Below are positions 1-64,000 of a stretch of 64,000 nt of DNA, one piece after another. The stretch is from an uncultured Erysipelotrichaceae bacterium (GTDB taxonomy: Bacteria; Bacillota_I; Bacilli_A; RFN20; CAG-826). The notes beneath the pieces are model-generated. The model did no database searches. It saw nothing but the letters and a program-made list of their open reading frames with translations, and was not told the origin of the DNA. The DNA is taken from assembly GCA_902800905.1 (NCBI GenBank), contig CADCGC010000002.1, positions 59,774 through 123,773 on the forward strand. The letters run 5' to 3'. Both the position numbers and the translations under genes were made by a program. Numbering within the stretch: position 1 is the stretch's first letter; each line of letters begins with the position of its first letter.

Positions 1-76
1 AGACCTTTGCTATTCAAGAATATCATTTACCGATATATCACTATATTTGTATGGAATTAGAAAAAAGGATTTGACT

Positions 77-2242
77 ATGAAAAGAAAAGGCAGAGTAACA
101 ATTCCAACGGATGAGACTTTTGTTGAAGAAACAAAAGTTATTGCGGATTTATGGGGCGCTGATGCGGTTAGAGATTGTGATGGTGTTTCTCTTCCAAAAA
201 ACGCCAGAGAACTAGCGGATAAAGTATATAATACTTACTTTGTCGTTAGAGGAGATAATGAATGGGGAAGAAAACATCCAGAAGAAGCTCCTTGTGCCTT
301 TTTGATGTCTACTAAACGGATTGCCACTAATAATCAATTATCGTTTGATGTTCAACGTGGATATCATCCAGATCAAGTTAAACCAGCTTTTGACAAATTG
401 TCTTACTGGCAAGTATTTGATTTAACCGAGAACGTCGAAGTTAAAAACTTTGAATTAAAAGGCGATAAGCTTGTTGTTAATAATTTAAAAGCATTTCATG
501 AATATGTTGTCTATTTCCTTGCAAGAATCACTTGGCATCCAACTCAAGTTTATAATTACATTACTAATAATTGGACTTGTGAAAAGCAGCTCATTTATGA
601 TCCTGCCTATCCAAATACCGCCGAATATATTAAAGAATATATGCAAAAGTGGCTAGATGAACATCCAGAAACTAGCGTTGTTAGATTTACCACATTCCTA
701 TATAACTTTTCACTTTTCTTCAATGAAGAAGGAAAAGAAAAGTTTGTTGATTGGTTTGGTTATGGCTTAGCGTGTTCACCAGCCTTACTTGAAAAATTTA
801 AACAAGAATACGGCTATGAATTAAAAGCTAAAGATTTTATTGATGGTGGATGTTTTAATAATCCATTTAGGCTACCTTCTAAAGAATTTAAAGATTATAT
901 GAAATTCTTACAGAAGTTTGTCACATCGACAATTAGAGGGCTTGTTGATATTGTTCATAAGAATAATAGAGAAGCAATGATGTTCCTTGGTGATGATTGG
1001 ATTGGTAGCGAACCATATGGTGAATATTTTAAAGATATGAATCTTGATAGTGTGGTTGGCTCTATTGGTGGTGGTGTCACTGTGAGAATGCTCGCAGAGA
1101 TTCCGCACGTTAAAATCCATGAAGGAAGATTCTTACCATATTTCTTTCCTGATACATTCTTTGAAGGAAATGAAGAGAATGCAGTTAAGGAATTAAATAA
1201 GAATTGGACAACCGCTAGAAGAGCGTTATTAAGAAAACCATTAGATAGAATGGGCTTTGGTGGCTATCTTTCTTTGGCTGCCAAGTTCCCAAAATTTGTT
1301 AATCGCGTTAGTGAGATATGTGATGAATTTAGATATATCTATGATATGAGTAGCAAATGCGAACCAAAATCATTCTTAACAGTCGCTATTTTAAATGCCT
1401 GGGGAAAGATTAGAAGTTGGCAATCACATATGGTTGCTCATGAATTATGGTATCAACAAATTTATTCATATCAAGGTGTGCTTGAGTCATTAAGCGGATT
1501 ACCTGTTAATGTTAAATTCGTTTCTTTTGATGATGTGATTAATCATGATGTTGATTCAGACATTGATGTCATCATTAATGTCGGTGATGAAGGGACAGCG
1601 TATTCAGGTGGAAAATATTGGAATAACCCAGTTCTTATAGCGAAATTAAGAAAATGGGTTGCTGATGGACATGGATTTATTGGAGTAGGAGAACCAACCG
1701 CTTTCACTAAAGATGACACTTGCTTTGCTTTGAAAGATGTTCTCGGTGTTGATAAGGAAAAAGGATTCACTTTATCTAATGATAAATACAATATCCAAAA
1801 GAAAGAGCATTTCATTACTGACGGACTTGACGATATTGATTATGGAGAAGGAATGAAGAATATTTACGCTTTAGACAACACAGAAGTTCTGGATATTGAG
1901 TTCTCTAATCGGTTTGTAAGAAATGTTAATGTTGGTGAGGTAAAATTAGTCGCTAACGAATATTTCAAAGGTCGAGGAGTTTATATTGCTGGCCTTCCTT
2001 ATAGCTCTAATAATGCGAGATTATTATATAAAGCCTTATTATGGGTATCACATAAAGAATCTCAACTTGAAAGAGCGTTCTCATCTAACAAAGATATTGA
2101 ATGCACATATTATGAAAAGAGTAGAACTTATTGTTTGATTAACAATTCATTCAAAGAGCAAAAGACAACATTCTATAATATAGATGGAAACAAAAAAGAA
2201 GTTATTGTTCCACAAAATGGTATATTGTGGATAAAAGAATAA
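77..2242 (+). CDS. GH112 beta-1,3-galactosyl-N-acetylhexosamine phosphorylase-like (lacto-N-biose / galacto-N-biose phosphorylase family; could also be the Gal-beta1,4-Rha phosphorylase branch)
   Basis: Long ORF with the start trimmed to the ATG at 77 behind AAGGA. The conserved blocks GRVTIPTDETF..WGADAVRDCDGV, VVRFTTFLYNFSLFF, MMFLGDDWIGSEPY, GRFLPYFFPDTFFEGN, GGYLSLAAKFPKF, DIDVIIN and GRGVYIAGLPYSSNNARLL match what I recall of Bifidobacterium LnpA-type GH112 enzymes (~720-750 aa). Confidence 0.72.
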   Translation: MKRKGRVTIPTDETFVEETKVIADLWGADAVRDCDGVSLPKNARELADKVYNTYFVVRGDNEWGRKHPEEAPCAFLMSTKRIATNNQLSFDVQRGYHPDQVKPAFDKLSYWQVFDLTENVEVKNFELKGDKLVVNNLKAFHEYVVYFLARITWHPTQVYNYITNNWTCEKQLIYDPAYPNTAEYIKEYMQKWLDEHPETSVVRFTTFLYNFSLFFNEEGKEKFVDWFGYGLACSPALLEKFKQEYGYELKAKDFIDGGCFNNPFRLPSKEFKDYMKFLQKFVTSTIRGLVDIVHKNNREAMMFLGDDWIGSEPYGEYFKDMNLDSVVGSIGGGVTVRMLAEIPHVKIHEGRFLPYFFPDTFFEGNEENAVKELNKNWTTARRALLRKPLDRMGFGGYLSLAAKFPKFVNRVSEICDEFRYIYDMSSKCEPKSFLTVAILNAWGKIRSWQSHMVAHELWYQQIYSYQGVLESLSGLPVNVKFVSFDDVINHDVDSDIDVIINVGDEGTAYSGGKYWNNPVLIAKLRKWVADGHGFIGVGEPTAFTKDDTCFALKDVLGVDKEKGFTLSNDKYNIQKKEHFITDGLDDIDYGEGMKNIYALDNTEVLDIEFSNRFVRNVNVGEVKLVANEYFKGRGVYIAGLPYSSNNARLLYKALLWVSHKESQLERAFSSNKDIECTYYEKSRTYCLINNSFKEQKTTFYNIDGNKKEVIVPQNGILWIKE

Positions 2243-2254
2243 TGGAGAAAAGTT

Positions 2255-3247
2255 ATGGCAAAAGTTATCAACACAAAAATCGTTAAGAATCTTCCTTGGG
2301 AAGATAGACCAGAAGGATACTTCTTACCTGTATGGAGATACAGCAAGAATCCTGTTATTGACCGTAATGTAAATCGCACAATTGAAAGAACATTCAATAG
2401 TGGATTCGTTCCTTTTGGAGATGGTTTCGTTGGTGTTTTTAGAGGCGACACATATACAGGAATATATAAACTATTCGTTGGTCGATCTAAAGATGGACTT
2501 CATTTCGATATTGATGAAACTCCAATTAAATTCGTTGACAAAAACGGTAATCCCGTGGAAGAAACCCGTTATTCTTATGATCCAAGAGTAGTTGAACTCG
2601 AAGGCTCTTATTACATCATCTTTGCTGATAACTATAACGAAGTAACAATTGGCATTGCTAAAACCGATGATTTTAAAACCTTTACAAAATTAGAATATCC
2701 ATTTATTCCAAACTGTCGTAATGGAGCGTTGTTCCCAAGAAAAATTAATGGAAAATATATGATTCTTTCTAGACCTAGCGATAACGCAGCGTCAATGTTT
2801 GGAAATATGTTCATTAGTGAATCAAGCGACCTAGAATATTGGGGACATCATCGTCTCATTACTAGAAACGGATGGGCTAATTGGAACGGAGTTAAATGTG
2901 GCGGTGGTCCAGTTCCAATTGAAACAGATGAAGGATGGCTCGTTATTACTCACGGTGTTCTTTATAACGTTAATAATGTTGTCTATTCAATGGGGGCGAT
3001 TGTTCTTGATAAAGATGATCCTTCAAAAGTTATTCATAAATGTGAAAACTTCTTGTTAACTCCACAAGCGATATATGAAACAACCGGACACACTCCAAAT
3101 GTTGTCTTCCCTACTAATGTCTTAGTTGGTGAAAACGGCAAACTCGCTATTTATTATGGAGCAGCAGATTGTTGTACTTGTTTAGCTTTTACAACACTTG
3201 ACATATTAATGGATTACATAAAAGAACACGATTGTGTTAACAAGTAA
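2255..3247 (+). CDS. GH130-family glycoside phosphorylase-like protein (beta-mannoside phosphorylase family, DUF377)
   Basis: 330 aa with a PWEDRPEGYF..W.YSKNPV N-terminus and repeated beta-propeller-like blades typical of GH130. It starts 12 nt after the GH112 gene and is followed by a bidirectional terminator. Confidence 0.55.
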   Translation: MAKVINTKIVKNLPWEDRPEGYFLPVWRYSKNPVIDRNVNRTIERTFNSGFVPFGDGFVGVFRGDTYTGIYKLFVGRSKDGLHFDIDETPIKFVDKNGNPVEETRYSYDPRVVELEGSYYIIFADNYNEVTIGIAKTDDFKTFTKLEYPFIPNCRNGALFPRKINGKYMILSRPSDNAASMFGNMFISESSDLEYWGHHRLITRNGWANWNGVKCGGGPVPIETDEGWLVITHGVLYNVNNVVYSMGAIVLDKDDPSKVIHKCENFLLTPQAIYETTGHTPNVVFPTNVLVGENGKLAIYYGAADCCTCLAFTTLDILMDYIKEHDCVNK

Positions 3248-3253
3248 AAAATG

Positions 3254-3283
3254 AAGTCGGAATTTCCGGCTTCTTATTTTTTA
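3254..3283. terminator. bidirectional rho-independent terminator between convergent genes
   Basis: GAAGTCGGAA/TTCCGGCTTC hairpin with one G-U pair, flanked by an A-run upstream and T-run downstream, so it works on both strands. Confidence 0.7.
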
Positions 3284-3579
3284 CTAAAGTAACTAATCAT
3301 ATTCTTTAGTGTGTTTCTTAATATTTTATTGGTTTTCCCAAACTTTCCATACACAGATACATTAACCAAAGCTTTATGGTCTTCTTCACTGATTGTGAAG
3401 GTGAATTCAAAACCATTTTGTTTTGCAAATATTTCAAAGTAATCAGGATTTGGTTCTATTTCCTCAAAGTTACTGGCTTCTAACCATTCCTTTACTAAGG
3501 AAAAACATCTTGGTTGTGATATTTCAACAATGAATGGTGAAACATTAGTTCCTTCTTTTGATTGAGAATAACCGTTCAT
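3274..3579 (-). CDS. small hypothetical protein (~101 aa) immediately downstream of the ABC ATPase gene
   Basis: ORF-track ORF 3274..3624 trimmed to the internal Met at 3579, 2 nt after the ATPase stop. It ends exactly at the terminator hairpin. No recognisable motif. Confidence 0.3.
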   Translation of the reverse strand: MNGYSQSKEGTNVSPFIVEISQPRCFSLVKEWLEASNFEEIEPNPDYFEIFAKQNGFEFTFTISEEDHKALVNVSVYGKFGKTNKILRNTLKNMISYFSKK

Positions 3580-3580
3580 A

Positions 3581-4876
3581 TTATTTATTTTCTTCAAACA
3601 AGACACTTTCTGTTGTGTCTTCATCGAATAGATGGGTTTTCTTTAAATTGAAAACATATTTGTTGCTATCATCTTGTTTGATGTTCCATTTAGCGTTGAC
3701 TTTAATTGAAATTTTTTCGTCTTTGATTTCAGTATAGACAATTCTTTCATAACCAAGAAGTTCAACAAAGTTGCATTTTAGTTCGATTGGCTTACTAGCG
3801 TTTTCTTTGTTTGGGTCATCTGCAAGATAGATATCTTCTGGTCTTACTCCAAGAATTAAATCGTGTTTGTTTCCATTAATAATGCTTTCAACTTTATCAA
3901 TTAACGCTTTATGTTTTTTTAATTCTTCATCATTATCAAATTCGATTGGTTTTTTACGTTTGCTGTTTTCAATCGATTTGTTATATTCTTCAATTTCAGA
4001 ATATCTTTCAGTGTATTGCTTCTTTACTTTTAAAAGTAAATTGGAATAGTAATTATCGTGCTTTTTAATTTCTTCTTTATTCAAAGAATATTCTAAAGAA
4101 TCTGCAACAAGAATCTTACCTTTATCATATGTTACTTTTATGAAGTTCATTGATGGACTACCAATGAATCCGGCAACAAAGATATTCACTGGATGAGAAT
4201 ATAATTCTTCTGGAGTTCCGATTTGTTGAATATAGCCATCTTTCATAACAACAATACGATCCGCCATAGTCATCGCTTCGGTTTGGTCGTGGGTAACATA
4301 AATTGTGGTTGCTCCGACTTTTTGATGAATCTTAATGATTTCACTTCTCATTTGAACTCTTAATTTAGCGTCCAAATTACTTAAAGGCTCATCCATTAAG
4401 AAGACTTTTGGCTCTCTAACGATTGCTCTACCTAAAGCCACTCTTTGACGTTGTCCACCAGAAAGGGCTTTTGGCTTTCTATCTAAGTATTGTTTTAATC
4501 CAAGGATTTCTGCAGCGGCTTGAATTCTTTTATCAATCTCTTCTTTACTCATATGTCTAATTCTTAGACCGAACGCCATATTTTCATATACAGACATATG
4601 TGGGTATAGAGCATAGCTTTGGAACACCATTGCGATGTCACGATCTTTTGGATGGACTTCATTGACTAGCTTATCGTCGATATATAATTCGCCGTCGGTG
4701 ATTTCTTCTAGTCCCGCTACCATTCTTAAAGTTGTGGATTTCCCGCATCCTGATGGACCGACAAAAACAATGAATTCTTTGTCATTGACTTCTAAGTTAA
4801 AATCAAAAACAGCCTGAACATTGTTGTCATATATTTTGTTAATATTAACAAATTTTAAAGATGACATATTTTGCAC
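3581..4876 (-). CDS. sugar ABC transporter ATP-binding protein, MalK/MsmX/UgpC family, with a ~60-70 aa insertion in the C-terminal regulatory domain
   Basis: Walker [11 protein letters not shown]-loop, ABC signature [15 protein letters not shown], Walker [13 protein letters not shown] and H-loop. At 431 aa it is longer than the typical ~370 aa. Confidence 0.9.
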
Positions 4877-4892
4877 CTCGAAAACATTTTGC

Positions 4893-4917
4893 TAATAAGA
4901 TGTTATCACACTTATTA
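4893..4917. promoter_or_regulatory. perfect 7-bp inverted repeat TAATAAG-N11-CTTATTA in the divergent promoter region (candidate operator)
   Basis: Read directly from the sequence. It overlaps the putative -35 of the promoter facing the FucU-like gene. Confidence 0.3.
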
Positions 4918-4932
4918 GTTAAATAGTATAAT
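4903..4932 (+). promoter_or_regulatory. putative sigma-70-type promoter (TTATCA-N18-TATAAT) for the FucU/RDD genes
   Basis: TATAAT at about 4927-4932, 28 nt upstream of the ATG at 4960, with a weak -35. Confidence 0.35.
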
Positions 4933-4959
4933 ATTATTCGTATATACGAGGTCAAAACT

Positions 4960-5382
4960 ATGCTTTATCATGTTCCAAAAATTATTTCTCCTTCTCTACT
5001 TAAGGCACTTTGTGAAATGGGTCATGGAGATGAACTTGTCATTGCGGATGCAAATTATCCAAGCGAGACAAATGGTAAAAGAGTCGTTCGCGCGGATGGA
5101 CTTGGAGGAGAGGAACTCCTTGAAGCAATTTTAGAGTTGATGCCTTTAGACACATATTCTGAATTTAATATGCTTTTAATGAACACCACAAACGGAGATC
5201 CAACTCCAGAAATTTGGGCAAAATATCAAGCAATAGCAAATAAGAAAGACAAGAACACAAAGATTGGATTTCTTGAAAGAAATGAATTCTATGAAAGAAG
5301 TAGAAGCGCCTATGTCATTGTTGCTAGCGGTGAAGAAGCAGTATACGCAAATATCATTCTTAAAAAGGGAGTTATTAAGTAA
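4960..5382 (+). CDS. RbsD/FucU family sugar mutarotase (L-fucose mutarotase or D-ribose pyranase)
   Basis: 140 aa. The N-terminus MLYHVPKIISPSLLKALCEMGHGDELVIADANYP matches the RbsD/FucU family signature. Confidence 0.75.
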   Translation: MLYHVPKIISPSLLKALCEMGHGDELVIADANYPSETNGKRVVRADGLGGEELLEAILELMPLDTYSEFNMLLMNTTNGDPTPEIWAKYQAIANKKDKNTKIGFLERNEFYERSRSAYVIVASGEEAVYANIILKKGVIK

Positions 5383-5385
5383 TTA

Positions 5386-6450
5386 ATGGCGATACCTACA
5401 AGTTCTAACATCACAAAGCCAAATTTGTTTTCAAGAATCGTAGCCTTTGCTATCGATTTTTCTCTTGTTGTGTTTTTGAGTTATTTCAGTTCAAGATTAA
5501 TCTATACTGGCTTTCAAAATTCAAACACAGAACTAAGTGTTGCAGTTCAGGGTGAGAGCAAACATATCGTTTCATCTCATTTAGCACAAAAAGATAGTAG
5601 TGGTAGTTATATTTCATACGCTGAAACAGAGTATTTTGATATAACTGAAACAGGTTTTAAGATTATTGATTCTTTATCATATTTTTATTTGGCCTATTTA
5701 GTGGGAGATACCTCTAAGGCAATTAATGGGGATGTTGTTTCACCAAACGCAGATGTTGAGATGGATGTTGGTGGAGTAAAAACAACTCCAAGGAATTTAT
5801 ATACAGTCTCTTGGTTTAATGAAAATGTTTTATCTCTCCCTAAAGAAGGAGAATCTCCAAAATATGATTATTTTGAATATTACAAAACCGCTGGAGATGA
5901 AATCGATTATTCAAGAGTTGGAAAAGTAAATGCGAAATATATTAAAGCTGAAGTTGTTGATGAAACTGAAAAGATTTATGTTGACGCTCCAGCAGAGATG
6001 ACTAGTTATGCCTATCATCAGTATAAGAAAGCAATTGATAATCTATTCGATCAAAACTATATGGTGGAATTTAACAAAACCAAAACTTCTACTAATCAGT
6101 TAATTACATTACTATCACGTGAATTCTTTGTCTTAGTCTTCTTTGTTTTAATTCCTCTATTAACTAAACACGGAAAAACTTTGGGTAAATTATTATTTAG
6201 ACTTAAACTTGTTAATTTTGAGGGTGAGGATATTAAAAAATGGCAAGTGTTACCCCGCTCGCTAACTTTTATTGCTATTCCTCTCCTTTTATATTTAGTT
6301 ACTAATTTCTATATTCAATTAGGAATAATTTCGGGAATCATTGTTGTTTCAATTGTTTTATTTGTTATTGATAAGCAAAACAAAAGAGCGCTTCACGACT
6401 ATATTGCTCGTACAGTTGTGTCGGATGATACAATTACCTCAGAAAATTGA
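5386..6450 (+). CDS. RDD-family integral membrane protein with a large extracytoplasmic insert
   Basis: An N-terminal hydrophobic segment with R..D, TM helices near the C-terminus, and a terminal ...RALHDYIARTVV motif characteristic of the RDD family (PF06271). Confidence 0.5.
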   Translation: MAIPTSSNITKPNLFSRIVAFAIDFSLVVFLSYFSSRLIYTGFQNSNTELSVAVQGESKHIVSSHLAQKDSSGSYISYAETEYFDITETGFKIIDSLSYFYLAYLVGDTSKAINGDVVSPNADVEMDVGGVKTTPRNLYTVSWFNENVLSLPKEGESPKYDYFEYYKTAGDEIDYSRVGKVNAKYIKAEVVDETEKIYVDAPAEMTSYAYHQYKKAIDNLFDQNYMVEFNKTKTSTNQLITLLSREFFVLVFFVLIPLLTKHGKTLGKLLFRLKLVNFEGEDIKKWQVLPRSLTFIAIPLLLYLVTNFYIQLGIISGIIVVSIVLFVIDKQNKRALHDYIARTVVSDDTITSEN

Positions 6451-6478
6451 TAAACAAAATATTAAACTATTGTATAAT
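6447..6478 (+). promoter_or_regulatory. putative extended -10 promoter (TGTATAAT) for the 917-aa lipoprotein gene
   Basis: TTGTATAAT at about 6470-6478, ~80 nt upstream of the ATG at 6558. The -35 is poor. Confidence 0.4.
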
Positions 6479-6557
6479 ATTTATATTAGTGAAAGTGTTT
6501 ATAACGATTATAGATGCTTTTTGATATGAAACCATAATGGCAGAAAGGAATTCATTT

Positions 6558-9290
6558 ATGAATTTTAAGAAAACTTCATTATTGTTTGTTGCTGGTATGG
6601 CAGGAGCAATGTTAGTTTCGTGTACTCCAAAAACAACATACTACAACATTAAATTTTTTAACGATGACGGAACTCTTCTTCAGGAATCTAAAGTAGAAAA
6701 AGACAAGATGCCTGAATACAAGGGAAATGATCCGGTTAAGGACGCAACAGCAGAGTATACATATACTTTTAGTGGTTGGAGTCCTGAACTTGCACCTGCA
6801 ACCAAGGATGCATCTTACACTGCGACATATTCCTCTACGAAGAACTCTTACACAATCAAGTTTGTCAATTATGATGGCGAAGAATTATCTAGTCAATCAT
6901 ATGAATATGGTGCGATGCCTGAATACACAGGAAACGACCCAGAAAAAGCACCAACAGTGGACACTGTTTATGAATTTAGTGGTTGGACTCCAGAAGTAGT
7001 TAGAGTTACAGGTAACGCCACATATACAGCGACATTTACAAGTTCTACAAGAAAATACACAGTTACTTTTGCCGACTGCAACCTTGACCCAGTAGAAGTT
7101 GAATATAATCAAACACTTGAAGAACCTGAAGATCCTGAAAAGGCAGCTACTGAGGATTATGTTTATTTCTTCACTGGCTGGACATTAAATGGCGAGCCAT
7201 ATGACTTTGATTCAAAAATAACTGGTGATATAGTCCTTAACGCTAATTGGGAAGCTGTCAGTGCTAAAGAACACGGAAATAGATGTACATACATTCATTA
7301 TCCGGAGAAGGAAGCAACATATTTAGAAGCAGGACACGCTGAATTCTGGTATTGCGAACTTCATAAAAATTATTTAGCAGAAGAACCAACCGTTGGAACA
7401 ATTGAAGAAGCCGAAGAAGATTTTGAAGGCACTGTACCCGAAGGCATCGAAGTTTATCCTGTTCTTGAAGGTGGAGACAAATATCTTACTATCGATGTTG
7501 GTGGTGATGACACTAAAGACAAAGCTGCTCTTTGGACAAAAGATAGATATGAAGATATTTTAGGAATTACTTTCAAAGCCAGAATCAGTGGTGGAAGAAA
7601 AGACGAGTCAAAGACCCCATGGATTGGATTCACATTTGATGCCGACCACACTTTATATAACAACCCAGTATTTGCTTCTGATAAATATGTCTTTGATAAT
7701 CACTGGCGTGTTTATTCAATTTCTGTTGACTTAAAAAACGGACCTGCAAACTTTGTTTACGCAAAAGGTGAGTTTGCTGAAGGAAGCAAGTTGGATATTG
7801 ATAACATTTCTATTACATACGCAGATGGAACAGCTTTTGAAAACTTTGATGGTGAAGAATCATTATTTGAATTTGATGAAGATGTAGCCAAATATAATGC
7901 GGTTAGAAAAGACAATACATTCTTTAGAATTAATATTGAAACCGACAAGCAAAACACTGGTGATAATGCATTAGGATTTTCTATTAAGAAATATGATTCA
8001 ATCTCTAAAGTCTCTTATAAGATGAGAGTTACTGCAGAAACTCCTGATGTTGATGATCACGGAACACCAAAATGGGCTGGTATTGGTGTTGCTAATAATC
8101 ATGACTTATACACTAATATGAGAACAGCGTCATACTTGTTTGATGGAGAATGGCATTCATATAATGCTTCATATACATTAGAAAGCGGATTTGTTAACCT
8201 TATTCATAATTCTGGCCAATTCTTTGCTGGAACAACGCTCGATTTCGATGATATTGAAATCACATATGAAGATGGCACTGTTGTCGATTCATTTGAAGAA
8301 GCATTTATATTTACTGGAACATTTGAATACGTTCAAACCAAAGACGCTCGTTATGCTCAATTTGCGTATCTTGAATCAGAAGAGATTTTACCTCCAACAA
8401 ATTGCTTTGCAAGAATCAATCTTTCAACAATGCAATCCTCATCTCCTTTATATTCAAATGAGATGTTTACAAATATCACAAATATCCAATTTGATTATCG
8501 TTTAACAACAAAAAAGAATGCTTGGTGGGGCTTTGGCATTTCAACATATGTTGAACCAACATGTTATGACACCGATCCGGGTCACGTTGATTGGAAAGTA
8601 ATGCCTGGAAATGGTAACGCAGATGGACAATGGCATAGAGAAGTATCTCTAGCGATGAATGGTGGTACAGGCAGATTTAAATTTGTTTTTGCCGCTAACG
8701 AATTTGATGCTACTGGTTCGACAATGGATTTAGACAACATTATTATCACTTATGATAATGGCAAGACTGCAGTATTTGACTTCTTAGGTGATATGCCAAT
8801 TAAGACAACTGCTTCATTCATTCCTGAAGAACCAGAAGAACCAGAAGTTTTAGTGGATTGCTATGCAAGAATCAACCTTTCTACAAACGAATCATTATCA
8901 CCATTTGTTTCAGTAGATCAATTTGAAGATATTAGCAATATTACATTTGACTATCGTTTGACCACTACAAAGAATTCTTGGTGGGGATTTGGTGTTTCTA
9001 CTAAAGATAATCCAAACGTCTATGATAGTGGATGTAATGTTTGTTGGAAAACAATTAGTGGAAACGGCACTCCTGATGGTGAGTGGCATCAAGGTTCTAT
9101 CAACATTACTGGAACAGGTAGATTTGTCTTCATCTTCGCTGCTGGTGAATTTGATTCAAGCGATTCTACACTTGATTTAGATAACATTGTTCTTACCTAT
9201 AATAGTGGAGAAACCGTAACATTTGATTTTACTGATGTAAGTAAATTTAATGTTAAAACAAATCTTGTTACTTTCATTCCACAAGAATAG
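6558..9290 (+). CDS. surface lipoprotein with three Listeria/Bacteroides-type (Flg_new) repeats, a Cys/His mini-module and two tandem WWGFG beta-sandwich (CBM-like) domains
   Basis: Start trimmed to MNFKK behind GAAAGGAA. Lipobox LVSC. The repeat architecture is read directly from the translation. No catalytic motif recognised. Confidence 0.6.
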   Translation: MNFKKTSLLFVAGMAGAMLVSCTPKTTYYNIKFFNDDGTLLQESKVEKDKMPEYKGNDPVKDATAEYTYTFSGWSPELAPATKDASYTATYSSTKNSYTIKFVNYDGEELSSQSYEYGAMPEYTGNDPEKAPTVDTVYEFSGWTPEVVRVTGNATYTATFTSSTRKYTVTFADCNLDPVEVEYNQTLEEPEDPEKAATEDYVYFFTGWTLNGEPYDFDSKITGDIVLNANWEAVSAKEHGNRCTYIHYPEKEATYLEAGHAEFWYCELHKNYLAEEPTVGTIEEAEEDFEGTVPEGIEVYPVLEGGDKYLTIDVGGDDTKDKAALWTKDRYEDILGITFKARISGGRKDESKTPWIGFTFDADHTLYNNPVFASDKYVFDNHWRVYSISVDLKNGPANFVYAKGEFAEGSKLDIDNISITYADGTAFENFDGEESLFEFDEDVAKYNAVRKDNTFFRINIETDKQNTGDNALGFSIKKYDSISKVSYKMRVTAETPDVDDHGTPKWAGIGVANNHDLYTNMRTASYLFDGEWHSYNASYTLESGFVNLIHNSGQFFAGTTLDFDDIEITYEDGTVVDSFEEAFIFTGTFEYVQTKDARYAQFAYLESEEILPPTNCFARINLSTMQSSSPLYSNEMFTNITNIQFDYRLTTKKNAWWGFGISTYVEPTCYDTDPGHVDWKVMPGNGNADGQWHREVSLAMNGGTGRFKFVFAANEFDATGSTMDLDNIIITYDNGKTAVFDFLGDMPIKTTASFIPEEPEEPEVLVDCYARINLSTNESLSPFVSVDQFEDISNITFDYRLTTTKNSWWGFGVSTKDNPNVYDSGCNVCWKTISGNGTPDGEWHQGSINITGTGRFVFIFAAGEFDSSDSTLDLDNIVLTYNSGETVTFDFTDVSKFNVKTNLVTFIPQE
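6637..7260 (+). repeat. 3 tandem ~70-aa repeats (Y.Y.F.GW.P.......Y.A.(Y/F)), Listeria-Bacteroides/Flg_new-like
   Basis: YTYTFSGWSPELAP..ASYTATYSST, YEFSGWTPEVVR..ATYTATFTSS and YFFTGWTLNGEP..DIVLNANWEA. Confidence 0.55.
8403..9260 (+). repeat. tandem duplication of a ~150-aa beta-sandwich module (C(F/Y)ARINLST...FDYRLTT.KN.WWGFG(I/V)ST...DG.WH...TG.GRF.F.FAA.EFD...ST.DLDNI..TY)
   Basis: The two copies are ~60-70% identical at the DNA level, for example tgctttgcaagaatcaatctttc vs tgctatgcaagaatcaacctttc and ggtggggctttggcatttc vs ggtggggatttggtgtttc. Confidence 0.7.
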
Positions 9291-9304
9291 ATTTAAATAA
9301 TAAT

Positions 9305-9328
9305 TGGTCTGGTTTAAGCCAGACCTTT
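9305..9328 (+). terminator. rho-independent terminator after the surface lipoprotein gene
   Basis: GGTCTGG-tttaag-CCAGACC followed by TTTT. Confidence 0.6.
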
Positions 9329-9344
9329 TCGTTGGAGTGTCATT

Positions 9345-11594
9345 ATGAAAACCACATTAACAAACAACTGGAAGCTTTACATTGTAAAAGATTCTGACTT
9401 AAACCCTGATAATCTAGATTTTGCTAAGTATCAGTGTTTTAATAATGTTTCTATTCCAACTTTGTTGGAATTAGAACTTTATCGAAATCATATTCTTGGT
9501 CATCCATATGAATCAACGAATATCTGGAAATACCACAAATATGAGGATTATCATCAATTTTATGTTGTTCATTTTAATTCAAATCGCAAACAAAAAGTTT
9601 TGATCATCAATGGTGTTGACACGATTGCTGATGTTTTTGTTAATGGTGAACTAGTTGGAAAAACAGAGAATATGTTTATTTCATATTCTTTCAACTTGAG
9701 GAATCTAAAAAAAGATAACGAATTAATCATCCATATTTATCCATCTGTTTTAGAAGGAAGAAAATATAAAATAACCGATGACTTATTTGCGTTTAAGTAT
9801 AATTACGAAAGCTTAAATATAAGAAAGTGCCCTTCTAGTTTTGGGTGGGATATTTTACCTAGAACCGCTTTAGGTGGAATATATAAAACCGTTGAAATAG
9901 TTGACTCCCTACCTATTATTGAAGACGTTCATGTCATTGCGGCAAATATTTCTAAAGAGTCTGCTAATCTAAAATTTGATATTACTTATCGTAAGATTGG
10001 TAACTATGAAACAATCATTGAAGGTAAGTGTGGAAAACAACTTTTTTTCACTAGGAGCAATAAAATAAAAATTCATAACCCAAAACTATGGAACATTAGA
10101 GGTTATGGAAAGCCTAATCTTTATAAGATTAAAGTTAAACTTTATGAAAATGGTAAGCTAATTGAAACAAAGTCATTTAGATATGGAATTCGTAAGGTTG
10201 AATTAAAAAGAACATCAACTGTTCAAGAAAATGGTTGCTTTGAATTTTATATCAATGACCGAAAAGTATTTTTGATGGGATGTAACTGGGTACCTGTTGA
10301 AGCAATCAAACACATTGATGATGAAAGAATGCTCGTCGCCCTTAACGCAGTTGAAGATTTAAATTGCAACACAGTTAGAGTGTGGGGTGGTGGTACTTAT
10401 GAATCTGATAGGTTCTATGAAGAATGTGACAAAAGAGGAATTTTTATTTGGCACGACTTTATGATGGGCTGTGCTTCTTATCCTCAGACACCAGACTTTA
10501 AAAGAAAATTAAAAACCGAAATCAATTACATTGTTAAGAAATTAAGAAACCACCCATCTATTTGCTTGTGGGCTGGTGACAACGAAGATGATTTAGCGAT
10601 TAAATATTGGGCGGTTAATAAAAGAAGTCCTAGCACAAACATTTTAACTAGAGAATTGATTCCAAACATTTTAAAGAAAGAAGATAACTATCGACCATAT
10701 TTGCCATCTTCTCCTTATATTGATGAATACGCAGAAGCACATCTAAAAGAACCGCTAAGTGAAGATCATCTTTGGGGCCCTCGTGATTACTTTAAAGGCG
10801 AATTCTATGGCAACGCTGTCGCATATTTTACAAGCGAAATAGGATATCACTCCTTAAGCTGCTTAGATTCTTTACAAAGATATCTTCATAAACCATGGCC
10901 TTTCTTTGAAGGAGAAATTGAAAAAGATCCAAATTCAAGACTACTAAAAAAAGCGAAACCAACAAAAGAATATATGTGTCATGAAACTGTTGCAATGGAG
11001 GATTATGAATCTCCATTTGAATATCGCATTCTTTTAATGGTTAATCAAGTAAGAACCTTATTTATCAATGATTTTGATAATATCAATGATTTCTCTATTG
11101 CGAGCCAAACTTCACAAGCTGAGGCAATGAAATACTTCATTGAGAAGATGAGAAAAGATTATAAACGCAACGGTGGAATTATTTGGTGGAATATTCTCGA
11201 TGGGTGGCCACAAGTCAGTGAGGCATTATTAGATTATTACTTCAATAGAAAGAAAGCGTATGACTATGTAAAGATTTGTCAAAGTAAGAACTTATTGATG
11301 ATGAACGAAGATCCTGATGGTTTAAATCTTTATTTTGTTTCTGAAGATGACAAGAAACATAGATACACTTATGAAATAATTGATGCTTATCAAGATAAAT
11401 TAATCGATAGTGGTTCTTTTGTCTCTAGTCCAAGAGATTCAATTAAGATAAAGAAAGTTAATGCGGCAGAAAAGACATTATTGATTCTTAAATACAAAGA
11501 TGAGCGTGGAAAGGAATGCACAAATCATTTCCACACTCATATCATTGATATTGATTTATTTAAATATTTAGATGCAATGAAAAAATATTATTAA
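9345..11594 (+). CDS. GH2 beta-mannosidase
   Basis: 749 aa. GH2 sugar-binding region with FGWDILPR (GWDW-type motif), NTVRVWGGGTYESDRFYEECDKRGIFIWHDFMM and WAGDNE (acid/base region), as in bacterial beta-mannosidases. Confidence 0.7.
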   Translation: MKTTLTNNWKLYIVKDSDLNPDNLDFAKYQCFNNVSIPTLLELELYRNHILGHPYESTNIWKYHKYEDYHQFYVVHFNSNRKQKVLIINGVDTIADVFVNGELVGKTENMFISYSFNLRNLKKDNELIIHIYPSVLEGRKYKITDDLFAFKYNYESLNIRKCPSSFGWDILPRTALGGIYKTVEIVDSLPIIEDVHVIAANISKESANLKFDITYRKIGNYETIIEGKCGKQLFFTRSNKIKIHNPKLWNIRGYGKPNLYKIKVKLYENGKLIETKSFRYGIRKVELKRTSTVQENGCFEFYINDRKVFLMGCNWVPVEAIKHIDDERMLVALNAVEDLNCNTVRVWGGGTYESDRFYEECDKRGIFIWHDFMMGCASYPQTPDFKRKLKTEINYIVKKLRNHPSICLWAGDNEDDLAIKYWAVNKRSPSTNILTRELIPNILKKEDNYRPYLPSSPYIDEYAEAHLKEPLSEDHLWGPRDYFKGEFYGNAVAYFTSEIGYHSLSCLDSLQRYLHKPWPFFEGEIEKDPNSRLLKKAKPTKEYMCHETVAMEDYESPFEYRILLMVNQVRTLFINDFDNINDFSIASQTSQAEAMKYFIEKMRKDYKRNGGIIWWNILDGWPQVSEALLDYYFNRKKAYDYVKICQSKNLLMMNEDPDGLNLYFVSEDDKKHRYTYEIIDAYQDKLIDSGSFVSSPRDSIKIKKVNAAEKTLLILKYKDERGKECTNHFHTHIIDIDLFKYLDAMKKYY

Positions 11595-13522
11595 TTTAAT
11601 AATATTGCCGCAATTGAGGATGCAAATCCATGATTACAAGAAGCGGTTGGAATATTCTTTTCCCATAATGTTCCAGAGTAACTAGCCATAGTGTAGAAGT
11701 AATCAATTGATTCTTCATACACTTTTTCTTTTTCGCCAATACTCTTTAGCCATAGGAATCTTAAATAGTTTCCTATAAATGAATTGCTTCTTGCTATTTC
11801 TGTGTAAGTGTCTTTTCTATTTGGCCCTAGTTCGTTTTTAATAAATTCTATGAAACGCTTATCGTTACTAATACCGAAGAACAGTGCGTAGTATTGGCAG
11901 GTCTCACTGGTATGGTTCTTTTGAAGAATTAATTTACCATTTTCTCTAACTGCGTTATCAACATAAACTTTCCCGTTAAATGATAGTTTATTGATATTTG
12001 AGGCGACTTCTTGCGCTTTATTTAACAAATTATTATCTCTAAATAACTCTCCAGCCGCTCTTAACATAGATGAGTAAAGCATATTTGTTGGGAACGAAAG
12101 GCCTTTAACATAATCCTCTGTTCCAGCTTCACTCCATTCAACAAAAACCCAGCCATTTAAGTTTTCTAAGAGGCGATATTCGTTTTCAAATTTTTCAAAA
12201 TAATGAATAAGTTTATATATTTTCTCTTTAGCAGCATTAACCAATTCTTTGTCGTTTGTCTTTTTGAAATAGTTTTCTAATTCAAGAACAAACCACATAG
12301 ACCAATTAGGAATGAATAATGATTCTTGAGATGGGAACACCATCGGGAGCATACCTTCTTCGATTTCGTCATATCTAGCGATGATAAAGTTTTCTAAGAA
12401 TTGTTTTTCTATATTATTGTTTTTAGCAAAGAATGATTCTGCCATAGACATAAAGTATCCATCACAAAGCCATCCACCTCTTTCTCTTCCAGGGCAGTCA
12501 GTATAAATGTCAACGGAGTTTTGAATGAATGTTTCCCTTGCTGATTTAATAATTAAATCAAGCTTTTTGTTTCCTGTTTCTTTAATTTCTTTGATAGTGT
12601 CGTTTTGAATTAAGATAAGTGAAGGAACGACTTCACATTTTTTGTTTGTGAGAATTCTTAAGTGCTTTAGGGAATATACAGTTGAAGTGACGACTTCGTT
12701 TTGACCTTTGTTGGATTCCACTGTTATCAAATCCATACAGCTCGATCTTCCAAATATCCATTTCCCATTATCAAGATATTCATCAAAGACAACAAAAATC
12801 TTGGTGTCATCTTCCTGAGCGTTTATTTTTAATTTAATTAGACCACTTTTTTCAATTGCTGATTCATATTCATTACAAATATATCCATTTATTTCATCAA
12901 CGAACTCTTTTTCGACATTAAAAGAATAAAATTCCGGATGGTCATTATCTTTTAAATAATTAGGAATTTTAACTGAATCAAATCCTTTAAATATAAATTC
13001 TTTTTTGTGATTGAACTTTTGTTCTTTATATAAACAAGTATCGCCAATACCTCCAATGAGCGTTGGATTCTCTACTTCATATGTTATAAGCTGTTGTTCA
13101 TTAATATTCGATAAGTTAAATCTTTCTCCAAACCCTCTTTGAAAACTATATTTGAAAGAACGGTTATCGTGTTTTGATGATTCAAACGCTAAAAAGTTAT
13201 CAGCAGTCGCAACAATTTGGTCTTTATAGTAGAGTTCGGCTCCAAAAAATGGTTCGAAGAAGTCGGCGTCTAAAGATGGGCAACCATATGATAAAACAAG
13301 AACTTCAATTTCTTTTGTTCCTTTTGGTATATGTATATTCCTAATTCTTGAAAAACCTTCCGCGGTTCTTTCTGGCCCATATGAAACTAGCTTTCCATCG
13401 AAAAATACTGTATAAAAAGGACCAGCACTTAGACTAAGTATATCGCAGTCTTTAGTTAACCTATATTTAAAATAAACCTTTATTTCGAACTTTTGATTTG
13501 TTTTTGCCCAAACGTGTTTCAT
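11591..13522 (-). CDS. six-hairpin glycosidase-like protein, GH78 (alpha-L-rhamnosidase)-like catalytic domain
   Basis: 643 aa. The DCPGRERGGWLCDGYF motif resembles the D.P.RER.GW.GD signature I associate with the Bac_rhamnosid6H domain. This is from memory only, and the protein is short for a GH78. Confidence 0.4.
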   Translation of the reverse strand: MKHVWAKTNQKFEIKVYFKYRLTKDCDILSLSAGPFYTVFFDGKLVSYGPERTAEGFSRIRNIHIPKGTKEIEVLVLSYGCPSLDADFFEPFFGAELYYKDQIVATADNFLAFESSKHDNRSFKYSFQRGFGERFNLSNINEQQLITYEVENPTLIGGIGDTCLYKEQKFNHKKEFIFKGFDSVKIPNYLKDNDHPEFYSFNVEKEFVDEINGYICNEYESAIEKSGLIKLKINAQEDDTKIFVVFDEYLDNGKWIFGRSSCMDLITVESNKGQNEVVTSTVYSLKHLRILTNKKCEVVPSLILIQNDTIKEIKETGNKKLDLIIKSARETFIQNSVDIYTDCPGRERGGWLCDGYFMSMAESFFAKNNNIEKQFLENFIIARYDEIEEGMLPMVFPSQESLFIPNWSMWFVLELENYFKKTNDKELVNAAKEKIYKLIHYFEKFENEYRLLENLNGWVFVEWSEAGTEDYVKGLSFPTNMLYSSMLRAAGELFRDNNLLNKAQEVASNINKLSFNGKVYVDNAVRENGKLILQKNHTSETCQYYALFFGISNDKRFIEFIKNELGPNRKDTYTEIARSNSFIGNYLRFLWLKSIGEKEKVYEESIDYFYTMASYSGTLWEKNIPTASCNHGFASSIAAILLN

Positions 13523-13523
13523 T

Positions 13524-15668
13524 TTATTTACCTAAATACTCGATTGATTTTAGTGCAGATACTTCAAATATATCGTTCTTTTTTTGAACGAACTCTTTTT
13601 CTGTTCCGTCGATAATTAATGTGAATTTCTCACCTATATTATTGAAAATTTTAATTGTGTCAGGTTTATTCATTTTAATTGAAAAAGACAATTTGTTATG
13701 TTTGATTTCACCAGAAACTTTGTGATTATTAAAAATCGTTAATTTTTTAAAATAAACGTGATTTTCCGATAATTTTTTTGCAATTGCTGGGAAAATTGTT
13801 AAAATCTGTCCGCTTGTTCTTATCATCATATCTGTGATTGATCTTACAAAACCAACATTTGCTTCTAGGGTAAATGCGTATGATTGCAGTTCACTATATC
13901 CTTTATGATTATAGTCCATATTCATGTGGAAACAGTTGTCGTTAATAAAGCCGTCCACAAATGCATGTGTAAACTTATAAGCATCTTCTCCTAAACACAG
14001 ATAACTCGCTAAAGAAGATGCCTCGGTAAATGAGAATCCAGCCCATTCGCTTGTGCCAATATTTATTAACCTATTATAATCTTTAAATATTTGATTATAT
14101 TGATCATATGGTAGAACGTTTTCAAAGTTCTTATGTGAGAGAATATGAGAAAAATGTCTATGAGAAATTGAATACTCTAATTTTTTTGAAATCATTGTTT
14201 CTCCATTTATATTTTTTAAGTAATCTCTCAAGCTTGATTGTCGACCAAGATAATAGTTTGAATCTAAGCCTAGGATTTTTGAATATTCGACTAATGTTCT
14301 ATATAGATAGTGTAGTGTTGATAATTCAAAGTTGCTTTGACTATCTAATATCGAGTTTTTGTTGCAATCGTTTATTTCTGGAGAAGCAGAAAACTCAAAT
14401 TGCAAGTGCCCATCTTTCTCAACTAACAAAGACGATATACATTTTTCAATATTTGAAAAGAATGGAAACGCTCTGTTTTTTAAGAATGATTTATTTCCTG
14501 TGTAGCGATAATAGTTATCAAACGAAGAAGAAATCCAAATTGAGTTACATGGATTAAGAGCGTACATAGGCCATCCACCTAGTGGAGTGCAGTTTTGGCT
14601 CATTACTCCAGGAATGAAATAGCCATCTGCATTACAAAACTTCTTAGCGAGCTTTTTAAATTTGGTTCTATTGTTCCATAAATAATCAACCAGCACTTTT
14701 CCTTCTTTGAAGTCACCGGTCTTCATATATGATTCATACGACATCTGAAGATTGATATCCATATGGTAATCACCTTTCCACGGAGGAAGATTACCGTCGT
14801 TTCTAGTCCAAACACCTTCTAAAGACATCGGATATTTTCTTCTGCTATTGCACGCAAAGAAATAACGACCGAAATTGTATGTTCGGTCAATTTTTTCATC
14901 ACCAGTAAAAACTAATGCATGATTGAAATATCTACGCCAATATCTGCTGTGCTCTTTTTTATATATTTCTTTTTCTTTTGAATAGGATACTAAAAGAGAT
15001 TTTGCATCTTCTAAACTGCATTCGTCAGATTTAAAAACTGTTACAAATAATGTATCAAATAGTTGTCCCTTTACATTATATGAAACGATACCGTAATTAT
15101 AATTACATGGGGTTTCTTGCATGATATACCTAAAATTTTTATCGGTGTATTCTTTAAAAATTGGGTATGAAAGACCATTTGTTTTTCTTGATAAGTATTC
15201 GGGCATTTTGAACGTGAATGTTAAGCCTTTTGGATAATTGATGATTAGGACGTCTTTATTCGCATCAAGATATCCGTCAAATAATCCTGTTAAAGATTTG
15301 ACTTTGTATTCTGCTCTTTTTATATCGACACAAAATCTACTTCTTTTTGAGATTTGGTTATCAAAAACAATCGATCCAGCATTAAGCTTTGTCGGATATG
15401 GGTGATTATAGCAACCATCAAACAGCCTTAAATATTCATCCCAATCGGCTTTCATGAGTCGAACCATATCGTGGTATGTGAATTGTTTTGATTTCATCTC
15501 TGGTGTTAAACGGTTATCCCAAAGGTCAATTCTATCTAAAGAAAAAACAATGTCTTTTTCTCCATAAATCAGAGCGCCAAAAAAGCCATTTCCAACCATT
15601 AAGCCTTGATGCCACTCTTTAATTGGACCGTTAACTGTATGTTGATAAATTAGTGATTTGCAATCCAT
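13524..15668 (-). CDS. GH95-like glycosidase (alpha-L-fucosidase/alpha-L-galactosidase family)
   Basis: 714 aa. The N-terminus EWHQGLMVGNGFFGALIYG..VFSLDRIDLWD resembles the GH95 N-domain signature (W..ALPIGNG.LGAM.FG..E...LNE.TLW). It lies 1 nt upstream of the GH78-like gene in the same orientation. Confidence 0.45.
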   Translation of the reverse strand: MDCKSLIYQHTVNGPIKEWHQGLMVGNGFFGALIYGEKDIVFSLDRIDLWDNRLTPEMKSKQFTYHDMVRLMKADWDEYLRLFDGCYNHPYPTKLNAGSIVFDNQISKRSRFCVDIKRAEYKVKSLTGLFDGYLDANKDVLIINYPKGLTFTFKMPEYLSRKTNGLSYPIFKEYTDKNFRYIMQETPCNYNYGIVSYNVKGQLFDTLFVTVFKSDECSLEDAKSLLVSYSKEKEIYKKEHSRYWRRYFNHALVFTGDEKIDRTYNFGRYFFACNSRRKYPMSLEGVWTRNDGNLPPWKGDYHMDINLQMSYESYMKTGDFKEGKVLVDYLWNNRTKFKKLAKKFCNADGYFIPGVMSQNCTPLGGWPMYALNPCNSIWISSSFDNYYRYTGNKSFLKNRAFPFFSNIEKCISSLLVEKDGHLQFEFSASPEINDCNKNSILDSQSNFELSTLHYLYRTLVEYSKILGLDSNYYLGRQSSLRDYLKNINGETMISKKLEYSISHRHFSHILSHKNFENVLPYDQYNQIFKDYNRLINIGTSEWAGFSFTEASSLASYLCLGEDAYKFTHAFVDGFINDNCFHMNMDYNHKGYSELQSYAFTLEANVGFVRSITDMMIRTSGQILTIFPAIAKKLSENHVYFKKLTIFNNHKVSGEIKHNKLSFSIKMNKPDTIKIFNNIGEKFTLIIDGTEKEFVQKKNDIFEVSALKSIEYLGK

Positions 15669-15750
15669 TAATTCTTATATAACAAATTATAAATTGTTTT
15701 TCCCCATCAATATATTTTTTTGATTAGAATTGAAAAAAAATAATTCTATT

Positions 15751-15779
15751 TTGTGTGTATGTATTTACAGGCGTATAAT
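15751..15779 (+). promoter_or_regulatory. putative promoter TTGTGT-N17-TATAAT for the 15-kb surface-glycan operon
   Basis: TATAAT at about 15774-15779, 25 nt upstream of the ATG at 15804. The divergent intergenic region 15669-15803 also contains the inverted repeat AGAATT-N10-AATTCT at about 15726-15747. Confidence 0.4.
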
Positions 15780-15803
15780 TTGTGTATATCGAGATTTTGA
15801 ATT

Positions 15804-16703
15804 ATGAAAAAAGCTAAACGCAAGCATAATTCTCGTTCTTATCTGCTAACCAAAAGAGAAAAAATCATTTTAGGTATTGTTTTTGTTTTGCTTCTAATCT
15901 ATGCTTTGTCTCTTATTTTCCCATTCTTCTTTTTGCTGATGAATTCTTTCAAGGATGAAGTTGAATATTTTTATGACTCAACAGGTTTCCCAAAGACTCC
16001 AACATTTGAGAATTATATTACTTTATTTAGTGGTTATAAGGTTGGAACAGGTATTGGTGATGGCGAAGCCACTATTGGAGAGATGTTCTGGAATTCTATC
16101 TCACTAGCGGTTGTTGAAACAGTCACATCAATGTTCTTTACTTGCTGTGCAGCTTATGTTTTAGCAAAATACAAATTCCCGGGAAATAAATTCTTATACA
16201 CCTTTGTTATTGTTAGCTCTGTTGTTCCTACCATTGCAGCTATTTCTGCTACATATCGATTGATGTCAGATATTCAATTAATTGGAACATTTATTGGAAT
16301 GATTATTATGAACTGTGGCGCCTTTACTGGTGGGTTCTTATATATTCACAGCTATTTCAAGAGTATCCCTTGGTCATTTGCGGAATCTGCGATGATTGAT
16401 GGGGCAAGTGATTTTAAAATTTTCTTTAGAATTATGATTCCAATGGCGAAGAACGGAATCCTTACTTTCACTATTTTGAGATTTTTGGGATTTTGGAACG
16501 AATATTGGATTCCATATTTGTTCTATCCAAACCATCCAACTTTAGGTGTTGGATTGACTCTTTTAAAAGCAGAAGCTGTTAATACAGGTAGTTACACGAT
16601 GTTATTTGCTGCAATGATCGTGGCAATCGTTCCTATTTTGATTTTCTACGCTATATTCCAAAAACAATTATTATCAAATACTATCGACGGAGGATTGAAA
16701 TAA
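15804..16703 (+). CDS. carbohydrate ABC transporter permease (MalG/AraQ/LplC-like)
   Basis: 6 TM helices. EAA loop ESAMIDGASDFKIFFRIMIPMAKNG. Confidence 0.8.
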   Translation: MKKAKRKHNSRSYLLTKREKIILGIVFVLLLIYALSLIFPFFFLLMNSFKDEVEYFYDSTGFPKTPTFENYITLFSGYKVGTGIGDGEATIGEMFWNSISLAVVETVTSMFFTCCAAYVLAKYKFPGNKFLYTFVIVSSVVPTIAAISATYRLMSDIQLIGTFIGMIIMNCGAFTGGFLYIHSYFKSIPWSFAESAMIDGASDFKIFFRIMIPMAKNGILTFTILRFLGFWNEYWIPYLFYPNHPTLGVGLTLLKAEAVNTGSYTMLFAAMIVAIVPILIFYAIFQKQLLSNTIDGGLK

Positions 16704-16710
16704 TTAAGTT

Positions 16711-17625
16711 ATGAATGTCCAAGTGTTGAATAAGAAAAAGAAGAAAAAGATTAACGTTAGGCGAGCGCTTTTTATCGCTGGAATGTTAGCGATTCCACTC
16801 ATTCAATTTGGAATATTCTTTGTTTATGTAAATATCAATTCTATCTTGTTGACATTTAGAGTTGTTGATCCAATCACTGGTACATACGGATGGGGACTAG
16901 ACAATTATCAAGACTTCTTCTATCGATTCACTGAATATCCTGATTACAAAGATGCGATATTTAATTCGTTGATGTTTGGTCTTAATGATTTGCTCCTTGT
17001 TTTGATATCTCTTGTTTTAGCGTATTTCTTCTTTAAGAGAATACCTGGCACTCAATTCTTTAGAATTATATTCTTCTTACCATCTATTATCTCTATTGTT
17101 ATTTATACAATGGCGTATTCATTGATGTTTAAGGCTGGCTCAGGTCCAATCAACGTTTTAATTACTTCTTTAGGAGGAGAGGAGCCAGATTGGCTACTTG
17201 ATGAAAACCTAGCAAGAATGCTTGTTATGATTTATTGTTTGTGGGTTGGTACCGGATATAACATTTTGATTTTTGGTGGTGCGATGGCAAACATCAATAC
17301 TGAAGTTATTGAGTACGCTAAACTCGACGGTGTCGGCATGTTTAGAGAATTATTCCAAGTTATTCTCCCGATGATTTGGCCAACACTATCGGTTGCATTC
17401 ATTGGTAGTGTTACTACTGTCTTTACATTATTTATTCAAGTTAAATTAATCGTTGGTGATTCGTTTGGAACACCTCGAACAATCGCATTCTTGATTAACG
17501 ACAATGTTATGAGTAATCAGGAAAAAGCCGCCACAATTGGTATTATTTTCACCGTTGTTGCTACCCCGGTTATTTTACTTGTCAGAAAACTTATTGATTA
17601 CGTTGGAAAGAAATTTGGTTATTGA
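16711..17625 (+). CDS. carbohydrate ABC transporter permease (MalF/AraP/LplB-like)
   Basis: EAA loop EYAKLDGVGMFRELFQVILPMIWP. Multiple TM helices. Confidence 0.8.
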   Translation: MNVQVLNKKKKKKINVRRALFIAGMLAIPLIQFGIFFVYVNINSILLTFRVVDPITGTYGWGLDNYQDFFYRFTEYPDYKDAIFNSLMFGLNDLLLVLISLVLAYFFFKRIPGTQFFRIIFFLPSIISIVIYTMAYSLMFKAGSGPINVLITSLGGEEPDWLLDENLARMLVMIYCLWVGTGYNILIFGGAMANINTEVIEYAKLDGVGMFRELFQVILPMIWPTLSVAFIGSVTTVFTLFIQVKLIVGDSFGTPRTIAFLINDNVMSNQEKAATIGIIFTVVATPVILLVRKLIDYVGKKFGY

Positions 17626-17646
17626 TATAAATTGGAGGCCATATTT

Positions 17647-19956
17647 ATGAAAAAACAACTAACTCTATTACTCGGACTATTTGGATTAACTGCCATTGCT
17701 TTTAGTGCGGTTGGTCCAAACTATCATTCAACAAGAGCAGGATCAAAAGAAATCCTAATTGTTGATGACAATTTTAATGATGGCAATTATCGTCAAAGTT
17801 ACGATCCATCAAAATGGTTAGAACCGATTGGAGGACACATTAGACAATCAGATTCTAATGAAAGTTATTTAACAAATAAGGGAGCGGCAGCCACTAATGG
17901 TGAAAGACTTATGTTTGGCACCAAACAAATGGTTCAAGGCTTATCCTTATTTAAAATTGATGTCTGTCTTAGGAATGATGAATGGGTAGGAATTAAGTTT
18001 TATAAAGAACTCCAAACCCCTAGTTCAATGGCCCAAAATGCATATGATATGTCAATTCTTTTCCATAAGAGTGGAATTACTCCAAATAATAGTGTCTCTA
18101 CTGGACAACAATTATTTAGACATGATGGAACAGAAGCCCCCTCTGGCGGAATTGGATTACTTGAGGTTTGTGGTATCTCTAGTTCTATTGGAAATTGGGT
18201 GACTCTCGACTTTGTTCCAATTGATGCGAATAATATGACTCTCTACGTTTATCCACAAGCAGAAGGTCGTAACGCTGACAGATCTGTGACCATTAAATGT
18301 AGTGAAGATGGACTTATGAATTATGGGAATTGCCAAATTGGTATTCAAGCCAGTAATGGTGCAAGATATTCAATCGACAATTTAGTGATCGAAAGTACAA
18401 ATATAAATGTTAATGAAGAATTCGTTTCTTTTGATGATTCACTTCCAGAGAATCCTTTGGGATACGTCAAAAAGAATGGCGGTTCTTATGTTTTAGATGG
18501 TAACAGCACTCTTAGATTTGCTCCAGAAGCAATGGAAGGAGAAAAATTTGTTACTAAAAAGAAAATTGCTCTTGATATGACTATTGCAGCAGCAGTTGAA
18601 ATGATTAATGCGAAATTCAATCTTAAATTCAAATCAACCGCAGCCTCTAGTGAAAAAATCGCGTTCTTTGTTGGCTTAAGTAACGCTAGCTATGATTTAT
18701 CTCAAGGCGGATGTTACTTAGAATTTAACAAAACAAAGGTTGAATTAAAACTCTTCAAAAATGGTGTTCTAATTAATAGTGAAGAAGAACAAAGAATTCA
18801 AAAGGCAATCGATGGATTAACAAGTTCTGAAGGTAGAAATATTACTGTTTCTGTTCAAAAGAACGGAATTCTTAGAATCTATGTTGAAGATGAACTTTTA
18901 TATTCTTTAGAAGACAATGAAAACGAAGAAATGAGAGTGTCAAAATACGCTGGATATGTTGGCTTTGCGGTAACTGGTGGTTTAGCTCAAGAAGTCAATG
19001 TTGATAACGTGTTAATTAAATCTGCAAGTTATTATGTACCAGTGACAAAATCTGTCACCCATAATTTCTCTAATGATTTCTTTGGAAACGAAGGACATGA
19101 AGATTTCTATATTCCTGATAGTTATGCTGGAAAGATTTCAGTAAAAGATGGAAAACTTGATTGGGATAACTGCGCTGATAACGCGATGTTTGGTTCTGCA
19201 TATCAATATGATGCCTTTATATTAGATTACAAACTTTGTAATGTTAGAGTTGGTGAAGGATATACAGCCCCAAATAAATGGATTGGTTTAGATCTCTCTA
19301 GAGAAAGCAAATATGTTACTGAATATGGTAGTTATTTAATGCCATATATTGAAATCGTTCCAACTACTGAAGAAGTTAGAATGAATTTCTATAAGAAAGA
19401 TTCTTCTCCTCTTGATGCAAACGAGCTTGTTAAGAATATGATTGTTGAACACAAGAGAATCCCTGCGAAATGGTTTAGAGACATTCAATACACAAACGCA
19501 TCTGATGTTTATAACATTAAAGAAGAAAACGCGGTTTGCATTAGATGGGTTAGTGATGGCACAAACTTAGACTTATACCTCAAGAGAGCGGATGACCCAG
19601 TATTTGGTGAACCATATTACACAATTAAGAATCTTGAAATCCAAGGTTACTTTACTTTGACTGTCACTGGTTGGACAACCCTCCAATATGATGATTTCTC
19701 AATGGCAAATACCTCAACTCTTTACGTTTGCGCGGATAACGAATCTCCAGAGACAATCATTGATACACAAATCACAATTATCTATGAACCTGGCACAGAC
19801 ATTAACTTAGGCGAAGAAGTTAGATTATATAGCAACAACACTCTTTGGATTATTTTGGTTGCGGCTTTAGGAACAACTACTGTTGCCTTTGCTGCTTTAT
19901 TTATCGTCAATCTTGTTAGAAACAAGAAGATGAAAGGAGGAGCAAAGAATGAATAA
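17647..19956 (+). CDS. membrane-anchored surface protein (N-terminal signal peptide, C-terminal TM anchor plus basic tail), function unknown
   Basis: Start trimmed to MKKQ behind GGAGG. Signal LLLGLFGLTAIAFSA. C-terminal LWIILVAALGTTTVAFAALFIVNLVRNKKMK. It contains a DNLVIES...FVSFDD segment similar to the ends of the beta-sandwich modules in the neighbouring proteins. Confidence 0.5.
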   Translation: MKKQLTLLLGLFGLTAIAFSAVGPNYHSTRAGSKEILIVDDNFNDGNYRQSYDPSKWLEPIGGHIRQSDSNESYLTNKGAAATNGERLMFGTKQMVQGLSLFKIDVCLRNDEWVGIKFYKELQTPSSMAQNAYDMSILFHKSGITPNNSVSTGQQLFRHDGTEAPSGGIGLLEVCGISSSIGNWVTLDFVPIDANNMTLYVYPQAEGRNADRSVTIKCSEDGLMNYGNCQIGIQASNGARYSIDNLVIESTNINVNEEFVSFDDSLPENPLGYVKKNGGSYVLDGNSTLRFAPEAMEGEKFVTKKKIALDMTIAAAVEMINAKFNLKFKSTAASSEKIAFFVGLSNASYDLSQGGCYLEFNKTKVELKLFKNGVLINSEEEQRIQKAIDGLTSSEGRNITVSVQKNGILRIYVEDELLYSLEDNENEEMRVSKYAGYVGFAVTGGLAQEVNVDNVLIKSASYYVPVTKSVTHNFSNDFFGNEGHEDFYIPDSYAGKISVKDGKLDWDNCADNAMFGSAYQYDAFILDYKLCNVRVGEGYTAPNKWIGLDLSRESKYVTEYGSYLMPYIEIVPTTEEVRMNFYKKDSSPLDANELVKNMIVEHKRIPAKWFRDIQYTNASDVYNIKEENAVCIRWVSDGTNLDLYLKRADDPVFGEPYYTIKNLEIQGYFTLTVTGWTTLQYDDFSMANTSTLYVCADNESPETIIDTQITIIYEPGTDINLGEEVRLYSNNTLWIILVAALGTTTVAFAALFIVNLVRNKKMKGGAKNE

Positions 19957-21430
19957 TAAAGATAGAATTATTTCTTCAATAGGATTTGTTCTAACTCTTG
20001 TTCTTCCTTCTTGTAATGCAGGACAACTAAATGTCCCTGCTTTTGAGCATGACCCTAATAAGAGAATTCATATTACCGCTTATTCAGGTCCAACAAGAGC
20101 GAAATTAGTTACTCCAACTAGTCCAGAAACCCTTACTGAAGAGCATATGAGAAAAGTCTCTGAAGCAGGCTTTACAAAGATTCTTGCTCTATATGAAGGC
20201 GCTGGTAGACAAGTAGGCAATGATACCTATGAAATCATTGAAAATCTATCCCAAAAAGCGCAAGAGGACGCCTTAATTGCTTTAGACTTAGCGGAACAAT
20301 TTGGCATCAAATACTATGTCAGAGACTGGTCATTTTATGGAATGGTTAAGCAATACGCTGACCCAACATATAACCATCCTGCCATTTTAACTGATGAGCA
20401 ATATGACAAAGTGCTTAAGAAGATGTTCGATGAAAATAACCAATATATCCATCATCCTGCTTACGCTGGTAATTTCTGTCATGATGAGCCGTTTTATAAC
20501 GAGCTTGATCGTATCGCAGTTCAAGTTGATTTATACCAAAAATATATGGCAGAACAAAATGCTTATGGTGAGCCGATTGTTAATCTTTTACCAATGACCG
20601 CTGGCGCAGACGCTTTCAGTGGACATTCATATTATGAATATGTTGATCATTATTTTGATTTAATCGCACCAAAAGTTGGCTTTGTTTCTTATGACTTCTA
20701 TCCATTTAGAGAAGATAAAGATGATGGAAGCTATTTGAAAGATTTATATGTTCCAAACCTTAACCTTATGGCGACAAAATGCAAGGATAACAATATTGAT
20801 TTAAGAACATTTATCCAAGCTGAAGGTGATTTTACCGGAACAAGAAGCATGACTGGTGCGGCTGATTTCAGATTCCAAATCTACACTGAACTTGCCTTTG
20901 GTTCTAAAGAAATTATTTATTATGAATACGCAAATGCGAAGAGCCAGGCAGACCCAGAAGCCGATTATGCTTTATTTAATACTGAAACAGAAGAATATAA
21001 CTGGACATATGACGCTGCAAAACTTGTGAATAATGAAATTCATCAAATCGAAGATGCATATTTGCAATATAAGTGGGATGGTGTTATGTACAAGTGTGCA
21101 AATGAATTAATTGAGAATATTGGTTTCTCTTATCTTAAAGGAGAAAAATATACTTTTACTTCTCATCCACGTGTGAGCATTGAAAATTGTGAACGTGACG
21201 CTCTTATGGGTGTGTTTAAAAACGAAGCAAACGATGATGCGTTTATGCTAGTTAATTACACAGACCCATACTTCAAATTCAACAACAAAGTAACCCTTCA
21301 TTTTAATAATGCAAAAGGATTACTTATGTATCGTCTTGGACAAAAAATGGTGGTTGATCTCCCTTCTAGTGGTAACTATACATTTGATCTTTATCCTGGT
21401 GAAGGAAGATTCATTATTCCAATTAATTAA
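19949..21430 (+). CDS. lipoprotein, uncharacterised conserved enzyme-like family (paralogue 1 of 3, possibly a TIM-barrel glycoside hydrolase-like domain)
   Basis: GGAGG RBS. Lipobox LVLPSC. It shares the blocks ..EAGF.K.L.L(Y/F)EG, NLLP, YFD.IAP.VG(F/Y)VS(Y/F)D.Y, N(I/V)DLRTFI, F(R)FQIY..LAFG(S/A)KEIIYY.Y and W(S/K)WDG with 22878..24068 and with the C-terminal third of 24058..28371. Confidence 0.5.
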   Translation: MNNKDRIISSIGFVLTLVLPSCNAGQLNVPAFEHDPNKRIHITAYSGPTRAKLVTPTSPETLTEEHMRKVSEAGFTKILALYEGAGRQVGNDTYEIIENLSQKAQEDALIALDLAEQFGIKYYVRDWSFYGMVKQYADPTYNHPAILTDEQYDKVLKKMFDENNQYIHHPAYAGNFCHDEPFYNELDRIAVQVDLYQKYMAEQNAYGEPIVNLLPMTAGADAFSGHSYYEYVDHYFDLIAPKVGFVSYDFYPFREDKDDGSYLKDLYVPNLNLMATKCKDNNIDLRTFIQAEGDFTGTRSMTGAADFRFQIYTELAFGSKEIIYYEYANAKSQADPEADYALFNTETEEYNWTYDAAKLVNNEIHQIEDAYLQYKWDGVMYKCANELIENIGFSYLKGEKYTFTSHPRVSIENCERDALMGVFKNEANDDAFMLVNYTDPYFKFNNKVTLHFNNAKGLLMYRLGQKMVVDLPSSGNYTFDLYPGEGRFIIPIN

Positions 21431-21444
21431 AGGAGTTAATCAAA

Positions 21445-22854
21445 ATGAAAAAAGGAAACAAACTTATTGGAACATTGTTATTTAGTTTAGCAATGATTCT
21501 TCCATCTTGTGGTGGAACTCAAGATGACTTCAAAGGCACTTACATTGACTTTGGATTTTTGAAAGCAGGTATTGGCACTGAAGTTTATGAAAAGATCGCG
21601 GAAGCCTACCACACTGAACACCCAGATTACAAAGTCAAACTCCATGCCTCTATTGATATTAACAATATTGCGAAGAACTCATTTGAATCTGGAAAGAATA
21701 TCTATGATATTTATTCTTTAAGACAAAATAACGTTATTACTCAATACTATATCAAAGGATACTTGCTTGATTTAAAGGATGTTGTTTATAACGCTGAAAT
21801 TGCTGATGGAAAAACGCTTTTAGAATTATGTGATGAAAGCGTAATTGAGTATTCAAAATATTCCACAGAGAGAGATGGTGTGGTTGAAGACCACTTTGTC
21901 AGTGTTCCAGAGTTCGTTAATGTTAATGGCTATGTTTATAACAAGAAACTATTTGCACAACACGGATGGAAAGTTCCAAACACTACAGAAGAAATGAAAG
22001 CTCTATGCTTACAAATTGCTGCAGCAGGAATTTCGCCGATTGTTTTCTGTTCACCTAACTCCGCTGATGGATATGTCTATTATCTTTTAAACGGAATTAA
22101 TACTCAGTATGAAGGCATTCAAAATATGAAAGATGCCTATAAGTTTGAAAGTGCAGAAATCTTTAATCCTAGTAATCGTACAGGTAAACTTCACGCACTA
22201 CAAACCTTCAAAGATTTGTACAAGGAATCTAACGGACTAGTTTATCCTAACTCAATCAATATTGACGCTCAAGAAGCACAAAAAGCTTTGCTTTTAGGAA
22301 GAGCAGCAATGATGGTTAATGGTTCTTGGTTTGAAACAGAAATGAGAAAATTCATTGATCCAAGCAAGCATGAATTAGCGATGTTCAAAGTTCCTGAATA
22401 TTCTGAAGACGGAGAAATTCTCCATGCTCCTGGATACACAAACGATGGTAAAGGAATCATCGATAGTGAATATACCGCCGAATATGTTATTCCTACTTTG
22501 GCTCCTCATAAAGAAGCCGCAATCGATTTCTTAAAATTCATGCAAAGACCAGATATTTGTGAACTTTATACAAAGTATAGTAACAATATCCGTCCATTCA
22601 AATATAACAAAAACCCAGAGAGTAGTGTTTATTCAAATATGTCTTCATTTGGTAAAACTGTTTTACAACTCGCAAATGAAAACACACTCTTTGTCGCATC
22701 ATCAAAACATCCAAAATACATTCTTGGTGAAATCTCTTATTGGCCATCAGGTGATAGTGATAGGTATCACACCAATAGACTTCTTAGACAAGACAAAGAA
22801 CCAATTGATTGTTTAGAGGTTGAATATAATAACGCCAAGAAGGTTCTTGGATAG
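21445..22854 (+). CDS. lipoprotein, carbohydrate ABC transporter substrate-binding protein (family-1 SBP, LplA/MalE-like)
   Basis: AAGGAG RBS. Lipobox ILPSCGG. ~470 aa, the size and composition of a cluster-D sugar SBP. It sits between the permeases and the enzyme paralogues. Confidence 0.55.
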   Translation: MKKGNKLIGTLLFSLAMILPSCGGTQDDFKGTYIDFGFLKAGIGTEVYEKIAEAYHTEHPDYKVKLHASIDINNIAKNSFESGKNIYDIYSLRQNNVITQYYIKGYLLDLKDVVYNAEIADGKTLLELCDESVIEYSKYSTERDGVVEDHFVSVPEFVNVNGYVYNKKLFAQHGWKVPNTTEEMKALCLQIAAAGISPIVFCSPNSADGYVYYLLNGINTQYEGIQNMKDAYKFESAEIFNPSNRTGKLHALQTFKDLYKESNGLVYPNSINIDAQEAQKALLLGRAAMMVNGSWFETEMRKFIDPSKHELAMFKVPEYSEDGEILHAPGYTNDGKGIIDSEYTAEYVIPTLAPHKEAAIDFLKFMQRPDICELYTKYSNNIRPFKYNKNPESSVYSNMSSFGKTVLQLANENTLFVASSKHPKYILGEISYWPSGDSDRYHTNRLLRQDKEPIDCLEVEYNNAKKVLG

Positions 22855-22877
22855 ATTAAGAATAGGAAGATTTAACT

Positions 22878-24068
22878 GTGAACAAAGATATTAAATTTGG
22901 CTTTTGGAATTACGCTCCGTTTGGTGTTATTAGTAACAAAGAAGCGGTAAAAGATTGGGTTAATGCTGAATCTAATTTACCGATGAGCTTTGTTTATGAT
23001 TTTCATAACGGAAATAAAGAAGAAATAATTGAACTTCTTGATGAATGCCAAAAGAGCAACTTAAAGTTAATCATTTCTGATACCAGAACTATTTTTAGAA
23101 ATCTTTGTTCAGTCAGTGAAGAACAATTTAGAAAAGACGTTAAAGCGGCGTTTGATGATTTCGGTCATCATCCTGCCGCTTTCGGCTTCTTTGTTGGAGA
23201 CGAACCTTCTCCTGAAGAAACAGATTTATTTATAAAAGCCGTTAAAATTGTTAAAGAAGAAACGCCTGGACTAGTTCCTTTTGGTAATCTTCTTCCATAT
23301 TTTGGAGCAAGTGACCATGTCTTAGACATTGGGAACAAAAACTTTGAATATTATTCCAATCTAGTGGGCAAGATATTAAAAGAAACCGGACTTCCAGTTA
23401 TTGGATACGATCAATATAGCCAGTGCTTAGATGATTTAGGCAATCAAGAAACCGGAATCAATAGCTATTTCATTGGTTTGGACAAATATTATGACTTATG
23501 TAAGAAGAACGATTCTTCCTTCTATATCTCTCTTCTTTCGGTTGGACACTGGATGTATCGCGTTCCAAGTGAAGATGATATTAGATGGCAAATATCGACC
23601 GCTTTTGCTCATGGGGCTAGAGGAGTTATTTGGTTCTATTTCTATCAAGATGATAAAGATTATAGTTATCGCTTATCTCCATTTACAAATTATGGACTCA
23701 AGAAAACTCCGATGTACGATATCGTGAGTCGAGAACAATATCTCTTCAAAAAAACATTTGAAGATCAATTCAACAAAATGGAACTCGTTAATGTTTATCA
23801 TCTAGGCCATATATATGATGAAAACAAAAGATTTGTTTATGACGAATATATCAAAGATGTAATGGTAGATAGAAAACTTCCTGTTATCATTTCGTATTAT
23901 AAAGAATTTAATAGCGACAAAAAGTGGGTTTCATTTGTTAATGGATCTCAAAAATATGCGAGTATTTTAAGAATCACATTTTCTAAAGGACACAAAGAAG
24001 TGTTCTGGCTTGCTCCTGGAGAGATGAGACTATTTGATTTAGACGAGGTTTGCACTAGTGAAGAATAA
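22878..24068 (+). CDS. cytoplasmic paralogue (2 of 3) of the uncharacterised enzyme-like family
   Basis: GTG start and no signal peptide. HHPAAFGFFVGDEP, GNLLPYFG, GYDQY, GARGVIWFYFYQD correspond to the same blocks as in 19949..21430. Confidence 0.5.
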   Translation: MNKDIKFGFWNYAPFGVISNKEAVKDWVNAESNLPMSFVYDFHNGNKEEIIELLDECQKSNLKLIISDTRTIFRNLCSVSEEQFRKDVKAAFDDFGHHPAAFGFFVGDEPSPEETDLFIKAVKIVKEETPGLVPFGNLLPYFGASDHVLDIGNKNFEYYSNLVGKILKETGLPVIGYDQYSQCLDDLGNQETGINSYFIGLDKYYDLCKKNDSSFYISLLSVGHWMYRVPSEDDIRWQISTAFAHGARGVIWFYFYQDDKDYSYRLSPFTNYGLKKTPMYDIVSREQYLFKKTFEDQFNKMELVNVYHLGHIYDENKRFVYDEYIKDVMVDRKLPVIISYYKEFNSDKKWVSFVNGSQKYASILRITFSKGHKEVFWLAPGEMRLFDLDEVCTSEE

Positions 24069-27000
24069 AACCATATCTATTTTGTTTTTAGGAGTTATTG
24101 GAGTTGTCGCATCTGCGATAGCTTTATCGCACTCTCATGATGTTGCTTTAGCTAGTGGAACGGATGAACATTCAAGTTCATGCACCTGGAATCACTATTT
24201 AAGAGTTGAACCGACATATGAAAATGATGGAATACAAGAATATTATGTCTGCTGTTCTCATCATGAAAGCGTTCTAGAAAGACCAACACTTGGGACAATC
24301 GTTGATAAAGGCACTCCATCCTCTTCTTTTATCAGTGGTTTAGAAGATAATGATTTCAGATTAATTCCTTCATATCGAAAACAAGTTAAACCAGTTCAAG
24401 ATGAAATTGATGGGCTTTCTGAGGCGTTTAAGATATCTGATGGCAGTCAAATTGATAAAGCATATAACCTTTATAACAACACTAGTGAAGAGCTTAAAAC
24501 CTATGTTAATGATGTTTCAAAATTAGAAGGCATTTATGAGAGATACCACGAATCATATGATGTTCTTATCGATACAGTTAATAATGAATATCAATCAAAG
24601 ATATATAATTCGAATTATGATGTTGAACCAGTTTTAAATGAAAACGCTGGATATTGTTCTTCTTTTACTAATATCACTCCAACTGATGACAACTGGATTG
24701 GTTTTGGCACTTCAAAGACCACAAATATTTCAAACTATAGCGAGATATTGCTCTATGTATATAGCAACCTAAATTTCGATTGTGATTTTGATGTTAGGTA
24801 TTCTGGTAGCACTTTTGACTTAACAAACAAAGTTAAAGTTTATTCTAAATCATGGAGTGAAATAACAATTCCTCTTTCAACATTTATAACAAATCAATTG
24901 AAAGACTTATTTGTTGGTACATGGATTAGTGATGCTAGATATAACACTTTTGAGAATGGGTTTTTATTCTCTTCGCTTTACGGCGTTAAAAAGATTACTA
25001 CCCCAAGTAGAACATATATTGATTTGTCTGATGATCAAAAGACCACTGACACAGTCAACTTTGTTGGTGACAAATATATTGAAGACGTGAATTATGCAGC
25101 CTTTGTTTATTCTCCTGCTTATTCTGCTTCACTTGGAAAAGTTAACTTTATTACCACTCAACCATATAGCAACGTCACCTCTGTTAGTTTTGATGCGAAG
25201 ATCGATGGAACGGCGACAGGATGGTGGGGTATTGGCCACTCAACCTCTATTGAAAACGCAAGAATATATAACGGAATGTGCACAACCGGTGTCAAAAACA
25301 CTCAAAACGAATTCCAACATATCGCAATTAATGTTAGTGTAACTGACCCGGAATACATTTACTTTATTTTTGAAGTTGGAACATTTACTAAAAATGTCTA
25401 TATCGATAATGTCACTATCGTTAGTGGTGGAGTTGAATACACTGATGATTTTGATAGCGGTTCTTCAGCCTTATTTAATAATTCTTCATCAGTTTTAGGA
25501 AATGCAGTTAGCATTCAATTAATCAGTAGCGATGCTAAATTCTTATCACGTTCAGTAAAAGACTACTATGTTGAAGTTAGTCCATATAATTACGATACTT
25601 CGACATTATATACACGTTCATCTTATACAGGTGTTTATAAGGTTTCTTATGACGCAAAAGTTGATGGAACAATTGTTAATAATCTTTCAAACAATGAACA
25701 AATTTGGTGGGGTTTTGGTGTTACTGATGACCCAACAAACGTTTACTCTGGACTTCAATTTGTTAGAGAAGTGCTATCTACTGATAATGAATGGAAACAT
25801 TTTGAATATGAGATTCAAACTCCAGTTGATGGATATGTTCACTTTGTGTTCAATCCATTAAAGACGAATGTTCCTGTTCTTTTAGATAACATTACTTTCT
25901 TTACTGAAGGTAGTGTCTTTGTTGAAAACTTTACTGATGGGCTATCCACTTTATTTAATGTTGGCGCTCATCTTGATATTAAGAAGAAGAGCGACCCATC
26001 AATTACCTTCAATGGTGGAATTAACGCCTCAGAAAAAGACTATTCTGTCTTAATGGATATTTATAATTATGGCAACGTTTCTGGCAATGAAGCGACATTT
26101 AAAACAAAAGTTCCATATAACAACGTTACGAGTATCTCCTATGATATGAAGATTGATGGGACCATAACATTTACAAACACAGATCCATATTGGGTTGGTG
26201 TCGGTCATGACGCAAATCAAAACGCTAGTATCTATAAAGGACTTAGAACATCTAACACATTTACTACTAATGATGGTTGGATGAGATTTACATATACATT
26301 CTCTGGACTAGGCTTAGAATATTTCTTCTTTGTTTCTAATCCTGTTCACGCCCATAACAATGTTTATTTTGACAATGTCATTATTGTTAGTGATGGAGTG
26401 GAATACACTGATACATTTACCAACGGAAAGAGCGAACTATTTAATTTAGGTTCTTATGTTTCTTTACATTTTGAATCAGAAAGCATGACCGATGAAATTG
26501 CCTATAATGTATTAACAGAGAGTCAATGCTATTTTGAAGGTCCTCAATTTGTTAGAGATAATTTAGAAAATTATGAAGCCTTAGTGTATGGCTCTATTGC
26601 TCATCAAATTACAGGACAAGGAAGGTATGCGATTCTTATTTATAATGATTTGAATGTTGCGGAATATTTATTTGTTGATGATGAATATATTTCTTACTGT
26701 TCTAATACTTCAATAATTAATGCCACGTCTTATAATGGGCAGTCTTATAACATCAGTGTTTCAGTAGATGGAAGAATAACAATTAACAATCAGATTCTCG
26801 CTATTTCTAGTGGAGTTAATGATTCACTTAAATTTGTGTCGTTCTTTAGCCAAGGTTCGGTTGTCTTTACTGATATTTCTTTAGATTCAACTTATAGAGA
26901 AATTCATACTTCTGAAACAATTGATGGAATAGAAGTTCCTTACTTATATTCAGAAGATAATATTGTGTTTAACGCATATGGTTCTCCAACAGTTGCCGAT

Positions 27001-28371
27001 TGGAATGGTGTGAAAGATAGTAACCCAACTATGGCGACTGATGAAATCTTCCAAGATTACTATGACGCTGGATTTAGAAAGTGCTTGCCACTTTTTGAAG
27101 GACGAACTGGAGCAAGATATGACTTCAATACTTATTATGATTTGTATCTTGAAGCAACTGGTTCGCAAAAAGAATCATACAAAAACCAATGTATCCAAAA
27201 ACTCGACATTATTTGTGAAAAAGCCGACAGAGACGCGATGGAAATAATGTCTGTTGCCTCTAAATATGGAATTAAATATATTGTTCTTAATTCAATTATT
27301 TTTGAACTAATTGGACAAACTACTCCAAACGGAAACAATATTCAGATTGAAGATTATCCATGGATTTTTGATCGTGTCTTTAGAGATGACAGCGAATATT
27401 TCTATCAAGTTCAATACGTTGGTAACTTTATGCAAGATGAACCAATTGGTGTTGAAGGACTTGAAAGATTATATGCGGCTGTTGTTTTGTATTATCAATA
27501 TACAGCGGCTTTAGGAATTGAAAGTGAACCTGTTATTAATCTACTTCCTGGAAACTACACGGATAATAATTATGTCGCTTATCTTGATTATTATTTTGAA
27601 CATATTGCTCCTCTTGTTGGATATGTTAGCTTTGACCAATATGTCTTACAAGTTTCTAATGGCACTTATTCAGTGAAGTCCACACACTTATCTAACTTAT
27701 ATTTATTAGCCTCACGAGCAAAACAATATAATGTCGATTTAAGAACGTTCATTTTCCCAAGATGTCAGGATGAGGGAAGTAATAGAGGCATTACAATGGC
27801 GGATGAACTAAGGTTCCAAATTTACGCCAATTTGGCTTTTGGTGCTAAAGAAATCATCTATTATGGTTATACAACTCATAACAGCACAAATGAAACAGAA
27901 GGTCTTGTTAATATGTATACCGGAGAGAAGAGCGATGTATATTACTACGCTAAAGAAGTTAATAACGAAGTATTATCTTTCGGTCAAGCATATATGCATT
28001 TCTCATGGGATGGAATTATTGGTAAAGACACTGGTGGGTGGCTAAGTAAAAATACCTGCCTAACTCAATTAAGTAAACTTAATTCGATGAATAGTCACGC
28101 TGGATTATCATCTTTCTCTGTTAATAAGAACTCACTCATTGGTTGCTTCAAAGATAGTGATTCTCAATACGCATATATTCTTATGTATTATGGCGATCCA
28201 AAAACCGCAAGTGGAACAGACACAATTCAATTAACTTTCTTAGACAAATATAATGGCGTTATTGTTTATCAAAACGGTGGAAAACACGCTTATCGAATTG
28301 ATAATCATAAGCAATCTATTACTCTTAATCCTGGTTGTGGAGCGTTTGTTATCCCGGTAACTTTAAATTAG
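24058..28371 (+). CDS. 1437-aa surface protein with an N-terminal anchor, a Cys/His mini-module, 3-4 WWGFG beta-sandwich (CBM-like) modules, and a C-terminal enzyme-like domain (paralogue 3 of 3)
   Basis: GTG start overlapping the upstream gene. N-terminal hydrophobic segment ILFLGVIGVVASAIAL. The repeats and the C-terminal homology (NVDLRTFIFPRCQDEG..ELRFQIYANLAFGAKEIIYYGY..YMHFSWDG) are read directly from the translation. Confidence 0.6.
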   Translation: MKNKTISILFLGVIGVVASAIALSHSHDVALASGTDEHSSSCTWNHYLRVEPTYENDGIQEYYVCCSHHESVLERPTLGTIVDKGTPSSSFISGLEDNDFRLIPSYRKQVKPVQDEIDGLSEAFKISDGSQIDKAYNLYNNTSEELKTYVNDVSKLEGIYERYHESYDVLIDTVNNEYQSKIYNSNYDVEPVLNENAGYCSSFTNITPTDDNWIGFGTSKTTNISNYSEILLYVYSNLNFDCDFDVRYSGSTFDLTNKVKVYSKSWSEITIPLSTFITNQLKDLFVGTWISDARYNTFENGFLFSSLYGVKKITTPSRTYIDLSDDQKTTDTVNFVGDKYIEDVNYAAFVYSPAYSASLGKVNFITTQPYSNVTSVSFDAKIDGTATGWWGIGHSTSIENARIYNGMCTTGVKNTQNEFQHIAINVSVTDPEYIYFIFEVGTFTKNVYIDNVTIVSGGVEYTDDFDSGSSALFNNSSSVLGNAVSIQLISSDAKFLSRSVKDYYVEVSPYNYDTSTLYTRSSYTGVYKVSYDAKVDGTIVNNLSNNEQIWWGFGVTDDPTNVYSGLQFVREVLSTDNEWKHFEYEIQTPVDGYVHFVFNPLKTNVPVLLDNITFFTEGSVFVENFTDGLSTLFNVGAHLDIKKKSDPSITFNGGINASEKDYSVLMDIYNYGNVSGNEATFKTKVPYNNVTSISYDMKIDGTITFTNTDPYWVGVGHDANQNASIYKGLRTSNTFTTNDGWMRFTYTFSGLGLEYFFFVSNPVHAHNNVYFDNVIIVSDGVEYTDTFTNGKSELFNLGSYVSLHFESESMTDEIAYNVLTESQCYFEGPQFVRDNLENYEALVYGSIAHQITGQGRYAILIYNDLNVAEYLFVDDEYISYCSNTSIINATSYNGQSYNISVSVDGRITINNQILAISSGVNDSLKFVSFFSQGSVVFTDISLDSTYREIHTSETIDGIEVPYLYSEDNIVFNAYGSPTVADWNGVKDSNPTMATDEIFQDYYDAGFRKCLPLFEGRTGARYDFNTYYDLYLEATGSQKESYKNQCIQKLDIICEKADRDAMEIMSVASKYGIKYIVLNSIIFELIGQTTPNGNNIQIEDYPWIFDRVFRDDSEYFYQVQYVGNFMQDEPIGVEGLERLYAAVVLYYQYTAALGIESEPVINLLPGNYTDNNYVAYLDYYFEHIAPLVGYVSFDQYVLQVSNGTYSVKSTHLSNLYLLASRAKQYNVDLRTFIFPRCQDEGSNRGITMADELRFQIYANLAFGAKEIIYYGYTTHNSTNETEGLVNMYTGEKSDVYYYAKEVNNEVLSFGQAYMHFSWDGIIGKDTGGWLSKNTCLTQLSKLNSMNSHAGLSSFSVNKNSLIGCFKDSDSQYAYILMYYGDPKTASGTDTIQLTFLDKYNGVIVYQNGGKHAYRIDNHKQSITLNPGCGAFVIPVTLN
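25138..26450 (+). repeat. three tandem ~140-aa beta-sandwich modules (V(S/K)(F/Y)DAK(I/V)DGT....WWG(I/F)G....(I/V)Y.G......W.....(Y/F)..........F.F......V.(I/L/F)DN(V/I).....G.....E.FT.G.S.LFN)
   Basis: The three copies end in VYIDNVTIVSGGVEYTDDFDSGSSALFN, VLLDNITFFTEGSVFVENFTDGLSTLFN and VYFDNVIIVSDGVEYTDTFTNGKSELFN. Confidence 0.65.
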
Positions 28372-28391
28372 TTTAGTAAGGAGTTGGTTTT

Positions 28392-30677
28392 ATGAAAAAA
28401 TCATTTATTTTATCCGCATTAATTCTAAGTCTTTCTCTTTTGAGTGGCTGCACAAGTAATTCCGATAGTGGAGGTGGAGGAGGAGATCCTATTGACCCAG
28501 AAGAACAATGTGAACATAGTTATAAATATCACCAAAAGGTTGAAGCCACTTGTACTGAAGATGGAAACGAAGCATATTTTTCATGTTCCAATTGCGACAA
28601 GATTTTTAACGAAAAGAAGCAAGAAACCCCATATTCTGAACTTGTTATCCCTGCCTTGGGACATGATATTGGACACGTTAATGCGACAACTCCACGCAAT
28701 TGCTTGGAACTAAGTGTCATTGAACATTATCACTGTAGTAGATGTGAAAAGAACTTTGAGGATGAAGCCGCTACTATTGAACTCGATTCAATCGATGGAT
28801 ATTATGGTGAGCATAATTTCGTTGATTACCCTGCCAAAGCCGCTTCTTGCGCTGAAGAAGGGAACATTGCCTATGCCGAATGTTCTTATTGCCATAAAAT
28901 ATATTCAATTGATCATCAAACCCAGATTACTGACGGTTCATATATTATTGAAAAAACACAACACCATTTGACACATCATGAAGCTGTTCAATTTGAAAAT
29001 ATTGAATATTGGGAATGCTCTGAATGTGAAAAAAAATTCTCTGATGAAGACGGAGGCGAAGAAGTGGAAAATGTTTCTATTCGTGATGAACACGATTTAT
29101 TAAATGATAATGTTAAGAATTATCTTGCCGCGACTACTGAAGCAGATCAAATCAATGCTTTAAGAGTATCAACTCCATTTAATAATCAAGTTAGAAAAGT
29201 CCTTTCATGGAAAACTAATGATAATGGACCATACACTATTGAAGTCTCTGAGAGCCAAGATTTTACCAATCCTATGACATTTACTGCTTCTAATTCACCA
29301 TTAACTCTTCCTGGAACATTATTCCCAGGACATACATATTATTGGAGAGTAAAAGATAGTTCTGATCAATTAGTAGTGACCATTGAAAGATTTATTGTTG
29401 ATGGCACTTATCCAGTTAGAACTCTATTCGTTGATGGAGTCTCTAATGTTAGAGACGCTGGAGGATGGACTGCTAAAGACGGAAACAAAGTCCTTTATGG
29501 AAAAATCATTAGAGGTGGAAGATTAAGAGATATCACTGAGGATGGCAAAAAAACATTCTTAGAAGATTTAGGCATTAAAACCGAACTTGATTTAAGAGGC
29601 GATGGTGTAAGTGATATTTCTGATTCTAGACTCACATATATCAAGCAAGGACTTAACCAATACACAATGCTAGTTCCTAATTATCTTTCTCCTATCGTTC
29701 AAGGAAAAGGTGATTTAAGATATGGGTTTGACACCACAACTCCTAATGCGCTAGCGGCAATTTTCAATGTCTTAGCCGATTCCTCTAATTATCCAATTTA
29801 TTATCACTGCAATGCTGGAGCAGATAGAACCGGTTCATTAACTTATTTAATCAATGGTCTTCTTGGTGTTTCTTATGAAGATTTAACAAGAGATTTTGAA
29901 TTAACAACATTCTCTGCTCAAGGAAACAGATTCCGTAGTGGTGTTAGTGGAAATAGTTTTGTTTCTACTGGTGAGATGGCAGGAATCTATGAATGTGACT
30001 CCCTTAACTATGTCGCTTGGGGAAAACTTCACGAGCTTATTTCCACCAATTACGCGCAAGAAAACGGACAATTATGTTCGGCGATTGAATATTATTTGAA
30101 GAAAGTTTGTAAGATTTCTGATGAAACAATTAAACAAGTTAGAAGAAACCTCTTAGGAAAAGATGTTGAATTTGATGAAGTGGTTGTGGAAGACGAAAGC
30201 ACAGTGTTTACTCCTGAAAATGGTAACCAGACATTAGCAAATCAAATAGAATATGAAAAAGGTAATTTCTTCGGTAAATTGTCCTATAAGTTCACTGCCT
30301 ATACTCCAACTGGCCAAGGCAAAGTTGACCACTATATTTATCATAATTTAGATATTATTAATAATCCTGCCTACACAAAATTCCATTTTGATGTCTATGT
30401 TCCAGCGACAAGTGCAAAGTGGAACACAAGTGAAGGAAAAGATACTGGAGCAAGATTTGCAATCTCCGCAAAAGCTTCATCGACTACACGTATTGAATTT
30501 AGTGATGAATTCTCTTCATCATCTACTAATAAATACAAGATTATTACTGATGAGTGGATGACTTTTGAAATTGAGATTTCTCAGTTTAGTAATCTCATTC
30601 GTTTTGCGTTCTATTTGCCTTATGCTACTGAGCAAATTCCAGCGATAGTGTATTTTGCAAACGTCCACGTTTCTTAA
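28392..30677 (+). CDS. lipoprotein with N-terminal Cys/His-rich repeats, an FN3-like segment, a CX5R protein-tyrosine-phosphatase-fold domain (Y_phosphatase3/Siw14-like) and a C-terminal beta-sandwich
   Basis: Lipobox LSLLSGCTS followed by a Gly5 linker. Repeated C.H..Y.....A(T/S)C.E.GN.AY..CS.C.K.(F/Y). The PTP-domain entry is NVRDAGGW...LYG..IRGGRL, and the P-loop is HCNAGADRTG at about 29804-29833. Confidence 0.6.
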   Translation: MKKSFILSALILSLSLLSGCTSNSDSGGGGGDPIDPEEQCEHSYKYHQKVEATCTEDGNEAYFSCSNCDKIFNEKKQETPYSELVIPALGHDIGHVNATTPRNCLELSVIEHYHCSRCEKNFEDEAATIELDSIDGYYGEHNFVDYPAKAASCAEEGNIAYAECSYCHKIYSIDHQTQITDGSYIIEKTQHHLTHHEAVQFENIEYWECSECEKKFSDEDGGEEVENVSIRDEHDLLNDNVKNYLAATTEADQINALRVSTPFNNQVRKVLSWKTNDNGPYTIEVSESQDFTNPMTFTASNSPLTLPGTLFPGHTYYWRVKDSSDQLVVTIERFIVDGTYPVRTLFVDGVSNVRDAGGWTAKDGNKVLYGKIIRGGRLRDITEDGKKTFLEDLGIKTELDLRGDGVSDISDSRLTYIKQGLNQYTMLVPNYLSPIVQGKGDLRYGFDTTTPNALAAIFNVLADSSNYPIYYHCNAGADRTGSLTYLINGLLGVSYEDLTRDFELTTFSAQGNRFRSGVSGNSFVSTGEMAGIYECDSLNYVAWGKLHELISTNYAQENGQLCSAIEYYLKKVCKISDETIKQVRRNLLGKDVEFDEVVVEDESTVFTPENGNQTLANQIEYEKGNFFGKLSYKFTAYTPTGQGKVDHYIYHNLDIINNPAYTKFHFDVYVPATSAKWNTSEGKDTGARFAISAKASSTTRIEFSDEFSSSSTNKYKIITDEWMTFEIEISQFSNLIRFAFYLPYATEQIPAIVYFANVHVS
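28510..29040 (+). repeat. three to four Cys/His-rich ~40-aa repeats, possibly small metal-binding modules
   Basis: CEHSYKYHQKVEATCTEDGNEAYFSCSNCDKIF; NCLELSVIEHYHCSRCEKNF; ASCAEEGNIAYAECSYCHKIY; EYWECSECEKKF. Confidence 0.5.
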
Positions 30678-30700
30678 TTAGATATTACTAAATTATCATA

Positions 30701-30731
30701 GGGGAATTCGTTAATGAATTCTCCTTTTTTG
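30701..30731 (+). terminator. strong rho-independent terminator ending the 15-kb operon
   Basis: GGGGAATTC-gttaat-GAATTCTCC followed by TTTTTTG. Confidence 0.7.
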
Positions 30732-30768
30732 TTGAAAAATGAATTGATTTGATTTTTTTGGAATTTTC

Positions 30769-30797
30769 TTGAATTAATTAATATTTATATGTATTAT
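30769..30797 (+). promoter_or_regulatory. putative promoter TTGAAT-N17-TATTAT upstream of the small ORF and flotillin gene
   Basis: An AGGAGG RBS follows at about 30808, 9 nt before the ATG at 30823. Confidence 0.5.
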
Positions 30798-30822
30798 GTA
30801 GTTGTCTAGGAGGTAAAAAGAC

Positions 30823-31188
30823 ATGCAAATACAATGGTTTAGTTCGAAGGAAAAAGTTGGAACAGCGTCCTTCTATAACACGAACATTACATTAAACACA
30901 ATCGCCTCAGTTCCATTTGAATATGCATATCGTGTTCAAGTTGGTTTAGATGAGCAAGGAAATGTAGTTGTTAGACCGTTAACGAAGGAGAAAGTTCAAA
31001 GCGGTGATTTGGACGAATATACCATTTTGCAAATGTCTGTCAAAAAGACCTATTCTAGAATCTCATCAACAATGTTGATGAAAAGAATTTCAGAGGCGTT
31101 AGGTATTACGTTATCTGATAAGCCAGTTAAGTTTGATACAACCTGGGATGAAGTAGAAAATATTCTCACTATTCATATCAAGAAATAG
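30823..31188 (+). CDS. hypothetical soluble protein (121 aa) upstream of flotillin
   Basis: Good RBS and promoter. No recognisable motif. It is not NfeD-like. Confidence 0.4.
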   Translation: MQIQWFSSKEKVGTASFYNTNITLNTIASVPFEYAYRVQVGLDEQGNVVVRPLTKEKVQSGDLDEYTILQMSVKKTYSRISSTMLMKRISEALGITLSDKPVKFDTTWDEVENILTIHIKK

Positions 31189-31256
31189 CGATTAACCAAG
31201 CTCTCCCGAATCAAACTTTTGGCGGAACAAAAGTAATGATAAAGGAGGGTTTGAAA

Positions 31257-32744
31257 ATGTCATTATTTCTTGCAATTTTATTCAGTGTGTTAGGAGTGGT
31301 GTTATTACTTGTCTTCTTACTCTGCTCATACACCAAAGCCGGACCAGATGAAGCAATCATGATTTCTGGTCTAGGAAAAAGAAAAATCTTAAGAGGACAA
31401 GCTGGTTGGAAACTTCCTTTCTTACAAAGAAAAGATAGATTGTCATTAAAAGTGTTCCAAGTCGATATTAAGACTCGTGAATCAATTCCAACTAACGAAT
31501 TCATCAACATCAATGTCGATGGTGTCGCTAATCTTAAAATCTCTAGCGATCCAGCACTTCTTGAAAGAGCGTTTGAAGCCACTCTTGGGATGACTCAAGA
31601 AGACTTAATTGAACAAGTTAAGCAGGTTCTTGAAGGCAATATGCGTGAAATCATTGGCACAGTTGGAATTAGACAACTTGTCCAAGATCGTAAAGGTGTT
31701 GCAGAAGCTGTTAAAGAAAATGTTATTCCAGACATGAGTAAATTAGGTCTTGAATTAGTGAACTTCAACATTCAAAACTTCTCCGATGGGAATCATGTCA
31801 TTGAAAACTTAGGTATTGATAACATTTCTCAAATCTCTAAAGAGGCCGCGATTGCTAAAGCTCATGCTGATAGAGATGTCGCGATTGCTAAAGCAAAAGC
31901 CGCTCAAGAAGCAAACGAAGCGGAAGTCAATGCAAAGACCATTATTGTTCAAAAGAATACAGAATACGCTCTTAAAGAAGCAGAATTAAAGATTAAGACA
32001 GATACTGCTAGAGCGGACGCTGATGCAGCGTATAAGATTCAAGAACAAAAGAGACAAGAAGAAATCAATGTTGCGACTACAAATGCTGAAATCTCTAAGA
32101 GAGAAAGAGAAGTTGAACTCGGCAACAAAGAAGTTGAATTAGCAGAAAAGAAATTAGCGGCTACCATTAATAAGAAAGCTGATGCTGAAAAATATGCAGC
32201 AGAAAAAGCTGCTGAAGCAGAATTATTCAAGAGAAAGACAATCGCTGAAGCAGAACTTGTTGAAGCTCAAAGAAAAGCCGAGATTAAAACTGTTGCGGCA
32301 GAAGCTGAAAGAAAAGCTCGTGAAGAAGGCGCTACTGCAGTAAGAATTGAAGCAGAAGCAAATAAAGAAGCCGCTCTTGCTGAAGCAAAAGGAATCGAAG
32401 CCAAAGGAACAGCAGAAGCTGACGCCATCAAAGCAAAAGCTGAAGCGATGAAGAACTATAACGATGCAGCAACATTAAAGCTCATCCTTGAAAGCAATGT
32501 CTTACCAGAGACCGTTAGAGCGTATGCCGAACCAATCGCTGCTGCTCTAGCACAAATCGATGGCATCACAATGTATGGGGATGGTAATGAAGCAAAACTC
32601 GTTAGCGAGATTCAACAACACGGTGATCAAATCTTTGAAGGATTAAACAAAACCTTAGGTGTTGATCTCAAATCGTTATTACTCGGATATTTTGGAACAA
32701 AAGTAATCGGCAATAACAACAAGACACAACAAAGTGTTCAATAA
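31257..32744 (+). CDS. flotillin-like SPFH/band-7 protein (FloT/YuaG type)
   Basis: Start trimmed to MSLF behind AAGGAGG. N-terminal TM hairpin, SPFH domain, and a long Ala/Glu/Lys-rich coiled-coil (EA repeats). ~495 aa. Confidence 0.85.
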   Translation: MSLFLAILFSVLGVVLLLVFLLCSYTKAGPDEAIMISGLGKRKILRGQAGWKLPFLQRKDRLSLKVFQVDIKTRESIPTNEFININVDGVANLKISSDPALLERAFEATLGMTQEDLIEQVKQVLEGNMREIIGTVGIRQLVQDRKGVAEAVKENVIPDMSKLGLELVNFNIQNFSDGNHVIENLGIDNISQISKEAAIAKAHADRDVAIAKAKAAQEANEAEVNAKTIIVQKNTEYALKEAELKIKTDTARADADAAYKIQEQKRQEEINVATTNAEISKREREVELGNKEVELAEKKLAATINKKADAEKYAAEKAAEAELFKRKTIAEAELVEAQRKAEIKTVAAEAERKAREEGATAVRIEAEANKEAALAEAKGIEAKGTAEADAIKAKAEAMKNYNDAATLKLILESNVLPETVRAYAEPIAAALAQIDGITMYGDGNEAKLVSEIQQHGDQIFEGLNKTLGVDLKSLLLGYFGTKVIGNNNKTQQSVQ

Positions 32745-32752
32745 CTTAAAAG

Positions 32753-32795
32753 GCTGTTAGGAACTTAAAAGAGTTAATAACAGCTTTTTCTTTTT
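32753..32795 (+). terminator. putative terminator after the flotillin gene
   Basis: GCTGTTA...TAACAGC hairpin with a long loop, followed by TTTTTCTTTTT. Confidence 0.4.
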
Positions 32796-32822
32796 CGTTT
32801 GATATAATTGTTTTGATGGTAT

Positions 32823-33371
32823 TTGCATATGAAAATGATAAATAAGTCAAATGGAATAATTGCCTCTGATAGTGTTATTAGAATTCAAGCCATGGACACC
32901 AGCATGTTTTATGATGTTTGGAGAAATTCTTTAGACGAAAACAACAGACGATTTGTGCCTGACGAGGTCTTTGAAACACTAGAAGAAGCTAGTGAAGTGG
33001 TGGAACAAATTATTAAGTTCTATGATAGTGAGACGGGCCCATTTATTTATGCGTTAATGAGACAAGAAGATAACGCTAATATGGGGTATGTTCAATTAAT
33101 CAAAATTGAAGACGGTTGGGAAATTGGATATCACATCGCAAAGATTTATACCTGTAAAGGTTACGCCACAAGAGCGGTCAACCTATTCCTAGACTACATT
33201 AAAAAAGAAACAAAACTTAACGAAGTGCTTGGCATTGTGTTATCAGATAATCATGCGAGTATAAAAGTTCTTGAGAAGACTGGATTCGAATTGAAATTCG
33301 ATGGCATCGGAGTTTATCAAGGCAAAAAGAGAAAAATAAGAAAATATATTAAATGTTTAACTTTTAATTAA
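32823..33371 (+). CDS. GNAT-family N-acetyltransferase (RimJ/RimL-like)
   Basis: 182 aa. GYHIAKIYTCKGYATRAVNLFLDYI and LGIVLSDNHASIKVLEKTGF fit the acetyl-CoA binding motifs A and B. Confidence 0.7.
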   Translation: MHMKMINKSNGIIASDSVIRIQAMDTSMFYDVWRNSLDENNRRFVPDEVFETLEEASEVVEQIIKFYDSETGPFIYALMRQEDNANMGYVQLIKIEDGWEIGYHIAKIYTCKGYATRAVNLFLDYIKKETKLNEVLGIVLSDNHASIKVLEKTGFELKFDGIGVYQGKKRKIRKYIKCLTFN

Positions 33372-33401
33372 ACATATAAGAAACCCACTATATTAAAAGA
33401 A

Positions 33402-33430
33402 AAAGACCTTACTTGGTCTTATTTTTTTTC
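33402..33430. terminator. bidirectional terminator shared by the convergent GNAT and K+ channel genes
   Basis: AAGACC-ttactt-GGTCTT. It is followed by T8 on the plus strand and by TTTCTTTT on the minus strand. The channel-gene stop codon lies in the loop. Confidence 0.6.
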
Positions 33431-34359
33431 TTGGAAGTTTCTTCCTCTTTTTCTTCCTTTATCTTTTCTAATTCTTTTGGTTCGCCTTTGTTTTTTACTT
33501 CGTTATAGAAGTTAACAATAACACTGGTAATTAAAGCGACAACGATGATGCCATAAATTCCGAGGACGACAGACAAGACTCTACCAACAGTAGTGGTGGC
33601 TGATATATCTCCAAATCCAATGGTGGTGACAATAGCGAATGAATACCATAATGCATCGCCATAGTTTTCCATGGCTGGTTCGAAGATTGTGAAGATAAAT
33701 GAAAACGAGAAGATTAATACCACTAATCCATATAAGACTTCTAACGCGTATGTCTTACGCAAAATCTTAATCATCGCGCCTAATTGAATTCTTGAGAACG
33801 CAAAGACCATGATGTGTGCTAATGAAACAGTAATAATAATCAATGCGGTCATTACCAATCCTGATATTAATAATGCTGGAGCTTCACCAATAAGAGTGAA
33901 TAGCAAAATTGCCACTACAAGTGACGCTAAAGAAAGTAGAGTGTTACAAACAATATTAAATATCTTTTTATTTTCAAATATCTTAAGCAATCTATTAGCG
34001 AATATTGTTAATACATATGTTCCACATAAGATGTAATATGGGATTGGTTCATATGGAACAAATAGGAAAGCGACCGCAATCAATAAATATATCACGGCAA
34101 AGACAATGTGCTTGATGTAAGCAATCTTGTTGTAGTTATAGAGTTTATATACGAGCATTAAGTTAATTGAAGAAAGTGTTAAGAAAAAGAATGCGATGCT
34201 TAAGAAAACCTTCATCATTAGAGAGTTGTTGACGTCCATCATGTAATTCAAAGACGAGATGGTGAACGCTAAAATTGCAGCGTTAATAATACTGCTAGAA
34301 ATTAAAAGAATCGTGAATTTTTGATCTTTTGTTAATGTCTTTCTTTTTTTCATGTGCAT
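33409..34359 (-). CDS. potassium channel family protein (two-TM pore domain preceded by additional TM helices)
   Basis: Selectivity-filter signature TTIGFGD flanked by hydrophobic helices, with an N-terminal basic tail. Confidence 0.65.
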   Translation of the reverse strand: MHMKKRKTLTKDQKFTILLISSSIINAAILAFTISSLNYMMDVNNSLMMKVFLSIAFFFLTLSSINLMLVYKLYNYNKIAYIKHIVFAVIYLLIAVAFLFVPYEPIPYYILCGTYVLTIFANRLLKIFENKKIFNIVCNTLLSLASLVVAILLFTLIGEAPALLISGLVMTALIIITVSLAHIMVFAFSRIQLGAMIKILRKTYALEVLYGLVVLIFSFSFIFTIFEPAMENYGDALWYSFAIVTTIGFGDISATTTVGRVLSVVLGIYGIIVVALITSVIVNFYNEVKNKGEPKELEKIKEEKEEETSKKKNKTK

Positions 34360-34516
34360 TTATTATATTTTTCTTTTGTTAATTTTACTATACATACTAT
34401 TCAAAGATGTTTTTATTGCCATTTTTAAAACCAAGATTATTTCAAATAATCCAAGCATAATGGCTATAAGGGATTTTTTTAAAAATCTGCTGTATCAATT
34501 TATAATTGTATCCTGC

Positions 34517-34544
34517 TTGACACACATATTTACTGGGCTATAAT
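34517..34544 (+). promoter_or_regulatory. near-consensus sigma-70 promoter TTGACA-N16-TATAAT for the starch-utilisation locus
   Basis: Read directly from the sequence. AGGAGG RBS at about 34567, ATG at 34582. Confidence 0.65.
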
Positions 34545-34581
34545 TTAATTATCAATAATTTTTCTAGGAGGAAAAAAACGC

Positions 34582-36108
34582 ATGAAAAAATTATTAGGCG
34601 TGCTTGCCATTGGTTTAGCGTGCGCAATGTTAGCTGCATGTAACCAAGGTGGTACTCCATCGCAACCAGTCGATAAAGACAAGATTCTCGAAGTTGCGGA
34701 TTTTGAACAATTTTCAGTCGTTGGTCAACACCAAATCGAAGTAGATGGTGAAGATGTCGCAAACGAATGGAAAGTCAAAGACTACAACGTCATGAGAGCT
34801 GTTTCTTTAAATCAATTGGCAGCAATGGATTCAGCATTAGAAGCAAAAGTTGAAGCTAAAGGCGTTAGAGGCCTTTATGTCTTAGAAGGCGTTGTCCTTG
34901 GCGCTAATGATGCTGGATACGACAAAACCAGACCTGAAGGCGAAGAAATCGTTACTGTTAACGGTTCTTATACATTCAAGGTTTGTGGTGATGAATTAGA
35001 TGATGAAGAAGTTTGGCAAAGAGCCACTCACTATCCATCAGCTGAAGCTCACGGTGAATCCTTAACCGACAACTTATGGATTACAGAAAACATGACCGCT
35101 ACAATCGATGATAACGGTTATGACCACAATACAGACCCAGTTGCTAAAGCCGCTGGCGCTTACACTGTTGTCTTTGCTCTTTACAAAGCACCTCAAGGTC
35201 CAATGAGCCTCTCCTGTGGTATCGGTTTAATTAAAACTGGCGACAGAGATCCATACGTTGCACCAGAAACATATCCAGTCGAAAAACTCGAAGTTATCGG
35301 TGGATTCAATGATTGGTCAGATGACACTGCTCTTGAAATGGCCAAGAACGAAAACACATTCACTGCTCAATTAGTTTTAGAAGCAGCTTCTGAAATCAAA
35401 ATCAGAGCTAATGGTGAATGGAAGAGATCATTCGGTAAACAAGCCTTAGAAGGCAAAGTAGTTGGCGGAAACGATGACAACATCGCTTTAGGCGCTGCTA
35501 CATGGAACATTTCTATTACATTATCTTCTTGTGATGATTTACAAGTTGGTGATGAAATCGTCGCATTCACAATCGAAGCTGAAGGCGAAGTCGCAAAGAA
35601 CCCAGTCGAATCAATGGACGTTGCTGGTGGATTCAATAGTTGGAATCCAGGTGAAGATGACAAATTAGCAAAAGACGGCAATACATTTTCTGGTGACATC
35701 GCATTAGCAGAAGCTGGCGAAGTTAAAGTCAGAGTTAACTGCGATTGGACAATCGCTTTAGGCGCAACCGCTCTTGAAACAAAAGTCGTTACAGGTAACG
35801 ATGGCAACATCGCATTAGAAGCTGGCGAATACACTGTTACAGTTACATTTGCTGCTGATGATATGGAAGACATCGCTGTTGGCGCTGAACTCGTTGCTTT
35901 CACAATCGAAGCAAAAGGCGCTGCAGATCCAAAAGGTTCACAAAACAACCCATACACAGTTGCAGAAGCTTTAGCAGAAATCATGAAATTAGAAGATGGT
36001 AAAAAATCATCTGATAGATTCTATGTTTCTGGTGTTTGCACAGAATTCGTTAAAACTTCGTTAGTGGTGGAAACGTTACTCCAGAAATGGCAAGTGGAAC
36101 AAATTTAG
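34582..36108 (+). CDS. surface lipoprotein with two tandem starch/glycogen-binding-like modules (SusE/SusF-like role, inferred)
   Basis: Lipobox LAACNQG. Two ~110-aa repeats begin (I/V)(I/V)GGFN(D/S)W...NG.W. They resemble the GSFNNW-type CBM20/25/26/48 starch-binding modules. The gene lies directly upstream of the amylase and pullulanase genes. Confidence 0.5.
   Translation: MKKLLGVLAIGLACAMLAACNQGGTPSQPVDKDKILEVADFEQFSVVGQHQIEVDGEDVANEWKVKDYNVMRAVSLNQLAAMDSALEAKVEAKGVRGLYVLEGVVLGANDAGYDKTRPEGEEIVTVNGSYTFKVCGDELDDEEVWQRATHYPSAEAHGESLTDNLWITENMTATIDDNGYDHNTDPVAKAAGAYTVVFALYKAPQGPMSLSCGIGLIKTGDRDPYVAPETYPVEKLEVIGGFNDWSDDTALEMAKNENTFTAQLVLEAASEIKIRANGEWKRSFGKQALEGKVVGGNDDNIALGAATWNISITLSSCDDLQVGDEIVAFTIEAEGEVAKNPVESMDVAGGFNSWNPGEDDKLAKDGNTFSGDIALAEAGEVKVRVNCDWTIALGATALETKVVTGNDGNIALEAGEYTVTVTFAADDMEDIAVGAELVAFTIEAKGAADPKGSQNNPYTVAEALAEIMKLEDGKKSSDRFYVSGVCTEFVKTSLVVETLLQKWQVEQI
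35287..35925 (+). repeat. two tandem ~110-aa repeats (GGFNxW ... VVGGNDxNIAL ... VAFTIEA)
   Basis: VIGGFNDWSDDTALEMAKNENTFTA...IVAFTIEAEGE and VAGGFNSWNPGEDDKLAKDGNTFSG...LVAFTIEAKGA. Confidence 0.6.
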
Positions 36109-36152
36109 TTTCCGTTACACCAAAAAACGCATAATTTATCATAAACATTTAT

Positions 36153-36183
36153 GGGAGGTTTTTTAAACCTCCCTATTTGTTTA
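36153..36183 (+). terminator. rho-independent terminator between the starch-binding and amylase genes
   Basis: GGGAGGTTT-ttt-AAACCTCCC followed by TATTTGTTT. Confidence 0.65.
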
Positions 36184-36253
36184 ATTGGGCATCTAGAACC
36201 AATTAAAGAAATATATTTAATAAAAGTTATTATTTTTAATAAGGATTTTATAT

Positions 36254-38263
36254 ATGTCTAGAAAACTTTTAGCTCTATTACCTGTTTGTTTAATTTTTAG
36301 CGCGTGTACGGGCGAGCAGCCTTTACCAGAACCAACAGGTGAAAAGAAGTACGTCGATGTACAACTTAGCGACATCTCTACAAAAGATGGAAATATTTTC
36401 CATGCTTTCTGTTGGAAATTTAGCGATGTTACCGCTAACCTAGCGTCAATTGCAGAACAAGGATTTAAATCTGTTCAAATTTCTCCAGTTCAACAACCAA
36501 AATCTGGTGGACCAAACTGGTGGAGTTTTTATCAACCACTTTCTTTCTCTATCGCTGATAACTCTACTCTTGGAACAAAAGATGACTTAATTGAGATGTG
36601 CGCAGCTGCGGATAGATATGGAATTTCTATCATCGCTGATATTGTTTTCAATCACTTAGCAAACATTGATGAAAAACATTTAGAAGCAGATGGAACCCCA
36701 ACTGTTTCTCCAAGTGTTGAAGCGTATGAACCAGAAATCTACGCGAAAAGAAACGCTAGCGGAGAAGAAGCGACTTTCCACCACAATACAAAAGCTACTG
36801 GAAGTGGAGCGATTACACAAAATTATCCTTATGGTGCATTACCTGATTTAAATACCGCTCATCCACTTGTTCAACAAAGAAGCTTAGATTTACTTAAAGA
36901 ATGTATCGATGTTGGTATCGATGGATTTAGATTAGATGCCGCTAAACATATTGAGACTCCTACCGATCCTGAATACGCTAGCGACTTCTTCCCAAATGTC
37001 ATTGATGCTGCAAAAGCATATTACAAAACCAAAACAAATAAAACTGATGAAGATCTTTATGTTTATGGTGAAATCTTAGATGATGTTCAAGGCGGAAGAA
37101 CAATTGATGATTATCTTCCATATATGGATGTCACTGATAACCAAACAAGAGATGCTTATATTCGTTCAACAGTTAGCAAAGATTGTTCTTTAACTGTGAC
37201 TGCAAAATATGAAAAGAACTGTGATCCTAGCCATATCGTTGTTTGGGGAGAATCCCATGATGACTATTGCAACGCTGGCACAGTTCCTGCTGCTGTCCAA
37301 GTCAATAGAGTGTGGGCGATGATGATGGCAAGAAAAGGTGCGAAAGGCTTATATCTTGCTAGACAAGCAAATAGAGATAATCTTACTGTTGCGCAAGTAG
37401 GTTCTTATACATTTGAAGAACCAAGTGTCGCAGTTATGAATAAATTCCATTATTGCTACAAAGATGTCGATGATTTTGTTTCTTCTCAACAAGAAATCTA
37501 CATTTGTGAGAGATATGATGAAGAATTCACAAATAGTCACGCCGCTGTTATCGTTGACACCACAAAGAACGTAGTGGCAGGCGGAAAAGATGTCACCTTC
37601 AAGAAAATCTCTGATGGCAAATATTATGACCAAATGACTGGCAAAGAAGTCGTCGTTAGAGGTCATAGAGCTCATATTGATTTCGGTGATTCAAATATTT
37701 GTGTTCTTACAACTACTGAAAATATGGCTCGACCATTTGTCAAAGTGTCTAATCGTGGTGGTTCATTTGTTGATTCATTAAAAGTTATTGTCAATTTACA
37801 AGATGCGACAGGAACATATCAAATCAATAACAAGGCCGCTGTCGACTTATCCGCTACAACTGAAATCACTATCAGAGCATCTGACGCAGTTGATGGAGTC
37901 ATTACTCTCAAATTAGCGTACGGCAACGAACAATATAGTTACCAAAGAGAATTCAAATATCGTTCAGTCACCCTTATTGAAGGATACTTTAATGTTATTA
38001 ATTTGAATTCTAGATATTTTACTGAAAATGAAATCTATCTTTGGTCTTGGGGAGTAAGTAAAGGCCAATGGAGTAAGAATTACACCGTAAGAGATGGCGT
38101 TCTCTTAATCGATTTAAATACATTCACTGATACATCATTCCTTATTGCTTTATTTGAAAAAGGATATGAAATTACTAATTTAACAAAATGGGATGACAAC
38201 TCATTAAAACAATCAAAAGATCTCGCAATTAAAGACAAGTTCTTTGATGCGACAGGTTTCTAG
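36254..38263 (+). CDS. lipoprotein alpha-amylase (GH13)
   Basis: Lipobox IFSACTG. GH13 regions FHAFCWKF, IADIVFNH, GFRLDAAKHIE (nucleophile region), GEILD and VWGESHD. Confidence 0.85.
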   Translation: MSRKLLALLPVCLIFSACTGEQPLPEPTGEKKYVDVQLSDISTKDGNIFHAFCWKFSDVTANLASIAEQGFKSVQISPVQQPKSGGPNWWSFYQPLSFSIADNSTLGTKDDLIEMCAAADRYGISIIADIVFNHLANIDEKHLEADGTPTVSPSVEAYEPEIYAKRNASGEEATFHHNTKATGSGAITQNYPYGALPDLNTAHPLVQQRSLDLLKECIDVGIDGFRLDAAKHIETPTDPEYASDFFPNVIDAAKAYYKTKTNKTDEDLYVYGEILDDVQGGRTIDDYLPYMDVTDNQTRDAYIRSTVSKDCSLTVTAKYEKNCDPSHIVVWGESHDDYCNAGTVPAAVQVNRVWAMMMARKGAKGLYLARQANRDNLTVAQVGSYTFEEPSVAVMNKFHYCYKDVDDFVSSQQEIYICERYDEEFTNSHAAVIVDTTKNVVAGGKDVTFKKISDGKYYDQMTGKEVVVRGHRAHIDFGDSNICVLTTTENMARPFVKVSNRGGSFVDSLKVIVNLQDATGTYQINNKAAVDLSATTEITIRASDAVDGVITLKLAYGNEQYSYQREFKYRSVTLIEGYFNVINLNSRYFTENEIYLWSWGVSKGQWSKNYTVRDGVLLIDLNTFTDTSFLIALFEKGYEITNLTKWDDNSLKQSKDLAIKDKFFDATGF

Positions 38264-38272
38264 GAGGCAAAT

Positions 38273-41032
38273 ATGCTAAAGAAAACTACTTTATCAATTT
38301 TAACATCAGTCACTATGCTCCTCCTTCTCACTTCGTGTGGGAATGGCTCTAGTGGTGGAGATTCTGGTGGTGATGGAGGACCTGCAAAGGTTGATAACTA
38401 TACAAAAGAAACTGAAACTTATAAGGATAAGCCAGAAGCTACAACCACCAAAGTTCGTTTCCACTATAGAAGAAAGGATGACGACGGATCTCTATCTTCT
38501 TATGTGAAATGGCAAATCTGGTCATGGGATACCGCTAATGGTGGTAATGGGGCATGGTATGAATTTACAAAATACGACGATTATGGCGTAATTTGTGATA
38601 TCACTTTAGCGGATGTTGCTAAAGATGGTAATTTCACTAGCCAAATCGGTTTCATCGTTTCTACTGTTAACTGGACAAAAGATGGTGACGCCGATAGATA
38701 TGTTGATGTCTTATCTAAAGCACCTGGTGGTGTTCAAGAAGTTTACTTATATCAAGGAAAGACCAATATTTATAACGATCCTGATTCACCATTCTTAGAT
38801 ACACTTGGCTACGCCACACTCAACTCATTAAACGAAGTTCTTGTTACATTCAAACCAAACGATAATTCCTTTGCGTTTAACGCGAGTAAGTTAGTTGTTA
38901 AGAAGAACGGAAATATTGTTAATAACTACACAGTTGGTAGCTATGCTAGTAAGAAAGTCACCATTACATTTAATGAACCATTAGACATTACTGATTCATT
39001 ATCTGTTGGCTATGCCTTCTCAAGTACATATACAGATGAAAAAGTTGTCGCAGTCACAAAATACTTCGATACCGACGACTTTAAGAACAAATATCATTAC
39101 ACCGGTACTGATTTAGGTGTGTCTTTCGATAACGAAAATAACCCATCCAAAACAACATTTAAACTTTGGGCGCCAACAACCAAATCAGTTAAACTCAACT
39201 TATATGAAGCTGGTAATGGTGGTTCTCCAATTTCTTCAACTGAAATGACAAAAGGAGAAAAAGGTGTCTTTGAAAAAACCTTCAATGAAGATCTAGATGG
39301 TAAATATTACACCTATACAGTCACCAATTCTAAAGGCACAAACGAAGTTGTTGATCCATACGCAAAATCTGCTGGTCTCAATGGCCAAAGAGGTATGGTT
39401 GTTAACTTCACAAGATTAAATAAACAAATCTCTGGTTGGGATAGTGATACTAGACCATCATGGGGTAGACACAGTTATGGTAGCGAAGCTATCATCTATG
39501 AAATCCATGTTAGAGATATGACAATCAATCCTAATAGTGGTGTTTCTGCTTCTCATAGAGGAAAATATTTAGGTTTAACTGAAGATGACACTACACACGT
39601 TGGTGAAAACGGTGTTGAAGTATCAACAGGTTTAGCCCACTTAGAAGAACTTGGAATTACCCATGTTCAAATTCAACCATTCTATGATTATTCAAGTGTT
39701 GATGAATCACTTGATACCACAGTGATGTCTGAAACCAACTACAACTGGGGATATGATCCACTTAATTACAACGTTTTAGAAGGTAGTTATTCTACAAACC
39801 CATCCGATGGTTATAACAGAATCATCGAATTCAAACAAATGGTTATGGCCTTACATAGTAAAGGCATCTCCGTTAATATGGACGTTGTTTATAATCACAC
39901 CTCTGGTTTTGACACAAGCAACTTGCAAAAAATCGTTCCTAACTATTATTACCGCACCAGCGTTAGTGGAACTCCAAGTAATGGTTCTGGCTGTGGCAAC
40001 GAACTCGCTTCCAATAGATTCATGGTCAACAAATTTGTTCGTGAATCTGTGAAATTCTATACATCTGAATATCACTTAAGTGGATACCGTTTTGACCTTA
40101 TGGGCTTAATGGATAACCAAGTGATGATTGATGTCTATAATGACAACAAAGCCATTTATGATAGCGTGATGGTTTATGGTGAACCTTGGACAGGTGGAAC
40201 AACTCCTTTAGAAGGAACAACTGATCCAAATAAACTTGATAGCCAACAAACCATTCAAAACTCATTGTCAAAACAATATTTCTACGGTGATGGCGTTCTT
40301 GTTGGAGCGTTCAATGACCAAATTAGAAATGCAATTAAAGGTGACAACGGCCCAGGAAAAGGCTGGATTAATGGCTTAGCATATTCCTCTGCAATCGAAG
40401 CAGGAGTTAAGGGCATGTTTAAGACCAGTGCTTCCACAATTTCTCCAAGCCAAGTCATTAACTATGTTTCATGTCACGATAATTACACTCTTTTTGATCA
40501 TTTAACATTGAACACCAAGGGATCAACAAGAGTCATGAAAGATTTATATACTCAAGCTGATGCAATCGTTTTAATGGCGTGTGGCGTTGCTTTCATGCAA
40601 GAAGGCGAAGATTTCATGCGTTCTAAAGCTTATGTCAAAGACGGTGAAACAATTTACGAACATAACTCATACAATGTTGGCGACTTTATTAACAACATGG
40701 ACTATGAACTTAAGAGTAAGAACATGGATGTCTTCAATTACTTCAAAGACACAATTGAATTAAGAAAAGATATTGAAGGTTTAAGCATTAATACACGTGA
40801 AGAAGTTACTGCTAATATTAAGTCTTATTCTGGTTCAACAGCTTCCGCTAAATATGAAATCCGTTCAGGAAGTAACACATATTTAGTCATCCACTCTGTT
40901 GGTGGTGGAACATTTAATGTTGGAAGCGGATATACTTTAGTCCTCAACTCTAAGCTTGGTAGCACCGTTAGTGGTGTTGATACTGGCTCAGTTACTTTAG
41001 GTAGCAACCAAACAATTGTTTTAAGAAAATAA
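38273..41032 (+). CDS. pulA: lipoprotein pullulanase type I (GH13_14) with N-terminal CBM41/CBM48-like modules
   Basis: Lipobox LLTSCGNGSSGG. YNWGYDPLNY pullulanase signature, GYRFDLMGL nucleophile region, VYNHT and YVSCHDN. Confidence 0.85.
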   Translation: MLKKTTLSILTSVTMLLLLTSCGNGSSGGDSGGDGGPAKVDNYTKETETYKDKPEATTTKVRFHYRRKDDDGSLSSYVKWQIWSWDTANGGNGAWYEFTKYDDYGVICDITLADVAKDGNFTSQIGFIVSTVNWTKDGDADRYVDVLSKAPGGVQEVYLYQGKTNIYNDPDSPFLDTLGYATLNSLNEVLVTFKPNDNSFAFNASKLVVKKNGNIVNNYTVGSYASKKVTITFNEPLDITDSLSVGYAFSSTYTDEKVVAVTKYFDTDDFKNKYHYTGTDLGVSFDNENNPSKTTFKLWAPTTKSVKLNLYEAGNGGSPISSTEMTKGEKGVFEKTFNEDLDGKYYTYTVTNSKGTNEVVDPYAKSAGLNGQRGMVVNFTRLNKQISGWDSDTRPSWGRHSYGSEAIIYEIHVRDMTINPNSGVSASHRGKYLGLTEDDTTHVGENGVEVSTGLAHLEELGITHVQIQPFYDYSSVDESLDTTVMSETNYNWGYDPLNYNVLEGSYSTNPSDGYNRIIEFKQMVMALHSKGISVNMDVVYNHTSGFDTSNLQKIVPNYYYRTSVSGTPSNGSGCGNELASNRFMVNKFVRESVKFYTSEYHLSGYRFDLMGLMDNQVMIDVYNDNKAIYDSVMVYGEPWTGGTTPLEGTTDPNKLDSQQTIQNSLSKQYFYGDGVLVGAFNDQIRNAIKGDNGPGKGWINGLAYSSAIEAGVKGMFKTSASTISPSQVINYVSCHDNYTLFDHLTLNTKGSTRVMKDLYTQADAIVLMACGVAFMQEGEDFMRSKAYVKDGETIYEHNSYNVGDFINNMDYELKSKNMDVFNYFKDTIELRKDIEGLSINTREEVTANIKSYSGSTASAKYEIRSGSNTYLVIHSVGGGTFNVGSGYTLVLNSKLGSTVSGVDTGSVTLGSNQTIVLRK

Positions 41033-41038
41033 AAACAT

Positions 41039-41455
41039 ATGAGTAAAAGCGTAGTCAGAACATATCCACTTAAAGGACTATCAATCTTCCTATCCGTTGT
41101 TATTGTCCTCTCAATCGGACTATCAATTGGTATTGTGTTCATAGAAGACCTCTTAGTATTAAGAATTGTTATCTGGGTATTTTCTGGGATCTTCGCAATT
41201 ACATCAATTGTCGTCTTATTAAAAGAAGCGATTATCTACTTGTCTTTTGATGAAGAAAGCGAGATTCTCACTTCTCACGAATTCATAATAAGACGCAAGA
41301 TACCGCTAACAAAGATTAGCCGTATCGAAGTTAAAGATGGTTTCTATGTCTTCTATTCAGGGAAACAAAAAATCTACACTCTTGGGGCAGATCGCCCTAA
41401 TGCTAATGAATTAGCCCTGGCGTTAGAAAGACATAAAATAAAAATTAAATGGTAA
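41039..41455 (+). CDS. small membrane protein with two TM helices and a bacterial PH-like (YdbS/DUF304-type) C-terminal domain
   Basis: Two hydrophobic helices, then LSFDEESEILTSHEFIIRRKIPLTKISRIEVKDGFYVFY, typical of bPH_2 proteins. Confidence 0.4.
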   Translation: MSKSVVRTYPLKGLSIFLSVVIVLSIGLSIGIVFIEDLLVLRIVIWVFSGIFAITSIVVLLKEAIIYLSFDEESEILTSHEFIIRRKIPLTKISRIEVKDGFYVFYSGKQKIYTLGADRPNANELALALERHKIKIKW

Positions 41456-41480
41456 AAATTTTAGTAAAAGGAGGCTATTT

Positions 41481-43358
41481 ATGGCGGAACTAAAATTAAA
41501 TCATATTTATAAGGTTTATGATAATGGTCATAAAGCTGTTAATGATTTCTGTATCGACATTAAAGATAAAGAATTCATTGTCTTCGTTGGACCATCCGGA
41601 TGTGGTAAATCAACAACCTTACGTATGATTGCTGGTTTAGAGAAAATTACTGCTGGCGACCTTTTCATTGGTGACACACTCGTAAATGATATGGAACCAA
41701 AAGATCGTGACATCGCAATGGTTTTCCAAAACTACGCCTTGTATCCACACATGACTGTCTATGACAACATGGCGTTTGGATTAAGGAATAGACGTATTCC
41801 TGAAGACGTAATTAAAGAAAAAGTTCTTAAAGCCGCGAACACCCTTGATATCACCGACTATCTTAGCAAAAAGCCAAAAGAAATGTCCGGTGGTCAAAGA
41901 CAACGTGTTGCTTTAGGAAGAGCGATTGTCCGTGAACCAAAAGTATTCCTTCTCGATGAACCTCTTAGTAATCTTGATGCGAAGTTAAGAGCGCAAATGA
42001 GAACAGAGATTACTAAACTTCACAAAGAGCTTCAAACAACGTTCATTTACGTTACCCACGACCAAGTCGAGGCGATGACTATGGGCACACGTATCGTTGT
42101 TATGAAAGCAGGGTATGTTCAACAAATTGACACCCCAATGAATCTTTATGACAAACCATACAATCAATTTGTCGCAGGATTTATCGGAACACCTCAAATG
42201 AACTTCTTTGATGTAAAACTTCAAAGAAAAGGTGACAAAGTCAACATGTTAATGCCTGATGAGAGCACTGTCGTATTGAATTATGACTCATTTGCAAAAG
42301 TCCATGGTTCTTACTTAGACGGTGAAAAAGATGTTATCTTTGGTATTAGACCAGATCATATCATCTTGTCAGAAAAAGACACTGGCTTAAAAGTTAGAGT
42401 GACAGCGGTTGAACACCTTGGTAATGAATCAATCATCTACGGAAATCTTGGCGAAGAAAAGAAAGACTTCACCATGAAAGATGAAGGTAAATCCATCATC
42501 ATTAAAGACACCAACAATACAAAAGTTGAGGTCGATGATGTTGTGTTTATTGGATTCAAAGAAGACAAGATTCATTTATTTGACAAATCAACTCAAGTGA
42601 CACTCATTCTTGATGTTCCAGCTTCTAACTATGTTAAAGCAGAACTCGATGGAGACACCTTATCAGTACTAAACGGCAAAGTGAAATTACCTGCTGCTGT
42701 TTTAGCAAAACTTGAAGGTCACAAAGACTTAGCTCTTGAAATTGCTCCTTCAGCGATTGTCAAAGGCAACTCACTTAAACTCAAAGTTAAGAGAGTCGAA
42801 CAAGTTGATGACAAGTATCTTGCTCACCTCGTTTACGAAGATCACTACGTCTTTGCGTTGGTCGATGAAAAAGTAAAAGAGGGCGATACCTACGCGTTTG
42901 ATGTCGAATTTGATAAAGTCAAAGCGTTTGATGGTGAAGAAGAACTTCTTGCACCAATCGGTGAGAATGAACACTTAGATGGTAAATTCGTTAAGAAAGA
43001 TATCAACAGAAAAGAAGTTGAATTCTATTACGTTATTGGTGGCACTCAAATTAGTGACACCCTTGGTAATGGTTTCAAAATCAACTCAGTTGATGGTAAC
43101 GAATGTTACTCCAAAACATATAAATACGTCTTTAACCGTGACAAAGTTGTTGTTGGTCAAGGAGAGATTAAGGCTACAGCTTTAGAACTCTTAGACTACG
43201 GACACGTTAAATATGTCAAAGCTAAAGTTGGCGAAGAAGAATTATTACTTGTTGTCCCAGAAGGATTAGAGCTTTCTAATGGACAAGAATTCTCTTTCGA
43301 TGTTAAAGGCAAGGATGTTGAAGTTTGGGATAAGAAGAACGACTTCAGAATTTGTTAA
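41481..43358 (+). CDS. sugar ABC transporter ATP-binding protein, MalK/MsmX family, with a ~250-aa C-terminal extension
   Basis: Walker [25 protein letters not shown], Walker B and H-loop within the first ~370 aa. 625 aa in total. The extension is rich in beta-strand-like K/E/V segments. Confidence 0.9.
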   Translation: MAELKLNHIYKVYDNGHKAVNDFCIDIKDKEFIVFVGPSGCGKSTTLRMIAGLEKITAGDLFIGDTLVNDMEPKDRDIAMVFQNYALYPHMTVYDNMAFGLRNRRIPEDVIKEKVLKAANTLDITDYLSKKPKEMSGGQRQRVALGRAIVREPKVFLLDEPLSNLDAKLRAQMRTEITKLHKELQTTFIYVTHDQVEAMTMGTRIVVMKAGYVQQIDTPMNLYDKPYNQFVAGFIGTPQMNFFDVKLQRKGDKVNMLMPDESTVVLNYDSFAKVHGSYLDGEKDVIFGIRPDHIILSEKDTGLKVRVTAVEHLGNESIIYGNLGEEKKDFTMKDEGKSIIIKDTNNTKVEVDDVVFIGFKEDKIHLFDKSTQVTLILDVPASNYVKAELDGDTLSVLNGKVKLPAAVLAKLEGHKDLALEIAPSAIVKGNSLKLKVKRVEQVDDKYLAHLVYEDHYVFALVDEKVKEGDTYAFDVEFDKVKAFDGEEELLAPIGENEHLDGKFVKKDINRKEVEFYYVIGGTQISDTLGNGFKINSVDGNECYSKTYKYVFNRDKVVVGQGEIKATALELLDYGHVKYVKAKVGEEELLLVVPEGLELSNGQEFSFDVKGKDVEVWDKKNDFRIC

Positions 43359-43365
43359 TTAATTT

Positions 43366-44172
43366 ATGGAAGAATTTAAAGAAGAAAACAGTCAAGTAGT
43401 GGTGGAGGAAGGTCCAAAACCACAATATAACCAAAAGCCAAGACTTGTGGCGAGAATTCTCAGCGGTCTTGTCGATTACTTTATTGTTTTTCTATCTGCA
43501 TTTCTCTTCTTACAAATCATCTTAGCGACACCTTGGGGTGGCTATCATATCTCACTAAGAAATGACATGTTAAGAATCCAAGACACCTATGCGCTTCAAT
43601 ATGATGTCAGTCATAAAGTTTATGAAGGAGAAGAAAAATACTCATCATACGCTGGCTATATCATCTATACCGAAACCGAAGGTGAGAATGTTGGAAAGAA
43701 ATATGTCGTTGTAGCTAATGATAACATTACCGCTGAGGCTAAGAATAATTACACAAGCGCAGTTTCTAATGATGGTGTTTACCAAAGTCATCTCATTACA
43801 TATAAAGCAAATTATTATGGAATGTTAATGGCCTCACTAGGAACTAGTGAATTGATATTTGTGTTAATCATTCCTCTAGTAAATAAACGTAGAGCATCAC
43901 TTGGAAGATTAGTTGCTATGACTTCTTTGATTTCAAAGAAAGAAGAGCAAGCCAAGTGGTGGCAAGTCTTAATTAGATTTGCCTTTGTCCTCTTAGTTGA
44001 AAGCGCATTACCTCTCTATTTCTTAAGTGAAATAGCGACACTCCTAATCGTTATTGGAGTTAACGCTATCATCATGCTAATTAGTAGAAAGACTGGTAGA
44101 ACGCTTAGAGATTATGTCTCACTAACGATGATTATAAATAAAAACACTTATAAACCAATCAGTGAACAATAA
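43366..44172 (+). CDS. RDD-family membrane protein
   Basis: RLVARILSGLVDYFIVFLSAFLF at the N-terminus and TGRTLRDYVSLTMII at the C-terminus. Same architecture as 5386..6450. Confidence 0.5.
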   Translation: MEEFKEENSQVVVEEGPKPQYNQKPRLVARILSGLVDYFIVFLSAFLFLQIILATPWGGYHISLRNDMLRIQDTYALQYDVSHKVYEGEEKYSSYAGYIIYTETEGENVGKKYVVVANDNITAEAKNNYTSAVSNDGVYQSHLITYKANYYGMLMASLGTSELIFVLIIPLVNKRRASLGRLVAMTSLISKKEEQAKWWQVLIRFAFVLLVESALPLYFLSEIATLLIVIGVNAIIMLISRKTGRTLRDYVSLTMIINKNTYKPISEQ

Positions 44173-44182
44173 GGAGGTTCAT

Positions 44183-45586
44183 ATGAAAAGAATTGGAAAA
44201 ACTTTATTGGCTGTATTATCAGCCGGAATGATGACTAGCACATTAGCATCGTGTGGTAGTTCCAAACCTGAAATTACACTTTGGGTTGGTGAAGAATCCG
44301 TTGCATTCTATCAAAAGGTTTGTAACGAATTCGAAAAAGAACAAGACTTTGGTTATTCAATTAGAGTTGTTGCTTCTGATGCTGGTAGTATTGCTGGACC
44401 ATTCGTCGCCGATAATACTGCTTGTGGTGACATTGTTACTGTCGCTCATGACAACATTGGTAAATTTGCTCAAAAGCAATTAATCAGAGGAATTAATGAC
44501 CCTGAATTATTAGCCCAAATTGAAGCTGATAACCCAGATACATATAAGGAAGTCATTAAATCCGTATATGGTAAGGATACAAGCACCAAATATACATTCG
44601 GTGTTCCTTATATTTCACAAACATTATTCTTAATGTACAACAAAACCTATATTTCCGAGGAACAAGCTAAGACGTTCGAAGGCTTGAAAGAGGCTGTTGA
44701 CGCTGCTAACGCCGCAAATCCAGCGTTAAATGCATCTGCCGTTACTTCTAAAGGTTCAGATGGATTTAACTTCTCATTCACCTTATTAGCAAGAAATGCT
44801 CAAACAAAAGAAACATCATTAAAACTTTATGAGAATTTAGTGAAAACTGAAACATATGCTCAAGGCGATGACACAGTTGCTAACTTAAAATGGATTAATG
44901 ATGCAACAACAAATCAAAACTTATTTACATTTCCAAATAGCTCTGGTTTCCAAACCATGTTAAATACCGGTAGTGCTTTATCCGTTATTGGTGGAGCATG
45001 GATGTATGGCGCATGTGTTAAAGCCATGGGTGGTGAAGACAAAGTTGGTATCGCAACTATTCCAACATGGACTTTACAAGAAAGACACGTTGAAGGAACA
45101 ACTATTCCAGCCGGAACAGTTATGCAAGGTGGATCATTTGCTGACTGTAAAGCATTTGTCATTAACGGCGCGATTAGCAGTGACAAATATCAACCAATCC
45201 AAAAATTATTAAAACATCTTTCCAGTAAAGAAGTTCAAAACAAATCATTCCTTGAAGCATATAACGTTCCTGCTTACGAAGGATATATGGAATATATCGA
45301 AACCATCAAAGACCAAGTCCCAGCAAATATTTATAACCTTGCAAAGGCTCAAGACAAGATGGCGGAATTTGGCATTCCACAACCATTCGTTACAAGTACA
45401 TTAAATAACTACTACTATATGCAAGGCGCTGATGGAATCTATTCAACGGTGGTTGAAGATGAAAAAACTACTGATAGAAAAATCAGAGAAGCCTTATGGA
45501 ATATGGAATATATCTGGAAATGGGGAGATAACTCCAAAGCTACAGTTCCAGAAGTGCTCCCAGGATCCACAGATAAACAAAGCTAA
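44183..45586 (+). CDS. lipoprotein maltose/maltodextrin ABC substrate-binding protein (MalE-like)
   Basis: Start trimmed to MKRIGK behind AAGGAGG. Lipobox LASCGSS. ITLWVGEE... N-terminus and ~460-aa family-1 SBP. It lies upstream of the MalF/MalG permeases. Confidence 0.7.
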   Translation: MKRIGKTLLAVLSAGMMTSTLASCGSSKPEITLWVGEESVAFYQKVCNEFEKEQDFGYSIRVVASDAGSIAGPFVADNTACGDIVTVAHDNIGKFAQKQLIRGINDPELLAQIEADNPDTYKEVIKSVYGKDTSTKYTFGVPYISQTLFLMYNKTYISEEQAKTFEGLKEAVDAANAANPALNASAVTSKGSDGFNFSFTLLARNAQTKETSLKLYENLVKTETYAQGDDTVANLKWINDATTNQNLFTFPNSSGFQTMLNTGSALSVIGGAWMYGACVKAMGGEDKVGIATIPTWTLQERHVEGTTIPAGTVMQGGSFADCKAFVINGAISSDKYQPIQKLLKHLSSKEVQNKSFLEAYNVPAYEGYMEYIETIKDQVPANIYNLAKAQDKMAEFGIPQPFVTSTLNNYYYMQGADGIYSTVVEDEKTTDRKIREALWNMEYIWKWGDNSKATVPEVLPGSTDKQS

Positions 45587-45624
45587 TTAAACAATAATTC
45601 TTTTTAGAAGAAAGGAGGAATTAT

Positions 45625-47205
45625 ATGTCGGAAAACAAAACAACTGAGACAATAGAGATTAAGAATACGTCTATTTTCGTTCGTTTTGGAAAGGCATTTA
45701 TTAAGTTCTTCACGAAATCCATTCCTAACTTCTTTACTAAGAAATTGCCTAACTTCTTTGTAAAACTTGGAATGGGAATTAAAAACGGCACAATTAATTT
45801 TTTCAAAACGTTTATTGAAGGTAGCGTTGGCACTAAGTTATCTCACTTAATCTTTGGCGCTGGAAACATTTACCGTGGCCAAATCATTAAGGGTTTACTC
45901 TTCTTAGCGTGCCAAGTAGGACTTATTCTCATCTTTGTGCTAAATCCTACTGTTACCGGTCCAAATGGTATTCAAGTTCCGATTGGCTTTAAAGCATTAT
46001 TGAACTTAGCTCTTCAAGGAAGAGAAGCAAGTGATGATCCATTTGATCCACACCCTGCAGATAGTTCTCAATTGATGTTACTATTTGGATTATTAACAAT
46101 TGGTTTACTCTTCTTATATATCTTTATTTGGAGACTCTCTATCAAGAGCAGTGCTCAATCAGACAAAGACATTAAAGAAGGAAGAAAACCAACAACTTTC
46201 TTACAAGACTTACAGGCATTAATCGATGGCAAGTTCCATGTTTTGATGATTACCCCAACATTTATTGCGGCGATTGTCTTTACTCTCTTACCAACGATTT
46301 ACATGATTTGTATCGCCTTTACAACTTATAACTTAACGACCATGACTCCTGATGAAGGAACTCCAACAAGTTTGTTCCACTGGAATGGATTTGAAAACTT
46401 CGGAGCGATGTTCAGTGGTGAAGGTCGCCTAGGAAGAGAAATCAATGCGAGATTCTTCCCAGTCTTAGGTTGGACAATTTTGTGGGCAATCTTTGCCACT
46501 GTGACATGTTACTTTGGTGGTATCCTACTCGCCTTATTAATCAACAAGAAGGGATTAAAAGGAAAGAAAGTCTACCGTACCATGTTCGTTCTTACGATTG
46601 CCTTACCACAATTCATCTCACTTCTTGCTGTGAGATTCCTTCTTTCAGCAGAAGGCCCAGTAAACACACTTTTAAAGAACTTAGGGTGGATTACTGAATC
46701 AATCAGTTTCTTAGGACTAGAAACAAGTGGAAATAATGTTGCTCTAGCAAGAACAATGATTATTCTTATCAATATGTGGATTGGTATTCCATATACGATG
46801 CTTATGACGAGCGGTATTCTTATGAATATTCCTACCGATTTATATGAAGCCGCGAAGGTTGATGGAACAAGCCAACTTAAGATGTTCTTCAAGATTACTC
46901 TCCCATACATCGTCTTCGTTACCACGCCTTATCTCATTTCTAGCTTTATTGGAAATATTAACTCATTTAACACGATCTTCCTTCTCTCTGGTGGTGGACC
47001 GACTGTTAAAGACGCAGCAGGTATGGCGTATACCGCTGGTGATACAGACTTGTTAGTTACCTGGTTATATAAATTAACTATCGATAAAGGTGACTACAAT
47101 ACAGGTGCGGTTATTGGTATTTTGACATTCTTATTCACATCTACCATTACCTTAATCACCTATAGAAACTCCAAAGCTTATAAAGAGGAGGATACGTTCC
47201 AATGA
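45625..47205 (+). CDS. maltodextrin ABC transporter permease MalF-like (long N-terminal extension)
   Basis: 8 TM helices. EAA loop EAAKVDGTSQLKMFFKITLPYI. Confidence 0.8.
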   Translation: MSENKTTETIEIKNTSIFVRFGKAFIKFFTKSIPNFFTKKLPNFFVKLGMGIKNGTINFFKTFIEGSVGTKLSHLIFGAGNIYRGQIIKGLLFLACQVGLILIFVLNPTVTGPNGIQVPIGFKALLNLALQGREASDDPFDPHPADSSQLMLLFGLLTIGLLFLYIFIWRLSIKSSAQSDKDIKEGRKPTTFLQDLQALIDGKFHVLMITPTFIAAIVFTLLPTIYMICIAFTTYNLTTMTPDEGTPTSLFHWNGFENFGAMFSGEGRLGREINARFFPVLGWTILWAIFATVTCYFGGILLALLINKKGLKGKKVYRTMFVLTIALPQFISLLAVRFLLSAEGPVNTLLKNLGWITESISFLGLETSGNNVALARTMIILINMWIGIPYTMLMTSGILMNIPTDLYEAAKVDGTSQLKMFFKITLPYIVFVTTPYLISSFIGNINSFNTIFLLSGGGPTVKDAAGMAYTAGDTDLLVTWLYKLTIDKGDYNTGAVIGILTFLFTSTITLITYRNSKAYKEEDTFQ

Positions 47206-48116
47206 TAAAACCGACAAATAAATATTCGTCTCAATCAAGAAACGAAAAAGCCTCTTTAATCCTCTCTTATGTCGCTTTGACAATCTTGTCCTTACTTTGG
47301 ATTATTCCAATTTTATGGGTTGTCTTAAACGCATTTAGACAAGACGCTGGTATTGTTTCTAAAGATTTCTTCCCAGAGACCTTCGGTGGAGTGATTAATT
47401 TCAAATTACTCTTTACTGAAACTTACTATGGTGTTGATCATGCTTTCTTACGCTGGATGCTTAACACTCTTATTGTTGCGGTGTTTGACTGTGTGTTTTC
47501 CACCTTCTTAATTCTCTCTGTTGCGTACTGTATGTCTAAACTTAGATTTAAATTACGTAAGGCATTCATGAACTTGACAATGATTATTGGTTTATTCCCA
47601 GGATTCATGTCAATGATTGCTATTTACTACTTATTAAAATCTATCGGTTTAGCTGGTAACACTGCTAGAGATACTTCATGGCTCAACTTAGTTGGTCTTA
47701 TCCTCGCCTATTCCGCCGGTGCAGGTATGGGCTATCAAATCGCTAAAGGATTCTTCGATGTTATACCATCATCCTTAGTTGAATCCGCAAAACTTGATGG
47801 CTGCACCAACTTTAAGATTTTCTGGAAGATTATTCTCCCATTATCCAAGCCAATCATTATTTATACCGCATTAATGTCATTTACAGGACCATGGATGGAC
47901 TTCATCTTTGCCAAGGTTATTATTGGTAACGCTCCTGAAATGTGGACGGTATCAGTTGGATTATATTCCTTGATGTTTGGTTCTCAACCAAAACAAGAAC
48001 TCTTCACTCAATTCGCTGCTGGATGTGTGATTGTTGGTATCCCAATTGTCTCACTCTTCATGGCACTACAGAACTACTATGTTGAAGGTGTCACAGCTGG
48101 TGCTGTTAAAGGTTAA
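47202..48116 (+). CDS. maltodextrin ABC transporter permease MalG-like
   Basis: EAA loop ESAKLDGCTNFKIFWKIILPLSKP. 6 TM helices. Start overlaps the upstream stop (ATGA). Confidence 0.85.
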   Translation: MIKPTNKYSSQSRNEKASLILSYVALTILSLLWIIPILWVVLNAFRQDAGIVSKDFFPETFGGVINFKLLFTETYYGVDHAFLRWMLNTLIVAVFDCVFSTFLILSVAYCMSKLRFKLRKAFMNLTMIIGLFPGFMSMIAIYYLLKSIGLAGNTARDTSWLNLVGLILAYSAGAGMGYQIAKGFFDVIPSSLVESAKLDGCTNFKIFWKIILPLSKPIIIYTALMSFTGPWMDFIFAKVIIGNAPEMWTVSVGLYSLMFGSQPKQELFTQFAAGCVIVGIPIVSLFMALQNYYVEGVTAGAVKG

Positions 48117-48136
48117 GGAATCTATACCACTTATAT

Positions 48137-48161
48137 GGGCTACCTATTTGGTAGCCTTTTA
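48137..48161 (+). terminator. rho-independent terminator after the MalG-like gene
   Basis: GGCTACC-tatttg-GGTAGCC followed by TTTT. Confidence 0.55.
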
Positions 48162-48208
48162 ACACCCTTAAGCAAGAAGTCCCCACTTCTTTAAGTGGAG
48201 GTAGTATG

Positions 48209-49510
48209 TCACACTAAAAAATATAGCACTAGTAAAGCAGTAGCGATAGTTGGGATAGAGATGATTACCCCGTATTTTACAAACCCCACAAAAGAGAATT
48301 TTACTTCGTGTTTCATAAGAAGAGCAGAGAACATGATTCCCGCTAAAGCTCCTAGTGGAGTGAGGAACGCTCCGATGTTGCTACCAACAATTGTAGCGTA
48401 AACCGCTTGAATATATTGAGCGCCTTCTAATCCGTTCATTAAATTAGCAAATAGGATACTCATTGGAATGTTGTTAATGATATTTGCGGAGACATATGAA
48501 GCCGTTCCGTACACAAAAACCAGCGGTTCATGATATAAGAAACCCGCTATTTCGTTTGAAATGCCTTGAGTGTTTAATGCCACAACAATGATGAACATTG
48601 ATAAGAAAAACGGGATTAATTGATATGGCAGTCTCCTTAAAGATTCAGTGACATATAGCCAATTCTTTTTAGTGACGATTCTTGTAATGATATTAAAAAT
48701 CATTAATGAACCCGCACAGCTTAAAGACACAATCCACATTTCAATATTGATATATGAGGAGATGATGAGGAATACTAAGCACACTGAAAGGTGGACAATT
48801 CCAACCCAAAGATCAAACTTGCTTTCTATATGAAAATCATCTTCAACAATTTCTAGTGGTGATAATAGTTGCTTCCTAAAAAATAGGAAGATGATTGATA
48901 GTTCTACAATACCTGCTGCAATAGTAGGCAACGCCATCACTTTAAAGTAACTGACAAAGTCAATGTTAGCGGAGGTTGCTAAATAGATATTAGTAGGGTT
49001 ACCAATAATAAACATCATTGACCATGTATTAGCGGCAGCAAACTCTGCAATTAAATATGGAAGAGGATTAATTTTAGTGTTCTTACAGAAGAAACAAATA
49101 AAAGGCGTGAGAGTTAATATTACAATGTCATTTGATGTAAAGACTGTAAGAATCGAAGTTAAAAAGTAGAAGATAAAGAACAACATTATTTGACTGTTCT
49201 TTGCTTCTTTAGTTGCGAGCTTTGCTAAAAACCTAAATAAACCGGTTTCATCAAGGAAGATTGATAAGAAAGTCATCGAGAAAAATAGGACAATGATTTT
49301 AAGTGGATTAACTTCATTGCTACTTGTTAATTGATTGAAAACCTCGCCTATTGGGGCTAACGAAGAAGCAAGTAAAATTATTGCCCCGAGAGTGGCAATC
49401 ATCCAGTAAGTATCTAATCTAAACTTTTCAATTCTAATGTGTGGGAAGAATAGTATTGATAGAGTGATGAGAACGAATGTTGTTATTGCAATAATTAATG
49501 TCGCAATCAT
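48209..49510 (-). CDS. polytopic permease of the ArsB/NhaD/CitMHS ion-transporter superfamily (substrate unknown)
   Basis: 433 aa and ~11-12 TM helices. The internal GNPTNIYLA segment resembles ArsB/NhaD-type proteins. Confidence 0.45.
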   Translation of the reverse strand: MIATLIIAITTFVLITLSILFFPHIRIEKFRLDTYWMIATLGAIILLASSLAPIGEVFNQLTSSNEVNPLKIIVLFFSMTFLSIFLDETGLFRFLAKLATKEAKNSQIMLFFIFYFLTSILTVFTSNDIVILTLTPFICFFCKNTKINPLPYLIAEFAAANTWSMMFIIGNPTNIYLATSANIDFVSYFKVMALPTIAAGIVELSIIFLFFRKQLLSPLEIVEDDFHIESKFDLWVGIVHLSVCLVFLIISSYINIEMWIVSLSCAGSLMIFNIITRIVTKKNWLYVTESLRRLPYQLIPFFLSMFIIVVALNTQGISNEIAGFLYHEPLVFVYGTASYVSANIINNIPMSILFANLMNGLEGAQYIQAVYATIVGSNIGAFLTPLGALAGIMFSALLMKHEVKFSFVGFVKYGVIISIPTIATALLVLYFLV

Positions 49511-49583
49511 AAATAAACCAAACGATATTATGCTCTTAATTTTTTGAAAAACAACAATAAATATTTGTTAATATATTATTGCA

Positions 49584-50327
49584 ATGAAATTTGAAGAAGT
49601 AAGTTGGTATTCTGAGCGACTTTGTAGAGAAATGAATATCAAGATTTATGGTCACTACGGGCCAGCTTTTATCGCGTTTCCTTGTCAAAACAAACAAAGT
49701 GATGATTTATCAAACAACGGAATGATTAACGCTTTGAGTTACTATCTAGAAAACGGATTAATGAAATTGTTCTGTGTTGATTCAAATGATGATGAAACCG
49801 TTTCTTCTTATTCTTGGGATATGGGTTATGCTGGATATAAACTTGAAATGTATCATCAATACATCATTAATGAAGTCCTTCCTTTCGTTTATGACAACAT
49901 GAAAGGGTACTGTGAGCCTTTCCTAATTGGAATGAGCATGGGAGGAAGTCATGCAGCGAACAATTTCTTCCGAAGACCCGAACTCTTTAGTGGGTTTATC
50001 GGATTAAGTGGAAAATACGATATAGCCAGTTTCTTTCATGGTTATATGGATGAAAACATCTATATGAACTCACCAACACATTGCTTAAGAAATATGCCAA
50101 ATGATCACCCATATATCAATCTTTTCAACCAAAAGAAAATGATTGTAGTGGTGGGTAGAGGTGCTTGGGAACACTTAGTCATTGACTCTAACTACGAACT
50201 AGCGAATATCGCTCATGAAAAAGGAATTAATATCGATTTCAATTTCTGGGATGAGAACAGTGTCCATGATTGGGTGAGCTGGTTATACCAAATGCCAATA
50301 TTTATCGATAAGATTTTAAAAGAGTAG
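49584..50327 (+). CDS. esterase-family alpha/beta hydrolase (putative esterase PF00756-like)
   Basis: Nucleophile-elbow GMSMGG with the surrounding FLIGMSMGGSHAANNFFRRPELFSGFIGLSG, as in esterase D/enterochelin-esterase-like proteins. Confidence 0.6.
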   Translation: MKFEEVSWYSERLCREMNIKIYGHYGPAFIAFPCQNKQSDDLSNNGMINALSYYLENGLMKLFCVDSNDDETVSSYSWDMGYAGYKLEMYHQYIINEVLPFVYDNMKGYCEPFLIGMSMGGSHAANNFFRRPELFSGFIGLSGKYDIASFFHGYMDENIYMNSPTHCLRNMPNDHPYINLFNQKKMIVVVGRGAWEHLVIDSNYELANIAHEKGINIDFNFWDENSVHDWVSWLYQMPIFIDKILKE

Positions 50328-50352
50328 GTAAGGGCCTACTTTTTTACCATAA

Positions 50353-50381
50353 GTCTCATTTGTTTACAAAAAATAGTGATA
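50353..50381 (+). promoter_or_regulatory. putative promoter TTTACA-N17-TATAAG for the AcnX/reductase operon
   Basis: Preceded by a weak hairpin-T6 at about 50328-50350. RBS AAGGAG at about 50398. Confidence 0.5.
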
Positions 50382-50412
50382 GAATTATAAGTGTATTAAG
50401 GAGATTCCGGTT

Positions 50413-51708
50413 ATGTATAAACCAAAAATGGAATTAACCTTGGAACAAAGAGAAATACTTGAAGGCAAACAAGGACCAACCATGGCGAAGATTATGGAAA
50501 CGGTTGTAATGTTTGGTGATATTTTTGATGCACCAAGGTTAGTGAAAGTCACTCATGATGATGGCCACTTAGTAACTTCTTTTGGAATTAAGTTATTAAA
50601 GCCACTTTTTTCAACAATGGAACAAATCAATGAAGCAGGAATTACCACCAAAGGTGTCTTTACTGTTGATCCTCGCCCAATTGATTATGAAAACGTTAAG
50701 TGTAACTTACTAGAGAAACTCGTGTTTTCAAAAGTCATGTACGCCAAACAAGAAATGTATGAAGAACAATTATATAAGGCAGGTCTAAAAGACAGTAACG
50801 CTTTCACATGTGCTTCTTACTTACCAGAAATTGGTAACACTCCAAAAGAAGGCGATATCTTGGCGTGGGCTGAAAGTAGTGCGGTTGTCTTTGCTAATTC
50901 CGTACTTGGCGCTAGATGTAACCGTAATAGTGGAATGATTGACCTCTTTGGTTCAATCCTTGGCTATGTTCCTGAATTTGGACTATTAACCGATGAAGGA
51001 AGAAAAGCCAAATGGAAAGTCATCATTAAATGCGCCAAGAAACCTGAAGCACAAATCTTAGGTTCCGCTATTGGAATGAAAGTCATGGAAGATGTCCCAT
51101 ATGTCATCGGCCTAGACAAATGGTTAGGTAATGAGATTAATGATGAAAATACTGGATATCTTAAGGATTTTGGTGCCGCAACAGCCTCTAATGGAGCAGT
51201 TGGTTTATATCACATTGATGGATTAACTCCAGAAGCTAAGAGGTTAGGACAAAAACTCATTAGAGAAGACGCCAAAGAATATATTATCGATGATGCTGAA
51301 CTTGAAAGAGTGTACGCCTCATATCCAATTATGTGGAAGAAACCAGAAAAGAAAGGAAACCTTGTCTTTATTGGATGTCCACATCTTACATTCACTCAAC
51401 TAAATGATTGGACCGATAAGATTATTGCTGGATTAAAAGAAACAGGACATAAGAAAGTTGTTGTTAGAACAATCATGACAACCGCTCCTGATATCTTAGA
51501 CAAGTTCAAGAAGACTCCTAAATATGAAGAACTATTAAAGACTGGTGTTAAAGTGACAACCATTTGTCCACTTATGTACACTAATAACCCATTAACTAAA
51601 GCTAGAAGAATCTATACAAGTTCTAACAAGTTAAGAACTTATAGCACTGCTAGATATGCGAAAGACCAAGAAATACTGGATTTCGTTATTGGAAAGGAGG
51701 CTAAGTAA
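50413..51708 (+). CDS. AcnX (aconitase X) large subunit, DUF521: type IIa cis-3-hydroxy-L-proline dehydratase-like / mevalonate-5-phosphate dehydratase-like
   Basis: 431 aa. The N-terminus ..LTLEQREILEGKQGPTMAKIMETVVMFGDIFDAPRLVKVTHDDGH fits the DUF521 signature. A DUF126-type small subunit follows. Confidence 0.7.
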   Translation: MYKPKMELTLEQREILEGKQGPTMAKIMETVVMFGDIFDAPRLVKVTHDDGHLVTSFGIKLLKPLFSTMEQINEAGITTKGVFTVDPRPIDYENVKCNLLEKLVFSKVMYAKQEMYEEQLYKAGLKDSNAFTCASYLPEIGNTPKEGDILAWAESSAVVFANSVLGARCNRNSGMIDLFGSILGYVPEFGLLTDEGRKAKWKVIIKCAKKPEAQILGSAIGMKVMEDVPYVIGLDKWLGNEINDENTGYLKDFGAATASNGAVGLYHIDGLTPEAKRLGQKLIREDAKEYIIDDAELERVYASYPIMWKKPEKKGNLVFIGCPHLTFTQLNDWTDKIIAGLKETGHKKVVVRTIMTTAPDILDKFKKTPKYEELLKTGVKVTTICPLMYTNNPLTKARRIYTSSNKLRTYSTARYAKDQEILDFVIGKEAK

Positions 51709-51709
51709 G

Positions 51710-52150
51710 ATGAAAGAATTTAAAGGTAGAGTAATTGCAGGTGGTAACTGGAAAGGTGAAGCTGCAGTATCTCATCAAGGATTTAATACTTTAGCGTCAT
51801 TCCAAAAGAGCGCTCTTAATAACTCAAAGCAAGTCTTGGTTTCTGATCAAAATAACAAAGACTTATTTGGCGTTAATATTACTGGCAAGGCCTTATGCTT
51901 ACCAATTACAATTGGTAGCACTACTGGTGGACTTGTTATTCAAACAGTCTGTCAAATGGGTATTGCTCCTTCTTGTTTCCTCTTTTCAGAATCAATTGAT
52001 TCTTTAGCAGCCTCTGGCATTGTTTTAGCGAAGATTTGGGAGAATTCACCAGTTATCGCTATTGATAGATTAGGCGAAGAATTCTTAAATACTGTTAAGA
52101 CTGGCGACAAATTAGAAGTTAAAGAAGATGGAACTGTCATTATCCTATAG
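51710..52150 (+). CDS. AcnX small subunit (DUF126)
   Basis: Start trimmed to MKEFKGRV behind GGAGG, 1 nt after the large-subunit stop. ~146 aa. The GRVIAGGNWKGEAAVSHQGFN..AS start is typical of DUF126. Confidence 0.65.
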   Translation: MKEFKGRVIAGGNWKGEAAVSHQGFNTLASFQKSALNNSKQVLVSDQNNKDLFGVNITGKALCLPITIGSTTGGLVIQTVCQMGIAPSCFLFSESIDSLAASGIVLAKIWENSPVIAIDRLGEEFLNTVKTGDKLEVKEDGTVIIL

Positions 52151-52158
52151 GAGAGATT

Positions 52159-54210
52159 ATGAGAAAAGATATTGAACCATTACTTACTCCTTGGAAAATA
52201 GGAAACTGTGAAATTAAAAATAGAATTGTCCTCACCTCAATGGGTGGAACTGATTTATTTGGTTGGATGGAAATGAACCATTTTGATAAAGATGGTGCTC
52301 GTTTCATTATGGAAGTTGCGAAGAATAACTGCGGTCTTCTTCTTCCTGGGTGTCAACCTGTTTATAACCCAATGTTTGGACAATGGTTGTTTAAAAACAA
52401 AAAGATGTTTAAAGACCTTGCTGAATGGATGCCAGAATTCCATAAGACAGGGGCTAAATTATTCATTCAATTAACTGCTGGATTTGGTAGAAGTTTCACT
52501 GTTAGTGAAATGATGGAAAAACTCTATAACAACAAAGTGTTAAGAGCGCTTTCTAAACCAGTAATGGATTTAGATAAGATTACCGCGTCAGCTTCTCCAT
52601 CTCCAAATAGATGGTCAGACAAACTTCCATCTAGAGAAATGACTAAAGAAGAAATTGAATATTTCATCCAAGCCTTTGCAAAATCCGCGAAGCTTTGCAA
52701 AGACGCAGGTGTTGATGGTGTTGAGATTCATGCGGTTCACGAAGGATATCTTCTTGACCAATTCACTCTCAAATACGTTAACAAGAGAACTGATGAATAT
52801 GGTGGCTCTTTAGAAAATAGATATCGCTTTGCGATTGAAATTGTTAAGGCCATCAAAAAGGAATGTGGAGATGACTTCCCAGTTTCCTTAAGATATTCAG
52901 TTGTTAGTAAAACTAAAGGATTTAGAGAAGGGGCTCTTCCTGGAGAAGAATACACTGAAGTAGGACGTGACTTTGAAGAATCTATTTTAGCGGCGAAAGC
53001 TTTAGAAGAAGCAGGCTATGATATGCTTAACTGTGATAATGGAACATATGATGCATGGTATTGGGCTCACCCACCTGTTTATATGCCTGAAAATTGTAAC
53101 CTTGAATATGTCGAAAAACTCAAACCACATGTAGGTATCCCACTCGTTTGCGCTGGAAGGATGACTTTAGAAGCTGGAGCAAAGAGCGTTAAAGAAGGCA
53201 AACTTGATGGTGTTGGTTTTGCTCGTAATTTCTTAGCGGACCCAGAGTGGTTCACTAAAGTGCTTAACGGACAAGAACAAGAAATTAGACCTTGTATCCA
53301 TTGCCATAATGGCTGTTTCAATATGTGTCACTATAAAGGTGTACCAAACGATCAAGACTTAAGTGATTCATTACATCTTTCTAGGTGTGCGGTTAACGCG
53401 GAAATGATGCAGTGGAACAAACATAAGATTGTTAAGACTGATAAACCAAGGACAGTTCACATCGTTGGTGGAGGTATTGGTGGTATGGAAGTTGCTCGTG
53501 TTCTTAAACTAAGAGGACACAATCCAATCATTTATGAAAAGAGTGATGTCTTAGGTGGAACGTTCATTCCTGCAAGTGCAGAATCATATAAATATCGCTT
53601 AAGACAACTCCTAACTTGGTATCGATATCAAATGGAGAAACTTGGAGTCGAAATTAAGTTCAACACTGAGATTAAAGATATCAATCAATTCAAAGGCGAG
53701 CCAGTTGTGATTGCTACTGGTAGTAAACCAAGAATTCTTAATGTTCCTGGTAAAGAAAGAATGATTGAAGCTTGCGAATATCTAAACGGTAAGAAAGTTG
53801 GAGATAAAGTTGCAGTCATTGGTGGTGGTCTCACTGGTAGTGAAATCGCTTATGAATTAGAACTACAAGGACATCACCCAATCATCATTGAAATGAAAGA
53901 TGACTTAGTGGCGCAAAAAGGCGTTTGCTTAGCAAACTCTTCATACTTAAGAGAATACTTCGCATGGAAGAAAGTCCCTGTTTATCTAGAAACAATGCTT
54001 AAAGAAGTCAAAGAAAAATCAATCGTTGTGACTAATAAAGAAGGAAAAGAACAAGAGATTGAATGTGATTCAGTTATCTCTTCTGTCGGTTATATTCCAA
54101 CTCCTCTTGTGACCAAAGGAAGTAATGTTTATCTCGTAGGAGATTGCTTACAAGTTGGCAATTTAAGAAGTGTCATTTGGAGAGCCTACGAAGTAGCGAT
54201 GAAAATCTAA
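52159..54210 (+). CDS. flavoprotein of the 2-enoate reductase / 2,4-dienoyl-CoA reductase (FadH) family: OYE-like TIM barrel, 4Fe-4S motif and FAD/NAD(P)-binding domain
   Basis: 683 aa. OYE N-terminus LLTPWKIGNCEIKNRIVLTSMGG. Cys cluster CIHCHNGCFNMCHYKG. Rossmann VHIVGGGIGGMEVA and a second VAVIGGGLTGSEIA. Confidence 0.8.
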   Translation: MRKDIEPLLTPWKIGNCEIKNRIVLTSMGGTDLFGWMEMNHFDKDGARFIMEVAKNNCGLLLPGCQPVYNPMFGQWLFKNKKMFKDLAEWMPEFHKTGAKLFIQLTAGFGRSFTVSEMMEKLYNNKVLRALSKPVMDLDKITASASPSPNRWSDKLPSREMTKEEIEYFIQAFAKSAKLCKDAGVDGVEIHAVHEGYLLDQFTLKYVNKRTDEYGGSLENRYRFAIEIVKAIKKECGDDFPVSLRYSVVSKTKGFREGALPGEEYTEVGRDFEESILAAKALEEAGYDMLNCDNGTYDAWYWAHPPVYMPENCNLEYVEKLKPHVGIPLVCAGRMTLEAGAKSVKEGKLDGVGFARNFLADPEWFTKVLNGQEQEIRPCIHCHNGCFNMCHYKGVPNDQDLSDSLHLSRCAVNAEMMQWNKHKIVKTDKPRTVHIVGGGIGGMEVARVLKLRGHNPIIYEKSDVLGGTFIPASAESYKYRLRQLLTWYRYQMEKLGVEIKFNTEIKDINQFKGEPVVIATGSKPRILNVPGKERMIEACEYLNGKKVGDKVAVIGGGLTGSEIAYELELQGHHPIIIEMKDDLVAQKGVCLANSSYLREYFAWKKVPVYLETMLKEVKEKSIVVTNKEGKEQEIECDSVISSVGYIPTPLVTKGSNVYLVGDCLQVGNLRSVIWRAYEVAMKI

Positions 54211-54232
54211 AGTACATATATATGTATTTATG

Positions 54233-54257
54233 GCCCAAGGCAACTTGGGTCTTTTTT
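54233..54257 (+). terminator. rho-independent terminator after the reductase gene
   Basis: GCCCAAG-gcaa-CTTGGGT followed by CTTTTTT. Confidence 0.65.
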
Positions 54258-54301
54258 GAACTTCTAAGTCTATGATATAATCATAGTAACAAGGTTTAAT
54301 T

Positions 54302-55642
54302 ATGGATGGCTTAACACTCTTTTACATGTTTGCCACAATACTTCTTATCATTTTGATGGTTGCAATGAGTATCCATGTTTTGAATTACTCTGGTTTTAAC
54401 AAGCAACAAAAAGGATGGTTTATTGCTACCTTTGCATCAATTTCTTTCTGTGCTTTGGCGGAGTTTATGCTACACGGAATTCCATATGATCCTCGTTTTA
54501 AAGTTATATTAACAATCTTAACCGTTCTCCAATTTGCGTTAGCTCCTTGCTTTGCGATGCTATTTGCTGGTGCTCTTGGCTTAAGATATCAAGGTAGAAT
54601 CGCTATCATATTCTTTGGAATATGTTTATTAATTGGAGTGTGCTGCGCTCCATTTGAATTAGTGTTCCTCTTTAGAGATGTTGCTGACGAGACATATAAA
54701 TTTGGTTATAATCGTGGTCCGTTATTCATTATTTATCTAATCACATATTTTACTAGCTTGGTTTATATCATTATTGCCCTATTCATTGTTGGAAGAAAAT
54801 TCCACCATCGTGATATTAGCACGATTATCATGGTCCTTGTTGTTTTAGCAGCAGGTATCATTCCAATGACTATATATCAACTTCATATTGCTTATATTGC
54901 TGTTGGTATGGCAGCGTGTTTATGTTATGTCTATTACAACGATCTTGTACAACAAGATACGAGTGCTGAATTACTAGAAAAACAACAAAAGATATCAGAA
55001 TTACAAACTCAGATTACCGCTCGTCTTGCTAACTTAATTGAATCTAGAGACACCGAAACTGGTGGACATGTTGCTAGAACTAGTGAATATGTCAAAACTC
55101 TAGCGGAAGATTTAAAGGCAGATGGAGTGTACACCGATATAATTAACGACCATTTCATTTTCTTACTCTACAATCTTGCCCCAATGCATGATGTTGGAAA
55201 GATTCTTGTCTCTGATAAGATTTTAAGAAAACCTGGAAGATTAACTCCTGAAGAATATGAAGAGATTAAAAAACATGCTTCTATGGGTGGTACAGTTGCT
55301 CGACAAGTATTGAGTGGCATCGCTGATGAAGAGTATCTAAATTTTGTTTCTGATATTGCAACCTATCACCACGAAAGATGGGATGGTAATGGCTATCCAA
55401 ATAAGTTAAGTGGTGAAGATATTCCATTATGCGCTAGGATTATGGCAATCGCTGATGTCTTTGATGCTTTAGTGTCAAAAAGATGTTATAAAGAAGCAAT
55501 GCCAGTAGAAGAAGCATTTAAAGAAATTGAAAAAGAATCTGGAACACACTTTGATCCAAAACTAGTGGAAGTGTTCCTTAAACATAAAGAAAAATATGCA
55601 TCAATTAACGCAGAGATTACCGACAAGGAAAAAGGTGGGTGA
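54302..55642 (+). CDS. membrane-anchored HD-GYP domain c-di-GMP phosphodiesterase (multi-TM sensor N-terminus)
   Basis: ~7 TM helices, then HD...HDVGK, YHHERWDGNGYPN (GYP motif) and IADVFDAL. Confidence 0.85.
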   Translation: MDGLTLFYMFATILLIILMVAMSIHVLNYSGFNKQQKGWFIATFASISFCALAEFMLHGIPYDPRFKVILTILTVLQFALAPCFAMLFAGALGLRYQGRIAIIFFGICLLIGVCCAPFELVFLFRDVADETYKFGYNRGPLFIIYLITYFTSLVYIIIALFIVGRKFHHRDISTIIMVLVVLAAGIIPMTIYQLHIAYIAVGMAACLCYVYYNDLVQQDTSAELLEKQQKISELQTQITARLANLIESRDTETGGHVARTSEYVKTLAEDLKADGVYTDIINDHFIFLLYNLAPMHDVGKILVSDKILRKPGRLTPEEYEEIKKHASMGGTVARQVLSGIADEEYLNFVSDIATYHHERWDGNGYPNKLSGEDIPLCARIMAIADVFDALVSKRCYKEAMPVEEAFKEIEKESGTHFDPKLVEVFLKHKEKYASINAEITDKEKGG

Positions 55643-55651
55643 ATAAAAGAC

Positions 55652-56866
55652 ATGAAGAAAATTGTCTTTTTGACTAGAAAAGAGTCACCTCGATACGAGT
55701 ATTTAATGAGTATTCTTGAAGGAGAATATGAAGTTTTAGTTGCTACAGGAAGAGATGAAATTATAAAACTTCTCGACGAATCATTTAGTAAACTATCTGC
55801 TTTCATTATTGATAATCCTTCTCATGTTTTATGCATTGATGATTTATTTAAATTCATCCAAAGCAAAAACAGTTATATGTTCACTCTACCTATTCTTTTG
55901 CTTACCGACGAAGAAAACTCTGATAAAGATGACGCTTATTTATGTGATTTAGCAGTAGGAATGATTACCAAAGGAGAGAGTAAGAAAACTGTTCTTCAAA
56001 GAATCAAAAACACAATTACATTCTCAAGCTCAAGAAGCTTTGATGACTTCTCTGATATGCTTAAAGTCCTTCCTTCTTTAATTTATGTCAAAGACATTGA
56101 TGGAAGATACGCTTTCTGTTCTCAGCACTGGCATCACCTTACTAGACCAGGAGAATCCATTAGAGGTCTTACCGATTTTGATATTCGTAAAGATAAGAAT
56201 AACGCGAGGATCGCTCGTGAGTCTGATTTAAAGGTTATTGAAACCGGACAAGGGATGAACTATGTCATTAAAGAAGACACGGATGAAGGTATCGATTATC
56301 TTCAAGTCATTAAAGAACCTTTGAAGAATGAAAGAGGAGAGGTTACTGGTATTATTGCAATTATCAATAATGTTACTAACGAAGAACTTCTTAGACAGGA
56401 ATTAAGATATAAATCAATTACTGACCAATTAACAGGTGTCTTTAATCGTATGTATTTTGAAGAAGTGGCGAAGAAATATAAAGACAATCTCCCAACCCCA
56501 CTTACTTTAATTGCCGCGGACTGTGATGGTCTTAAGAAGATTAATGACAAATTTGGCCATGCAGCGGGCGACAAATACATTTGTTGGGCTAGAGACCTTC
56601 TAAAAGAATCTCTCCCTGAAGACTCTTTGCTCTTTAGAATGGGTGGAGATGAATTCATCGCTGTTGTTAAAAATACCGATAAGCTTAAGGCTGCGACTTA
56701 CGTCAAAAAGATCATGCATAACGCCAAAAAATATAAGAATGAAGACTTTATGCTTCGCATTTCTGTTGGAAGCTACACGATTACGAGAAAGACTCAATCG
56801 ATTGAAACCGCAATGGTGTTAAGTGACAAAGAAATGTACAAGATGAAGAAGTCACATAGGAAATAA
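55652..56866 (+). CDS. GGDEF-domain diguanylate cyclase with N-terminal receiver-like and PAS-like segments
   Basis: C-terminal LTGVFNRMYFEE...DCDGLKKINDKFGHAAGD...RMGGDEFIAV (intact GGDEF). Confidence 0.85.
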   Translation: MKKIVFLTRKESPRYEYLMSILEGEYEVLVATGRDEIIKLLDESFSKLSAFIIDNPSHVLCIDDLFKFIQSKNSYMFTLPILLLTDEENSDKDDAYLCDLAVGMITKGESKKTVLQRIKNTITFSSSRSFDDFSDMLKVLPSLIYVKDIDGRYAFCSQHWHHLTRPGESIRGLTDFDIRKDKNNARIARESDLKVIETGQGMNYVIKEDTDEGIDYLQVIKEPLKNERGEVTGIIAIINNVTNEELLRQELRYKSITDQLTGVFNRMYFEEVAKKYKDNLPTPLTLIAADCDGLKKINDKFGHAAGDKYICWARDLLKESLPEDSLLFRMGGDEFIAVVKNTDKLKAATYVKKIMHNAKKYKNEDFMLRISVGSYTITRKTQSIETAMVLSDKEMYKMKKSHRK

Positions 56867-56883
56867 GAAGTATTTGTGTTAAG

Positions 56884-56908
56884 GAGTTGGATTTTCCAAC
56901 TCTTTTTA
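56884..56908 (+). terminator. rho-independent terminator after the GGDEF gene
   Basis: GGAGTTGG-atttt-CCAACTC followed by TTTTT. Confidence 0.65.
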
Positions 56909-57024
56909 TAATCGCAATGCATTGTCATCAAGATAATGCAACAGGATTATTTATCCAATAAGGCAAAACAAAAAACGATTAAACAAAAGTTGTAATATTT
57001 TCATCCATAATATATGATTATTCT

Positions 57025-57522
57025 ATGAATAAAATCATTAATATTAAAAACAAAAAAGCAATTGTTGAAATTCAAAAGTTTAAAGACAAAAAATATTCTC
57101 TCATAGATATCAAGTTTGAAAATGTACATTTAAAAGACATTAATAAATACGTTCTTTTCGATTTGTTTGATAAAAATGATTTATATATTAATTCGACAAC
57201 TTTATGGGAACTAATGCAGCCAATTGGCAAATCTGGATCTCATAATTATCATAATTTGACTCCAGAAGATATTTACAATGCTTTGAATTCAATCATAGAA
57301 CCATATTGTGTTTTTAAAGTAAAAAACGATAGATATGCAGTTATACCAGTATATGTGTCTTCGTTCGATGAGCCTATATTGATTGTTATAGAAAAAGGTG
57401 CTGAGTTAATAAATAAGCAAAACGCAAATATAAACAAAATTGTAACTATGTATCCGAAAAGCGATATAGACAATTATTTAAAAGGAATCAATGAAAAAGA
57501 TATTATATACATAAAAAAATGA
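57025..57522 (+). CDS. hypothetical protein, very AT-rich orphan ORF (165 aa)
   Basis: Lys/Asn/Ile-rich with no motif recognised. It sits in an AT-rich stretch between two terminators and an unusually GC-rich 130-nt segment. Confidence 0.35.
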   Translation: MNKIINIKNKKAIVEIQKFKDKKYSLIDIKFENVHLKDINKYVLFDLFDKNDLYINSTTLWELMQPIGKSGSHNYHNLTPEDIYNALNSIIEPYCVFKVKNDRYAVIPVYVSSFDEPILIVIEKGAELINKQNANINKIVTMYPKSDIDNYLKGINEKDIIYIKK

Positions 57523-57699
57523 GAACCGAACGGGGCTCCAATTGCCACCTTGGATTCTCTACCGTTTGAAGATGTACCTTTTTATGGGCCCTGTCTTCTC
57601 TTCGCCACTCTTTTATAAAGCGTCTAGGTCAAGAGGCTATTTACAAATATAGCTTTGGCTAGCTACCTATATTATATATTGTTCGGGAGGAACTGCAAT

Positions 57700-58554
57700 A
57701 TGAAACAAGAACAAATTGGTCCAAAAATCAAAAAACTTAGAAAGAATAAAGGATTAACCCAAACCGAATTAGCGGATGCTCTAGGCTACTCTGGAAAATC
57801 TGCTATTGCTCATATTGAAAAAGGCGATGCTGATATGACTTATGAGAAGATCCTCCTTCTTTTAAGAACATATATGTTAGATGCTAACGAATTGTTTGAA
57901 GTCGAGAAGCTTGATAAGCAATTAGATGATTGGAGAACGGAACAAAGGAAAAACAAAAAAGTAGTGGTATATATTCATGGATTATATGGATCTGCTAACG
58001 AGGCCGAAAACTATTCTTATTTAAAAGATGAATATGATGTGGTTGGACTCGATTATCAAGACGGAAATCCTTGGGAGTTAGAAGATGCTATAAGAAACAA
58101 ATTCATAAAACTGACTAAAAGCTATAAAGAAGTAGTTATAATTGCCAATTCTATTGGAGCGTATTATGCATATGAATATCTAAGCGATTTTGATATCAAA
58201 CGAGCGTTCTTCATTTCTCCATTAGCGAGTATGTATCAAATTATATTAAACATAATGATGTCTAAAGACATATATTTAGAAGAACTAAAAGAACAAAGAT
58301 TAATTAATATAGATGATAAAACAACTATTTCTTATGAATACTTAAAATATCTAGAAAACCATAAAGATAATTGGGAAGTCCCAACTGAAATCTTATACGG
58401 TGAAAGAGATAATGTTGTTTACATTGAGAATATTGCGGATTTTTTGGCAGATCACCCTAATGCTAGATTGACAATTAAAAAAGGGGCAGAACATTATTTC
58501 CATACCCCTGATGAAAAAGATTTTATTAAGAACTGGATTTTAAGAAATCTCTAA
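57700..58554 (+). CDS. XRE-family HTH domain fused to an alpha/beta-hydrolase fold domain
   Basis: Start trimmed to MKQEQ behind GGGAGG. HTH IKKLRKNKGLTQTELADALGYSGKSAIAHIEKG. Hydrolase segment VVVYIHGLYGS...IIANSIGAYYA (GxSxG-like ANSIG). Confidence 0.6.
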   Translation: MKQEQIGPKIKKLRKNKGLTQTELADALGYSGKSAIAHIEKGDADMTYEKILLLLRTYMLDANELFEVEKLDKQLDDWRTEQRKNKKVVVYIHGLYGSANEAENYSYLKDEYDVVGLDYQDGNPWELEDAIRNKFIKLTKSYKEVVIIANSIGAYYAYEYLSDFDIKRAFFISPLASMYQIILNIMMSKDIYLEELKEQRLINIDDKTTISYEYLKYLENHKDNWEVPTEILYGERDNVVYIENIADFLADHPNARLTIKKGAEHYFHTPDEKDFIKNWILRNL

Positions 58555-59744
58555 TCTTCTGAATAATTTGTGAAGTATCCTTGAACTAAAACAACAGGAG
58601 TTCCCTTGTCTCCGGATCCACTGGTTAAATCACATAAGGAACCAATTAAGTCCGTTAATTGACGAGGAGTGGTGCCTTGGGAGGCCATGTTACCTACTAG
58701 GCTACCCTCTTTTTCTTTAATCTTCTTTTTAATTGCGAGTCTAAGTTCTTCGCCTTTCAAATCTTTGAATTCGTTATCAGCGAGGAATTTAAGCTTCAAT
58801 TCATTTGGTGTTCCTCTTAAACCTTCTGTAAAGAAAGGAGAAACGACCGGATCGGCGAGTTCCCAAATCTTTCCTTGTGGGTCTTTGAACGCTCCATCGC
58901 CATAGACCATGACTTCAACGTGCTTACCAGTTTTCTCTAAAATTTGTTTTTGGATATTTTCAACGAGTGGCTGTCCGTCTCTAGGGAAGAGCTTAACAAC
59001 TTCTTCTGTTGATTTATTAGAACCTAGTAAGCCATATTTTTCGTTATATCCGCTTCCATTAACTGGAGCGTTTAAGATATCATCCATACCTAAAACAATC
59101 TTTGCACCTTTTTCTTTTAAAATACGTTTCGTGCGGTTTCTTGTATGGATATCGCATGTTAAAACCTTATCTGTGTAGTTAAGAATGGTCTTAGCTTGGT
59201 TAGCAAAAATAACTTCAACTTCGCATCCTTCTTTCTTAATTAAATCGACATAGTAATCGATATAATCAACACCAGTGAATTCATGGACTTTGTGTCCAAA
59301 GAGTTCGCGATATTTCTTTAAATCAAGGACATCGCTATATGGATTGACACCCTTTTCATCTAATTCATCATAGGTGAGTAAAGCGTTTCCAACTTCATCA
59401 CTTGGATATGAGAGCATTAAATAAATTTTATTTACCCCTCTAGCAATACCTTTAAGAAGGATAGCAAATCTATTTCTTGAAAGGATTGGGAAGATAACTC
59501 CAATATCTCCTCCACCAAATTTGTTTTTAACATCAGTAGCAATGTCATCAACTCTTGCGTAGTTTCCTTGGCTACGAGCAACAACACTTTCAGTGATAGC
59601 AATAACGTCTCTATCATTGATAGGGAATGGTTCGTTTTCACTAGCGGCAAGAACGCTTGAAACGACGAGAGTCGCTAAATCATCACCTTGTTTGATAATT
59701 GGGAGTCTAATTCCTCTTGATATTGTTCCAACGTATTTAGACAT
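58551..59744 (-). CDS. F420-0:gamma-glutamyl ligase (CofE)-like domain protein, non-F420 context
   Basis: 397 aa. The N-terminus GIRLPIIKQGDDLATLV..DRDVIAITESVVARSQG and the C-terminus LCDLTSGSGDKGTPVVLVQGY resemble the CofE/PF01996 fold. Recognition is from memory only. Confidence 0.4.
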   Translation of the reverse strand: MSKYVGTISRGIRLPIIKQGDDLATLVVSSVLAASENEPFPINDRDVIAITESVVARSQGNYARVDDIATDVKNKFGGGDIGVIFPILSRNRFAILLKGIARGVNKIYLMLSYPSDEVGNALLTYDELDEKGVNPYSDVLDLKKYRELFGHKVHEFTGVDYIDYYVDLIKKEGCEVEVIFANQAKTILNYTDKVLTCDIHTRNRTKRILKEKGAKIVLGMDDILNAPVNGSGYNEKYGLLGSNKSTEEVVKLFPRDGQPLVENIQKQILEKTGKHVEVMVYGDGAFKDPQGKIWELADPVVSPFFTEGLRGTPNELKLKFLADNEFKDLKGEELRLAIKKKIKEKEGSLVGNMASQGTTPRQLTDLIGSLCDLTSGSGDKGTPVVLVQGYFTNYSED

Positions 59745-59747
59745 AAC

Positions 59748-61163
59748 TTAATCCTTCTTTTCAATTATGTTTCTAGCGATGTATATTCCACAGGCACTGG
59801 CTTGTGCAAGACCTCTAGTAAGTCCTGCTCCATCACCTGCTACGTATAAGTTCTTTATACCTTTAACTTCTAATTTCTTATCCATATCTGGGTGAGCACT
59901 ATAATACTTGGCTTCAACACCATATAAAAGAGTGTGCTCGGTAGCGATACCTGGAGTGATTTTATCTAAGACTTCAATCATTTCAATAATTGATCTCATT
60001 GTTTTATATGGTAAAGCAAGGGCTAAATCGCCAGGGACAGCCTCTTTTAAGGTTGGCCTAACAAATCCTTCGTTAATTCTTTTTACGGTACTTCTTCTAC
60101 CTAATTTGATGTCTCCGTATTTTTGAACAATGACCGAACCACAGGCAAGTTGATTCGCTAAAGAAGAAACTTTTAAAGCGTATTCATTAGGTTTCTTGAA
60201 TGGTTCTTCAAATTTATGAGAAACAAGTAAGGCAAAGTTTGTGTTATTACTTGAGTATTTGGAATTGTTATAGGAGTGGCCATTAACATTAACAACACCT
60301 TCATAGTTTTCCATAACAACGTGTCCACCTGGGTTAGAACAGAATGTTCTGACTGTGGAGCCTACAGATGTCTTATAGACAAACTTTCCTTCGTATAGGT
60401 TTTCATTAATTTCTTCCATAACGAGGTTTGGACATTCAACACGAACACCGATATCAACTTGAGTTTGTGTCATTGGAATTTGGTATCTATCAAATAGTTC
60501 GTTAAGCCATTTAGAGCCTTCTCTTCCAACACCCAAAACGACGTATTTAGCCTCAAGAACCTCACCGTTTTCAAGTTTGACACCTTTTACGACATTATTC
60601 TCATCGATGATATCTATCACTTTAGTGGAGAATCTCATATCAATCTTTTCTTTTAAATGGTCATATATTCTAGAAAGAATTTTGAGGTTTTCTTCTGTAC
60701 CTAAGTGTCTAACTTTACTTCTAAGAAGTTTGACACCGACAGACATCGCTCTTCTTTCAATTTCTCTAACTTTATCAGTTTCTGGATTGGTAATGACTTC
60801 AGTCGCACCAAAAGAAAGGTTGATTTTATCAACGTAATCAATGATGTCCATTAATTCTTCTGGACTCATGTAATCTATCAGCCAACCACCGAATTCGGTA
60901 GTAATATTAAACTTTCCATCAGAGTATGCGCCCGCCCCTCCAAATCCGTTGGTGATTGAACAAGCTGGGAAGCACTCTCTATAGCCCTTTTGACTAATTG
61001 GGCAACGGTCAATTTTGTGTTCTAAAACTGGGCAATGTCTTTCATAAATATTCTTACCTCTATCAAGGAGAAGAATTTTAAGGTCGCTTCTCTTATGAGC
61101 GAGCTCGTAAGCACACATGTATCCACTTGGGCCGGCGCCTACAATTATGACATCGTATTTCAT
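59748..61163 (-). CDS. FAD-dependent dehydrogenase (COG2509-like uncharacterised family)
   Basis: Start trimmed to MKYDVIIVGAGPSG (Rossmann GxGxxG) behind a G-rich RBS. C-terminal YVAGDGAGLTRGLAQASACG. Co-oriented with the CofE-like gene, 3 nt apart. Confidence 0.6.
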   Translation of the reverse strand: MKYDVIIVGAGPSGYMCAYELAHKRSDLKILLLDRGKNIYERHCPVLEHKIDRCPISQKGYRECFPACSITNGFGGAGAYSDGKFNITTEFGGWLIDYMSPEELMDIIDYVDKINLSFGATEVITNPETDKVREIERRAMSVGVKLLRSKVRHLGTEENLKILSRIYDHLKEKIDMRFSTKVIDIIDENNVVKGVKLENGEVLEAKYVVLGVGREGSKWLNELFDRYQIPMTQTQVDIGVRVECPNLVMEEINENLYEGKFVYKTSVGSTVRTFCSNPGGHVVMENYEGVVNVNGHSYNNSKYSSNNTNFALLVSHKFEEPFKKPNEYALKVSSLANQLACGSVIVQKYGDIKLGRRSTVKRINEGFVRPTLKEAVPGDLALALPYKTMRSIIEMIEVLDKITPGIATEHTLLYGVEAKYYSAHPDMDKKLEVKGIKNLYVAGDGAGLTRGLAQASACGIYIARNIIEKKD

Positions 61164-61287
61164 AGTGAATTCCCCCCTAGAAAACACCATAAAATTATAA
61201 CATTTCCTCCTTATCTTTTATATAGAAAGTCTTATTATTTTATCTTTGTCTTGGAATTATCTTTTTTTGATACAATAATAGTTGCGT

Positions 61288-62343
61288 ATGGATGTTAATA
61301 AAGTTATTAATGAGTTTGCTTTATCTAGTGAAATGACTAGTTATAGACCACTTGGAAATGGTCTTATTAACACAACGTTTTTAATCATCACCAAAGATGG
61401 CAATAAATATGTTCTTCAAAGAATTAATACAGAAGCTTTTAAAAATGTTGATGGCTTAATGTCTAACATTTATGAAGTGACAAGTTTTCTTTTAAAAAAA
61501 GGACAAAAAACTCTCGAGATTATTAAGACAAAAGACAATAAATTATATTTTGAATGTGAAGAAGGATGTTTTCGCGTTTATAAATATATTGATATTGCAG
61601 TCACATATGAAGGTGTAAGTGACTTAAATATTGTGTATAAAGCCGCTAAAGCATTTGGCGAACTTCATAAAACACTTAAAGAATATGATGGGCCTTCGTT
61701 AGTGGAAACCATCCCTCATTTTCATGATACAAAAAAGAGATACCAAAACTTTTTAAATGCAATCAAAGAAGACAATCACCAAAGAGTGGAATCTTGCCTT
61801 AAAGAAATTGAATCCATCAAGAAATATCAAAATGAATATTCAAAAGTAGTGGATGGAATTAAAGAAGGAAGAGTGAGTAACGCTGTTACGCATAACGATC
61901 CAAAGATTAATAACGTTATGTTTGATAAAGAAACTGGAGATTTTGTTGCGGTTATTGACTTAGACACGATTATGCCAGGTAGTTATTTATATGACTTTGG
62001 CGATGCGTTAAGAAGCTTATTCACTGGAGAATATGAAGATAGTAAAGACTTATCGAAGATAAATATTAAATATGATGTTTTTGAAGCATACGTTAAAGGA
62101 TATTTGGAAGAAATGAAAGATGCTTTAACGGAGTACGAAAAAGAATTGTTATCATTTTCTGCTTTCTTGATGACAATAGAGGTTGCAATGAGGTTCTTAG
62201 AAGATTATTTAAGAGGAGATGTTTATTTCCACACTGAATATCCTGAACACAATCTTGTCAGAGCAAGAACCCAAATCAAACTCGCTAATGAAATATATCA
62301 GTCTTTTGATAAATTGAATCTTATTGTTAAAAAATACTTATAA
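61288..62343 (+). CDS. APH/choline-kinase-fold sugar kinase, candidate N-acetylhexosamine 1-kinase (NahK-like)
   Basis: Start trimmed to ATG (MDVNKV; the ORF track used an upstream TTG). Brenner-type catalytic loop HNDPKINNVMFD and DLDT..PGSYLYDFGD. ~350 aa, as in NahK. Confidence 0.5.
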   Translation: MDVNKVINEFALSSEMTSYRPLGNGLINTTFLIITKDGNKYVLQRINTEAFKNVDGLMSNIYEVTSFLLKKGQKTLEIIKTKDNKLYFECEEGCFRVYKYIDIAVTYEGVSDLNIVYKAAKAFGELHKTLKEYDGPSLVETIPHFHDTKKRYQNFLNAIKEDNHQRVESCLKEIESIKKYQNEYSKVVDGIKEGRVSNAVTHNDPKINNVMFDKETGDFVAVIDLDTIMPGSYLYDFGDALRSLFTGEYEDSKDLSKINIKYDVFEAYVKGYLEEMKDALTEYEKELLSFSAFLMTIEVAMRFLEDYLRGDVYFHTEYPEHNLVRARTQIKLANEIYQSFDKLNLIVKKYL

Positions 62344-62425
62344 GTTGTAAACAATTTTAAATGTTTCTTTTTTGTTTACGCATTCATCAATTTGTTTACT
62401 AAAACAGAGATTAAAATAGAGTTAT

Positions 62426-63343
62426 ATGAAAAACAAACTTTATTTATTTTTACTTTCTCCAATTCTCTTTTCTGTCATTGGGTGTGGTGGTGATTCTAGT
62501 CCTAAACCAGTGGATGTTGTGATTATTTCAGGACAATCTAATGGAGTAGGCTGTACATGGTGTAACCAAATCGAAGGTTGTCCGTCTTTAGGCTCAGAAA
62601 AATATAATGAATATTTTAATGGATATTCTGATGTCCAAATCGCTTATGATTGTTGGACAAAAGATTGGCCAGCATCAGGAATTACTTTCTATTCTCAAAA
62701 CACATCAAGAAATAACAACTTTGTCCCTGTGAAATTAGGTCAAGGGAATGGCACTCATTCATTTGGACCAGAGATTGGAATTGCAGAAGAACTACATGAA
62801 GAATATGGAAATAGATTATTCTTAATCAAATTTGCCTGTGGTGGTAGTAACCTCAAAGATGATTGGATGAAAAAAGAAGATTCTCCGATGTATAACAAGT
62901 TTATTGACTATGTCAAACTTCAAATTGAGCACCTTAAAAAGAAAGGCTACATCCCGACAATAAAGGCATTATGTTGGATGCAGGGTGAAGGTGATTCATA
63001 CTATGGCTATTATCAAACATATCGAGCCAATACTAGGAAGTTTGTTACTGATTTAAGAACTGACTTAAGAGAATATTGTGGAGATAGAGAATTTGCCTTT
63101 ATCGACGCTGGCATTAATAACAATGGAGCAAGATGGCAGTACTGGAAACAAGTTAACGACGCGAAGATGGCGTTCGCTGAGGAAAGTGATAATAACTTCT
63201 ATATCGATACCATAGGAGCGGGCATGCACACTAACCAAGAGCCAGTTGGAAATGTTGACGCTGATCACTATGATTCAGAATCAGAAGTTCTATTAGGACA
63301 CTTATTTGCTCAAACATTTAAACAATTCCTATCAGACAAATAG
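62426..63343 (+). CDS. lipoprotein with SASA-type carbohydrate esterase domain (sialate O-acetylesterase-like, SGNH/DUF303)
   Basis: Lipobox SVIGCGG. Catalytic-Ser block VVIISGQSNGVG near the N-terminus and C-terminal D..H, typical of the PF03629 family. Confidence 0.6.
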   Translation: MKNKLYLFLLSPILFSVIGCGGDSSPKPVDVVIISGQSNGVGCTWCNQIEGCPSLGSEKYNEYFNGYSDVQIAYDCWTKDWPASGITFYSQNTSRNNNFVPVKLGQGNGTHSFGPEIGIAEELHEEYGNRLFLIKFACGGSNLKDDWMKKEDSPMYNKFIDYVKLQIEHLKKKGYIPTIKALCWMQGEGDSYYGYYQTYRANTRKFVTDLRTDLREYCGDREFAFIDAGINNNGARWQYWKQVNDAKMAFAEESDNNFYIDTIGAGMHTNQEPVGNVDADHYDSESEVLLGHLFAQTFKQFLSDK

Positions 63344-63355
63344 AATAAAACACTA

Positions 63356-63383
63356 AGAGATGCAAGAAACCATCTCTTTTTGT
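63356..63383 (+). terminator. rho-independent terminator after the SASA lipoprotein gene
   Basis: AGAGATG-caagaaac-CATCTCT followed by TTTTTG. Confidence 0.65.
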
Positions 63384-63408
63384 TTGTTTATATAAATATA
63401 AGGAGTGC

Positions 63409-63438
63409 TTGTTAACTGGTTTTACTATTTGTTAACAA
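63409..63438. promoter_or_regulatory. 8-bp perfect inverted repeat TTGTTAAC-N14-GTTAACAA upstream of the phosphohexomutase gene (candidate operator)
   Basis: Read directly from the sequence. Each half-site contains the palindrome GTTAAC. Confidence 0.3.
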
Positions 63439-63480
63439 AAATGTTTATTATTTAAGAGATAACAAGAATAAAATTGAATT

Positions 63481-64000
63481 ATGAATAATATCGAAGAACT
63501 TTACCAAAAATGGTTACGTCATGCGAAAGATGATAAAGACCTAATTTTAGAATTAGAGCAAATTAAAAATAACGAAAATAAAAAAGAAGATGCCTTCTAC
63601 CGTGAATTAGAATTTGGCACTGGTGGACTCCGCGGAGTAATTGGAGCGGGCACCAATAGAATGAATATCTATGTCATTAGAAAAGCGTCTCAAGGATTAG
63701 CAAATTACGTTAAGAAGCATTATCAAAATCCAAGTATTGCAATAAGCTATGATTCAAGAATTAAAAGCGACTTATTTTCAAGAACTGCCGCTGAAGTTTT
63801 TGCATCTAATGGCATTAAAGTCTTTATATATAAAGAATTAGAACCAACCCCATGCTTAAGCTATGCGGTTAGAGAACTACATACTTCTGCCGGCATTATG
63901 GTAACAGCGTCACATAATCCATCAAAATATAACGGATATAAAGTGTATGGTGATGATGGATGTCAAATTACTACAGCCGCTGCTAAAGAGATAACTGAAG
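63481..64000 (+). CDS. phosphoglucomutase/phosphomannomutase (alpha-D-phosphohexomutase, PgcA-like), 3' end outside window
   Basis: Absent from the ORF track because it is truncated. From ATG 63481: MNNIEELYQKWL...GTGGLRGVIGAGTNRMN... and the active-site loop TASHNPSKYNGYKVYGDDG. Confidence 0.85.
   Translation, partial: MNNIEELYQKWLRHAKDDKDLILELEQIKNNENKKEDAFYRELEFGTGGLRGVIGAGTNRMNIYVIRKASQGLANYVKKHYQNPSIAISYDSRIKSDLFSRTAAEVFASNGIKVFIYKELEPTPCLSYAVRELHTSAGIMVTASHNPSKYNGYKVYGDDGCQITTAAAKEITE

Follow-up and report, generated by a model that had tools for sequence, protein, structure and literature searches.

A candidate new glycoside hydrolase family with a GH42-like fold in a putative polysaccharide-utilisation locus of uncultured gut bacteria

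What is the role of an operon that combines a sugar importer with large surface proteins and enzyme-like proteins belonging to no recognised family? The operon lies on the + strand of a 64,000-nucleotide stretch of DNA from a rumen bacterium, here called the window, and a first-pass annotation had proposed that it captures and processes glycans in the manner of a polysaccharide-utilisation locus. An ORF check of the window found all eight closely spaced genes where they had been placed (15804-30677). The intergenic gaps are 6-23 nt and the remaining junctions are overlaps of 8-11 nt, consistent with a single transcript. The genes, domains and terminator are as follows.

15804..16703, + strand: ABC permease, MalG/UgpE type (CUT1); BPD_transp_1 E 2.3e-14, MalG/UgpE matches weak in NCBIfam
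16711..17625, + strand: ABC permease, MalF/UgpA type (CUT1); BPD_transp_1 E 7.5e-13
17647..19956, + strand: 769-aa type I membrane protein with signal peptide, three ConA-like lectin domains and a C-terminal TM helix
19949..21430, + strand: 493-aa lipoprotein enzyme P4, GH42-like, unclassified; (beta/alpha)8 barrel plus C-terminal beta-sandwich; D179-E180-P181 invariant
21445..22854, + strand: lipoprotein solute-binding protein (SBP) of the importer; SBP_bac_1 E 8.7e-24
22878..24068, + strand: 396-aa cytoplasmic paralogue P6; no signal peptide; D108-E109-P110
24058..28371, + strand: 1437-aa surface protein P7 with N-terminal anchor, Cys/His motif, three WWG modules and C-terminal catalytic paralogue
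25063-25467, 25546-25947 and 26023-26433, + strand: WWG modules of P7
26929-28368, + strand: C-terminal catalytic paralogue of P7; D1127-E1128-P1129
28392..30677, + strand: 761-aa lipoprotein P8 with four Cys-rich repeats, a PTP-fold phosphatase and a further C-terminal domain
29430-30155, + strand: PTP-fold phosphatase domain of P8
30700..30733, + strand: intrinsic terminator at the operon end; 11-bp stem with 4 GC pairs, then TTTTTTGTTG

One promoter and one terminator had been said to bracket these genes. The terminator stands, as the hairpin at 30700-30733, with its 11-bp stem and T-run, was graded strong. The promoter is less certain: a perfect -10 (TATAAT, 15774-15779) is present upstream of the operon, the -35 is poor and the promoter scan made no call upstream of the first permease gene, so that a single promoter for all eight genes is plausible. 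For the third gene product, the C-terminal TM anchor was found as described, and the length of 774 aa probably needs revision; the ORF spans 17632-19956, and the ATG at 17647, which yields the 769-aa database protein P0241, is most likely the true start.

The core of the question is the enzyme-like family, of which three paralogues had been recognised, and BLASTP identity and profile comparison confirm that they are related. P4 shares 32% identity with aa 958-1437 of P7 (E 7e-62) and is linked to P6 by BLASTP at E 8e-10 and by an hhalign comparison of the P4 family with P6 (98.2% probability, E 3.5e-14, 350 columns). One paralogue is cytoplasmic (P6), one is a lipoprotein (P4) and one is fused behind the three WWG modules of P7. 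The earlier failure to place them in any family is borne out as well: the paralogues and ten multi-domain relatives match nothing in Pfam or NCBIfam, and P4, P6 and their family profiles give only chance-level sequence matches in the PDB. Clustered at 50% identity, the superfamily has 3,740 representatives, of which 2,291 score E <= 1e-10; it occurs in uncultured rumen and gut Bacilli and Clostridia and carries no annotation.

In the predicted model of P4, aa ~40-370 form a glycoside-hydrolase-type (beta/alpha)8 barrel, and a beta-sandwich (aa 375-493) comes immediately after it. As in clan GH-A, E180 follows strand 4 (predicted strand 172-179, with strand ends taken from the secondary structure of the model and not from superposition). 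Structure comparison of the model gives GH42 and clan GH-A as fold neighbours of the family, not GH20 or GH123; GH27 enzymes, GH151 enzymes and one putative fucosidase are also among the fold matches. The fold resembles that of GH42 beta-galactosidases and alpha-L-arabinopyranosidases (3tts, 1kwk, 5xb7) and the GH164 beta-mannosidase (6t5o) at 10-18% identity; however, in contrast to GH42, the family has Asp and not Asn before the Glu, lacks the strand-7 nucleophile, and has no trimerisation domain between barrel and beta-sandwich and no Glyco_hydro_42M match. None of the three window proteins matches Pfam Glyco_hydro_42 (PF02449), and sub-threshold GH42 matches occur in 6 of 37 and 2 of 43 family members (E 0.0045-0.023). 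When both family profiles were compared by hhalign with a T. thermophilus GH42 sequence, whose motif positions agree with the published numbering, the probability was below 1% and not significant; the GH42 link therefore rests on fold and not on sequence. Members of the cytoplasmic P6 family have DUF4434, GH99 and GH42 matches, all sub-threshold, those to DUF4434 (PF14488) being found in 10 of 43 members (best E 3.9e-6), whereas P6 of the window gives none. Literature searches on DUF4434 function and on a new GH42-like family returned nothing relevant. A beta-galactosidase-like fold in which one of the two catalytic residues is missing makes this family, judged against Pfam, NCBIfam and PDB, a good candidate for a new glycoside hydrolase family.

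How might such an enzyme work? The D179-E180 pair (P4 numbering) is invariant, and the sole other conserved carboxylate is D249, on strand 6. In all 95 of the 95 diverse sequences inspected residue by residue, Asp directly precedes Glu, so the Asn-Glu pair of GH42 is not found. The position of the GH42 strand-7 nucleophile, located from predicted secondary structure and HMM alignment register without superposition, holds Q, L, W, H or F, and in the cytoplasmic subfamily the strand-7 segment has no Asp or Glu. E180 would be the general acid/base, in a position equivalent to the 'NEP' glutamate of clan GH-A, and the strand-7 nucleophile of the clan would be missing. An invariant Asp immediately ahead of this Glu hints at substrate-assisted catalysis; by sequence pattern, the enzymes are possibly of this type, with the Asp supporting neighbouring-group participation of a 2-acetamido sugar, as is the case for GH20 and GH123. 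An adjacent Asp-Glu on a (beta/alpha)8 barrel and no protein nucleophile are shared with GH20, GH123 and DUF4091 groups (PMC11087588), a likeness of sequence pattern only. Among the Pfam matches listed at E <= 1 for 80 family members, which cover the 25 best families for the 43-member set and all 17 for the 37-member set, GH20, DUF4091 and DUF4838 do not occur. As homes for an enzyme with this DE motif, GH185/GH163 (DUF4838; PMC10570127) and GH123/DUF4091 (PMC11087588) were rejected, since neither gave a sequence match.

Alternatively, D249 on strand 6, or D179, could be the second catalytic carboxylate. The invariance of D249 and the GH27, GH151 and putative fucosidase fold matches favour two protein carboxylates, and carboxylates on strands 4 and 6 are the arrangement of GH27, GH29, GH31 and GH36. 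Against this reading stands the D of the D-x-Y-P motif, which is common to the family and GH42 and is not known to be catalytic in GH42. It is improbable that the paralogues are not hydrolases at all, having kept a GH-like barrel and lost the nucleophile to become carbohydrate-binding pseudo-enzymes, transglycosylases or phosphorylases.

The operon had been delimited at 15669-30733; however, the functional unit extends beyond this interval. Upstream, the system also takes in the divergent genes for the GH95-like and rhamnosidase-like proteins, another lipoprotein with WWG modules, GH2 and GH112.

47..2242, + strand: GH112 1,3-beta-galactosyl-N-acetylhexosamine phosphorylase; NCBIfam equivalog TIGR02336, 868.6 bits vs cut-off 560.3
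3581..4876, - strand: MsmK/UgpC-type ABC ATPase, candidate energiser of the importer; ABC_tran and OB_MalK; UgpC subfamily 488 bits
6537..9290, + strand: 917-aa lipoprotein with Listeria-Bacteroides-type repeats, one Cys/His motif and four WWG modules (four module matches)
9345..11594, + strand: GH2-family glycosidase, adjoining the WWG lipoprotein gene; GH2 domains
11591..13522, - strand: (alpha/alpha)6 rhamnosidase-like protein, cytoplasmic; Bac_rhamnosid6H E 1e-17; RhaB 2okx E 1.5e-5
13524..15668, - strand: GH95-like protein, cytoplasmic, divergently transcribed, in the same conserved neighbourhood; Glyco_hydro_95_cat E 3e-37

The order permease-permease-lectin protein-enzyme-SBP is kept in 35 loci of different gut and rumen Firmicute MAGs, from rumen, omasum, horse and sheep gut and Hadza gut, and together with the glycoside-hydrolase-type barrel of the paralogues this supports the reading as a polysaccharide-utilisation locus. 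The MalG/UgpE-type and the MalF/UgpA-type permease are each conserved in 29 related loci. The rhamnosidase-like gene occurs in 13, and in many relatives it immediately precedes the permease genes in the same orientation; the GH95-like protein, which matches GH95 structures at E 8.5e-20 and weaker, occurs in seven; and seven loci have a GH112 gene no more than 10 kb from the core. In L021 and L026, GH2 homologues follow the core on its downstream side. Of the related loci, 23 have an AraC-type regulator, and within the window none adjoins the operon.

Like the enzymes, the 769-aa protein and the WWG modules match nothing in Pfam or NCBIfam, and the locus is built almost entirely from protein families absent from both. 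The lectin domains of the 769-aa protein (aa 32-250, 254-463 and 470-688) have a ConA-like lectin/glucanase beta-sandwich fold matching L-type lectins or GH16, and are accompanied by a conserved juxtamembrane segment and the TM helix (aa ~731-764). GH16-type catalysis by this protein was rejected because the catalytic ExDxxE motif is absent from its sequence. The first of its lectin domains has a compact relative in the WWG module. Of the three to four WWG copies first counted in P7, a module HMM recovers three (aa 336-470, 497-630 and 656-792; E 1e-59 to 1e-67), and the fourth, at aa 190-335, was unsupported on testing, as was a WWG module in the C-terminus of P8. The N-terminal part of P7 is homologous to the 917-aa lipoprotein (E 8e-20), a non-catalytic surface protein of the same system as the operon, and in one related locus (L001) two homologues of this lipoprotein sit within the operon.

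As had been reported, the importer comprises two permeases and a lipoprotein SBP (BPD_transp_1 twice and SBP_bac_1 once in Pfam), and the operon has no ATPase gene. MsmK/MalK-type ATPase genes lie elsewhere in the window, at 3581-4876 (-) and 41481-43358; with the first of these outside the operon, two BPD_transp_1 permeases and a family-1 SBP, all components of a CUT1 importer are present. The absence of the ATPase from the operon is the ordinary shared MsmK arrangement; an ATPase homologue lies directly 3' of the SBP gene in five related loci (L008-L011 and L013). The closest PDB relative of the SBP is 9h0n (BiGFL-BP/Blon_0883, E 1.3e-22); the chitin-oligosaccharide SBPs NagB2 and NagB1 come next. 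BiGFL-BP binds LNB, GNB and their fucosylated forms (bioRxiv 10.1101/2025.02.07.637197); at E 1e-22 the match is a distant sequence relationship and no proof of ligand.

These neighbours bear on two readings of the substrate. In our working model, towards which we lean slightly, the locus is a Gram-positive polysaccharide-utilisation locus for HexNAc-containing glycans that may employ substrate-assisted chemistry. The lectin protein and WWG modules would hold the glycan at the cell surface, the lipoprotein enzyme P4 and the WWG-fused enzyme P7 would cut it into oligosaccharides, the SBP would pass these to the permeases, and in the cytoplasm P6, the GH95-like and rhamnosidase-like enzymes and the GH112 phosphorylase would complete the breakdown. 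The substrate would be beta-linked-HexNAc glycans, most likely with Gal-beta1,3-HexNAc (LNB/GNB) blocks, possibly fucosylated, from host mucins, glycoconjugates or similar microbial glycans. The second reading, which is unlikely and yet deserves serious weight, keeps the architecture and assigns it to a HexNAc-free plant or microbial glycan, such as pectic RG-I or the side chains of arabinogalactan. GH112 would then be a Gal-beta1,4-L-Rha phosphorylase, and the enzymes would rely on two protein carboxylates, E180 being the acid/base and either D249 or D179 serving as nucleophile or base. This reading draws on the rhamnosidase-like gene adjoining the permeases in 13 loci and on the rumen and gut sources named above; the GH112 family, moreover, also holds Gal-beta1,4-L-rhamnose phosphorylases linked to RG-I breakdown (PMC8950772). 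However, the nearest solved SBP relatives all bind HexNAc-containing ligands, the GH112 protein scores far above the Gal-HexNAc phosphorylase cut-off and at 709 bits to B. longum GLNBP, and the rhamnosidase-like protein is only remotely GH78-like (RhaB E 1.5e-5).

Several observations sit uneasily with a HexNAc substrate: the rhamnosidase-like gene is the commonest cytoplasmic neighbour and points to plant glycans, as do the rumen and fibre-rich gut sources; neither nagA nor nagB is near the operon; and the GH112 protein of the window may be either a GalRha or a GNB/LNB phosphorylase. Some GH20/GH123/DUF4091-type hexosaminidases release Gal-beta1,3-GalNAc (PMC11087588), and the disaccharide so released would feed a GH112 phosphorylase.

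P8 had been described as a lipoprotein with a PTP-fold phosphatase domain, and this is the case: Y_phosphatase3 covers aa 347-588 (E 8e-29; 101.7 bits against a cut-off of 22.2), the CX5R P-loop is present in the motif HCNAGADRTG, and the domain matches PDB 8dhi at E 2.2e-9. Literature searches on PDB 8DHI found nothing relevant. This surface phosphatase, ending the operon with its CX5R intact, might be taken as the key enzyme for a phosphorylated non-glycan or teichoic-acid-like polymer, with the barrels as accessory esterases or phosphodiesterases. We consider this very improbable, as a P8 homologue occurs in only 1 of 35 related loci (L037), the transporter is of the CUT1 sugar type and the identifiable neighbours are all CAZymes. 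The phosphatase is an accessory part, which would strip phosphate decoration in this particular strain.

Returning to the HexNAc model, the locus can be compared with the Roseburia/Eubacterium HMO-mucin loci (PMC7335108) and the B. infantis BiGFL-BP importer (bioRxiv 10.1101/2025.02.07.637197), both of which have an ABC importer with a dedicated SBP. Like the HMO-mucin loci, it brings a putative block-releasing enzyme, a GH112 phosphorylase and a putative GH95-type fucosidase into one neighbourhood; unlike them, it has an unclassified family in place of GH136 and extra surface proteins (the lectin-domain membrane protein and the WWG-module proteins), and it is carried by uncultured Bacilli and Clostridia of the rumen and gut. 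With gpPULs (PMC5320581) it shares the co-localisation of a transporter with putative degradative enzymes and, in the 23 relatives, an AraC-type regulator, but no regulator adjoins the operon in the window and the enzymes fall outside the families recognised by Pfam, NCBIfam and PDB. The most specific form of our proposal is tentative, possible and still rather doubtful: a new glycoside hydrolase family on a GH42-like clan-A barrel that has lost its nucleophile and turned NEP into DEP, cleaving at HexNAc by neighbouring-group chemistry (lacto-/galacto-N-biosidase-like) within an undescribed triple-lectin and WWG capture apparatus widespread in uncultured gut and rumen Firmicutes.

Both the lectin-domain membrane protein and the WWG modules may represent new carbohydrate-binding module families. 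Because the enzyme superfamily is large and without annotation, a whole class of glycan-utilisation loci is missed by annotation based on Pfam or NCBIfam, and such loci are probably invisible to CAZyme annotation too. One characterised member could define a new glycoside hydrolase family; its characterisation would show a clan GH-A scaffold operating without the canonical nucleophile, and could explain the diet of common uncultured gut lineages.

The first-pass annotation had announced eight forward-strand ORFs, and translation recovers all of them as an operon of two permeases, a lectin protein, P4, a solute-binding protein (SBP), P6, P7 and P8:

15804-30677, + strand: the whole operon
17647-19956, + strand: 769-aa protein with three ConA-like lectin domains and a C-terminal TM helix
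19949-21430, + strand: P4, a 493-aa lipoprotein
22878-24068, + strand: P6, a 396-aa cytoplasmic protein
24058-28371, + strand: P7, a 1437-aa surface protein
28392-30677, + strand: P8, a 761-aa phosphatase lipoprotein

Adjacent genes either overlap, by 8-11 nt, or leave a gap of 6-23 nt. One promoter and one terminator had been proposed to bracket them; the terminator stands, the sole convincing intrinsic one lying 3' of the last gene (30700-30725, 11-bp stem, T-run to 30733), while in the 135-nt gap between the operon and the divergent gene 13524-15668 a perfect TATAAT (15774-15779) comes with a weak -35 and a consensus scan of the gap called no promoter. As judged from this anatomy, a single transcription unit is well supported. 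A terminator-like hairpin (11-bp stem, 25889-25916) inside the P7 coding sequence, in its second 'WWGFG' beta-sandwich (WWG) module, is probably due to chance; sites of this sort number 10 in the scan, with 7.3 expected. The G+C content of the window is ~34%.

The first two genes encode CUT1-type ABC permeases and the fifth a family-1 solute-binding lipoprotein (Pfam, NCBIfam), as had been claimed, and the eight genes include no ATPase gene. Sharing an ATPase in this way is usual and no anomaly. MsmK/UgpC-type ATPase genes lie in the window at 3581-4876 and 41481-43358, the latter encoding an unusually long product (625 aa), and in five related loci of other genomes an MsmK gene directly follows the SBP gene. 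Each of the two ATPase genes has an RDD-family membrane protein gene nearby, divergent from the first (5386-6450) and directly downstream of the second (43366-44172). The PTP-fold phosphatase predicted in P8 is borne out by Pfam, where Y_phosphatase3 covers aa 347-588 at 101.7 bits (cut-off 22.2); its P-loop, HCNAGADRTG, is intact, and 8dhi is a distant solved relative.

The three enzyme-like paralogues proved homologous by both pairwise and profile comparison. P4 matches the P7 C-terminus (aa 958-1437) at 32% identity (E 7e-62) and P6 at E 8e-10 (BLASTP), and the P4 and P6 family profiles align over 350 columns (98.2% probability, E 3.5e-14). The HMM search that had been proposed for them, run with Pfam and NCBIfam, assigned no family, as P4, P6 and the P7 C-terminal domain matched no model in either; no PDB chain was matched by sequence or by profile. 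Across 80 family members, Pfam signals were sub-threshold only, to GH42, DUF4434 and GH99, all of them in Pfam's TIM-barrel glycosidase clan. The fold is predicted to be of the clan GH-A glycosidase type. At 50% identity, the superfamily comprises 3,740 representatives with E <= 1e-3 and 2,291 with E <= 1e-10, and its domain is often C-terminal in surface proteins of 900-2,200 aa; in ten such multi-domain proteins Pfam found one Listeria-Bacteroides repeat, one weak DUF1542 match and nothing else.

Across 95 aligned members, diverse and drawn from all subfamilies (P4 numbering, predicted strands), the polar residues Y45, D179, E180, N212, D249 and Y251 are invariant, as is P181, each at or just past the C-terminal end of a barrel strand; D306 is common, not universal. 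D179-E180-P181, after strand 4, stands where clan GH-A enzymes carry their 'N-E-P' acid/base motif, and Y-D-F-Y-P after strand 6 aligns with W-D-S-Y-P of GH42. At the end of strand 7, the clan's nucleophile site, the P4 type has Q, the P6 type L and the P7 domain of the window F, with W, H or Q elsewhere; strand 7 of the P6 subfamily holds no Asp or Glu. Because of this pattern at strands 4 and 7, the family appears to have kept the acid/base, lost the canonical nucleophile and replaced the clan GH-A Asn by Asp. The paralogues differ from GH42 in every feature tested, namely the Pfam model, N-E pair, strand-7 Glu and trimerisation domain.

The Asn of the clan GH-A motif contacts O2. Neighbouring-group catalysis on 2-acetamido sugars, known from GH20 and GH123, has as its hallmark an adjacent D-E pair and no nucleophile from the enzyme. 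Of such a pair in the DUF4091 beta-N-acetylgalactosaminidases, the Glu serves as acid/base while the Asp stabilises the acetamido group (PMC11087588). Among the Pfam matches listed for the 80 family members, none is to GH20, GH123/DUF4091 or GH163/GH185/DUF4838. Possibly D249 or D179 acts as a second catalytic carboxylate; we prefer neighbouring-group catalysis on a 2-acetamido sugar, which the D-E pattern would suggest.

For the WWG module, three to four copies had been claimed in P7; the module and three copies hold, and a fourth is unsupported, as is a copy tried at the P8 phosphatase C-terminus. The three score E 1e-59 to 1e-67 against an HMM built from those same copies, a circular comparison; four independent copies (E 1e-6 to 1e-3) occur in a 917-aa lipoprotein (6537-9290). 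After one iteration the HMM found 131 modules in 34 proteins, up to 11 per protein, and 32 of the 34 are encoded beside core genes (permeases, lectin protein, enzyme, SBP) of related loci. Pfam gives no match to the module, and its matches in the PDB do not rise above chance, e.g. CBM4 of Lam16A (E 0.087). In profile comparison it aligns with lectin domain 1 of the 769-aa family (96.4% probability, E 1.4e-9), which makes it a compact jelly-roll module related to that domain.

Related loci also encode giant WWG surface proteins of 1,700-2,400 aa with 7-11 modules (L031, 12824-20044; L023, 13674-18902; L021, 13042-18432), that of L021 with Listeria-Bacteroides-type repeats and without a catalytic domain; their composition points to a dedicated multivalent binding apparatus. 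In the 769-aa protein, the segment from the third lectin domain to the TM helix (aa ~690-728, 19714-19830) is predicted to be disordered (pLDDT <50), with Y693, N698, E699, E702, Y713, D718, N720, E724 and N728 near-invariant, which suggests a docking site for a partner (permeases, SBP or adjacent enzyme). A Cys/His-rich motif of ~35 aa (C-x-H ... C ... C-x2-C, e.g. CEHSYKYHQKVEATCTEDGNEAYFSCSNCDKIF) occurs in four copies at the P8 N-terminus (28392-29120, aa 1-245) and once each in P7 (24058-24300, aa ~38-75) and the 917-aa protein (6537-9290, aa ~245-285). Its Pfam match is a weak one to RYYR-CCHC alone (E 0.002), and its appearance is that of an extracellular zinc-ribbon-like module.

One genome per species went into a pattern scan, which gave 42 loci. 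Every one of these comes from a metagenome-assembled or otherwise uncultured genome; the taxon labels are Bacilli, Erysipelotrichaceae, Christensenellaceae, Oscillospiraceae, Acutalibacteraceae, Candidatus Scatosoma and similar, and the sampling sites are rumen, omasum, sheep colon, horse faeces and human gut. ENA metagenome assemblies with the label STEW19, presumably cattle rumen, encode the identical 769-aa protein on scaffolds of 150 kb.

Components in the 35 related loci with the lectin protein gene beside the enzyme gene
SBP: 34/35
Both permeases: 29/35, the remainder cut by contig ends
WWG-module proteins: 23/35
Rhamnosidase-like (alpha/alpha)6 gene: 13/35, usually same strand, directly upstream of the permeases
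Cytoplasmic paralogue: 9/35
GH95-like gene: 7/35
GH112 gene: 7/35
MsmK gene: 5/35
Phosphatase: 1/35

In 23 of the 42 loci a gene for an AraC-type regulator precedes the permease genes (e.g. L001, 4597-5421; L012, 2717-3661); upstream of the window's permease genes it is absent, and a GH95-like gene abuts the operon. The genes upstream of the operon are:

11591-15668, - strand: rhamnosidase-like and GH95-like genes
6537-11594: WWG lipoprotein and GH2 genes
3581-4876: MsmK gene
47-3247: GH112-GH130 pair

Because all these lie upstream, the functional unit is wider than the interval 15669-30733 first delimited. The GH130 gene, beta-mannoside phosphorylase-like, directly follows the GH112 gene, its best NCBIfam match falling far below cut-off. 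A separate starch/maltodextrin cluster (34582-48116) encodes a weakly CBM-like protein, a GH13 amylase, a pullulanase with PUD and CBM48, a MalK-type ATPase, an SBP and two permeases. Beside an HTH regulator gene lies a small ORF (57025-57522) whose product carries a phage MuF C-terminal domain; no further phage genes were noticed around it.

Taking into consideration that: (i) the best solved relative of the SBP is 9h0n, BiGFL-BP of B. infantis (E 1.3e-22), followed by chitin-oligosaccharide binders, (ii) the window GH112 scores 868.6 bits against a cut-off of 560.3 for the NCBIfam equivalog 1,3-beta-galactosyl-N-acetylhexosamine phosphorylase, and 709 bits against B. longum GLNBP, (iii) a GH95-like neighbour recurs; we read the substrate, from these three indirect clues, as Gal-beta1,3-HexNAc-type blocks (LNB/GNB), possibly fucosylated. 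BiGFL-BP binds LNB, GNB, H type 1 and Lewis-a trisaccharides (bioRxiv 10.1101/2025.02.07.637197). There is an overall likeness to Roseburia HMO/mucin loci, in which an ABC importer goes with GH136, the block-releasing enzyme, and with GH112 and GH29/GH95 (PMC7335108); here the unclassified enzyme family takes the place of GH136. A plant glycan, cleaved by enzymes with two carboxylates, seems to us a rather unlikely target; in its favour, GH112 also includes phosphorylases that act on Gal-beta1,4-L-rhamnose and are linked to the breakdown of pectin (PMC8950772), from which the GNB/LNB type is not told apart here, the rhamnosidase-like gene, though its resemblance is remote, is the commonest cytoplasmic neighbour, and the habitats of the related loci are rich in plant fibre. 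We favour, by a modest degree of confidence, the overall model with a HexNAc substrate.

The likeness to a polysaccharide-utilisation locus is borne out, and the locus as a whole is probably a Gram-positive PUL, in general kind one already described (PMC5320581). Judged against Pfam, NCBIfam and the PDB, its novelty lies in the catalytic family, where the set of conserved residues is unusual, and in the triple-lectin membrane protein and the WWG module; the main caveat is that a GH family numbered recently in CAZy/dbCAN may cover the P4, P6 and P7 paralogues. At 61282-63343, an APH-family kinase (353 aa), with only a weak homoserine-kinase match in NCBIfam, adjoins a SASA-type (sialate O-acetylesterase-like) esterase. 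The N-acetylhexosamine 1-kinase NahK belongs to the APH fold family; should the kinase here be a NahK, it and GH112 together would make a GNB/LNB pathway complete.

Follow-up and report, generated by a model that had tools for sequence, protein, structure and literature searches.

The last gene of a carbohydrate-utilization operon in the window (the whole 64,000-nucleotide stretch of DNA that was analyzed) encodes a predicted surface lipoprotein whose phosphatase domain has the protein tyrosine phosphatase (PTP) fold and catalytic residues that are invariant among homologs. The family recurs in sugar-uptake operons, and for this reason the enzyme probably dephosphorylates carbohydrates before their digestion and import. 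By analogy with laforin and SEX4, we tentatively propose that it may act as a phosphomonoesterase on glycans or oligosaccharides at the cell surface, a reading in which we have nearly even confidence.

The gene (28392..30677, on the + strand, as are all features described here) encodes a protein of 761 amino acids, for which the AlphaFold2 model has a mean pLDDT of 91.8. A ribosome-binding site, AAGGAG, lies 7 nt 5' of the ATG (28379..28384), and a terminator-like hairpin with an 11-bp stem followed by a T run (30700..30725) closes the operon. The N terminus reads MKKSFILSALILSLSLLSGC-TSNSDSGGGGGDP and contains two lysines, a hydrophobic core, the lipobox L-S-G-C (Cys20) and a run of five glycines. 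Bacterial lipoproteins were defined by a basic n-region, an h-region and a lipobox [LVI][ASTVI][GAS]C within the first ~35 residues, and all three elements are found here (MKK-SFILSALILSLSL-LSGC). The lipoprotein signal peptide thus predicted (residues 1 to 20; 28392..28451) is followed by a flexible linker of Ser, Gly5, Pro and acidic residues (residues 21 to 38; 28452..28505), with a pLDDT below 50 for residues 14 to 38. Cys20 is kept in at least 90% of 81 homologs, and a lipobox-like N terminus was found in 104 of 120. The first-pass annotation had described an exported lipoprotein carrying a PTP-fold CX5R domain, and the lipobox, the Gly5 run and the Pfam Y_phosphatase3 match are in good agreement with this. 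Judging from its N terminus, the phosphatase would face outward, anchored on the external side of the cytoplasmic membrane in a monoderm rumen member of the Bacillota. Extracellular PTP-fold enzymes had also been called unusual, but exported Y_phosphatase3 proteins are not that rare: MptpB, for one, is a secreted protein (PMC3091653), and a signal peptide is predicted for Pho16B (PMC6409689).

Beyond the linker, the protein is built of four regions. Residues 39 to 232 (28506..29087) form four Cys/His-rich beta-hairpin repeats, each ending in CSxCxKx[F/Y] (residues 65 to 72, 115 to 122, 164 to 171 and 209 to 216) and visible as repeated hairpins in the AlphaFold2 model. No Pfam model matches these repeats, whose copy number differs among homologs; they resemble zinc ribbons and probably form a stalk. 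A helical segment and an FN3-like beta-sandwich follow (residues 236 to 345; 29097..29426). A segment of at least 80 residues occupies the FN3-like position in 80 of 81 aligned sequences, P312 and R343 are invariant in the 81 homologs, and the equivalent region of homologs matches Pur_ac_phosph_N and fn3. As judged from the alignment, the catalytic domains of this family are obligately paired with the FN3-like module. The catalytic domain itself (residues 347 to 588; 29430..30155) precedes a C-terminal beta-jelly-roll with a CBM4/CBM22/CBM27-like fold (residues 602 to 761; 30195..30674), which is neither CBM20- nor CBM48-like. Foldseek matched this last domain to the CBM4 modules of CelK (3p6b) and CbhA (3k4z), a CBM22 (4xup), a CBM27 (1of4) and XG34 (E values of 1e-3 to 7e-3, probability 0.92 to 1.0), so that it is a candidate CBM by fold similarity only (E ~1e-3). 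Close homologs contain one to four copies of it. Among all open reading frames of the window, profile HMMs built for three modules (jelly roll, Cys repeats and FN3-like domain) matched the phosphatase alone. Since no second window protein carries these modules, there is no targeting module common to the proteins of the operon.

The catalytic domain scores 101.7 bits with Pfam Y_phosphatase3 (PF13350), for which the cut-off is 22.2 (E = 8.3e-29; residues 347 to 588, profile positions 3 to 239 of 240). With the AlphaFold2 model, Foldseek retrieved the Clostridioides difficile PTP structures 8dhj and 8dhi (1e-8) and MptpB (1ywf; 7.5e-7) with a probability of 1.0, and a profile of the family matched 8dhi across the whole catalytic domain (E = 1.8e-22) in a search of the PDB. 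The entry motif NVRDAGGW...LYGKIIRGGR, located at 29445-29522, had suggested a phosphatase of the Siw14/PFA-DSP type. While the motif is indeed present, the kinship is a remote one, the real relatives being the C. difficile PTP 8dhi and MptpB. With a cut-off of 27, Y_phosphatase2 (PF03162, Siw14/PFA-DSP) reached only 21.9 bits; Foldseek aligned 141 columns with Siw14 (6byf) at E = 4e-4, AtPFA-DSP1 being likewise remote. The DSPc Pfam model did not match the window phosphatase, and the family profile retrieved no laforin, SEX4 or LSF2 chain from the PDB at E values up to 1.

The P-loop, HCNAGADRTG, lies at 29805..29834; the first-pass annotation had read its sequence correctly and placed it one base too early (29804-29833). 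By analogy with characterized relatives, Cys473 would be the nucleophile, Asp478 the putative acid/base and Arg479 the phosphate clamp. H472, C473, G476, A477, D478, R479, T480 and G481 are invariant in the 81 homologs, down to ~34% identity. The same eight residues are likewise invariant in a set of 26 sequences reaching 23% identity, and HCxxGADRTG was found in 121 of 121 homolog loops. The conservation of the catalytic Cys and Arg, on which the phosphatase assignment had been made to depend, was thus confirmed and extends to the P-loop Asp. A general acid mapped onto Asp82 of MptpB was also considered and dropped: the window protein has GLNQYT there, and 8dhi also lacks an Asp at this position in the printed alignment. 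The P-loop Asp is preferred as acid/base because the Asp82 region aligns poorly and because catalysis by MptpB, Lmo1800 and LM1 requires the Asp at loop position 6 (PMC3091653). Downstream of the loop, the alignment of homologs revealed a subfamily motif, DFELT...GNRFRS (29892..29939), with D501, E503, R513 and R515 invariant; in the printed alignment, 8dhi has no equivalent of E503, R513 or R515.

The invariance of Cys473, Asp478 and Arg479 points to an apparently active enzyme rather than a binding module and argues against the inactive binding module that had been offered as an option; on this pattern of conservation, which extends over thousands of clusters, the phosphatase looks catalytically competent. 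We consider it very unlikely that the protein is either such a dead module, binding carbohydrate or phosphate, or a true protein tyrosine phosphatase with surface or host proteins as its substrates. Relatives are publicly annotated as 'tyrosine-protein phosphatase', which would fit the second of these readings. Bacterial tyrosine kinases are cytoplasmic, however, and we know of no obvious phosphotyrosine substrate at the extracellular location of a gut commensal. MptpB does dephosphorylate proteins in addition to its other substrates (PMC3091653), but the genomic context of the window family contains no pointer to signaling.

The closest solved relatives, the ALP-type C. difficile PTP (loop HCTAGKDRTG) and MptpB, raise the question of whether the enzyme might be an atypical lipid (phosphoinositide) phosphatase (ALP) like MptpB or Listeria LipA, acting on plant, protozoal or fungal inositol-phospholipids or glyco-inositol-phospholipids. 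Consistent with this, the family has kept the catalytic Asp of loop position 6, as the invariant Asp478. However, the defining P-loop of ALPs is HCXXGKDR[TA]G, in which the Lys at position 5 is strictly conserved (PMC3091653). This diagnostic residue, which is important for phosphoinositide binding, is replaced by Ala in the window protein and in 121 of 121 homolog loops. Indeed, exchanging the Lys for Ala in Lmo1800 and LM1 led to a major loss of activity on PI(3,5)P2 and left ~10% on PI(3)P (PMC3091653). Furthermore, lipid-metabolism genes do not recur as neighbors, save for lipase genes beside one homolog. A lipid phosphatase is thus an improbable reading, only slightly less so than a tyrosine phosphatase or dead module.

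The family is large (~2,650 clusters at 50% identity, mostly from uncultured gut and rumen Bacillota) and unstudied: literature searches retrieved no description of the subfamily, nor of any PUL-linked PTP-fold enzyme. In terms of sequence, its signature is the obligate FN3-like domain together with the HCxxG-A-DRTG loop and the DFELT motif. Genomes carry several paralogs each, in different sugar loci. Sampled long homologs (789 to 1962 amino acids) mostly have no recognizable extra Pfam domain, and a second sample contained fusions with CBM_4_9, Big_2, Flg_new and Metallophos. In P0287, a genuine CBM_4_9 and Big_2 repeats are fused to the phosphatase module, and in P0363 a calcineurin-like metallophosphoesterase is. 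Another homolog has a metallophosphatase as its divergent neighbor.

These last two arrangements would fit a route from phosphodiester to monoester, and they bear on the idea that the family hydrolyzes another oxyanion ester on glycans, either as a cysteine-based glycan sulfatase or as a monoesterase acting after a phosphodiesterase on teichoic-acid-like or phosphoglycan polymers. In its favor, the loop contains one basic residue only, and GH112, GH130, GH95 and GH2 genes lie near the phosphatase operon and would suit host-type glycans, which are often sulfated. We nevertheless regard this as highly improbable. The loop still has its catalytic Asp and the complete CX5R(T/S)G geometry of the phosphate type, the link to metallophosphatases amounts to two cases only, and we know of no natural PTP-fold sulfatase. 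That some members of the family act as hydrolases of sulfate esters, or finish the degradation of phosphodiester-linked polymers, has at best a very slim chance.

Turning to the surroundings of the gene, the operon consists of eight co-directional genes (15804-30677), separated by gaps of at most 23 bases or by short overlaps, the phosphatase being the last. The seven upstream genes (15804..28371) encode two ABC permeases (15804-16703 and 16711-17625), a 774-amino-acid protein without recognized family (17632-19956), a GH-A-like lipoprotein of 493 amino acids (19949-21430), a solute-binding protein (21445-22854), a GH-A-like protein of 396 amino acids (22878-24068) and a 1437-amino-acid protein with a GH-A-like C terminus (24058-28371). 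The model of the 493-amino-acid protein is a TIM barrel with a beta-sandwich, nearest to PslG/GH39, GH140, GH51 and GH164. None of the 774-, 396-, 493- and 1437-amino-acid proteins matched a Pfam or NCBIfam model, and the 493-, 774- and 1437-amino-acid proteins had no significant sequence match in the PDB. With two permeases, a solute-binding protein and three GH-A-like proteins ahead of the phosphatase, the glycan-utilization setting recognized in the first-pass annotation holds. Indeed, the phosphatase is co-directional and tightly spaced with genes for an ABC sugar transporter, a solute-binding protein and glycosidases, as in a Gram-positive polysaccharide-utilization locus. Just upstream of the operon are genes for a GH95, a GH78-like protein and a GH2. 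The operon contains no GH13 gene; a starch cluster lies 4 to 10 kb downstream of it. We found the same operon, identical, in three independent cattle-rumen metagenome assemblies, and searches of the window returned no tRNA and no Rfam match.

The association with sugar uptake is not restricted to the window. Among 73 homolog loci from species-representative genomes, ABC sugar permeases were encoded in the same gene run in 22 cases (30%), compared to 15 of 484 control genes (3%), namely, the other genes of the same loci (odds ratio 13.5, Fisher p = 4e-12, for 73 loci that are not phylogenetically independent). One clade of 18 supplies most of these cases, and the association recurs in at least five clades with a different layout in each. 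Additionally, 31 of the 73 phosphatase genes are in a co-directional run with carbohydrate genes, and a divergent AraC regulator lies directly upstream of 18. A distant syntenic operon in a Clostridia MAG (L023) encodes a GH78-like protein, two permeases, a solute-binding protein, GH-A-like proteins and a GH95, as well as homologs of the 774-, 493- and 396-amino-acid proteins. The phosphatase of L023 is from a different clade (36% identity) and occupies another position, which points to independent recruitment of the enzyme into the two operons. The GH-A-like family, which has no Pfam model and only 186 detectable matches, yet adjoins the phosphatase in 9 to 12 loci. Two other recurrent neighbors, of 1000 and 1009 amino acids, had no significant Pfam, NCBIfam or PDB match, and for a third, of 584 amino acids, the only match was a weak one, to a model for substrate-binding proteins of carbohydrate ABC transporters. 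The carbohydrate link of the family thus has real comparative support.

For the nearest clade, we rejected the notion that the glycan-operon context is conserved in orthologs, and it is retained only for the wider family. The closest relatives (~40 to 55% identity, with the full four-domain architecture) are mostly solitary among housekeeping genes, with rpoA, tRNA synthetases, BipA, lipases or a metallophosphatase as neighbors. Within this group, CAZymes adjoin the phosphatase only in the window lineage and in one other locus (L086), where a GH28 gene and a CE15-like gene lie directly upstream. Such solitary genes are what a general-purpose enzyme would predict, namely, a broad-specificity or phytase-type surface phosphatase acting on soluble organic phosphates, its position in a glycan operon being incidental in this lineage. 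Its substrates could be feed phytate (InsP6), free sugar phosphates and nucleotides, yielding inositol, sugars and phosphate. The rumen receives much phytate, and ruminal anaerobes secrete PTP-fold phytases. The invariant arginines (R354, R374, R402, R513 and R515 in the 81 homologs) could fit poly-anionic substrates, and Pho16B acted on 10 of 10 substrates tested, phytate included (PMC6409689). On the other hand, enrichment of the family in ABC sugar operons is strong and spans several clades, and the CBM-like and adhesin-like modules suggest a polymeric substrate. The PTPlike_phytase Pfam model did not match at E values up to 0.1, nor was such a phytase among the PDB sequence or fold matches listed, and no Pho-regulon genes were found among the recurrent neighbors. 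Rumen fluid is rich in phosphate, which makes phosphate scavenging an unlikely driver. Overall, we consider a broad-specificity phosphatase unlikely, albeit far less so than the lipid, tyrosine or sulfate readings.

If the enzyme instead is a surface glycan phosphatase, as we prefer, it would be held at the cell surface by its lipid anchor, flexible linker and four zinc-ribbon-like repeats, while the CBM-like jelly roll, and possibly the FN3-like domain too, would grip the carbohydrate substrate. By analogy with PTP-fold enzymes, the Cys473 thiolate would attack a phosphate monoester held by Arg479 and the P-loop backbone, and Asp478 would serve as acid/base, as Asp165 does in MptpB. Hydrolysis of the phospho-cysteine intermediate would then free inorganic phosphate, so that phosphate groups would be stripped from an extracellular phosphorylated oligo- or polysaccharide. 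The neighboring surface glycosidase-like lipoproteins could next cut the dephosphorylated glycan, and the co-encoded ABC transporter would import the neutral products. Such a role would parallel that of laforin and SEX4 on glucans, or of the sulfatases and esterases of Bacteroidota PULs. We know of no phosphorylated glycan that fits the enzyme set GH95, GH78-like, GH2, GH112 and GH130. None of the characterized Y_phosphatase3 enzymes is a glycan phosphatase; their substrates are proteins, phosphoinositides or phytate (PMC3091653, PMC6409689).

With slightly more reserve, we suggest that the family may represent an uncharacterized class of cell-surface glycan phosphatases that are regular accessory enzymes of Gram-positive carbohydrate-utilization loci. 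For Gram-positive bacteria of the gut and rumen, neither CAZyme catalogs nor PUL predictions include a phosphatase component. Surface glycan dephosphorylation, if true, would add a new accessory activity to models of fiber, host-glycan or microbial-glycan breakdown by Bacillota, imply an unrecognized pool of phosphorylated carbohydrate substrates and give a function to thousands of metagenomic 'tyrosine-protein phosphatase' annotations. If the class as a whole is real, phosphorylated glycans would be a significant nutrient class in gut and rumen. The phosphatase also marks the GH-A-like family without Pfam model, the 774-amino-acid protein and the ~1000-amino-acid proteins as one degradative system, and co-occurrence with it offers a handle on several families of unknown function together. 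Should the enzyme prove to be a general phosphatase or phytase, it would still represent a new kind of rumen phosphatase that is abundant and could be relevant to animal feed.

Among known systems, the ALPs (MptpB, Listeria LipA/Lmo1800 and the C. difficile PTP 8dhi/8dhj) share the Pfam family and fold of the window phosphatase, as well as the NxRDxGG entry motif, a DLR motif and a loop of the form HCxxGxDRTG, in which position 6 is the catalytic Asp. Unlike the ALPs, the window family has Ala in place of Lys, an obligate N-terminal FN3-like domain, the DFELT...GxRxRS motif, a lipid anchor and CBM-like or adhesin-like extra modules. Furthermore, ALPs are found in virulence contexts, whereas the window family is found in sugar-uptake loci of gut commensals. 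Pho16B, which was recovered from a soil metagenome and is active on phytate, resembles the window phosphatase in being a Y_phosphatase3 protein of an environmental bacterium with predicted export, and it acts on non-protein substrates (PMC6409689). However, it has an ALP loop with Lys and consists of a single domain behind a plain signal peptide; it lacks both FN3-like and CBM-like modules, and no link with a sugar operon has been reported for it.

Laforin, SEX4 and LSF2 follow a logic that the window phosphatase may share, in that they join a PTP-fold CX5R domain to a carbohydrate-binding module, and the start of the window loop, HCNAG, resembles that of laforin. These glucan phosphatases remove phosphate monoesters from polysaccharides, which allows glycosidases to proceed (PMC9254107, PMC3162602). 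They belong to another branch of the PTP superfamily, with a DSP domain and an upstream D-loop Asp, and carry CBM20 or CBM48, whereas the window phosphatase has a CBM4/22-like jelly roll. They are also intracellular or plastidial, eukaryotic and active on starch or glycogen. The PTP-like phytases of ruminal anaerobes, such as PhyA of Selenomonas ruminantium, are secreted CX5R enzymes acting on a non-protein phosphate ester, but they belong to another Pfam family (PTPlike_phytase), lack the FN3-like domain and lipid anchor and have a different loop composition. In the yeast-mannan PULs of Bacteroides thetaiotaomicron, finally, the phosphatases BT2630 and BT3783, like PUL sulfatases, remove anionic decorations for glycosidases. 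Compared to the window phosphatase, these enzymes have unrelated folds and mechanisms and are periplasmic in diderms, and import in Bacteroides PULs is SusC/D based, whereas the window operon encodes a Gram-positive ABC system.

The phosphatase is encoded by an open reading frame of 761 codons present in the window (28392-30677, + strand), with an AAGGAG ribosome-binding site 7 nt 5' of its start. The N terminus (MKKSFILSALILSLSLLSGC-TSNSDSGGGGGDP) reads as a textbook lipoprotein signal, Cys20 being followed by a Gly5 linker, which bears out the lipobox and linker proposed in the first-pass annotation. The phosphatase entry motif described there was found at 29445-29522 (NVRDAGGW...LYGKIIRGGR), and the P-loop HCNAGADRTG at 29805-29834, one base away from the original estimate. 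Residues 347-588 matched Y_phosphatase3 (PF13350) in Pfam with an E value of 8.3e-29; no NCBIfam model matches the protein.

With 81 homologues as input, AlphaFold2 gave a confident model (mean pLDDT of 91.8). Residues 14-38 form a disordered linker, residues 39-232 (28506-29087) make up four Cys/His-rich beta-hairpin repeats, each ending in the motif CSxCxKx[F/Y], residues 236-345 form a short helical segment with an FN3-like sandwich, residues 347-588 correspond to the PTP-fold domain also delimited by Pfam, and residues 602-761 form a C-terminal jelly roll. The repeats, roughly 45-54 aa apiece and variable in copy number between homologues, have no Pfam model, and in the predicted structure they look like zinc ribbons. 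A degenerate copy (…CTWNHYLRVEPTYENDGIQEYYVCCSHH…) was recognized by eye at the N terminus of the 1437-aa protein of the same operon (~24160-24290) but gave no match to the repeat HMM. For the jelly roll, Foldseek against the PDB matched CBM4, CBM22 and CBM27 modules (3p6b, 3k4z, 4xup, 1of4) with high probability and E values of 1e-3 to 7e-3.

We then considered the catalytic residues. In alignments of 26 and 81 homologues, reaching down to 23% identity, H472, C473, G476, A477, D478, R479, T480 and G481 were invariant, as were N352, R354, D355, R374, D400, R402, D501, E503, R513 and R515. R343, W359, Y369 and Y554 also count among the invariant positions. The sequence HCxxGADRTG was present in 121/121 P-loops when the 120 retrieved homologues were inspected, and 104 of these 120 carry a lipobox-like N terminus. 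The first-pass annotation had proposed conservation of the catalytic Cys and Arg and of the general-acid Asp as a check. C473 and R479 are invariant in both alignments, and since the family keeps the loop aspartate, the general acid would most plausibly be Asp478. It had also been suggested that the domain could be an inactive binding module; the conservation of the catalytic residues argues strongly against this reading, which we regard as unlikely.

As initially proposed, the gene belongs to a glycan-utilization operon: it ends a co-directional run of eight genes (15804-30677, + strand), with gaps of at most 23 bases or short overlaps, encoding two ABC sugar permeases, a 774-aa unknown protein, a 493-aa lipoprotein, a solute-binding protein, a 396-aa protein, the 1437-aa protein and the phosphatase, in that order. 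A strong terminator-like hairpin lies 3' of the phosphatase (30700-30725), and the same operon, identical, was found in three cattle-rumen metagenome assemblies. Directly past the terminator lies a 121-aa open reading frame (30823-31188); each of the three metagenome copies has it as a called gene, and it gave no family match. The operon is preceded by genes for GH95, a GH78-like protein, GH2, a MalK-type ATPase, GH130 and GH112, and followed by a flotillin gene, a potassium-channel gene and then a starch cluster. The GH112 lacto-N-biose/galacto-N-biose phosphorylase and the GH130 mannoside phosphorylase lie at 47-3247. In the starch cluster (34582-48116), one product has faint matches to SusE/F and CBMs, and it is joined by two GH13 enzymes, one of them pullulanase-like and carrying a CBM48, as well as by a MalK ATPase, a solute-binding protein and two permeases. 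The set of GH95, GH78-like, GH2, GH112 and GH130 enzymes, with GH38 at other loci, would fit host-type, plant or microbial heteroglycans, and it does not point to any known phosphorylated glycan.

Three products of the operon are paralogous, namely, the 493-aa protein (19949-21430), the 396-aa protein (22878-24068) and the C-terminal third of the 1437-aa protein (26905-28371), and neither Pfam nor NCBIfam has a model for them. The 493-aa lipoprotein is modeled as a TIM barrel with a beta-sandwich (pLDDT of 92.9), and its nearest folds are PslG/GH39, GH140, GH51 and GH164. Because these share only ~10% identity with it, the model indicates an unclassified glycosidase-like family (here GH-A-like), which could be a new GH family. 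D179-E180-P181 is invariant at the end of a barrel strand, and no obvious invariant Glu was seen at the site expected for the clan GH-A nucleophile; the adjacent Asp-Glu pair recalls substrate-assisted hexosaminidases. The 1437-aa protein (24058-28371) had no database match. Its first 900 residues include three or four similar beta-rich modules with ends of the type ...V(Y/L)(I/L/F)DN(V/I)T(I/F)..., which may be uncharacterized carbohydrate-binding repeats placed before the GH-A-like domain.

When 1.84 billion cluster representatives were searched with a profile, 2,647 proteins were recovered at E <= 1e-30. In one-genome-per-species collections, 389 relatives were confirmed, nearly all of them in uncultured Bacilli and Clostridia of the gut and rumen, and three or four paralogues often share one genome. 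The smallest unit consists of a lipobox, an FN3-like domain and the PTP domain (~400-440 aa); longer forms add Cys repeats, one to four C-terminal jelly rolls or very long unannotated regions. Rare fusions join the PTP domain to a true CBM_4_9 with Big_2 repeats (five in the homologue P0287), to Flg_new repeats or to a calcineurin-like metallophosphoesterase. The homologue P0363 combines this metallophosphoesterase and the PTP domain with FN3 and three Flg_new repeats, so that diesterase and monoesterase could be coupled in one protein. P0054, encoded in a Thermoguttaceae (Planctomycetota) genome, carries three FN3-PTP units in tandem.

The nearest relatives, with full architecture and ~40-55% identity, mostly stand alone amid housekeeping or unrelated genes. 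One exception is the locus L086, where GH28 and a CE15-like gene lie directly 5' of the phosphatase and the region is syntenic with the window at 3.5-13.5 kb. In the window, ~28 kb separate the phosphatase from an F420-ligase-like gene paired with one for a FAD-dependent protein (58551-61190, - strand); in a related genome, this pair (L003:493-3104) lies just ~7 kb from P0009, a 53% identical phosphatase, indicating that the phosphatase or its surroundings were rearranged between relatives. The stand-alone position of the closest relatives favors the main rival reading, a general or phytase-type phosphatase, as does Pho16B, which belongs to Y_phosphatase3, has a predicted signal peptide and is broadly active (PMC6409689); we consider this reading rather unlikely.

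Across 73 loci with a callable open reading frame, the phosphatase gene lay in a co-directional run with carbohydrate genes in 31, with ABC sugar permeases in 22 and with the GH-A-like family in 9, while a divergent AraC regulator was located directly 5' of it in 18. GH95, GH38 with DUF6259, DUF4838 and GH78 also recurred as neighbors. As a control, 484 other genes of these loci that do not belong to the run of the phosphatase were scored, and 15 lay in a permease run (odds ratio of 13.5, Fisher p = 4e-12, the loci being phylogenetically non-independent). A neighbor-joining tree resolved no fewer than five clades, with a layout particular to each: divergent AraC, phosphatase, solute-binding protein and two permeases; GH-A-like, phosphatase, GH38 and DUF6259; solute-binding protein, two permeases, phosphatase and GH-A-like; DUF4838, two unknowns and phosphatase; or a GT2+HAD gene followed by the phosphatase.

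The most telling locus is L023, from a Clostridia MAG, whose operon is syntenic with that of the window (GH78-like, two permeases, 774-aa and 493-aa homologues, solute-binding protein, GH-A-like proteins, 396-aa homologue and GH95). Its phosphatase, at 36% identity, falls in another clade and lies mid-operon rather than at the end, so this type of operon either gained such a member twice or kept one through extensive reshuffling. Eighteen species-level genomes (L034-L080 group, e.g., L066:9770-21109) have a conserved locus in common, with a divergent AraC and a long phosphatase (856-1963 aa). A ~584-aa putative solute-binding protein, two permeases, a ~1000-aa unknown protein and DUF4838 are also encoded there, GH95 frequently lies upstream, and the majority of the large proteins of the locus lack any annotation. 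In one clade (L032, L055, L062 and L065), the phosphatase directly follows a ~1030-aa GT2 glycosyltransferase-HAD hydrolase fusion, itself preceded by a ~1950-aa protein (~1-10 kb upstream of the phosphatase), and this context looks biosynthetic, for the cell envelope, rather than catabolic. Several MAG records of these Bacillota-type loci bear organism labels that are implausible: L070, labeled Escherichia coli, has the same layout as L066, labeled uncultured Mollicutes, and Parasutterella, Bacteroidaceae and Paludibacteraceae are among the labels of L074, L012 and L059. Errors of binning or labeling are the probable cause.

Structurally, the catalytic domain was nearest to a C. difficile PTP (8dhj/8dhi, E = 1e-8), followed by M. 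tuberculosis PtpB (1ywf, 7.5e-7), in Foldseek against the PDB, and the family profile matched 8dhi over its whole length (E = 1.8e-22). The initial assignment to the Siw14/PFA-DSP type held only in part: Siw14 and AtPFA-DSP1 rank after PtpB at ~1e-3, and Y_phosphatase2 stayed below the Pfam threshold. By definition, atypical lipid phosphatases (ALPs) carry the loop HCXXGKDR[TA]G (PMC3091653). Our family keeps the loop aspartate but has, without exception, an alanine in place of the ALP lysine. Judged by its loop, it thus constitutes a distinct Y_phosphatase3 subfamily and is, strictly speaking, no ALP. Lipid phosphatase and protein phosphatase readings are each unlikely, as are sulfatase and diester-pathway readings.

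Extracellular PTP-fold enzymes had been called unusual in the first-pass annotation, yet exported Y_phosphatase3 enzymes are already known, among them the secreted M. tuberculosis PtpB (PMC3091653) and, judging by its predicted signal peptide, Pho16B (PMC6409689). Since carbohydrate-directed PTP-fold enzymes are known as well, the phosphatase does not represent a novel type of enzyme. Three features appear to be new, namely, the signature of the subfamily (FN3-like domain, HCxxGADRTG with Ala for the ALP Lys, and DFELT...GxRxRS), its size and its systematic siting in Gram-positive sugar-uptake loci; for none of them was a description found in the searchable literature. The reading that we tentatively prefer, at somewhat below even odds, is that of a surface-anchored cysteine phosphomonoesterase. 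It would remove phosphate from extracellular carbohydrate at the surface, and the product would then be handled by the surface glycosidases and the ABC importer. The PDB search with the family profile did not reach laforin or SEX4, and the phosphatase falls outside their family. Nevertheless, it would work in a similar way to these enzymes, which combine a CBM with a PTP-fold domain to act on phospho-glucans (PMC9254107, PMC3162602).

Follow-up and report, generated by a model that had tools for sequence, protein, structure and literature searches.

An uncharacterised kind of aconitase-X dehydratase paired with a clostridial-type 2-enoate reductase in one operon

Three close-packed genes on the plus strand of the window, the analysed 64-kb stretch of DNA from an uncultured rumen bacterium, form one operon. 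They encode the large subunit of an aconitase-X enzyme (AcnX-L; 50413-51708, 431 aa; PF04412, E 8.5e-90), its small or swivel subunit (AcnX-S; 51710-52150, 146 aa; PF01989, 8e-11) and a 2-enoate reductase of the Enr/FldZ family (52159-54210, 683 aa), assigned from Pfam and from comparison with FldZ. The spacers are 1 nt (a single g, 51709) and 8 nt (52151-52158), and these ORF coordinates agree with the original prediction of a split AcnX followed at once by a reductase. AcnX-S starts at the ATG at 51710, which has its own AAAGGAGG; the mechanical ORF, which begins at 51656, extends it upstream. The untranslated leader, from 50353 onward to AcnX-L, carries the ribosome-binding site AAGGAGA (50398-50404, plus strand), 8 nt upstream of the AcnX-L ATG, and a possible, weakly indicated sigma-70-type promoter on the same strand (50363-50391) picked out by eye: TTTACA as the -35 element (50363-50368), 17 nt, and TATAAG as the -10 element (50386-50391). 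A consensus promoter scanner did not call it because the final -10 base is G. The operon ends in a plus-strand intrinsic terminator (54232-54257), in which a hairpin with an 8-bp GC-rich stem and a 4-nt loop (54232-54251) is followed by T6 up to 54257. The 61-nt stretch 54205-54265 has a folding energy of -18.6 kcal/mol (z -4.06) and includes, besides the terminator hairpin, a second, upstream AT hairpin. A terminator scan found no plus-strand terminator-like sites within the three genes.

All catalytic and cofactor residues of the AcnX pair are conserved. In AcnX-L, the predicted cluster ligands are Cys133, Cys322 and Cys385, and the landmark table places the substrate and catalytic residues at Glu154-Ser155-Ser156, Lys406 and Tyr410. 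The three cysteines and the catalytic set do not vary across 20 orthologues, and their aligned counterparts include Tk Cys110/Glu129/Ser130/Ser131/Cys283; AcnX-L also aligns with At Cys508/Lys530/Tyr534, which have been equated with Tk Cys342/Lys361/Tyr365 (PMC8184944). The residue roles are those given in PMC8184944 (sections 11-12) and PMC10040528. In AcnX-S, the catalytic Ser70 lies inside a Gly-Ser-Thr-Thr-Gly-Gly that is invariant in the 20-orthologue alignment. The large subunit further has a family-specific loop, His52-Leu-Val-Thr-Ser-Phe-Gly58, as well as Asp86, Arg88 and Arg408.

The nearest solved structure to AcnX-L is the large subunit of Thermococcus phosphomevalonate dehydratase (PMDh; 7cnr_A), with E 3.4e-36 from the single sequence and 1.2e-46 from the family profile; AcnX-S matches 7cnr_B at 5.1e-11 when its alignment is used as a profile. 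With this archaeal, type IIb enzyme (Thermococcus TK1249/TK1248, PDB 7cnr/7cns; Aeropyrum PMDh) the pair shares split subunits, three cluster cysteines at sites A, 1 and B, the Glu-Ser-Ser, Lys and Tyr residues, and the small-subunit catalytic Ser. However, identity is about 33% over aligned columns, both subunits here have extra conserved insertions, and the landmarks that bind the phosphate of mevalonate-5-phosphate are replaced: Tk Gly48/Val49/Ser50 by Thr55/Ser56/Phe57 and Asn79 by Asp86. The genes here are also bacterial, lack a mevalonate context and have a reductase partner rather than a UbiD-type decarboxylase. The type I/IIa cis-3-hydroxy-L-proline (C3LHyp) dehydratases share the superfamily fold and the catalytic Ser/Glu/Lys/Tyr but are only 26% identical over aligned columns, and their specificity residues are absent, At Asp203 being replaced by Val54, Ile206 by Phe57 and Trp35 by Leu28 of AcnX-S (the position of Tk Leu27). 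These equivalences come from sequence alignment of a variable loop on which two HMMER alignments disagreed by 1-2 positions; the MAFFT placement matches the structure-based equivalences in PMC8184944. The [2Fe-2S] cluster of type I enzymes is bound by Cys273/508/510. Type IIa enzymes retain every C3LHyp-binding residue and have just two cysteines for the cluster (PMC8184944, section 14), whereas the three cysteines here follow the archaeal (IIb) pattern and Leu387 takes the place of the site-C cysteine, At Cys510. Judged from its residues, the enzyme is thus a split (type II) AcnX that is neither IIa nor IIb, because the residues that bind cis-3-hydroxyproline and the phosphate of mevalonate-5-phosphate are both absent. 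The type IIa assignment made originally holds for the split architecture but not for the subclass; the sequences place the pair among bacterial type II subclasses whose function is called unknown in the literature.

The reductase combines an FMN (OYE) domain (PF00724 Oxidored_FMN, 1.6e-53), containing His191-Ala-Val-His194-Glu-Gly-Tyr197, with four 4Fe-4S cysteines (379, 382, 386 and 410) and a Pyr_redox_2 domain (PF07992, 1.2e-31) bearing FAD (GGGIGG, 437-442) and NAD(P)H (GGGLTG, 555-560) motifs. Domains, motifs and terminator bear out the predicted 683-aa OYE, 4Fe-4S and FAD protein at the end of the transcript. The "FadH-like" label does not fit: the active-site motif HAVHEGYLLDQF is that of the clostridial 2-enoate reductases, and the stretch GVEIHAVHEGYLLDQF is identical in FldZ, C. 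tyrobutyricum Enr and C. kluyveri Enr and differs in FadH and 2-naphthoyl-CoA reductase (NCR). The motif residues are invariant in 127 orthologues. Among the characterised proteins compared, C. sporogenes FldZ gives the top full-length score (37% identity, 383 bits), although identity to characterised Enr enzymes is only 36-37%. The clostridial enzymes (EC 1.3.1.31; FldZ, and Enr of C. tyrobutyricum, C. kluyveri and Moorella thermoacetica) share the OYE-FMN, 4-Cys cluster and FAD/NADH modules and the blocks YDAWYWAHPP and DFPVSLRYS; the protein here has about 20 extra residues, in an insertion near 112-135 and, for about 11 of them, inside the cysteine motif. FadH, NCR, BaiCD/BaiH and BilR belong to the same Fe-S flavoenzyme superfamily, but their substrates are CoA esters or large molecules that are not acids, and the His-x-x-His pair present here is missing from FadH and NCR. 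The scores of the top NCBIfam matches, BaiCD (349 bits) and BilR (335 bits), fall far short of the curated cut-offs of 825 and 750. Its sequence features therefore make the reductase a closer counterpart of Enr/FldZ than of FadH. Enr/FldZ 2-enoate reductases work on free carboxylates.

Dozens of gut Firmicutes species share this pairing. A reductase orthologue lies within 2.5 kb of AcnX in 55 of 80 species genomes, and a paralogous Enr-family gene is adjacent in 3 further loci. Ten of the 80 contigs are too short to judge; an Enr-family gene adjoins AcnX in 58 of the 70 evaluable loci and is absent from the other 12. Viewed from the reductase, 26 of the 80 metagenome contigs that extend far enough to either side have no AcnX; thus neither gene depends strictly on having the other close by. 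In 50 of the 55 linked species the reductase precedes AcnX on the same strand, the median gap being 12 nt over the 49 measurable cases, and four arrangements occur (RED-L-S, L-S-RED, divergent and convergent). Partners have been re-assorted and the linkage repeatedly re-created. In loci L004-L006, for example, AcnX-L is 75-77% identical to that of the window and the reductase only 61-62%, whereas L031 and L038 show 63% and 75-76%, respectively; in the common human-gut contig type AcnX-L is 59% identical. Among cultured bacteria, Clostridium carboxidivorans and Thermoanaerobacter have both partners, the Thermoanaerobacter reductase being 58% identical to FldZ. Cultured anaerobes in which the same AcnX pocket motif was seen each have an adjacent Enr-family gene, and these genes come from three different Enr subclades. 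In the aerobes Rhodococcus and Bacillus the same AcnX is accompanied by a LysR regulator and lacks the reductase; there the enoate would have other fates, or AcnX may act as a hydratase. The neighbourhood survey found no recurring CoA-transferase, CoA-ligase or acyl-CoA enzyme beside the module. Nor is any transporter or single regulator type conserved there, so the neighbourhood gives no clue to the substrate; nothing else in it is conserved.

The original idea of a dehydration followed by reduction of the new double bond is favoured by the conserved catalytic residues, cluster cysteines and linkage; neither of the two findings originally named as refuting it, missing Fe-S cysteines or orthologues unlinked to the reductase, was seen. 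The operon probably encodes a two-step, CoA-independent reductive route from a beta-hydroxy-carboxylate through a 2-enoate to a saturated carboxylate (probability about 0.6). The heterodimeric AcnX, with a predicted [4Fe-4S] cluster, would take the free beta-hydroxy-carboxylate, holding its carboxylate with Ser155, Lys406 and Thr71 of AcnX-S and its 3-OH on the open iron and Glu154/Lys406. Ser70 of AcnX-S would remove the C2 proton and water would depart, leaving the 2-enoate. Electrons from NAD(P)H, presumably NADH, would then travel via FAD and the 4Fe-4S cluster to the FMN of the Enr/FldZ-type enzyme, which would saturate C2=C3 of the free enoate. Such a route could serve as an NADH sink in a fermenting gut anaerobe. 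At the archaeal phosphate-loop positions stand larger, in part hydrophobic residues (Val54, Thr55, Phe57 and Leu28 of AcnX-S), a change that tentatively suggests a pocket suited to a small beta-hydroxy acid. Candidate substrates are 3-hydroxybutyrate (via crotonate to butyrate), 3-hydroxypropionate or 3-hydroxyisobutyrate, 3-hydroxy-3-methylglutarate or mevalonate, and carnitine-type 4-substituted 3-hydroxybutyrates, each with a small chance at best.

The two pathways originally offered as examples fare poorly. Conversion of C3LHyp to pyrroline-2-carboxylate by AcnX and to proline by the flavoenzyme has family precedent in type I/IIa AcnX, the C2=C3 bond of the enamine is conjugated with the carboxylate and so formally a 2-enoate, and Thr72 of AcnX-S stands at the position of At Thr72. 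It is nevertheless very improbable: the ring-nitrogen binder Asp203, whose Ala mutant is inactive, is among the landmarks replaced, the cysteine pattern is of the IIb kind, AcnX scores 149.6 bits against the NCBIfam C3LHyp dehydratase cut-off of 700, and hydroxyproline genes are missing from the window and from all of about 170 loci. In the known pathway the product is likewise reduced in the next step, but by an unrelated Pyr2C reductase. Little credence can be given, too, to a phosphomevalonate (or mevalonate) dehydratase of a modified isoprenoid or mevalonate-salvage pathway. Thermococcus PMDh is the closest solved relative, with the same three-cysteine pattern, and UniRef labels relatives "phosphomevalonate dehydratase large subunit-like"; against this, the phosphate-binding residues (PMC8184944, section 12) are lost, the acidic Asp86 would be unfavourable to phosphate, AcnX-S reaches 45.7 of the 163 bits required by the NCBIfam small-subunit equivalog, and reduction of anhydromevalonate has no place in isoprenoid synthesis. 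Mevalonate genes are absent from the window, and mevalonate kinase, UbiD-type decarboxylase and IP kinase from the surroundings of every module. Use of unphosphorylated mevalonate or HMG as a substrate for catabolism falls under the two-step route.

Alternatively, both enzymes might act in parallel on the same, possibly toxic, 2-enoate, AcnX hydrating and the reductase saturating it for detoxification or assimilation. AcnX reactions are reversible, the hydration direction having been assayed (PMC10040528), the aerobes retain AcnX alone with its LysR regulator, and the regulators encoded nearby belong to stress or xenobiotic classes: a scan of 113 flanking genes turned up MarR five times, and C. 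carboxidivorans has TetR. This is unlikely, since the fixed RED-L-S order with tight translational coupling in 50 species better suits a pathway, and hydration would gain an anaerobe nothing further unless another, unlinked enzyme took over. More doubtful still is a 2-amino or 2-hydroxy substrate whose enamine or enol product is trapped reductively (serine to alanine or threonine to 2-aminobutyrate, for example): the analogy to C3LHyp and the retained Thr72 of AcnX-S speak for it, but the alpha-nitrogen contact position is the non-acidic Val54, enamines and enols tautomerise fast, and the 2-enoates for which Enr enzymes are known are stable ones (PMC5882074). That the genes have no functional connection and sit side by side through descent or chance would accord with the loss of adjacency in several lineages, but is hard to credit given the independent arrangements, the re-assorted partners, the recruitment of three Enr subclades and the spread of the pairing over Bacilli and Clostridia with no other neighbourhood gene conserved.

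PMC5882074 does not mention an AcnX partner for FldZ. Functional analogues of the proposed two-step route are fumarase with fumarate reductase, CaiD with CaiA (carnitine to gamma-butyrobetaine) and FabZ with FabI, which likewise take a beta-hydroxy acid or ester through an enoate to a saturated product, as an electron sink or for chain saturation. They are unrelated protein families, and the Cai and Fab steps require CoA or ACP thioesters, whereas the families paired here bind free carboxylates.

The operon consists of three plus-strand genes: AcnX-L, the large AcnX subunit (50413-51708, 431 aa), AcnX-S, the small, swivel subunit (51710-52150, 146 aa), and a reductase (52159-54210, 683 aa). 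They are followed at 54232-54257 (+) by a terminator, a GC-rich hairpin with a T6 tail located by hairpin search and folding. The TAA stop codon of AcnX-L (51706-51708) is separated by a single g from the ATG of AcnX-S, which is preceded by its own AAAGGAGG. The AcnX-S stop codon is TAG at 52148-52150; the reductase starts 8 bases on, and the GGAGAG ahead of its start overlaps that stop codon. No terminator-like site was found on the plus strand within the three genes. The original prediction had described the genes, spacers and terminator exactly to the base. Pfam E-values are 8.5e-90 for AcnX, 8e-11 for the AcnX swivel, 1.6e-53 for Oxidored_FMN and 1.2e-31 for Pyr_redox_2. The leader, 85 nt between the stop of the upstream esterase gene at 50327 and AcnX-L, contains the ribosome-binding site AAGGAGA and a plausible promoter, TTTACA-17-TATAAG, for which the evidence is weak. 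The search of positions 48000-55000 found no Rfam family, riboswitches included. The window comes from scaffold_70 of an assembled rumen metagenome (record prefix STEW19), whose closest named relatives are "Bacilli bacterium" MAGs. Elsewhere the window encodes chiefly glycoside hydrolases along with sugar ABC transporters, and a look for genes of the mevalonate or hydroxyproline pathways found none.

The reductase combines an OYE-FMN domain, a four-cysteine 4Fe-4S motif and a C-terminal FAD/NADH domain (Pfam) in one chain of ~73 kDa, which is the three-module architecture of clostridial 2-enoate reductases (EC 1.3.1.31). His191/His194/Tyr197, Cys379/382/386/410, GGGIGG and GGGLTG are invariant or nearly so in 127 orthologues, and the active-site stretch, GVEIHAVHEGYLLDQF, is invariant among them. 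Exactly this stretch is found in FldZ of C. sporogenes and in the Enr enzymes of C. tyrobutyricum and C. kluyveri (supplementary alignment of the FldZ paper), and the M. thermoacetica enzyme is one residue off H-A-V-H-E-G-Y-L-L-D-Q-F, with Met in place of Val. Further blocks, YDAWYWAHPP and DFPVSLRYS, are common to the characterized Enr enzymes and the window reductase. E. coli FadH, in contrast, has GVEVMG-SEGYLINEF at this site, M-G-S-E-G-Y-L-I-N-E-F without the His pair where the window enzyme has H-A-V-H-E-G-Y, and 2-naphthoyl-CoA reductase (NCR) has GVEVCAI-VGYLIADF. The best PDB matches are NCR and FadH; the alignment to FadH (1ps9) covers only residues 157-570, with 160.7 bits. FldZ aligns over the full length with 37% identity and 383 bits, above any solved CoA-ester reductase. 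The characterized Enr enzymes in general are 36-37% identical to the window reductase, a level that alone is no proof of the same activity. The NCBIfam top ranks, BaiCD (348.6 bits, cut-off 825) and the long-form bilirubin reductase BilR (335.5 bits, cut-off 750), are both below half of their cut-offs. Members of the Enr/FldZ family reduce free alpha,beta-unsaturated carboxylates with NADH (PMC5882074). Because of the active-site motif, the shared blocks, the FldZ score and the free-acid substrates of the Enr family, the AcnX partner is, as judged from its sequence, an Enr/FldZ-type 2-enoate reductase and not a FadH. The "FadH-like" label originally attached to it therefore has to be dropped, the active-site motif being identical to that of FldZ/Enr and unlike that of FadH. 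Reduction of free 2-enoates with NADH by the window reductase is predicted from its family.

Of the two dehydratase subunits, AcnX-L scores 301.8 bits with PF04412 (Pfam gathering threshold 31.5) and AcnX-S 42.1 bits with PF01989 (gathering threshold 27). The nearest solved structures are the two chains of Thermococcus (Tk) phosphomevalonate dehydratase (PMDh), 7cnr_A/B, with E 3.4e-36 using a single sequence and 1.2e-46 and 5.1e-11 using family profiles; the Agrobacterium (At) cis-3-hydroxyproline (C3LHyp) dehydratase is a more distant structural match. Residue roles were taken from PMC8184944 (structures) and PMC10040528 (cluster). The cluster cysteines Cys133 (site A), Cys322 (site 1) and Cys385 (site B) follow the archaeal A/1/B pattern and are invariant among 20 orthologues; the third At cluster ligand aligns with Leu387. 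From this cysteine pattern the cluster is predicted to be [4Fe-4S]. Glu154-Ser155-Ser156, Lys406 and Tyr410 of AcnX-L align to structural residues and are invariant in 20/20 orthologues, as is the catalytic turn Ser70-Thr71-Thr72 of AcnX-S, in which Ser70 is the base.

The specificity residues match neither characterized activity. In the alignment, At Asp203, which binds the proline nitrogen, corresponds to Val54; At Ile206 (ring contact) and Tk Ser50 (phosphate loop) to Phe57; the ring contact At Trp35/Tk Leu27 of the small subunit to Leu28 of AcnX-S; the phosphate-binding backbone Tk Gly48-Val49-Ser50 to Thr55-Ser56-Phe57; and Tk Asn79 (phosphate)/At Asn233 (H-bond to Glu) to Asp86. The original prediction had classed the enzyme as type IIa, the C3LHyp dehydratase type. 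Of the C3LHyp-binding Trp35, Thr72, Asp203 and Ile206, however, only the Thr is kept (Leu28 and Thr72 of AcnX-S, Val54, Phe57). The two-cysteine pattern (sites A and B) does not apply either, as the third cysteine, Cys322 in GCPH at site 1, is invariant, and the equivalog NF051439 gives 149.6 bits for AcnX-L and 26.8 bits for AcnX-S against a cut-off of 700; the NCBIfam equivalog for the DUF126 subunit is likewise missed widely. As for type IIb (PMDh), three cysteines are present at sites A, 1 and B, but the phosphate-binding set of Gly48-Val49-Ser50, Asn53 and Asn79 is not kept, with Gly48-Val49-Ser50 and Asn79 replaced, and no AMPD/UbiD-type decarboxylase or IP kinase was found in the window or the flanks of about 170 loci. 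Thr55-Ser56-Phe57 and Asp86 are invariant in the window's AcnX family, cultured relatives included. The 2021 structural paper (PMC8184944), repeated by the 2023 PMDh paper (PMC10040528), divides bacterial type II AcnX into subclasses a and c-f, of which c-f lack the landmarks of both activities and are described as having unknown functions. By its absence of landmarks the window AcnX fits IIc-IIf as a group and is not of type IIa.

The pairing with the reductase is conserved across species. The species scan used one genome per GTDB species and covered 80 loci, with AcnX-L 60-86% identical, of at least 590 relatives. AcnX-S adjoins AcnX-L in every locus where the contig permits. An orthologous reductase lies within 2.5 kb of AcnX in 55 of the 80 loci; 50 of these have it just upstream in the same orientation (median gap 12 nt, 49 measurable). 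In three more loci the gene directly upstream is a paralogous member of the Enr family (26% identity). No reductase is adjacent in 12 evaluable species loci, and in 10 the contig is too short. The order reductase-AcnX-L-AcnX-S is commonest; AcnX-L-AcnX-S-reductase occurs in the window and in the relatives' loci L003, L085, L123, L134 and L151, a divergent arrangement in L004-L006 and a convergent one in L026. Partners are also exchanged: AcnX is close (75-77%) and the reductase distant (61-62%) in L004-L006, AcnX distant (63%) and the reductase close (75-76%) in L031 and L038, and a common human-gut contig type has 59% for AcnX and 76% for the reductase. Among metagenome contigs searched by reductase, AcnX is adjacent in 31/80, and in a neighbour-joining tree contigs without adjacent AcnX are interleaved among those with it, hence the linkage was lost several times and not originally absent. 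Because the juxtaposition recurs in different orders and with different partners, it is strong evidence for functional coupling of AcnX and reductase. With at least 590 relatives counted, the module is spread over no fewer than several hundred Firmicutes species of gut, rumen and hindgut, and no other conserved neighbours were found in its neighbourhoods.

Across 1.84 billion proteins, the AcnX family as a whole amounts to 1716 representatives (clusters at 50% identity, E <= 1e-3), with very diverse specificity loops and a constant catalytic core. The window loop motif is His-[Leu/Ile/Val]-Val-Thr-Ser-[Phe/Met]-Gly with Asp86, Asp91, Gln113, Tyr116, Gln119 and Arg408. It is found, at 44-59% identity, in Clostridium carboxidivorans P7, Thermoanaerobacter sp., C. 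thailandense, Capillibacterium thermochitinicola and a Clostridium sp., and also in Bacillus sp. 1P02SD and Rhodococcus species; Arg88 is variable, being Lys or Met in two of the cultured relatives. An Enr-family gene adjoins AcnX in 5/5 cultured anaerobes, whereas the two aerobes (Rhodococcus, Bacillus) have just the two AcnX genes, with a divergent LysR. The reductase is thus an addition specific to anaerobes, made to a dehydratase whose own specificity is apparently constant. The anaerobes' reductases fall into three subclades: classical Enr-like (47-58% identical to FldZ), the window's gut clade and a clade of 722-797 aa. Regulators at the modules vary (TetR, a sigma-54 activator with PAS domains, MarR in some MAGs), and in three clostridial species the module is flanked by short genes (237-290 aa) for methyl-accepting chemotaxis proteins (MCPs). 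For C. carboxidivorans P7 (L165:4945-6985), gene calling splits the reductase linked to AcnX into ORFs of 549 and 124 aa, which match the full-length enzyme when taken together; the split is due either to a frameshift/pseudogene or to an error in sequencing. One Clostridium sp. has bioY-bioD-bioA and bioB immediately before the module (L171:2107-9741, L172:2086-9741).

The simplest reading of the module is a CoA-free conversion of a beta-hydroxy-carboxylate through a 2-enoate to the saturated acid. Both the AcnX and the Enr families bind a free carboxylate. AcnX would strip C2 of its proton and C3 of its hydroxyl group, and the Enr-type enzyme would saturate C2=C3 with NAD(P)H, providing an electron sink for a fermenter with no CoA involved. 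Where the archaeal enzyme has its phosphate loop, the window AcnX has bulkier residues, some of them hydrophobic, and for this reason the substrate is tentatively placed as smaller than mevalonate phosphate. As for Asp86, it may do no more than stand in for the Asn whose hydrogen bond goes to the catalytic Glu. The main alternatives include that AcnX and the reductase share one enoate substrate, which one hydrates and the other reduces, and that the substrate is an alpha-substituted hydroxy acid. The hydroxyproline and mevalonate routes, the examples offered by the original prediction, are unlikely, as the landmark residue tests speak against both.

A context survey for the substrate, in which all ORFs of 80 + 80 loci were clustered and Pfam was run on 113 flanking genes and 20 cluster representatives, brought up no transporter or pathway gene that recurs in these loci; the commonest flanking families are MarR (5), DegV (4), DHDPS (3) and PanE (3), and the remainder is housekeeping. 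Tricarballylate/trans-aconitate, prompted by the rumen origin and a CitMHS-like permease nearby, is kept as a minor candidate only: no gene-level information was found in the literature, and the invariant pocket Asp86 argues weakly against polycarboxylates. Pimelate/biotin was set aside, the bio genes lying beside the module in one Clostridium species only, as was a fatty acid, for which the loci with DegV/FakB-like and MarR neighbours (a few Acutalibacteraceae) are too few and all related.

Each component is a member of a known family. The physiological substrate of clostridial 2-enoate reductases has been debated since their first description, and most work on the enzymes has been directed at biocatalysis. 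PMC5882074 lists among its references a 1980 paper on their "possible physiological role". In the literature searched, no description was found of an AcnX subclass function or of a systematic AcnX-enoate reductase partnership. With the substrate assigned, the orphan AcnX subclass would gain a function and clostridial enoate reductases a native role, in growable organisms. It is a long shot that the module represents a widespread CoA-free "beta-hydroxy-acid respiration", at once the native job of clostridial enoate reductases and the orphan AcnX function. If true, its most consequential form would use a host- or diet-derived substrate, e.g., 3-hydroxybutyrate converted to butyrate with no CoA intermediates, or carnitine to gamma-butyrobetaine without cai genes. 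Since the module is present in at least several hundred species and in culturable Clostridium, Thermoanaerobacter and Capillibacterium, the CoA-independent route from hydroxy acid to saturated acid of the simplest reading would be an electron sink that is common in gut fermentations yet missing from annotation. It would also supply a short-chain or modified acid invisible to current pathway-based metagenome annotation.

In five uncultured Clostridia species the spacer between reductase and AcnX-L, 170-185 nt long, contains the Gut-1 RNA (RF01706) on the coding strand inside the operon: L057:3950-4027, L054:4472-4558, L064:1244-1323, L061:3582-3661 and L052:8001-8077 (all +). Four of the five are above the Rfam gathering threshold, and the fifth was detected with a model built in this analysis. 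The 4-5 short hairpins of the RNA each follow a GUGAAAU or GUGAUAU, and the stems show covariation between loci. The window itself has no copy of Gut-1. The original publication (PMC2864571) describes the motif as restricted to the human gut, as not cis-regulatory and as probably unconnected with mRNAs. Its location in the reductase-AcnX-L spacer of five species, and at no other site at E < 0.001 in 1.3 Mb of related loci, suggests instead a cis element inside the AcnX-reductase operon. In another species a similar hairpin array occupies the same spacer position (L072:994-1377), with AAUGAGGU taking the place of GUGAAAU between the hairpins, perhaps as a second version of a Gut-1-like element.

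Several other genes of the window deserve mention. A CitMHS/ArsB-type permease of the ion-transporter superfamily (48209-49510, -) is encoded two genes before the operon, in divergent orientation. L003 has a copy with 64% identity at the equivalent position and L007 one with 50% identity ~6 kb off, the other loci being without it. This permease could be this lineage's importer of the operon's acid substrate. The PF00756 "putative esterase" directly 5' of the operon (49584-50327, +), 85 nt apart, is found only in this organism's contigs (L001, L002) and is missing from L003 and all other loci. Directly after the operon's terminator are an HD-GYP-type phosphodiesterase with a membrane N-terminus (54302-55642, +) and, 9 nt past it, a receiver-like/PAS/GGDEF diguanylate cyclase (55652-56866, +), a pair for cyclic-di-GMP turnover. 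A small MuF_C-domain protein (57025-57522, +) and an HTH-XRE/alpha-beta-hydrolase fusion (57655-58554, +) may be what is left of a prophage, or else two toxin-related genes. An F420-ligase-family (PF01996) protein, unexpected in a gut Bacilli-type genome, adjoins a GIDA/FAD-dependent protein (58551-59744, - and 59748-61190, -, respectively). Inside the sugar ABC-transporter/glycoside-hydrolase cluster, four consecutive large ORFs of 769, 493, 396 and 1437 aa (17632-19956, 19949-21430, 22878-24068 and 24058-28371, all +) are without Pfam match, and a fifth of ~910 aa is nearby at 6537-9290.
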